Source: an uncultured virus (IMG/VR IMGVR_UViG_3300021255_000099) (taxonomy: Duplodnaviria; Heunggongvirae; Uroviricota; Caudoviricetes; Schitoviridae). From it: a stretch of 20,000 bases of DNA. The translations under genes were made by a program, and so were the position numbers. Shown one piece after another: positions 1 through 20,000 of the stretch. The notes below the pieces were generated by a model. It ran no database searches. It was not told where the DNA came from and saw only the letters and a program-made list of their open reading frames with translations. Each line of letters opens with the position of its first letter. Positions within the stretch are counted from its first letter, which is position 1. The stretch is taken from the IMG/VR virus record IMGVR_UViG_3300021255_000099, one strand, 5' to 3'.

Positions 1-539
1 TTGACTATGCCACCACTAATCCTGAAATAGAAGGGGTTATTGTGGACTCCTTAACCTTCTTGATGGATATGTATGAGACACAGTATGTGTTGACTTCAAC
101 CAATACAATGAAGGCTTGGAGCGACTATAATCAGTTTTTCAAATCCCTTCTGCAGGACAAGGTTATCAAGATCGGTAAACCTGTGATCTTCATCGCCCAT
201 ACTTTGAAGATGCTAAATGAAGGGACGGGAGAATATGAATCTTCAGTTCCCATCAAAGGAGCACTGAAAGGACAGGGAGTTGAAGCTTACTTCTCCTGTG
301 TGGTAGCTGCAAAGAAAGTACCCCTGAAGCAGCTTAAAGAGTTCAAGAGCGATCTTCTTCACATTGAACCAGAAGAAGATGCGCTTGGGTACAAGTATGT
401 GTTCCAGACCAGGTTGACAAAGGACACAGTGGGAGAACGAATTCGTAGTCCCATGGGATTATTCAAACCTAATGAAACCTGGATGGACAATGACGCTCAG
501 ATCCTTCTGGATCATTTGATTAATTTTTATAAGGACTAA
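1..539 (+). CDS. Sak4-like / AAA_24 P-loop ATPase (N4 gp44-like), 5'-truncated by window edge
   Basis: The frame is open from base 3 (DYATTNPEIEGVIVDSLTFLMDMYE...). It has a Walker B-like VIVDS, plus VIFIAH, KGALKGQGVEAYFS and RIRSPMGLF segments typical of the N4-like AAA protein. It lies immediately upstream of SSB, as in N4-like gene order. Confidence 0.8.
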   Translation, partial: DYATTNPEIEGVIVDSLTFLMDMYETQYVLTSTNTMKAWSDYNQFFKSLLQDKVIKIGKPVIFIAHTLKMLNEGTGEYESSVPIKGALKGQGVEAYFSCVVAAKKVPLKQLKEFKSDLLHIEPEEDALGYKYVFQTRLTKDTVGERIRSPMGLFKPNETWMDNDAQILLDHLINFYKD

Positions 540-544
540 GTAAA

Positions 545-1255
545 ATGAGCATTTTCTCTAACCTTTCCAGCAAGGGTCTTGAGACCCAGACCGATACCCT
601 CGGTGGTTATTCCCCTCTCGAATCCGGCGCTTATGACGCTGAGATCAAAGCACTGTATGTGACAACCAGTGCCTCTGGAGCAATGGCTCTCAACCTCGTT
701 GCAGATGTAGAAGGACGCGAATATCGCGAAACCATCTACATCACCAACAAGAACAAGGAGAACTTCTTCACGTCTGCAAAGACCGGGAAGAAGGTTCCTC
801 TGCCTGGTTTCACGATCATCAACGATCTCTGTCTTTGCGCAATCGGCAAGGAGCTGTGTGAGCTTGAGACCGAGACCAAGGTGGTCAAGGTCTATGACTT
901 CGAAACCAAGCAGGAACTCCCGAAGGAAGTTCCAATGGTCACCGATGTCCTTGGTTCCAGGGTTTGCCTTGGCATTCTCAAGGAGATTGTGGACAAGAAC
1001 GTGAAGTCTGGTGACAGCTACGTTCCCTCTGGCGAAACCCGTGAGCAGAACACGATCAACAAGGTCTTCCATGCTGAGACCCACATGACCGTGAACGAGG
1101 CCAAGGACGGCAAGAAGGAAGCAGTCTTCTATGACAAGTGGGTCAAGAAGCATGCTGGTGTGACCGTCAACCGTTCCAAGGGTGCTGCTGGAACTGCTGG
1201 TGCTCCCAAGAAGCCTGCTGCTGCAGCTGCTCCTAAGAAGAGCCTGTTCTCGTGA
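545..1255 (+). CDS. ssb: N4-type single-stranded DNA-binding protein (N4 gp45-like)
   Basis: 236 aa. N-terminal D(T)LGG..LESGAY motif, LPGF..IN, GETREQN.I.KVF, and an Ala/Lys-rich tail ending KKSLFS. Synteny after the AAA ATPase; strongly biased codon usage suggests high expression. Confidence 0.85.
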   Translation: MSIFSNLSSKGLETQTDTLGGYSPLESGAYDAEIKALYVTTSASGAMALNLVADVEGREYRETIYITNKNKENFFTSAKTGKKVPLPGFTIINDLCLCAIGKELCELETETKVVKVYDFETKQELPKEVPMVTDVLGSRVCLGILKEIVDKNVKSGDSYVPSGETREQNTINKVFHAETHMTVNEAKDGKKEAVFYDKWVKKHAGVTVNRSKGAAGTAGAPKKPAAAAAPKKSLFS

Positions 1256-1671
1256 TGTACGAAGGCAGGATTGAATTTCCTGCCTGTGTCCAGGTTCAGA
1301 AGCGTAAATACGCCCTGAACCTGAACATTTATCGCAACACTCACTATTATCTCCTGAACCAGATGAAGAAGAATTTTTCTTCCTTGGTTCAGGAGCAATT
1401 GAAAGACATTCCGAAGTTAAAGAAAGTCTTTCTCAAATACATTGTTCATCCGAAGACAAAGAGACTGTTCGATGTAGCCAATGTCTGTTCCATAGCAGAC
1501 AAGTTCTTCTGCGATGCATTGGTTCGAGCAGGAATCATTGAGGATGACAATTGCACCATAGTTGAGTATGTGAGTTACACGGCAGGAAACAAAAGCGACA
1601 AAGGTTATTCCTACATTACAGTAGATATTATTGGAGAAACAGAAAATGAAGATCAGTCTCACCCAGAATGA
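1252..1671 (+). CDS. RusA-like Holliday junction resolvase/endonuclease
   Basis: LNLNIYRN N-terminal motif and RusA-like catalytic segment D-x-x-N...K-F-F-C-D-A-L-V..G-I-I-E-D-D-N. The start overlaps the SSB stop (GTGA/TGATG). Confidence 0.75.
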   Translation: MMYEGRIEFPACVQVQKRKYALNLNIYRNTHYYLLNQMKKNFSSLVQEQLKDIPKLKKVFLKYIVHPKTKRLFDVANVCSIADKFFCDALVRAGIIEDDNCTIVEYVSYTAGNKSDKGYSYITVDIIGETENEDQSHPE

Positions 1672-1945
1672 GATCGAAAGCGCAATCATTGATTATCTGA
1701 AGAATGTCATCAACCTTCCCGAAGGCATGGAATTCCGCGTTGAAATGGCCGCTACGAGAGGTTCTGCTGGCTTTACTGCAGATGTATCCATTGTGCGGGG
1801 AGAAGCCTCTGAGACCCCTTCTCGTGTCATTGAGAGGGTGTCTGAGCCTGAACCTGCGAGTGATGGAGAATCCCAGGCAATTGAGGAGCCTGCAATCGCA
1901 ACTCCCAAGCGTGTGAGTCTCTTTGCAGGGATTAAGCAGGCTTGA
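1646..1945 (+). CDS. N4-like conserved hypothetical protein following the resolvase
   Basis: GGAG RBS before ATG 1646. MKISLTQNEIESAIIDY...ATRGSAGFTADVSI, then an acidic low-complexity linker and a C-terminal SLF motif, a pattern recalled from N4-like phages. Confidence 0.7.
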   Translation: MKISLTQNEIESAIIDYLKNVINLPEGMEFRVEMAATRGSAGFTADVSIVRGEASETPSRVIERVSEPEPASDGESQAIEEPAIATPKRVSLFAGIKQA

Positions 1946-1970
1946 CATTAAACCATTAGGAGAATATCAT
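1942..1970 (+). promoter_or_regulatory. sigma70-type promoter TTGACA-N17-TATCAT
   Basis: Perfect -35 TTGACA at 1942-1947, exact 17-nt spacer, -10 TATCAT at 1965-1970 (5/6 match). Confidence 0.7.
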
Positions 1971-2008
1971 TTAAATGCTCCATTTGATGTTCTCCTAAAA
2001 ATGAAGAT

Positions 2009-2034
2009 TTCCCCTCGCAAGAGGGGAATTTTTT
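2009..2034 (+). terminator. Rho-independent terminator
   Basis: TTCCCCTC-GCAA-GAGGGGAA (8-bp stem, GNRA loop) followed by TTTTTT. Confidence 0.85.
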
Positions 2035-2163
2035 AAGGGATCTCTGGCTTGTCGGTCCAAACAACCAAGACCTTAATGCTAATATTGTTTGATTGGGTCA
2101 GCCCTTGTTAGTCAGCATACAAGGTTTATTAACGTGTCTTGGTTGGAGATCCCTTAAAAAATT
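2027..2163 (+). ncRNA. Putative structured non-coding element (multi-stem)
   Basis: Perfect 18-bp inverted repeat 2027-2044/2146-2163. It encloses a perfect 10-bp pair 2062-2071/2136-2145, a 5-bp pair 2073-2077/2128-2132 and a hairpin 2103-2108/2119-2124. The ORF track shows nothing here. Confidence 0.45.
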
Positions 2164-2170
2164 AAGTATC

Positions 2171-2320
2171 TCTCTTAGGTTTATAGCTGGCTTCCTCCCT
2201 GGCGCCTAAGAGACAAGGCGGAGAATACCCCTTCTATCTCCAGGTATTCTCCACATGCAAGGAAAGTCCCTTGTGCCTTCAAAGAACTCCTCTCACTGGC
2301 GGTTAAGTGTCCCTATTCTC
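2171..2320 (+). ncRNA. Putative sRNA: tandem hairpins with C/U-rich loops
   Basis: Stems at 2171-2179/2205-2213, 2220-2229/2243-2252 and 2256-2262/2269-2275, plus 2215-2219/2275-2279. Loops or linkers include CTTCCTCCCT, CCTTCTATCTCC and CTCCTCTC. Confidence 0.35.
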
Positions 2321-2323
2321 GAT

Positions 2324-2357
2324 ACCCCTTAATCTCTCGATTAAGGGGTTTATTTTT
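2324..2357 (+). terminator. Rho-independent terminator
   Basis: ACCCCTTAATC-TCTC-GATTAAGGGGT (11-bp perfect stem) followed by TTATTTTT. Confidence 0.8.
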
Positions 2358-2376
2358 ATCTATAATGGAGAAAGTC

Positions 2377-2505
2377 ATGGACGAAATCTTTGAACAAATG
2401 ATTGAGATCTACGAATCCTACGAATACGAAGACTTTATCAACGATGACGAGTATCTTGAAGGTGACGACAAAGAAGATTCGTCTGACGAAATCCTCAATG
2501 AATAA
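2377..2505 (+). CDS. Small hyperacidic protein (42 aa), not in ORF track
   Basis: GGAG RBS 6 nt upstream of ATG. Translation MDEIFEQMIEIYESYEYEDFINDDEYLEGDDKEDSSDEILNE; codon style resembles the neighbouring highly expressed genes. Confidence 0.7.
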   Translation: MDEIFEQMIEIYESYEYEDFINDDEYLEGDDKEDSSDEILNE

Positions 2506-2512
2506 TCTTTAA

Positions 2513-2596
2513 GCGAGAGTGACGGAATCGGTAGACGTTGCGGACTTAAAATCCGCTGCTTAATGCGTATGGGTTCAAATCCCATCTCTCGCACCA
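2513..2596 (+). tRNA. trnL: tRNA-Leu(UAA)
   Basis: Acceptor stem GCGAGAG/CTCTCGC, D-loop with GG, anticodon stem GCGGA/TCCGC with loop CTTAAAA (anticodon TAA), variable arm, T-arm ATGGG-TTCAAAT-CCCAT, discriminator A and encoded CCA. Confidence 0.95.
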
Positions 2597-2602
2597 ATAC
2601 CT

Positions 2603-2920
2603 ATGAGAATGGCTCCAAAGAAAGGAGAACGGAAGTTCTTCTTGAATATTGACGGCAAGGAGATTGTGTGCATCGCTGCGATGGACAATCTCATGTATTA
2701 CAGAGTTCCCTGCTATTCAGCCAGGCTTTACTTCAAGGAAGTTCACGGAAAAAGCATCCTTAAAGTAGTGAAGACGAAGAAGAAAGTCGAAGACCTTGGG
2801 TTTGATGACATTCTTTCTGCCTGGCTCCAGAAAGGCAGGAGACCTCCAAAACCCAAGAAGGAATACGTTCAGCCTACTTTGGCAGACATGTTTGATTTCA
2901 AAAGGAAAAGAAGAAAATGA
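2603..2920 (+). CDS. Hypothetical basic protein
   Basis: 105-aa Lys-rich ORF directly after the tRNA; its stop overlaps the next start (ATGA). Confidence 0.65.
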   Translation: MRMAPKKGERKFFLNIDGKEIVCIAAMDNLMYYRVPCYSARLYFKEVHGKSILKVVKTKKKVEDLGFDDILSAWLQKGRRPPKPKKEYVQPTLADMFDFKRKRRK

Positions 2921-3087
2921 GCCGCAGTTATCGAAAGAATCCTGAAAAGTTCAACAAAGGATCCTGGAGTTCGAAATGGAAGAGCCAGGAGAATGACAGG
3001 ATCAAGGAACTTGGGGATGAAGAGATGGAAGAATTCATGCGGACTCATGTTTCCAAGAAGGAGAAAACCAAATGGAAGAAGCGTTGA
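2917..3087 (+). CDS. Small hypothetical protein (56 aa), not in ORF track
   Basis: ATGA overlap with the upstream gene. MSRSYRKNPEKFNKGSWSSKWKSQENDRIKELGDEEMEEFMRTHVSKKEKTKWKKR fills the gap to the next gene. Confidence 0.6.
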   Translation: MSRSYRKNPEKFNKGSWSSKWKSQENDRIKELGDEEMEEFMRTHVSKKEKTKWKKR

Positions 3088-3341
3088 AAGCCTATCCTGC
3101 CCCTGAATTCAACTGGAGATCCTTCAAGGAATTCCCGAAGAAAGAAGAACCAGTGTTGATCCAGTGGCAATACCATGACAAAGAGTTAAGGACTGATCTC
3201 TGTGCATTTGACGGAGTATCCGTGTTCAAGCGTATTCCTGATGATGCTTATGTGTATACGGATATTGAGACAGGAGACCGTTTAATCCGATGGGCATACC
3301 TGCCCAAAGTAGATCTCGATGGATACTATCCGTTTACTTGA
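3072..3341 (+). CDS. DUF551-like phage protein
   Basis: AAGGAG RBS. Pattern W.S.KE.P..EEPVLI ... RWAYLP typical of DUF551. Confidence 0.6.
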   Translation: MEEALKAYPAPEFNWRSFKEFPKKEEPVLIQWQYHDKELRTDLCAFDGVSVFKRIPDDAYVYTDIETGDRLIRWAYLPKVDLDGYYPFT

Positions 3342-3477
3342 CTATTGGTTTCCAAGAATCATGTTATGGCTGACTGCAGGAATACTTATCGGAGTATTCC
3401 TTTGGATTGTTATTGACACTTTTAGGGAGTTATGGAATGAGGGCAAGCAAAGAAATGATCGAACCACTGGTAGATAA
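3319..3477 (+). CDS. Small single-pass membrane protein (52 aa), not in ORF track
   Basis: MDTIRLLDYWFPRIMLWLTAGILIGVFLWIVIDTFRELWNEGKQRNDRTTGR has one clear hydrophobic helix and overlaps both neighbours. The RBS is weak. Confidence 0.45.
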   Translation: MDTIRLLDYWFPRIMLWLTAGILIGVFLWIVIDTFRELWNEGKQRNDRTTGR

Positions 3478-3652
3478 GAAGATCAGTGAGCTGAAATCTC
3501 ATGTAGATCTCATTCGGTCTATCAAGGATATCCAGGTGAATTCCTATTCGAAATTTGATGTTCTGGATTGGATCGAAAAACGAGTCATTGAACTTAAAGC
3601 TTACAGGGCTGAATATGCCCAGGCACCTGAGAAAACTGTTCTGGAGAATTAA
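3437..3652 (+). CDS. Hypothetical helical protein
   Basis: ORF track 3407..3652. ATG 3437 (after GGGAG) or ATG 3455 is a more plausible start. Confidence 0.55.
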   Translation: MRASKEMIEPLVDKKISELKSHVDLIRSIKDIQVNSYSKFDVLDWIEKRVIELKAYRAEYAQAPEKTVLEN

Positions 3653-3654
3653 AA

Positions 3655-3882
3655 ATGAAAGAAACAACTATTGATGAAATTGTGGTGAAGTATCTTCCCA
3701 AACTTGAAGATGCCCGAGAAACTCTTCAGGACATTGATTCTTCCTGGATTACGGATATTTCTGAATTCAATTCAGGTGCTTTGACTGCTTCCCTTATGGA
3801 AACCAGGACTGCTCTGATCAATTTGATGGTTCGTATTCGTATTGCCAGTGCAGACGCAAGAGAGAAAACCAGCAATAAATGA
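3655..3882 (+). CDS. Hypothetical protein
   Basis: GGAG RBS, 75 aa, tightly packed in the operon. Confidence 0.65.
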   Translation: MKETTIDEIVVKYLPKLEDARETLQDIDSSWITDISEFNSGALTASLMETRTALINLMVRIRIASADAREKTSNK

Positions 3883-3904
3883 AGGATGGAACTGGTGATG
3901 AATA

Positions 3905-4087
3905 ATGGAACCGATAACAACTAATCTCGCAGTATTTGCAGATAATGCTCGTCTTTTGCTTACCATTATTGCAACAAGTGCTGGCTGTGTATTGCTTATA
4001 GCACTTACAGTATTTGGTATAGCACTTATGCTGGCTCTTGTATGCGGGATTCTTTCCGATTTAGACCGGGACTGGGAAAAGAAATGA
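3905..4087 (+). CDS. Small membrane protein
   Basis: 60 aa with a ~35-residue hydrophobic stretch; ATGA overlap with the next gene. Confidence 0.6.
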   Translation: MEPITTNLAVFADNARLLLTIIATSAGCVLLIALTVFGIALMLALVCGILSDLDRDWEKK

Positions 4088-4494
4088 AACCTGAAACTGT
4101 ATTGGAGATCAAAAACCTGATTAAAGATCTAGTCGATGTATCGCAAAAGTCATATGACCTGTATGGATGTAAGGATTTGTCTGCCAACGAGAAAAGACAA
4201 TTTGAGTACTTATCAGACAGGCTTTTTAAAGAATGGAAAAAGATTTATGACAAGTATGAGACAGAAATAATTAAATCTGTCCAGACTTATGCTGATGCCC
4301 CAGATACAACTTTAGGTACTCGTGATCGAGAACGAGCATGGATTGCCAGAGATATCTATTTTTCCAATAAGCGTAGTAAACCCAAAAAGATCATTTCGGA
4401 AGAACACAATCCTCAAATAGAGCTTCCATTGTGGGATCCAAGCAAAGATGTAGACAGGGATGGGATTATTAATCCCAAATACAAAATCACATGA
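4084..4494 (+). CDS. Hypothetical protein
   Basis: Likely start ATG 4084 (MKPETVLE...), translationally coupled to the upstream stop. Confidence 0.65.
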   Translation: MKPETVLEIKNLIKDLVDVSQKSYDLYGCKDLSANEKRQFEYLSDRLFKEWKKIYDKYETEIIKSVQTYADAPDTTLGTRDRERAWIARDIYFSNKRSKPKKIISEEHNPQIELPLWDPSKDVDRDGIINPKYKIT

Positions 4495-4518
4495 TTAAGT
4501 TTCATTAAGGAGATAGAA

Positions 4519-4866
4519 ATGAAGTACAGGATCAAGAATGAAAGAGAACGAAGATTATTAAATGACGCTCTTGGGATCACAGAACTAGAAGCAACAAATC
4601 CTAAAGATACTTTGTTAACTATTCGAGTATCTTTTGCAGGAAATGACTGGCTTAGTTTTTTTAATACCGAACCAGTAAAAGAATTAGCAGACGGATGGCA
4701 TCCTTATCCAGAAACAAAACCTGAGAAAAAAGGAAAGTATTTGATCGCTATTGATAATTCTAATTTACATCTTGTTGATGTCCTTGATTTCGTGGGTGAG
4801 TCATTTGTCGCTTGGAATTCCAGCATTATTGCTTGGAAAGAATTGCCAAAGATTTGGAAAGAATGA
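4519..4866 (+). CDS. Phage protein with C-terminal DUF551-like domain
   Basis: TAAGGAG RBS; GWHPYPETKPEKKGKYLI ... IIAWKELP pattern. Confidence 0.65.
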   Translation: MKYRIKNERERRLLNDALGITELEATNPKDTLLTIRVSFAGNDWLSFFNTEPVKELADGWHPYPETKPEKKGKYLIAIDNSNLHLVDVLDFVGESFVAWNSSIIAWKELPKIWKE

Positions 4867-5078
4867 TTGATAAAACTCTTCTTGAACAGAGCAGGTATGC
4901 TCTTGAATCCTTGGATCAAACAATCAAACAAGTGAATGCAATCCCTGCCAAAGGAAGTCCTTGGGAAATATTGTCCTGGGTATACTTTCAACTGAAAGAC
5001 ACCCGGGATAAGTTTGAAGATCATTTAGAGGACTGGGAACAAGAATATAAGGAACAAACTGATGCAAGACAACGTTAA
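4863..5078 (+). CDS. Hypothetical protein
   Basis: Likely start ATG 4863 (ATGA overlap; MIDKTLL...). Confidence 0.55.
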   Translation: MIDKTLLEQSRYALESLDQTIKQVNAIPAKGSPWEILSWVYFQLKDTRDKFEDHLEDWEQEYKEQTDARQR

Positions 5079-5439
5079 TCATCCTCAGCATTACACCCAG
5101 GCTTCTGTGTATGTTGAACCAATCAACATTTGCAGGATGCTTGGATTCAATTTCGGAAACATGTTCAAGTATGTTGCCAGAGCACCATTCAAAGGACATG
5201 AGAAAGAAGACCTTGAGAAAGCCATGTGGTATTACCAGGATGCAAAGAAAGCTTCTTCACACCTTGCAAAGCATAATCCAAGAGCTTGGGGAGCTATTTG
5301 CGTATATTCCTGCAATTCCAAGAATGACCTTCTCAAGGATGCTGTGAAACCCTCGAATTCAATCGGTGAGTTCTTTGTTTACCTGGCTCACATGATTGAA
5401 CTCAGGATCATTCATCTGGAAGAAAATGCTTCTGCTTAA
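5062..5439 (+). CDS. DUF3310 (SaV-like) family phage protein
   Basis: DNVNHPQHYT...GFNFGNMFKYVARAPFKG..EDLEKAMWY signature; AAGGA RBS. Confidence 0.85.
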   Translation: MQDNVNHPQHYTQASVYVEPINICRMLGFNFGNMFKYVARAPFKGHEKEDLEKAMWYYQDAKKASSHLAKHNPRAWGAICVYSCNSKNDLLKDAVKPSNSIGEFFVYLAHMIELRIIHLEENASA

Positions 5440-5617
5440 AAAGCTTTATGCCCTTGTGGAATTGGCTGTTCTTTTAATTGTTCTGGGAGTAATGACTGCT
5501 CTCCTGAAAATTAAACTGACTTTCCATTGTTCCACTTTTGAAAGTGCATTGTTTTTGATTGCTGTGCTATTATGTGCAGGTTACGGTATTTACAAAACCA
5601 TATTGGTTTTAATTTAA
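5426..5617 (+). CDS. Small two-TM membrane protein (possible holin-like)
   Basis: Two hydrophobic helices separated by KIKLTFHCSTFES; probable start ATG 5426. Confidence 0.5.
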   Translation: MLLLKKLYALVELAVLLIVLGVMTALLKIKLTFHCSTFESALFLIAVLLCAGYGIYKTILVLI

Positions 5618-5626
5618 AGGAATAAG

Positions 5627-6124
5627 ATGGCAATCCCACTTCATCGTTACTTTGCTAAGGTCAAGGATTACAAAGACCAGGATTTCAAGCTTCCTGAACG
5701 TGCTACCCAGTTCTCCGCAGGATATGACTTCTTCGCTCCCGAGGATGTGATTATCCCTTCTTTCTGGAAAGGACTTCTGGGGAAAATCTTTTTCGGAAAG
5801 CCCATTTATCCCACTACGGTTCATTCCCATGTCAAAGCCAAGATGCGTCCTAACGAAGTTCTGGAAATCTTCAACCGGTCTTCTAATCCGAGGAAGCTTG
5901 GTCTTGTTCTGGCAAACGGTGTGGGTGTGGTTGATTCTGACTATTTCGGCAATCCTTCTAACGATGGTGATATTGGCTTTCCCTTTTATAACTTTATGCC
6001 TTGGGATGTCACCATTCGAAAGGATCAAAAGCTGGGTCAGGGAGTGTTCCACTCCTACTTGCGAGTAGACACTGACCGGGTCAAGACTAAGAGGACTGGC
6101 GGCTTTGGATCTACGGGCGCTTAG
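5627..6124 (+). CDS. dut: Trimeric dUTPase
   Basis: Motif I SAGYDF, motif II RSS, motif III GVVDSDYFG, motif IV QGVF and motif V RTGGFGSTG; AAGGA RBS. Confidence 0.95.
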   Translation: MAIPLHRYFAKVKDYKDQDFKLPERATQFSAGYDFFAPEDVIIPSFWKGLLGKIFFGKPIYPTTVHSHVKAKMRPNEVLEIFNRSSNPRKLGLVLANGVGVVDSDYFGNPSNDGDIGFPFYNFMPWDVTIRKDQKLGQGVFHSYLRVDTDRVKTKRTGGFGSTGA

Positions 6125-6554
6125 TATTTACGGAACTCTTGTAATGGTTGGATGCATTCTTGGCTACGGAGTGACATCCTCCCATTACAAGTCCAAGCTC
6201 CTGGCTTTAGACAGCCAGTACAAGGAAGCTGTCATCGAAGCAAGGAGCCAGGAAGAGAAATGGAGAAAGCTGTCCGATGAACAGGAAGCTGAATACAGGA
6301 AAAAGCTTGATTCTATTGTCAGGAATAATGACAAGCTTGTTAAGCAGCTGCGCAAACAACTCGCAGCAATCTCTTCCTCTGGAATGCCCAAGAATGCAAG
6401 AACCTCCTCCATCCCTGATGATTCCTCCGGAAGAACCAAAGTGGCAAACGAGGTTGGAGACCTTGCTGAATTCTCTTCTCAGTGCGCTAAAAGAGCAGAC
6501 GAACTCATCCTCCAAGTAGACGGTCTCCAGAAGTTCATCAAATCAGTGCGTTGA
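6105..6554 (+). CDS. i-spanin (Rz-like)
   Basis: N-terminal TM helix (ALSIYGTLVMVGCILGYGV), long coiled coil, and C-terminal helix ..RADELILQVDGLQKFIK typical of Rz. It contains an embedded lipoprotein gene. Confidence 0.85.
   Translation: MDLRALSIYGTLVMVGCILGYGVTSSHYKSKLLALDSQYKEAVIEARSQEEKWRKLSDEQEAEYRKKLDSIVRNNDKLVKQLRKQLAAISSSGMPKNARTSSIPDDSSGRTKVANEVGDLAEFSSQCAKRADELILQVDGLQKFIKSVR
6277..6519 (+). CDS. o-spanin (Rz1-like lipoprotein), fully embedded in +1 frame
   Basis: Signal peptide II with lipobox LSS-C25 and Pro-rich mature region CPRMQEPPPSLMIPPEEP. GGAG upstream; lambda-like embedded architecture. Confidence 0.85.
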   Translation: MNRKLNTGKSLILLSGIMTSLLSSCANNSQQSLPLECPRMQEPPPSLMIPPEEPKWQTRLETLLNSLLSALKEQTNSSSK

Positions 6555-6560
6555 TTTATT

Positions 6561-6616
6561 TCCCTTGGATCAATCGGTGAGATCTGTGCGCAGATCGGAA
6601 CGAAAGATCCAAGGGA
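6561..6616. other. Long interrupted hairpin in intergenic region
   Basis: TCCCTTGGATC (6561-6571)/GATCCAAGGGA (6606-6616), TCG/CGA, and an inner GATCTG-TGCG-CAGATC. Confidence 0.7.
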
Positions 6617-6637
6617 TTACTTTATTTGGAGATAGAG

Positions 6638-6910
6638 ATGATTGCAGAAGATTATGAAAAACTCTTTGATGTTATGAAGTTATTTGGGCTGGCAGACAAA
6701 GATACTAAAAACAGAATGCTTTGTGATCTTCGAGAGCTTTATTATTGCATTCTGGGTTTTCATGATTGCTTAGAAATTGCTTTGCAGGAAGTCAAAGGTT
6801 TGAACGAAGAGGCAATTAAGGAATTGATGCAGAAAAGCAAAGAACTGAGAAATAGAATCTATCCCATATATTCTGCTTTGAAACAGCTTCAACCTGAGGA
6901 ATCCAGATAA
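6638..6910 (+). CDS. Hypothetical helical protein
   Basis: GGAG RBS before ATG 6638; its stop overlaps the next ATG (TAATG). Confidence 0.65.
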   Translation: MIAEDYEKLFDVMKLFGLADKDTKNRMLCDLRELYYCILGFHDCLEIALQEVKGLNEEAIKELMQKSKELRNRIYPIYSALKQLQPEESR

Positions 6911-7131
6911 TGAACTTTGGGAAGATCAGGGATACTCTCCAGCTTCTAGGTATGTATGAGGATATGGAAGAGTTTGGATCCAAGGTGGAATTCTCTATTT
7001 CTCTTCTGGCTACAGCCTTGGATCATCTGGATGAACCAGAGATCATAAAGACAAGCCTTACCTATGCTATCAGGGAATTGACTGAGATAGAAGCTGAATT
7101 GAACAAGTACAACGGAATCAAACAGGACTGA
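6910..7131 (+). CDS. Hypothetical protein
   Basis: 73 aa, GAGG RBS, coupled to the upstream gene; last + strand gene before the convergence point. Confidence 0.65.
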   Translation: MNFGKIRDTLQLLGMYEDMEEFGSKVEFSISLLATALDHLDEPEIIKTSLTYAIRELTEIEAELNKYNGIKQD

Positions 7132-7158
7132 AATTATTAATAACTTATGATAAATATT

Positions 7159-7196
7159 AATAAAATCCCCCAGCAGGCTGCAACCTAGCTGGGGGA
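7159..7196 (-). terminator. Rho-independent terminator at the convergence point (mainly - strand, possibly bidirectional)
   Basis: TCCCCCAGC (7166-7174)/GCTGGGGGA (7188-7196) with inner AGG/CCT; followed on the - strand by TTTTATT. Confidence 0.8.
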
Positions 7197-7248
7197 ATTC
7201 ACTTGAAGGCTAAATCAAATCAACGAGAACATTATAGCCTAATTGCTC

Positions 7249-7605
7249 TTAATTAATCAAGATCCAATCATTGGCAAACATATCCTCACCGCACACATTG
7301 TAGGGATACTTGGTTTCTTCTCCCTTGTCAATGTCGTACCAATAAGGCATAGTCCTTCCAATCGAGTCTTCCTTTGCACAGACTCCCATCAGGGAACCTT
7401 CACAAATCCATTTCTGCCTGGAAACACAGACAATGTGCTGTTCTGCATTTTCACTGCTCGTGTAAACGCTCCAGACCGAAGAGAAGGATCCATCCACTTC
7501 AGTCTCTTTCTTTTCGTCCTTAGACTCTTCATTGTCTTCCTCAGCAGCTTCTTTAAGCATCTGGATCATTGCACTCAGGAACTCATCAAATTCATCTTTC
7601 TTCAT
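7249..7605 (-). CDS. DUF2829 / Tad2-like protein with acidic N-terminal extension
   Basis: AAGGA RBS. SF...V-S-R-Q-K-W..G, MPY, and C-terminal PY.V..EDMFANDWILI match the DUF2829 pattern (F..A...V.R.GW...PY...W.PS..D.LA.DW). Confidence 0.6.
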   Translation of the reverse strand: MKKDEFDEFLSAMIQMLKEAAEEDNEESKDEKKETEVDGSFSSVWSVYTSSENAEQHIVCVSRQKWICEGSLMGVCAKEDSIGRTMPYWYDIDKGEETKYPYNVCGEDMFANDWILIN

Positions 7606-7643
7606 TGGTTCAATCCTTTTGATTAAAGGTATTTAATTATAGA

Positions 7644-10600
7644 TTAAATCAGGCAACCAAGCAGTACTGCAAGAGGATGCATTGCAATGCCCCTGAAGAT
7701 CATACCCAGACCAATTGAATACCCAATGTCTCCTGTGAGTGTCTTGGTGATCCAGTTGTCAGTTAATAAAGAACCAGTTCCCAAAGTTTCTGCTGCTGCT
7801 GCACCAAATACAGTTCTCGCAGGATTCATCATCATGGAAAGAATCGTAGCGGGAATAATCCTGTATTTGTACATCATGAACCAGAGGATTCCCATGCGGT
7901 TAAGGTATTCACGCCCAGGAGTAGTGAACTGATCATAGTCAACGAACAGAGTGGAAACAATGGCATTTGCCTGGTGAGGTTCCATCCGGACATTCCGGTA
8001 CTTGGAATATTCGGTCAGGTACTTGTAGCCAATGCCTTTGCAGAGCCAGTCGGTGTAGTTGACTGCTTTGGTCAAAAGCTGGAAGATTTCAGAATTCTTG
8101 GTCATCAAAGCATTGGCTCCAAGAGTCTTCAATCCTTTGGGCATCTTGTCCACCACAGTTTCAAGCATGTCGCCAATTGTTTGTTTGCCGATTTCCAGCT
8201 CTTCAAAGACTCTACCTTGGGACGAAATGGTGGAATACTCACCTCCCTGAATCAAGGGATACAGGCTGAGGTTCTTCATCCTGGTTTCGTTCATGGCAAT
8301 TTTCTTCTCGTACTGGTCTTTGAGAGCCGCATTCTCAGCCTTGGTAGCCCTGTACTTCAACTCTTGGTTCTGGTGATACAGACGGTTGTACAACTCAGTT
8401 TCTGCATAGCATTCCTTCATGAGACGGATGATCTCACGGAAAGGAATATTCAGCGAATACCTGAGGATAATGAGGTTACTGACTGCATTCAAAGCAGGAA
8501 CCTTCAGGGACCGGATGATTATCGTGTCCCGAGCGTACGAGGTTAATCCGCCAAGAGCAGCTTCGGCATTCAAAACCTTGTGCCGTGCTTTCTTGCCAAG
8601 AACCAGATCCAGAATGCCCGCAAGGGCCAGTTCACATCCGGATGGCAACAGGAATTTTTCATCGTAAATATCCACAAGGGACTTGCGTTCATAACCAAGA
8701 ACTGTATAAACAAGATCCTTTCTGATGTAGAAATGATCTCCAAAGTATTTCTTGGCTTCTTCTTTGACCCGGATATCGATCTTTTCCCATGCCTGCCTGA
8801 TCACAGGATCTGCGGAATGAGCGACGTCAATGAATTCATTCTTCTTTTCAGAAGAAGAAGCTTGGTCGAAATCATCCCAGCAATCTTTGATGACTTCGAT
8901 ATTGTTGTCAATAGCAAACTGTTCACGTTCCTGCCTGGATCTGTACTGAGCAATGCCTGTGAAAATATCCCTGTTCTCATCCAGGTATTTGCGATCTTCC
9001 TGGGGAACAGACCGTTCATATCCAATGACAGAACCATCGAGGTCATACATGGGAATAACAAACTGTTCCTTGTTATTCTTGTTGGATCCCCTCTTCGTAT
9101 ATAACCGATCCAAAGTATTTACTGCAGAGATATGCGTGCCTCTGGCTTCACCACGACTTCGGTTATTGATCTGGAATCCAAAGGCAGTGCTGTTGATGTT
9201 CTGGAACAGCCCTTCAAGGAATTCTCTCGGATGAGGAACCTTGGTCCACATTCTGACCATTGGTTCGGAATTATCAAGGGAATCCGCCTGATATGCACCA
9301 ATCAGGACAAAGCCCTCACTTTCATACCTTTCCTGCTGACGGGCAGGAACAATGATGTACTGTCCCGAAGGAATGGATCCACGAGGTCTCCATCCCTTGA
9401 AAGCTTTGATTGAGTGCCTCTCTTCCACACGCTTGGTTTCGATGTCCTTGATATCGTACAGCTGATCGAAGAGAGTGTTCATACCTTTTGTTTCATTAAG
9501 GTAGAACTGTTTCGCTTGTTCTTTCTCTGCCGGAGTGAGCAAATCAATGGCGTACATCGTGGCAAGACGATCAATACTGTGAACCACAGTGCTGTGCTGA
9601 GGATCATATTCCCGCTCCCCGAAAGAACGGGAAATAGCAGTTGCATTGGTCAGGAGATTCCAAGAGATCTTGCCAAGCATCAGATATTCAGCCAATTCCT
9701 TGGCTTTCTTCTGATAATGCTTTGCCTGGTCATCTCCGACCATATCAACCAAATGCTTTTCTTCCTTGCTGATTGCCTGGCTCAGTTTGTTGGCATCAGT
9801 AAAGACCTGCCGAGCTTCATCACGACCCAAGGTAGTGATATCCGTAGCTCCGAGAATCCTGTCGAGGAAAGTTCTTTCTGCACGAGAGAGCTTCCTGGAG
9901 AATTCATTCAGAAGCCTTGCTGGCAAATCCTCAAGAAGTTCTTTGCGGTTCTTGTCTTGGAAACCATTGATACTCTTTAACCTTTCATGGAACTTTTGCA
10001 GAGTAGGAACACGTCCATAAACATCAGACAGCCAACCAACAACATTGACATCCTTGACAACTTTGTTGGTCCAATGCCTGAAGGATTCCATTACTGTAGT
10101 GTAAACATTAAGAGCATCTTCCCTGAGTTCTTTGGAACCTTCCCGAATTAATTCCGCAGCTTTATGATTGCCTCGGGCTTCCAGGAATTTGATGGTGCCA
10201 ACCCTGAAAGCTCCGTTCACCCAATCAAAGATCATGCTGTCAATTTTTTCAGCAAGATCTTCAGGAGGATTGTTGATTAATTCCTGCTGCTGTTTCGTGG
10301 CAGAATCCAGTTTGCCCAAGATAGACTGGTTTTTGATGTTCTGGTTCAGAAGCCTGTCTAACAAGCTGTTTTCAGTTTTTTCAATAAGCCTCCTGAGAGA
10401 ATATGCAGGAGCCTTGGATTCAGTTTTGTTCTTGGGTTGCCTTAAATTACTCAAGCTTTCCTTGATGTCGGGATCTGCAAGCATCAGAGCCAACAGGAGA
10501 GCAGGTCTTGCAAAGTCTTTCCTGAGAAGAGGAATATCCTTTTTAACGCTATTTTCGTACCGAGCATCCTTGCCTGTGACCAGGTTGTACAGAGTCAAAG

Positions 10601-13600
10601 CCTGTTCCTGTTCTTCAGGCGTAGCAGCATTCTTGTCTTCCAAGAACACTTCATAAGAAGGAATCTGTTCAACAATATCAGCATAGAAATTGGCAAGATC
10701 CCTTCTGTCCGAAGGATTCAAAATATCCTCGAACATCAGTGCTTTGGTAGCAAGAGCAATGTCTCTTGCCTGGTCAGGCATAAAGCAAGGCCTCAGCAAA
10801 CCTTCGAGATTATTGACGAATTGCTCGTGTTGTTTAATAACCTTGCTGATTACTTTATTTGTTTTATCTAAGTAATCCCCTCGGGGGAGTTTGTGCGGAT
10901 AAGATGCTCTGGCAAGAGCTGTGTACAAAGATATTCCGCCTCTGCCGTCTGCAACGGACATTTCAGCCATGCCGACTTTCGCAAACCTTTGTGTGGGTTC
11001 AGCGGAAGAAGTATCCGTAGTTCTGGCATTATTTTCCACTGCACGAAGAATTGCCATTGTGGCTGTGCTGAACATCGAGAAGAAATCATTGAAGATTTCT
11101 GCGTCGTTCTCCATGCTGGTTTTCGGCGGTTTCGTCGGATCCCTATACAACCAAGCATCAAAGTATTTGGCAAGAGGCTTTCTGGTTATCTTGAAAGCAC
11201 TCTTAATAACTTTGCCCACAGAACTCAGCAGATTCCTGAAGACACTGCGAAGATTCTGGACTTCCTCTTCAGAAGCATTCAAATGAATGTGCTGGCTCAG
11301 ATAATTGAATGCATCCTTGTTGGTAAGGACATAAGCAATGGTTTCATCCACAGCCAGAGCCAGGCGTTCAACACTGCCCGGATCCTCAGGATCCACAGCA
11401 ATCGTACCAAGATTGATGTCTTCCCAGTATTCTTTGATAATCTGGAGAACACGGGGAAGATCAACACTGTCAACAGAGACTCCGGACACTGGAGCCAGGA
11501 AAGTATCCTGCATCAGCTTGACCAGGGACATCACTGCCTTGTAGCCTTCAGGATCTCCCTGGGGACCCTTGGCAATAATCTGCTTGATTCCAAGGGTCAA
11601 GGCGGCATGAGTGAATTCATGAGCCAGGAAGTCCTGGTTTGCTGCTGCAGACAAAGCCTGGAAAGGATCTTTGATGGATTTGTCCTGGTTCAGGATATAG
11701 ATGGTTGCACCATCACTTGTAACATCAATGACCGAGAACTCAGTGTTCTGTGCTGCTTGTGCCCGCAGATGTTCAGGCAATCTGGAAATGTCATTGACAA
11801 TGACCAGATCCAAGTTCTTGGGAAGAAGCCTTAAAACAATGCTAGCAATCGCATCAAACAACCTGCGTTGCAGAGTGCGCTTGTTTCCATACCTGTCTGC
11901 AATCCGCTTGAAGACATCCCGAGCGACATCATACACAGCTTTGGGATTGGAAGCATCCTGCCGTTTGGTAAGCACCCAGTTCTGGGCTTCAGCTTTCCGA
12001 GCTTCCTGTTCAGCCTTGGAAGCTTCCTTTCGGGCTGCTTTGGCAAGTTCACGTTCCTGCTTGCGCTGCTCATATTCTGCCTGTTGAGCAGCTTTGTCTG
12101 CTTCACGCAAGCTTTCTTCGGAAGGAGCATTTTCCTTGAGTTCCTGAGAACTAGTTTCTCCCAGAATGGCTTGAATATTGTCAACGATAGCTTTGCGGTT
12201 GTCATACGCATCATCAATGGGAGTATCACTGTACCTGAGATCCCGCTGGCAAATTCGCATTTGCTCATCAGACAACATCTTGGTCTTGCTTTGGATTCTT
12301 TCTTGGATCAGATGCTCAATAATCGGCTTGTCTATTGCATACGCAGGATCATCCTTCATTGCCTTGAGCCGAGCCATGGCAATGGTATTCTTGTATGCAG
12401 CATTAAGATCCGTTAAATCCCTGAATTGGTTGTCTGTATTAAGACTGTCTAAAACAGCTTTGGCTTCTTCAACAGAAACAGGATTTCCGTACACAAAAGC
12501 GCAATTGCTGATGCCAGAGTAATGGTTCATTGAACCAGGCAAGCACTTTTGGGCGTAATTATTGACCAGTTCATTAAACCAGCAAGACCTGTAATAAGCG
12601 AAGATTCCCTTGAGATCTGCCCTGAGTTCGGAATCAACACTGTTCCTGGTTCCCTTGAAATTCGAATTCTTGTTGAAAATATCGAAATTCATGGTGGAAT
12701 TGACTTCTGTCATTCCAACCAGTCTCTTGATGATTCCGTCGATACCGCCGTATTCACCTAAACCAAGAGCTTTCTTCAGGTCAAGGTAATCATCGGTAAT
12801 ATCTTCGCCATCAAAGGTCTTGCCATTTTTCAACTGGATTAGGCAATCAATGATCGCATCCTCAGTAGAAGCGTCTTCTTTGGCATAACCATAGTGTTTT
12901 AATTGTTTTGCAAGAAAACCTAAGTTCTTGAGGATGCTGTCCATGCGCCTTTGGGTCTGAGCATAGTAATCAGCGACATTCATTAAGTATCCAAGAACCC
13001 TTGCGTATTCAGGCTTAATGGAAATGCCATCGAACATCTGGTTAATGTCCAGATTGATCCCAAGCATATTGCAAATGCGATTCAGCTTGAGAACCATTGC
13101 TGCATCACCAGTGCCTTGCACAGCAAGAGCACCACCAGAAATTCTGGTGTCACCTGCAAAGACATTTGAACGGTAAACCGAATAATCCTGCCGATCTTTG
13201 TCAGCATCCTCGACAATAGGCTTGTCGCTCATCCGGTACTGGTTCTTGGATGCAACAACCTTGACCCCATCGCTGAAAGTCAGCTGTGCCATGAAATTGT
13301 TTACCCGCTGGTGGGAATCTTCTTTTTCAAAAGCAGTGGAGTCTTTGTATCCTTTGTTCCTAACGTATTCGGTAGCTTCAACCCCTCGTTGGATGCAGGT
13401 AAAGATGCTCATTACCTGCATAGGAATGGTCATGGCTCTCATGCTCTGGTCGCCAATGGCTTCATGCACAGCACTCTGTGCAGCCTGACCAAAATGCTTT
13501 GCAAGCGCACGGGCAAGAACTTCTTTGCCCTTGGCAGTGATCCTAAAGTTCTGGATCAGATCGTAATCCCGCTTGAGCCTGCCTTCTGAATCATATTCAT

Positions 13601-16600
13601 TACGACTTTCAATGTAAGCCATCCGCTTCTTCTTGTCATATTGAATATTTTCAGTTCTTAATTCTTCTTGGGTCAGAATATTTACAGGAAGTCCTTCGAT
13701 ATATTCCCCAAGCTCTTTTTCAGTAATGGGGAGCCAGCTGCCTTTACGAGGATCATAGGCAACAGAGAACAACTGAAGAAGTGCTTTCCTTAAGTCTGTA
13801 TAGTTAAGACCCTCGATATTAAACTCTGCATGTTCATTGGATGCAGGAGTATTCTGAAGCTCGCGTTCCTTGGCATCCAGCATACGAACCAAGGTGTCTG
13901 CAACTTTGTAGTTGTTTTCTACGTCAACCTGAGCTAAATGGGCTTCATCAAGTTTGCGAATTCCAATAGCCCGAGCCAGATCAAACAACCGGTATCCGTC
14001 TAGCTGAAGGTTGGTAACATACCTGGCAATTTCCAAAGTATCGTACATTCGGGTGAAACCAAAAGACCTGTCATCCGTACCACGCCTGGTCTTGGACCTG
14101 TTCTTGATCAGAGGAGCATCAAAGCCTTTGATGTTATGCCCGATAACAGGAGCATTTCCGACATAAGCATAAAAATCTTCAATGGCTTTTTGTTCATCTA
14201 CCAGCTTGCCTGCTGCTTCCTGAGACTCATAGTACTTGATCATCGGATTGACTTTGCCGTCAATCGTCTTGGGAAGCTCAGAAGAACCCTTGTCTAATTT
14301 GATAGTAACACTGAAAGGTTGTCCAACAGGTTTGCCTCTGAGATACTTTTGGGCATGGATTTGTGCCAATTTAACAGTCATGGGATCCACAGGTTTTCCT
14401 TCTTCACCTGTGGTTTCAGTGTCGAAAACAACAACTTCCTCTTCCCGCATGTCTTTAAGGAAAGACTTGTACACTTCAGGAAGAGTGCCTGTTGCATCGT
14501 ACATCTTGCCCAGAGCAGTAGTAATAGCCTGCTGGAGCTTTTCCTCCATTGCAGTGATGACCTGCAAGGTGGAACCATGTGCTCTCGAACCATAGTTGAT
14601 AATGGTAACCAGAGCTTTGGTCAGCGAGGTGCTGAAGTGGAAGTTGGGAGACCCAGTACGTAAGAAATCCTGGATCACCTTCGGAATATCATTCGGGTTA
14701 CCGCTGTTCGGAATGATCCAAGTATCCGAACCAGCCTTGTTCTGATACCCACGAATATGTCCCATGATCGTAAGCAGACCTTCCATTGAAGAGAGAACTC
14801 TTGTGTAGTTGGTCTGGGAAGAACGATTGCCTTCTTTTTTGGCAGTCTCGTTGTCTGCTTTGAGATGAGTGAAGAATTCACGGAGCTTATCAACCACACC
14901 TTTTTCTGCAACCTGTTTGTGGCTGTCTTGGTTTCCATGCCCATAAATGGAGTCTGTGCCGCCGTCTTTGACAGAGGTTAGGTTTGCCTGGGTAGTAGTT
15001 CTGGTTCCTTCATAGTAACCAGTCTTGGCTTGCATGTACCCTTGAGCCAGGGTATAAGCGCCAATCAGTAATCCCCAGCCTTTGTTTGCATGAGCAGGAC
15101 CGTCGTTGTTGCCGTCGATTTCAAGAGACAGGTTGGAATCAAACTTACGAAGCTGCTGGTCTTTGAAAATTTCAGGATAGTTTGCATCCTGGATGCTGAC
15201 ATACCTGACTACTTCCAGAAGAGCATTCTGCTGCTGGTCACCCAGCATTTCATAATCAAACCCAGGAATCTTCTTTTCTTTATCCCCATACTGCAATTCA
15301 TGGAGAAAATCTTTGTATGCCTGGGTTTCTTCAGCAGTTAAAGTGAATGCTTCTCCGGAAATATCTTCGACACCTGCTAGCTTGAGAAGATTTTTATCTT
15401 CGGAAGCCATGAATGCTTTGCGGAAAACACTCTTTAAAACAGGATCACTATTAATTTTTTCGTGTACCCTGGCAATGAAGTTTTCAACATTCTTTCTATA
15501 TGTGGAAATATCTTTTTTGCCAGTGGATTCACCAAGGTTGCTTGCAAGAGCAATGAACCAGTCTGTGTAAGCCTGGGAATTCTTGTCTGTCAAATCCACA
15601 GGGCCAAGCTTCTCATGGATAAAGGCACGAAGAGGTTTGTTGCTCTGCGGATTCACAGAACCAACCAAACCAATACGACTGTTCTTCCAGACAGTAGCCT
15701 TGAAGTACAACTCAATGTCATCAATGTTCATTCCTTTGGGAAGTTCCAGGAACACAGATGCCATATAGTTGAAAGCAAGCCAACGGGACAATAACTGTCC
15801 TTCCTTGGACTTGAAATCTTCCTGGTTCGAGAATGCACGATCTCCTGCGATAGGCAGAGGTTTCTGGACTGCGAAGGATCCCCTGAGTCCACCAAGAGCC
15901 AGTTGCAAACCAAGGTAAGCTTTATTGACTTTCTTGGCTCTGGTTTCTTCTGCCCGCACAGCCAGCTTCTGTTCTTCAGTGGCTGCAACAGGAGTATGTG
16001 CAATATTGATATGCTCCCGTGCCTTGGGAGCTTCATTAATATAGATTTCCCTGTTCTGCATGGAGCAGCAAAGATGCTTCAGCACAAATTTGTCCTGCTT
16101 GAAGATTCCTTTGAGATCATCCCGGACAGTGACAATAGGCAATTCATGCGTGCTGATTTCAGAATCATCAACAGTTCTTGCATCTACCTTGGCAGTTTCA
16201 CGGCTGATAAATCCAGCGTCTTCAACAATGTTCGCCATGAAATTAGCCATTTCAGCGATCAAGGTTTCCTGCTCCATGGCAGACCGATCATTGGAATTTT
16301 CGATATTTTCTGTAATACCGAAAAATTCTTTGGTCATGTTGACCAATGCTGCCATAGCCAGAGGAGCAACTTCTCCTCCCAGATATACAGTGTCTGAATC
16401 ATTTTCCAAGAGAAGCCCCAAGTGAGCCAATTCTTCAGCAGTAGCTTCAGAAGTGCCAGCAGTCATGGATGCAATCCACTGCACCATGATGATCTGCATG
16501 ATTTCCTTGGTTTTTTGATCCAGTTTGCCGTTCTTGATCAACTTGGGGAACTGAGCATACTTAACCCCATTGGCAAGCCTCTGCACCATGGCTTGCTCAA

Positions 16601-19600
16601 GACCCTGGAACAATCTCCCTTTTGGATCCAAGGCAGTAAGCACCTGGACAATCAAAGGATCATGCGCATCAGGCAAATGATCTTCGCCCTTGGAACGAAG
16701 TTCGTCTTCCTTGAGCCAACGGATTCCAGAAAGATCTGCTTTTTTGAGCAGTTTGGACTTAAGTCCTCGGGTAGCGGTTGAATCTGCTCCTCCCAAGAGT
16801 TTATCCAGAAGCTTGAGAGAAGTCAGATGCTGAACCAAATAACCTACAGGATTTGCTGTTCCACTACCCCAAAGATAGAACATCCTTTTCACAGGAACAA
16901 ATAACCGAGAGAAAATACTCGGAAGGTTTTCTGCGAATTTAACTTCTGTTTGTTCCTTGGGCGAAGCTTTCGGGAAATAATATTCCCCTGTTTCAGTGTC
17001 AATTTCCATCTTGACAATGAAATGCTTTTTACCGGCTTCTTCAGCAACTTGCTGCCGTTCTTCAAGAGAACCAGCGGAACAGAAACGTTCTGCAAGTTGC
17101 TTGCCTTCTTCCATATCAGCTTCAGATACCTGTGCTTCAGAAGGTTCGGGAGCTTTTACAGAAATCTCAGGATGGGACATCTTGCCTTCAATATAAGCAG
17201 TGATATCTTCAGCTTTCCAAGTGCATTTGTCCTGTTCCGAAAGATCTTTGTTAACTGTCTGGATAACAGATAACACCTGGCTCAGAGTCAGTTCCACACC
17301 GGAACTTCTGATCTGATCCAGCCTGGATTTGACCAAAGAATCTCCCTTTGTCCGAATAGAAGATTCGGTTTGAGCAGAAGGTTTCGTCGTTTCATCAGAA
17401 ATAGCTCCCTGTGCTAAAGGATCAAAATCTTCAGGCACAGGAGGAAGTTTTACTTCTAAATTGGAGTTCTTGGCAGGTGCACCCGATTTATTTTCTGATG
17501 CAGAAGAATAAGAAAGAAAAGAACTACCATCAATTTGTTTTACAGGGCTTGTCGTAAATACAATGTATTCATACGGATATCCCACTTCAAGGATTAATTG
17601 GAGTGCTTTCGGGAAATCTGTGGCATTCTCGCAATAAACTTCTAAGATGCTTCCCGCAGGTACTTCTAATCTTCGGGTATTGCTTTCTTTGTTTTTTTCA
17701 AGCTTAATAGAATTAAGTGCATCATTTACAATATTGTTTGGAACATCTTTTTCAGTGAAAATTTCAGTAAATTTTCCAGAAACGTTTGTAAATGAACGGG
17801 TTATACCAGCAAGCTTTCCTAAGGCTTTTATTAAGTTTTTTAAATTTTCAAGCGTAGGACTAAAAAAAGCATCTCGAGCAGCAATGTATCCGCCCTGATA
17901 TCCACCAGGGCGATTTACTTGTCTTTCAGTTGCAGGAGAGACAAGCGAAATTACAGAATTTTGAGTACCTTTTGTAGTATCTCGTTGGAAAATAAGCACA
18001 GGAGAATTCTTAGAAAGACTGGGAAGTTTTCCTGCGATTTCTTGTGGAACATCCGCATCAATGACATCAGGAGCATCTGGATTATTAGATGTTCTACGTC
18101 TTCCTTGCGGAGTACCAAAAATTCCAAGAGTAACTCTAGATTTTGCGGTTATTTGTTCTGGGGTCCCTTTATTATGAGAAGGCTGGGACTCAATCTTAGG
18201 AGAAGACTGTTGTTCAGTTTTTTCTGGTTCAGCTGCTTTAGTTTCTTGGGTAGTTTCCGTAGAAGAATTCTGATGTACAACTACTGTTGCAACTTGAACC
18301 ATCTTCCCATATTTATTAATCTGCGGGGCATCAATGGTATCAATAATTCGTGATCCAGGAGGTAAACTATCGTCTTCTACACCTCGCGCAATTATCTTCA
18401 TACCCTCAATATATTTTGCTCCCGGAGTTATAGGGAGTTCATACCCGAAGGCTTCAAGATGTCTAGTCAGTTCACGATCAAGATCTTCTAAAAGTTTTAC
18501 TGTTGCAGGACTTTCCGCATCATTTCGCTTCGAATGCTTAATGCGATATATATGTGTTCTGATATCACCTATAAGTTTTGCAATATTTTTAATATCTTCT
18601 TTTTCATAATCAGGATTCTTTGCATCTAATTTTTTAGAAGCAATCTTCTGATTTAATTCATTATTAAGATCAAGATATCTCTTAAATAATGCACGAGTGC
18701 GCGGATGCTTAGGTTGGTTTCCATTAGTGTTATTCAAAGTATTTTCTACTTGAACACGCCGTCTTCCACGCATGGTTTTGTCAGCATAAGCTAAATTTGC
18801 TTTGATTCTTTCTTTTACAAAATTCCTGCGTTCACTGGCAGATAAAGCATTTGGTGCTCTACTATCTGACGGGGAATCACCAAAAGTTTCGATCCAATCC
18901 AGACCACTATTAGCTAAGTCTAATAAATCTTCATCTGAAAGATCATCGTCATTAATAAGAAAACCTTCTGGATTGAATCGATGGGGATTCTTTTTCTTAT
19001 AATTTCTTACATCAAACGGAGTTCTTGGCTGTTGCTGGGGAACAGGCTGAGAAGGCTGAGTCTGTTGCTGTTGAGGCTGAGGCTGAACAGGAGTAGGAGT
19101 AGGTGCAGGAGCAGGTTGCTCAGTTAACACAGTTGGATCCACTGTTGCAGTGGTAGTTTCCTGAGCTGCTTTTTCCTGTTCTTTCTGAAGCTCTGCCTGT
19201 CTGGCTTGCTGTGCTGCCAGCAGACGTTGTGCCTGTAAGCTCGCAGCAAACTGCTTGTAACGAGCATCCTTGAATTTGTCCGGAGTAACAAGGTTCAAGA
19301 CTTCATCCTTGAATCCTGAATAATCTTGGGACAATCCATAATACAAAGCAATAGCAGATAAATCGTCCGGGGTAAGTTTCTTTGCTCCCTTCTCTCGAAT
19401 TGCTCGCTTTGCTGTTGACTGCGCAGAACGTTTTAAAGTTTCAAAAGCTTTCTTAAGATTTTCTTCATGCTGGTTCAGAAGAGCATTAAGTTGCTTTTGC
19501 TGTTCCGGATTATTGGTGATATTTGCAAGATTCTGCTTAAGAGTCGTTATCCGATCATAAGCCGAGTCCACTTGTTCCGCGACATCCGGAGCAGAGTTGA

Positions 19601-20000
19601 TGTCAAATTTATGCAAGCCAAAATTAGACCTTGCAATGGAATAAGCGCTAATAGCATCATTGATTGCAGCATGTACTGTAGAAATATTCTTATCTAATTT
19701 GTCTGCTAAATTAGAATCTGTTTTCCGAACTTCTTCAGTATTCTTATTCCAAGTATCAGTAAATACCTGGAGATCTTCTGCAAATTTTGCAGTTTCTTTC
19801 TTGGTTTTGCGCTTGATGGCTGCATCGTATGCAGATCCAGGAGCATCTCCTAAAAGCTGTGCAGATGCAATAGCTGTACGCGGAGCAACAATACCCAAGC
19901 CACCAATAGCGCCTTCAGCAATAGACTGTCCGACACCTTCCATAACATCCTGTGTGCGATCCAGATATTTCTGGGTGGCCAGATTCTGCCTGTACTGTCC
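7644..20000 (-). CDS. Virion-encapsidated RNA polymerase (N4 gp50-like), 5' end beyond window
   Basis: The frame stays open for 19 more codons past the ATG at 19943 to the window end (at least 4118 aa). T/DxxGR-equivalent KNSRIG..NPQSNK at ~15640-15690. Motif A LEIDGNNDG (D at 15114-15116); motif B TSLTKALVTIINYGS (14586-14630); GTGD and motif C QMFDG (D at 13029-13031). HEFTH metallopeptidase motif at 11607-11621. Orientation opposite the SSB cluster, as in N4. Confidence 0.95.
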   Translation of the reverse strand, partial: GQYRQNLATQKYLDRTQDVMEGVGQSIAEGAIGGLGIVAPRTAIASAQLLGDAPGSAYDAAIKRKTKKETAKFAEDLQVFTDTWNKNTEEVRKTDSNLADKLDKNISTVHAAINDAISAYSIARSNFGLHKFDINSAPDVAEQVDSAYDRITTLKQNLANITNNPEQQKQLNALLNQHEENLKKAFETLKRSAQSTAKRAIREKGAKKLTPDDLSAIALYYGLSQDYSGFKDEVLNLVTPDKFKDARYKQFAASLQAQRLLAAQQARQAELQKEQEKAAQETTTATVDPTVLTEQPAPAPTPTPVQPQPQQQQTQPSQPVPQQQPRTPFDVRNYKKKNPHRFNPEGFLINDDDLSDEDLLDLANSGLDWIETFGDSPSDSRAPNALSASERRNFVKERIKANLAYADKTMRGRRRVQVENTLNNTNGNQPKHPRTRALFKRYLDLNNELNQKIASKKLDAKNPDYEKEDIKNIAKLIGDIRTHIYRIKHSKRNDAESPATVKLLEDLDRELTRHLEAFGYELPITPGAKYIEGMKIIARGVEDDSLPPGSRIIDTIDAPQINKYGKMVQVATVVVHQNSSTETTQETKAAEPEKTEQQSSPKIESQPSHNKGTPEQITAKSRVTLGIFGTPQGRRRTSNNPDAPDVIDADVPQEIAGKLPSLSKNSPVLIFQRDTTKGTQNSVISLVSPATERQVNRPGGYQGGYIAARDAFFSPTLENLKNLIKALGKLAGITRSFTNVSGKFTEIFTEKDVPNNIVNDALNSIKLEKNKESNTRRLEVPAGSILEVYCENATDFPKALQLILEVGYPYEYIVFTTSPVKQIDGSSFLSYSSASENKSGAPAKNSNLEVKLPPVPEDFDPLAQGAISDETTKPSAQTESSIRTKGDSLVKSRLDQIRSSGVELTLSQVLSVIQTVNKDLSEQDKCTWKAEDITAYIEGKMSHPEISVKAPEPSEAQVSEADMEEGKQLAERFCSAGSLEERQQVAEEAGKKHFIVKMEIDTETGEYYFPKASPKEQTEVKFAENLPSIFSRLFVPVKRMFYLWGSGTANPVGYLVQHLTSLKLLDKLLGGADSTATRGLKSKLLKKADLSGIRWLKEDELRSKGEDHLPDAHDPLIVQVLTALDPKGRLFQGLEQAMVQRLANGVKYAQFPKLIKNGKLDQKTKEIMQIIMVQWIASMTAGTSEATAEELAHLGLLLENDSDTVYLGGEVAPLAMAALVNMTKEFFGITENIENSNDRSAMEQETLIAEMANFMANIVEDAGFISRETAKVDARTVDDSEISTHELPIVTVRDDLKGIFKQDKFVLKHLCCSMQNREIYINEAPKAREHINIAHTPVAATEEQKLAVRAEETRAKKVNKAYLGLQLALGGLRGSFAVQKPLPIAGDRAFSNQEDFKSKEGQLLSRWLAFNYMASVFLELPKGMNIDDIELYFKATVWKNSRIGLVGSVNPQSNKPLRAFIHEKLGPVDLTDKNSQAYTDWFIALASNLGESTGKKDISTYRKNVENFIARVHEKINSDPVLKSVFRKAFMASEDKNLLKLAGVEDISGEAFTLTAEETQAYKDFLHELQYGDKEKKIPGFDYEMLGDQQQNALLEVVRYVSIQDANYPEIFKDQQLRKFDSNLSLEIDGNNDGPAHANKGWGLLIGAYTLAQGYMQAKTGYYEGTRTTTQANLTSVKDGGTDSIYGHGNQDSHKQVAEKGVVDKLREFFTHLKADNETAKKEGNRSSQTNYTRVLSSMEGLLTIMGHIRGYQNKAGSDTWIIPNSGNPNDIPKVIQDFLRTGSPNFHFSTSLTKALVTIINYGSRAHGSTLQVITAMEEKLQQAITTALGKMYDATGTLPEVYKSFLKDMREEEVVVFDTETTGEEGKPVDPMTVKLAQIHAQKYLRGKPVGQPFSVTIKLDKGSSELPKTIDGKVNPMIKYYESQEAAGKLVDEQKAIEDFYAYVGNAPVIGHNIKGFDAPLIKNRSKTRRGTDDRSFGFTRMYDTLEIARYVTNLQLDGYRLFDLARAIGIRKLDEAHLAQVDVENNYKVADTLVRMLDAKERELQNTPASNEHAEFNIEGLNYTDLRKALLQLFSVAYDPRKGSWLPITEKELGEYIEGLPVNILTQEELRTENIQYDKKKRMAYIESRNEYDSEGRLKRDYDLIQNFRITAKGKEVLARALAKHFGQAAQSAVHEAIGDQSMRAMTIPMQVMSIFTCIQRGVEATEYVRNKGYKDSTAFEKEDSHQRVNNFMAQLTFSDGVKVVASKNQYRMSDKPIVEDADKDRQDYSVYRSNVFAGDTRISGGALAVQGTGDAAMVLKLNRICNMLGINLDINQMFDGISIKPEYARVLGYLMNVADYYAQTQRRMDSILKNLGFLAKQLKHYGYAKEDASTEDAIIDCLIQLKNGKTFDGEDITDDYLDLKKALGLGEYGGIDGIIKRLVGMTEVNSTMNFDIFNKNSNFKGTRNSVDSELRADLKGIFAYYRSCWFNELVNNYAQKCLPGSMNHYSGISNCAFVYGNPVSVEEAKAVLDSLNTDNQFRDLTDLNAAYKNTIAMARLKAMKDDPAYAIDKPIIEHLIQERIQSKTKMLSDEQMRICQRDLRYSDTPIDDAYDNRKAIVDNIQAILGETSSQELKENAPSEESLREADKAAQQAEYEQRKQERELAKAARKEASKAEQEARKAEAQNWVLTKRQDASNPKAVYDVARDVFKRIADRYGNKRTLQRRLFDAIASIVLRLLPKNLDLVIVNDISRLPEHLRAQAAQNTEFSVIDVTSDGATIYILNQDKSIKDPFQALSAAANQDFLAHEFTHAALTLGIKQIIAKGPQGDPEGYKAVMSLVKLMQDTFLAPVSGVSVDSVDLPRVLQIIKEYWEDINLGTIAVDPEDPGSVERLALAVDETIAYVLTNKDAFNYLSQHIHLNASEEEVQNLRSVFRNLLSSVGKVIKSAFKITRKPLAKYFDAWLYRDPTKPPKTSMENDAEIFNDFFSMFSTATMAILRAVENNARTTDTSSAEPTQRFAKVGMAEMSVADGRGGISLYTALARASYPHKLPRGDYLDKTNKVISKVIKQHEQFVNNLEGLLRPCFMPDQARDIALATKALMFEDILNPSDRRDLANFYADIVEQIPSYEVFLEDKNAATPEEQEQALTLYNLVTGKDARYENSVKKDIPLLRKDFARPALLLALMLADPDIKESLSNLRQPKNKTESKAPAYSLRRLIEKTENSLLDRLLNQNIKNQSILGKLDSATKQQQELINNPPEDLAEKIDSMIFDWVNGAFRVGTIKFLEARGNHKAAELIREGSKELREDALNVYTTVMESFRHWTNKVVKDVNVVGWLSDVYGRVPTLQKFHERLKSINGFQDKNRKELLEDLPARLLNEFSRKLSRAERTFLDRILGATDITTLGRDEARQVFTDANKLSQAISKEEKHLVDMVGDDQAKHYQKKAKELAEYLMLGKISWNLLTNATAISRSFGEREYDPQHSTVVHSIDRLATMYAIDLLTPAEKEQAKQFYLNETKGMNTLFDQLYDIKDIETKRVEERHSIKAFKGWRPRGSIPSGQYIIVPARQQERYESEGFVLIGAYQADSLDNSEPMVRMWTKVPHPREFLEGLFQNINSTAFGFQINNRSRGEARGTHISAVNTLDRLYTKRGSNKNNKEQFVIPMYDLDGSVIGYERSVPQEDRKYLDENRDIFTGIAQYRSRQEREQFAIDNNIEVIKDCWDDFDQASSSEKKNEFIDVAHSADPVIRQAWEKIDIRVKEEAKKYFGDHFYIRKDLVYTVLGYERKSLVDIYDEKFLLPSGCELALAGILDLVLGKKARHKVLNAEAALGGLTSYARDTIIIRSLKVPALNAVSNLIILRYSLNIPFREIIRLMKECYAETELYNRLYHQNQELKYRATKAENAALKDQYEKKIAMNETRMKNLSLYPLIQGGEYSTISSQGRVFEELEIGKQTIGDMLETVVDKMPKGLKTLGANALMTKNSEIFQLLTKAVNYTDWLCKGIGYKYLTEYSKYRNVRMEPHQANAIVSTLFVDYDQFTTPGREYLNRMGILWFMMYKYRIIPATILSMMMNPARTVFGAAAAETLGTGSLLTDNWITKTLTGDIGYSIGLGMIFRGIAMHPLAVLLGCLI
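13870..14450 (-). other. DEDDh (DnaQ/PolC/RNase T-like) 3'-5' exonuclease domain within vRNAP
   Basis: ExoI VVFDTETTG (14406-14432), ExoII GHNIKGFD (14118-14141), DTLEIAR, and ExoIII HLAQVD (13923-13940). Confidence 0.9.
19020..19105 (-). repeat. Pro/Gln-rich low-complexity linker in vRNAP
   Basis: Encodes QPAPAPTPTPVQPQPQQQQTQPSQPVPQQQPRT, with short imperfect repeats (aggagt, aggctg). Confidence 0.7.

Follow-up and report, generated by a model that had tools for sequence, protein, structure and literature searches.

Can a virion RNA polymerase (vRNAP) carry a 3'-5' exonuclease inside its own catalytic core, and what would such a nuclease do there? Single-subunit RNA polymerases (T7, N4, mitochondrial) are, to our knowledge, textbook nuclease-less polymerases, and an earlier note on this locus had proposed a polymerase-nuclease fusion within a giant vRNAP. 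We evaluated that proposal on a 20,000-nucleotide stretch of a phage genome (hereafter the window), which is the 20 kb of the genome that was seen; the phage derives from animal-gut metagenomes and is carried by contigs of 74,241-74,266 bases, within the ~70-75 kb expected of a podophage genome with an N4-like gene order.

A giant N4-type virion RNA polymerase with intact active-site motifs

The features of the polymerase gene are as follows.

7644..19943, minus strand: N4-like vRNAP gene, an uninterrupted open reading frame of 4099 codons from the first ATG in the window
12444..16043, minus strand: modelled polymerase core (aa 1301-2500), corresponding to N4 mini-vRNAP residues ~304-1093
15660..15686, minus strand: T/DxxGR-type motif region KNSRIGLVG (aa 1420-1428), aligned to N4 RVGRMQMLG
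15096..15125, minus strand: motif A LEIDGNNDGP with catalytic D1610, aligned to N4 VEADGVTNGP
14586..14618, minus strand: motif B / O-helix, K1776...Y1784-G-S, aligned to N4 K670/Y678
13017..13115, minus strand: GTGD (aa 2277-2280) and motif C QMFDGISI with catalytic D2305, aligned to N4 GTGD and FDG (D951)
11607..11621, minus strand: HEFTH (HExxH) motif (aa 2775-2779), a zincin-like metallopeptidase signature

The gene product is an N4-type virion RNA polymerase whose polymerase active-site residues are intact. Its reading frame is still open at base 20000 of the window, and the full protein (P0002) is a giant (>3000 aa) of 4502 aa with 403 N-terminal residues beyond the window. PHROG 2206 ('virion RNA polymerase') matched it at E 3.6e-189, taking in the conserved C-terminal region, and Pfam vRNAP_dom_2 scored 22.9 bits, under its cut-off of 27. 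Single-sequence phmmer searches against the PDB were weak (N4 E 0.012, DnaQ E 0.014) and were superseded by profile and fold comparisons. With hhalign, the core aligned to N4 mini-vRNAP motif for motif across T/DxxGR, A, B and C (Prob 100, E 2.4e-50); in the numbering of the aa 1301-2500 core, this profile alignment pairs K476/Y484 with N4 K670/Y678 and D1005 with N4 D951. An AlphaFold2 model of the core (pLDDT 80.9, pTM 0.76) gave, in VIA fold comparisons, Z 32.8 to N4 vRNAP 3c46_A (736 residues aligned, rmsd 3.8 A), as well as Z 19.3 to the elongation complex of T7 RNAP. The residues that define the active site were invariant in 26/26 vRNAP sequences, namely the R and G of the T/DxxGR motif, the D of motif A, the K, Y and G of motif B, and the D of both GTGD and motif C, whose FDG (aa 2304-2306) lies at ~13030.

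The surroundings of the gene tell the same story as its motifs, with a Sak4-like protein, an SSB and RusA encoded upstream on the opposite strand as around N4 gp44-gp50, such that the gene order around the vRNAP is syntenic with N4. Coliphage N4 gp50 (mini-vRNAP PDB 2PO4, 3C2P and 3C46; full-length 9PNQ/9PNT) is likewise a giant injected single-subunit RNAP, and the two proteins share the downstream HExxH motif, the conserved C-terminal region and the gene neighbourhood, although sequence identity is just ~15-19%. The H, E and H of the HExxH motif are nearly invariant across our vRNAP alignment (A1); a Pfam scan of the vRNAP reported no peptidase family. According to the available text of Iyer et al. 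2017 (PMC5512222), a zincin-like HExxH metallopeptidase is nearly always fused to N4-like RNAPs. We infer, from homology only, that the polymerase would be packaged in the virion and injected. One RNA-library run (X5) contained a single 211-base contig from the gene (14858-15068), which gives no evidence of transcription.

An insert of about 220 residues in the polymerase fingers

The insert falls between the motif B tyrosine (Y1784) and the motif C aspartate (D2305), in the fingers, and starts about 30 residues past that tyrosine, where the long helix after the O-helix ends.

13830..14498, minus strand: insert (aa 1816-2038, ~220 aa), comprising a linker helix, a DEDDh exonuclease and a flexible exit linker
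13554..13829, minus strand: variable sub-region after the exonuclease (aa 2039-2130), partly common to exonuclease-less relatives

The earlier note had placed an in-frame exonuclease domain of about 190 aa within the polymerase core at 13870-14450. One open reading frame does run through these bases (aa 1832-2025) with no stops and the domain is present, but judged against exonuclease-less relatives the insert is wider, at ~220 aa. All of the motifs named in that note (VVFDTETTG, GHNIKGFD, HLAQVD, motif B, GTGD and FDG) were found where it had put them, and profile alignment to N4 mini-vRNAP upheld its assignment of motifs B and C. By the same alignment the insert site lies between N4 residues ~711 and ~745, where N4 has only about 35 residues against ~235 here, which bears out the claim that N4 mini-vRNAP lacks the exonuclease. 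Site lengths across N4 and the closest exonuclease-less relatives range over 8-35 aa. The insert interrupts the Pfam match to PF21894 (N4_RNAP_helical) near profile position 97/103, and it also shows in the spacing from the motif B tyrosine to the motif C aspartate, which is 486-539 aa in 13/13 exonuclease-bearing vRNAPs, 284-333 aa in 12/13 exonuclease-less ones and 273 aa in N4 by published numbering (Y678/D951). The sub-region that follows the exonuclease is modelled at lower confidence and has a mean pairwise identity of 22%. Taking identity and architecture together, we regard it as nearly certain that the fingers of an N4-type vRNAP here enclose a DEDDh exonuclease.

The insert is a complete DnaQ/PolC-type DEDDh exonuclease

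Within the insert, the family match and the catalytic motifs are arranged as follows.

13902..14432, minus strand: Pfam RNase_T (PF00929) match (aa 1838-2014; profile 1-163/164)
14406..14426, minus strand: Exo I motif FDTETTG (D1841, E1843), in VVFDTETTG (aa 1838-1846, 14406-14432)
14118..14141, minus strand: Exo II motif GHNIKGFD (aa 1935-1942; D1942)
13923..13940, minus strand: Exo III-epsilon motif HLAQVD (aa 2002-2007; H2002, D2007), H-x4-D

These matches revealed a complete DnaQ/epsilon-PolC-type DEDDh 3'-5' exonuclease domain with its pentad intact; the earlier note had already found all DEDDh catalytic residues present. The resemblance goes well past anything chance would give. The Pfam match exceeded its cut-off (E 1.9e-6, 29.0 bits versus 24), as it did in 9/13 exonuclease-bearing vRNAPs and in 0/12 of the exonuclease-less ones scanned. 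PHROG 192 ('DNA polymerase exonuclease subunit') matched at E 3.2e-14, and the best NCBIfam family match was the exonuclease region of the PolC type (positions 419-591, E 1.6e-11). The predicted fold agrees, with pLDDT mostly 79-94 over the domain and model residues 530-727 superposing on solved DnaQ-type exonucleases at Z 16-18. The VIA neighbours were the internal exonuclease of a DNA polymerase (9qrn_A 420-595; Z 17.7, rmsd 2.5 A, 171 aligned), the DnaQ domain 8h18 (Z 17.1), Pol III epsilon (2gui, Z 16.4), the S. aureus DinG exonuclease (9ii8, Z 16.4) and ExoI. The PolC and DnaQ (epsilon) exonucleases share with the insert the motifs DxETTG, HN..FD and HxAxxD. The protein as a whole was rejected as a PolC (NCBIfam NF001688, 42.6 bits versus a cut-off of 873), with the exonuclease segment alone matching and with neither PHP nor Pol III alpha domains.

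Conservation of the domain matches that of the polymerase around it. The D-E-D-H-D pentad is invariant in 13/13 exonuclease-bearing vRNAPs, which share ~30% identity and keep the DEDDh order and spacing, and mean pairwise identity is 33% over the exonuclease versus 29% and 26% over the flanking polymerase core. At the nucleotide level, 36 of the 40 listed differences to variant contigs are at third codon positions. Because of the invariant pentad, conservation at or above that of the flanking core and the third-position differences, we take the domain to be very probably a catalytically active, two-metal enzyme.

Distribution and evolution of the insert

The window comes from a metagenome assembly, and its junctions are supported by contigs rather than raw reads. 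For the possibility that the exonuclease was joined to the vRNAP gene by a chimera or mis-join, the earlier note had set a junction check. Both junctions were crossed gap-free by a 23,746-base contig from another sample (X3; covering 12900-15300 with 116 substitutions) and by a 1,630-base contig from another study (X4; 108 substitutions), and since these come from another sample and another study the insert is not chimeric. GC content shows no break across the insert, and 12 more full-length vRNAP clusters, along with 2 fragments, carry this insert at this site, each of them from metagenome assemblies. The chimera reading, to which we attach next to no probability, is already effectively refuted.

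The insert is not confined to this phage: at least 14 other clusters at 50% identity have it too, and 13 close relatives were found without it. As to whether it is common in N4-like vRNAPs, a survey showed that it is not; it was absent from N4, from all INPHARED phage records at the search sensitivity applied and from 20 other vRNAP-like giants. In tblastn against 50,697 phage records, the exonuclease segment had no match at E <= 1e-3 and the core (aa 1301-2500) matched 50 vRNAP records, with the matches confined to query residues 19-351; no record matched the window by megablast. An exonuclease pattern scan of IMG/VR yielded 15 weak loci, and in both of the two inspected (L001 and L004) the exonuclease match lay outside giant ORFs. 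Scans with the vRNAP alignment retrieved only relatives of exonuclease-less length (2 loci each in IMG/VR and in the JGI/ENA metagenomes). In BFVD, 14 vRNAP segments from known or metagenomic phages matched the core only (TMq 0.26-0.52), as N4 does, which is compatible with the insert lacking in those segments, and an ESM Atlas search gave no usable match. PF00929 was not found in the 41-kb record of one relative, which says little as that record is ~51% complete. Two further proteins, P0046 (4160 aa) and P0075 (3006 aa), hold related exonucleases near aa 2800 with no vRNAP signature and were dropped as vRNAP evidence.

On the polymerase tree, exonuclease-bearing and exonuclease-less vRNAPs interleave, and a minimum of 3 changes is required by well-supported branches. 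In the tree of exonucleases, those of the vRNAPs make up a group apart, which has a conserved clade-specific N-P...Y segment between Exo I and Exo II, and one origin for them was not rejected (AU p 0.956; the constrained tree was better by 77.6 lnL). An HMM built from 13 exonuclease domains detected no remnant in 20 exonuclease-less giants. The trees fit a single gain followed by repeated loss. The exonuclease module is old. At least 13 diverged vRNAP lineages have it at one and the same site, its conservation equals that of the surrounding polymerase, and several clean losses have occurred. We view the protein as a natural, conserved polymerase-exonuclease chimera, evidently functional, with the nuclease in the catalytic fingers.

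The earlier note had suggested that such a fusion was undescribed, and our full-text literature search, within the parts of the papers that were available, gave no description of an exonuclease insert in an N4-like vRNAP. Neither 'exonuclease' nor 'nuclease' occurs in the available text of the 2026 N4 gp50 structure paper (PMC13434306), nor 'exonuclease' or 'proofreading' in that of a 2015 review. As far as could be found, a vRNAP with an exonuclease in its fingers, here in a small clade of uncultivated phages, had not been described before.

Possible roles of the exonuclease

We propose, at roughly an even chance, that the insert acts as an accessory and dispensable, active exonuclease on single-stranded 3' ends, with DNA favoured over RNA. 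As part of the vRNAP chain, it would travel in the virion and enter the cell together with the polymerase when infection starts, and would thereby provide a new accessory activity from the very outset. It would work tethered to the fingers, on the entry side of the template and downstream DNA, stripping nucleotides from free single-stranded 3' ends, preferably those of DNA. Candidate substrates are the entering genome end, the single-stranded template or displaced DNA where early transcription begins from hairpin promoters, and ssDNA of host or defence origin. Given the geometry of N4, simple end resection has no obvious benefit, because a 3'-5' exonuclease working on the incoming end of the genome would be directed against the early template strand.

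Accessory status is suggested by the interleaving of bearing and lacking lineages, the lack of a remnant in exonuclease-less giants and the single origin that was not rejected, and sister lineages without the insert indicate that the polymerase can dispense with it. Such a helpful but dispensable module would resemble the additional enzymes found in the 'polyvalent' proteins that phages inject, a logic that draws on the fusions of N4-like RNAPs to other enzymatic domains described by Iyer, Burroughs, Anand, de Souza and Aravind in 2017. The available text of that study lists N4-like RNAP with a zincin-like metallopeptidase, lysozyme, ADP-ribosyltransferase and the predicted RNase PBECR1 (PMC5512222). 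Our protein is similar in combining RNAP, exonuclease and HExxH motif in one giant, but the modules described there are serial whereas here the extra enzyme is nested within the polymerase fingers. The main text of PMC5512222, as available and apart from its supplementary architecture lists, names no DEDDh/DnaQ exonuclease with the RNAP module and has 'exonuclease' in its reference list only.

The leaning towards DNA, which we hold as somewhat the better bet for the main substrate, comes from three sides. The best family models (PolC-type, DnaQ and PHROG 192) are DNA exonucleases, the best fold neighbours are 9qrn_A, 8h18, Pol III epsilon, S. aureus DinG and ExoI, and, outside the vRNAPs, the closest relatives by sequence lie within UvrD/PcrA-like DNA helicases (32-37% identity; e.g., P0032, P0034 and P0086). 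Those helicase-exonuclease fusions, together with DinG-exonuclease and the S. thermophilus DnaQ domain (8H18), resemble our protein in that a DEDDh domain rides on a translocating DNA enzyme, although their partners are helicases or CRISPR-adaptation proteins and not RNA polymerases. Sequence and fold place the insert nearer the DNA proofreading exonucleases (PolC, epsilon) than RNase T, which does not settle the substrate, as DEDDh sequence or fold does not fix sugar specificity. Should the substrate be ordinary ssDNA ends, the insert would still represent a new domain architecture for a Schitoviridae hallmark protein.

The same comparisons bear on whether the insert could instead be a free RNase T- or oligoribonuclease-like activity, delivered at injection and working apart from the polymerase cycle to trim or degrade host RNAs, defence RNAs or signalling oligonucleotides, or in the 3'-end maturation of early transcripts. 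Its Pfam family is RNase_T, Foldseek matched the domain to structures of RNase T and Orn (E 5e-5 to 3e-4, against E 1.5e-6 for the fold match to solved DEDDh exonucleases), and predicted RNase domains (PBECR) have been proposed in polyvalent proteins, N4-like RNAP fusions included, in the available text of PMC5512222. PolC and epsilon nevertheless rank over RNase T in both profile and fold matches, where RNase T structures score under DnaQ and PolC, and no RNase T or Orn equivalog model is among the NCBIfam matches at E <= 0.001. One would also expect a trans-acting effector to form a module of its own and not to sit inside the fingers, and we consider this reading improbable.

Insertion in the catalytic fingers, and not as a separate bead of the 4502-aa protein, argues for coupling to the polymerase reaction, which would fit the proofreading of RNA no less well than the processing of DNA. 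In RNA proofreading, an exonuclease in the mobile fingers would excise misincorporated or backtracked nucleotides from the nascent RNA 3' end, and the few injected vRNAPs could recover from misincorporation or stalling while transcribing, helping to internalise the genome. Editing would be useful because few vRNAP molecules per virion (about 4 copies in N4, by the available text of PMC13434306) must transcribe, and perhaps help pull in, the genome. The domain sits right after the O-helix and the next helix, not at a terminus, at a site kept in 13/13 lineages, and its closest relatives are the proofreading exonucleases of polymerases. In PolC, too, the exonuclease is inserted within a polymerase polypeptide, although the polymerase here is an A-family-related RNA polymerase and not a C-family DNA polymerase. 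Functional precedent comes from coronavirus nsp14 ExoN, where a DEDDh exonuclease edits RNA made by a viral polymerase, although ExoN is a separate protein that acts with an RNA-dependent RNA polymerase; it was absent among the sequence and fold matches of the insert. Against proofreading, sister lineages and all characterised N4-like phages manage without the exonuclease, the nearest homologues of the insert act on DNA, and the editing site of A-family polymerases is on the opposite side from the fingers. We rate proofreading and rescue as unlikely, if slightly less so than a free RNase. If true, it would make this the first T7/N4-type single-subunit DNA-dependent RNAP with intrinsic exonucleolytic editing or arrest rescue.

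The chimera offers a ready test of whether single-subunit RNAPs can support exonucleolytic editing or 3'-end processing, and the sister vRNAPs are natural matched controls because the exonuclease domain is cleanly deleted from them.

Finally, the insert could be catalytically dead, or structural or regulatory, for example by modulating auto-inhibition by the C-terminal domain or promoter access. The available text of PMC13434306 describes the C-terminal domain of N4 as lying against the fingers and palm. We think a dead, structural or regulatory insert very unlikely, as all five catalytic residues are kept in 13/13 sequences at such low identity and the exonuclease domain is conserved as strongly as the polymerase core. 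The site itself does tolerate unrelated insertions, with one relative (P0013) bearing a 126-aa K/E-rich helical segment there, and a permissive insertion site in the fingers may be of use for engineering RNAP fusions.

The vRNAP gene and its genomic setting

The vRNAP gene (the gene of the N4-type virion RNA polymerase) runs from 19943 to 7644 on the minus strand as a single uninterrupted frame of 4099 codons that is open at the window's end. The protein database holds its full form of 4502 aa (P0002) and a near-twin of 4179 aa (P0003) that is 96-98% identical to the window protein, each encoded on a contig of ~73-74 kb. Comparison of the window protein with PHROG 2206 'virion RNA polymerase' gave an E-value of 3.6e-189, and scanning of 16 ORFs around the gene left nine with no PHROG match and revealed the genes listed below.

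Genes near the vRNAP gene recognised in the PHROG scan
3-539, plus strand, Sak4-like annealing protein
545-1255, plus strand, SSB
1252-1671, plus strand, RusA-like resolvase
5062-5439, plus strand, nucleotide kinase-like protein
5627-6124, plus strand, dUTPase
6105-6554, plus strand, Rz-like spanin (weak match)

This is the gene layout of coliphage N4 gp44-gp50, with the plus-strand genes at 3-7626 syntenic with gp44-gp49 and upstream of the vRNAP. Nothing similar to the window was found at the DNA level among 50,697 deposited phage genomes, and known vRNAPs in those genomes were found at the protein level only via the T/DxxGR-motif region (~27-32% identity). The source is therefore an uncultivated phage, N4-like (Schitoviridae-like) but distant. 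It occurs in sequencing runs from animal-gut metagenomes.

Two further features of the gene stand apart from the polymerase core. At window ~17562-18794 (minus strand; ORF aa ~384-794; P0002 aa 787-1197), ~411 residues are replaced in P0003 by an unrelated 82-residue segment; GC there is 0.38-0.40 versus 0.44-0.46 elsewhere, and no Pfam family was reported for this stretch. A HEFTH (HExxH) motif at 11607-11621 (minus strand; aa 2775-2779) is nearly invariant across the 26 aligned giants and is compatible with the metallopeptidase module that the main text of Iyer et al. 2017 (PMC5512222) describes as almost always fused to N4-like RNAPs; Pfam called no peptidase family in this region.

A DnaQ-type exonuclease nested in the polymerase fingers

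An earlier note on this DNA had read a DEDDh 3'-5' exonuclease at 13870-14450, which corresponds to aa 1832-2025 of the window ORF, and Pfam, PHROG, NCBIfam and motif evidence all bear this out. Pfam RNase_T (PF00929) matched aa 1838-2014 over its whole profile (29 bits against a cut-off of 24), PHROG 192 'DNA polymerase exonuclease subunit' matched with E 3.2e-14, and the best NCBIfam model was the exonuclease segment of PolC-type DNA polymerase III (E 1.6e-11), followed by DnaQ/DinG-type DEDD exonucleases. The catalytic residues lie at the expected spacing, as had been claimed, in FDTETTG (D-E), GHNIKGFD (D) and HLAQVD (H-x4-D).

To place the domain, we evaluated the polymerase around it. 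An exhaustive HMMER search with aa 1301-2500 returned 138 proteins at E <= 1e-3. The 25 best were giants of 3088-4179 aa with 25-31% identity (98% for P0003), and these were aligned with the window segment in 26 rows. The polymerase active site is intact, with the Arg and Gly of the T/DxxGR region, the motif A Asp (D1610), K1776, Y1784 and G1785 of motif B, D2280 (GTGD) and D2305 (motif C) invariant in 26/26 rows. The alignment profile matched N4 mini-vRNAP residues 304-1093 (probability 100%, E 2.4e-50) such that K1776/Y1784 correspond to N4 K670/Y678 and D2305 to N4 D951; at the insert site N4 mini-vRNAP has ~35 residues (~711-745), whereas the window protein has ~235.

An AlphaFold2 model of aa 1301-2500 (residue 1 = aa 1301), built from the 26-row alignment (mean pLDDT 80.9, pTM 0.76), superposed on N4 mini-vRNAP promoter complexes with Z 32.8 and rmsd 3.8 A over 736 aligned residues, and on T7 RNAP elongation complexes with Z 19.3. 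In it a 29-residue helix comes after the O-helix, which ends at Y1784, and leads through a short linker helix into the first exonuclease strand; the exit linker of the insert has pLDDT <50 at model residues 733-738. Pfam 'N4_RNAP_helical' is likewise interrupted by the insert, at about profile position 97 of 103. Given the motif alignment to N4, the model and this split family, the placement in the fingers between motifs B and C proposed in the earlier note is therefore correct. The core model (window 12444-16043) is also predicted in an 'unlocked' conformation with the O-helix formed, because promoter-bound N4 mini-vRNAP gives a closer superposition (Z 32.0-32.8) than the apo or full-length forms do (Z 22.9-25.8).

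Model residues 530-727 also aligned separately to DnaQ-type exonucleases (Z 16.2-17.7), in agreement with a DEDDh fold: 9qrn_A residues 420-595 (Z 17.7, rmsd 2.5 A), the Streptococcus thermophilus DnaQ domain 8h18 (Z 17.1), Pol III epsilon (Z 16.4), Staphylococcus aureus DinG exonuclease (Z 16.4) and ExoI (Z 16.2). The 9qrn record is titled only 'DNA polymerase', and we infer that it is PolC-type from the agreement of its residue range with the positions of the NCBIfam PolC profile. Foldseek gave DnaQ-type matches too, and RNase T and Orn were also among its hits.

Between Exo I and Exo II (window ~14200-14260), all 13 vRNAP exonucleases carry an N-P-x(3-5)-Y segment (KVNPMIKYY in the window) that we do not recognise from epsilon or RNase T and that would, to our knowledge, be clade-specific. 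The nearest exonuclease relatives outside vRNAPs are DnaQ-type domains located mid-chain in UvrD/PcrA/Rep-like helicases (P0032, P0034, P0086), a large family of fusions with many matches of ~830-940 aa.

The insert is supported by independent contigs and by conservation

Both junctions of the insert (aa 1816-2038; window 13830 and 14498) were covered without gaps by contigs, rather than raw reads, from another sample and another study. A 23,746-base contig from a different sample spans the whole of 12900-15300 (116 substitutions, 0 gaps), and a 1,630-base contig from a different study spans 13771-15300 with both junctions (108 substitutions, 0 gaps); a further contig, of 74,241 bases, is identical and could be the source of the window itself. 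Of 220 nucleotide differences 40 were listed, and 36 of these fall at third codon positions. Between P0003 and the window protein, 21 of 1200 core residues differ, five of them in the insert. Among the 12 diverged exonuclease-bearing lineages (the near-twin P0003 excluded), mean pairwise identity was 33% in the exonuclease versus 29% in the polymerase segment preceding it and 26% in the one following. The D-E-D-H-D pentad is intact in 13/13 exonuclease-bearing sequences, and GC content is unchanged across the insert. Several kinds of evidence (gap-free contigs, third-position differences, domain identity, intact pentad and even GC) say that the insert is real and under selection.

Possible roles of the exonuclease

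The structural interpretation of the earlier note thus holds, and the protein is an N4-type, putatively polyvalent virion RNA polymerase whose fingers hold a conserved and probably active DnaQ-type exonuclease. The domain would be an active two-metal 3'-5' exonuclease that, being part of the vRNAP, is packaged and injected with it and acts while tethered to the fingers. By profile, fold and sequence it is closest to DNA exonucleases joined to DNA polymerases and helicases, and we therefore lean towards single-stranded DNA 3' ends as the substrate, with an accessory role that may lie at genome entry, in early transcription or against host ssDNA species. We hold this loosely, since sugar specificity cannot be read from DEDDh homology, and the fold matches include RNase T and Orn. 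An activity coupled to the polymerase cycle would be expected to sit within the catalytic fingers, so RNA proofreading or arrest rescue is a live rival, albeit one we consider rather unlikely beside an accessory DNA exonuclease. Such an accessory exonuclease would be in the same spirit as the extra enzymatic modules of polyvalent injected proteins described in the main text of PMC5512222.

No description of an exonuclease domain in an N4-like vRNAP was found in searches of the open full-text literature, and within that scope the architecture is undescribed. The main text of Iyer et al. 2017 (PMC5512222) lists fusions of N4-like RNAPs with metallopeptidase, lysozyme, PBECR1 RNase and ADP-ribosyltransferase and has 'exonuclease' solely in its reference list; its supplements might add architectures. 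In the text available, the 2026 N4 gp50 structure paper (PMC13434306) contains neither 'exonuclease' nor 'nuclease', a 2015 review (PMC4496689) neither 'exonuclease' nor 'proofreading', and a 2021 jumbo-phage survey uses 'vRNAP' for multisubunit enzymes.

Distribution and history of the insert

Local phmmer searches with the window exonuclease as query, together with the alignment, revealed the same exonuclease at the same site in 12 of the 25 giants (P0003-P0009, P0012, P0014, P0015, P0018 and P0026), and two truncated proteins, P0029 and P0030, also have it with vRNAP flanks. The 13 exonuclease-bearing sequences, window included, have a span of 486-539 residues between the motif B Tyr and the motif C Asp, compared with 284-333 residues in 12 of the 13 that lack the domain. 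The exception, P0013, has 406 because an unrelated 126-residue K/E-rich helical segment (aa ~1690-1815) sits exactly where the exonuclease does, which suggests an insertion hot spot in the fingers loop that follows the post-O helix. The insert is dispensable, and a 13-domain HMM detected no exonuclease remnant in 20 exonuclease-less vRNAP-like giants (best E 0.045, at unrelated positions). These natural sister enzymes can serve as controls in direct tests of what the exonuclease does.

All ten exonuclease-bearing clusters looked up occur solely in Logan or ENA metagenome assemblies, without an NCBI/UniRef accession, and for most of them the longest contig measures 74-76 kb. Only relatives of exonuclease-less length came out of the pattern scans run on IMG/VR and on JGI/ENA metagenome contigs. 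So far, exonuclease-bearing vRNAPs are confined to a small clade of uncultivated animal-gut phages.

In a quick IQ-TREE polymerase tree, built from 26 rows and 881 columns after the insert columns had been taken out, exonuclease-bearing and exonuclease-less proteins are interleaved: parsimony counts six gains or losses, at least three of them forced by well-supported branches, and the exonuclease-bearing P0015 is sister to the exonuclease-less P0022 (SH-aLRT 99). A tree of 115 exonuclease domains, of which 15 come from vRNAPs and 100 from other proteins (two partial rows were dropped), placed 13 vRNAP exonucleases in one clade (SH-aLRT 96), with the window and P0003 on a long branch near it. 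Constraining all 15 together improved on the free quick search by 77.6 log-likelihood units (AU p 0.956), so the data do not reject a single origin. At its simplest, this history would be a single ancient insertion and then several clean deletions, or exchange among vRNAP genes by recombination.

Two other giants, P0046 (4160 aa; exonuclease at aa 2815-2956) and P0075 (3006 aa; exonuclease at aa ~2700-2900), carry closely related DEDDh domains with no detectable vRNAP signature and may be other injected or polyvalent proteins; P0046 adjoins the window's long branch on the exonuclease tree.
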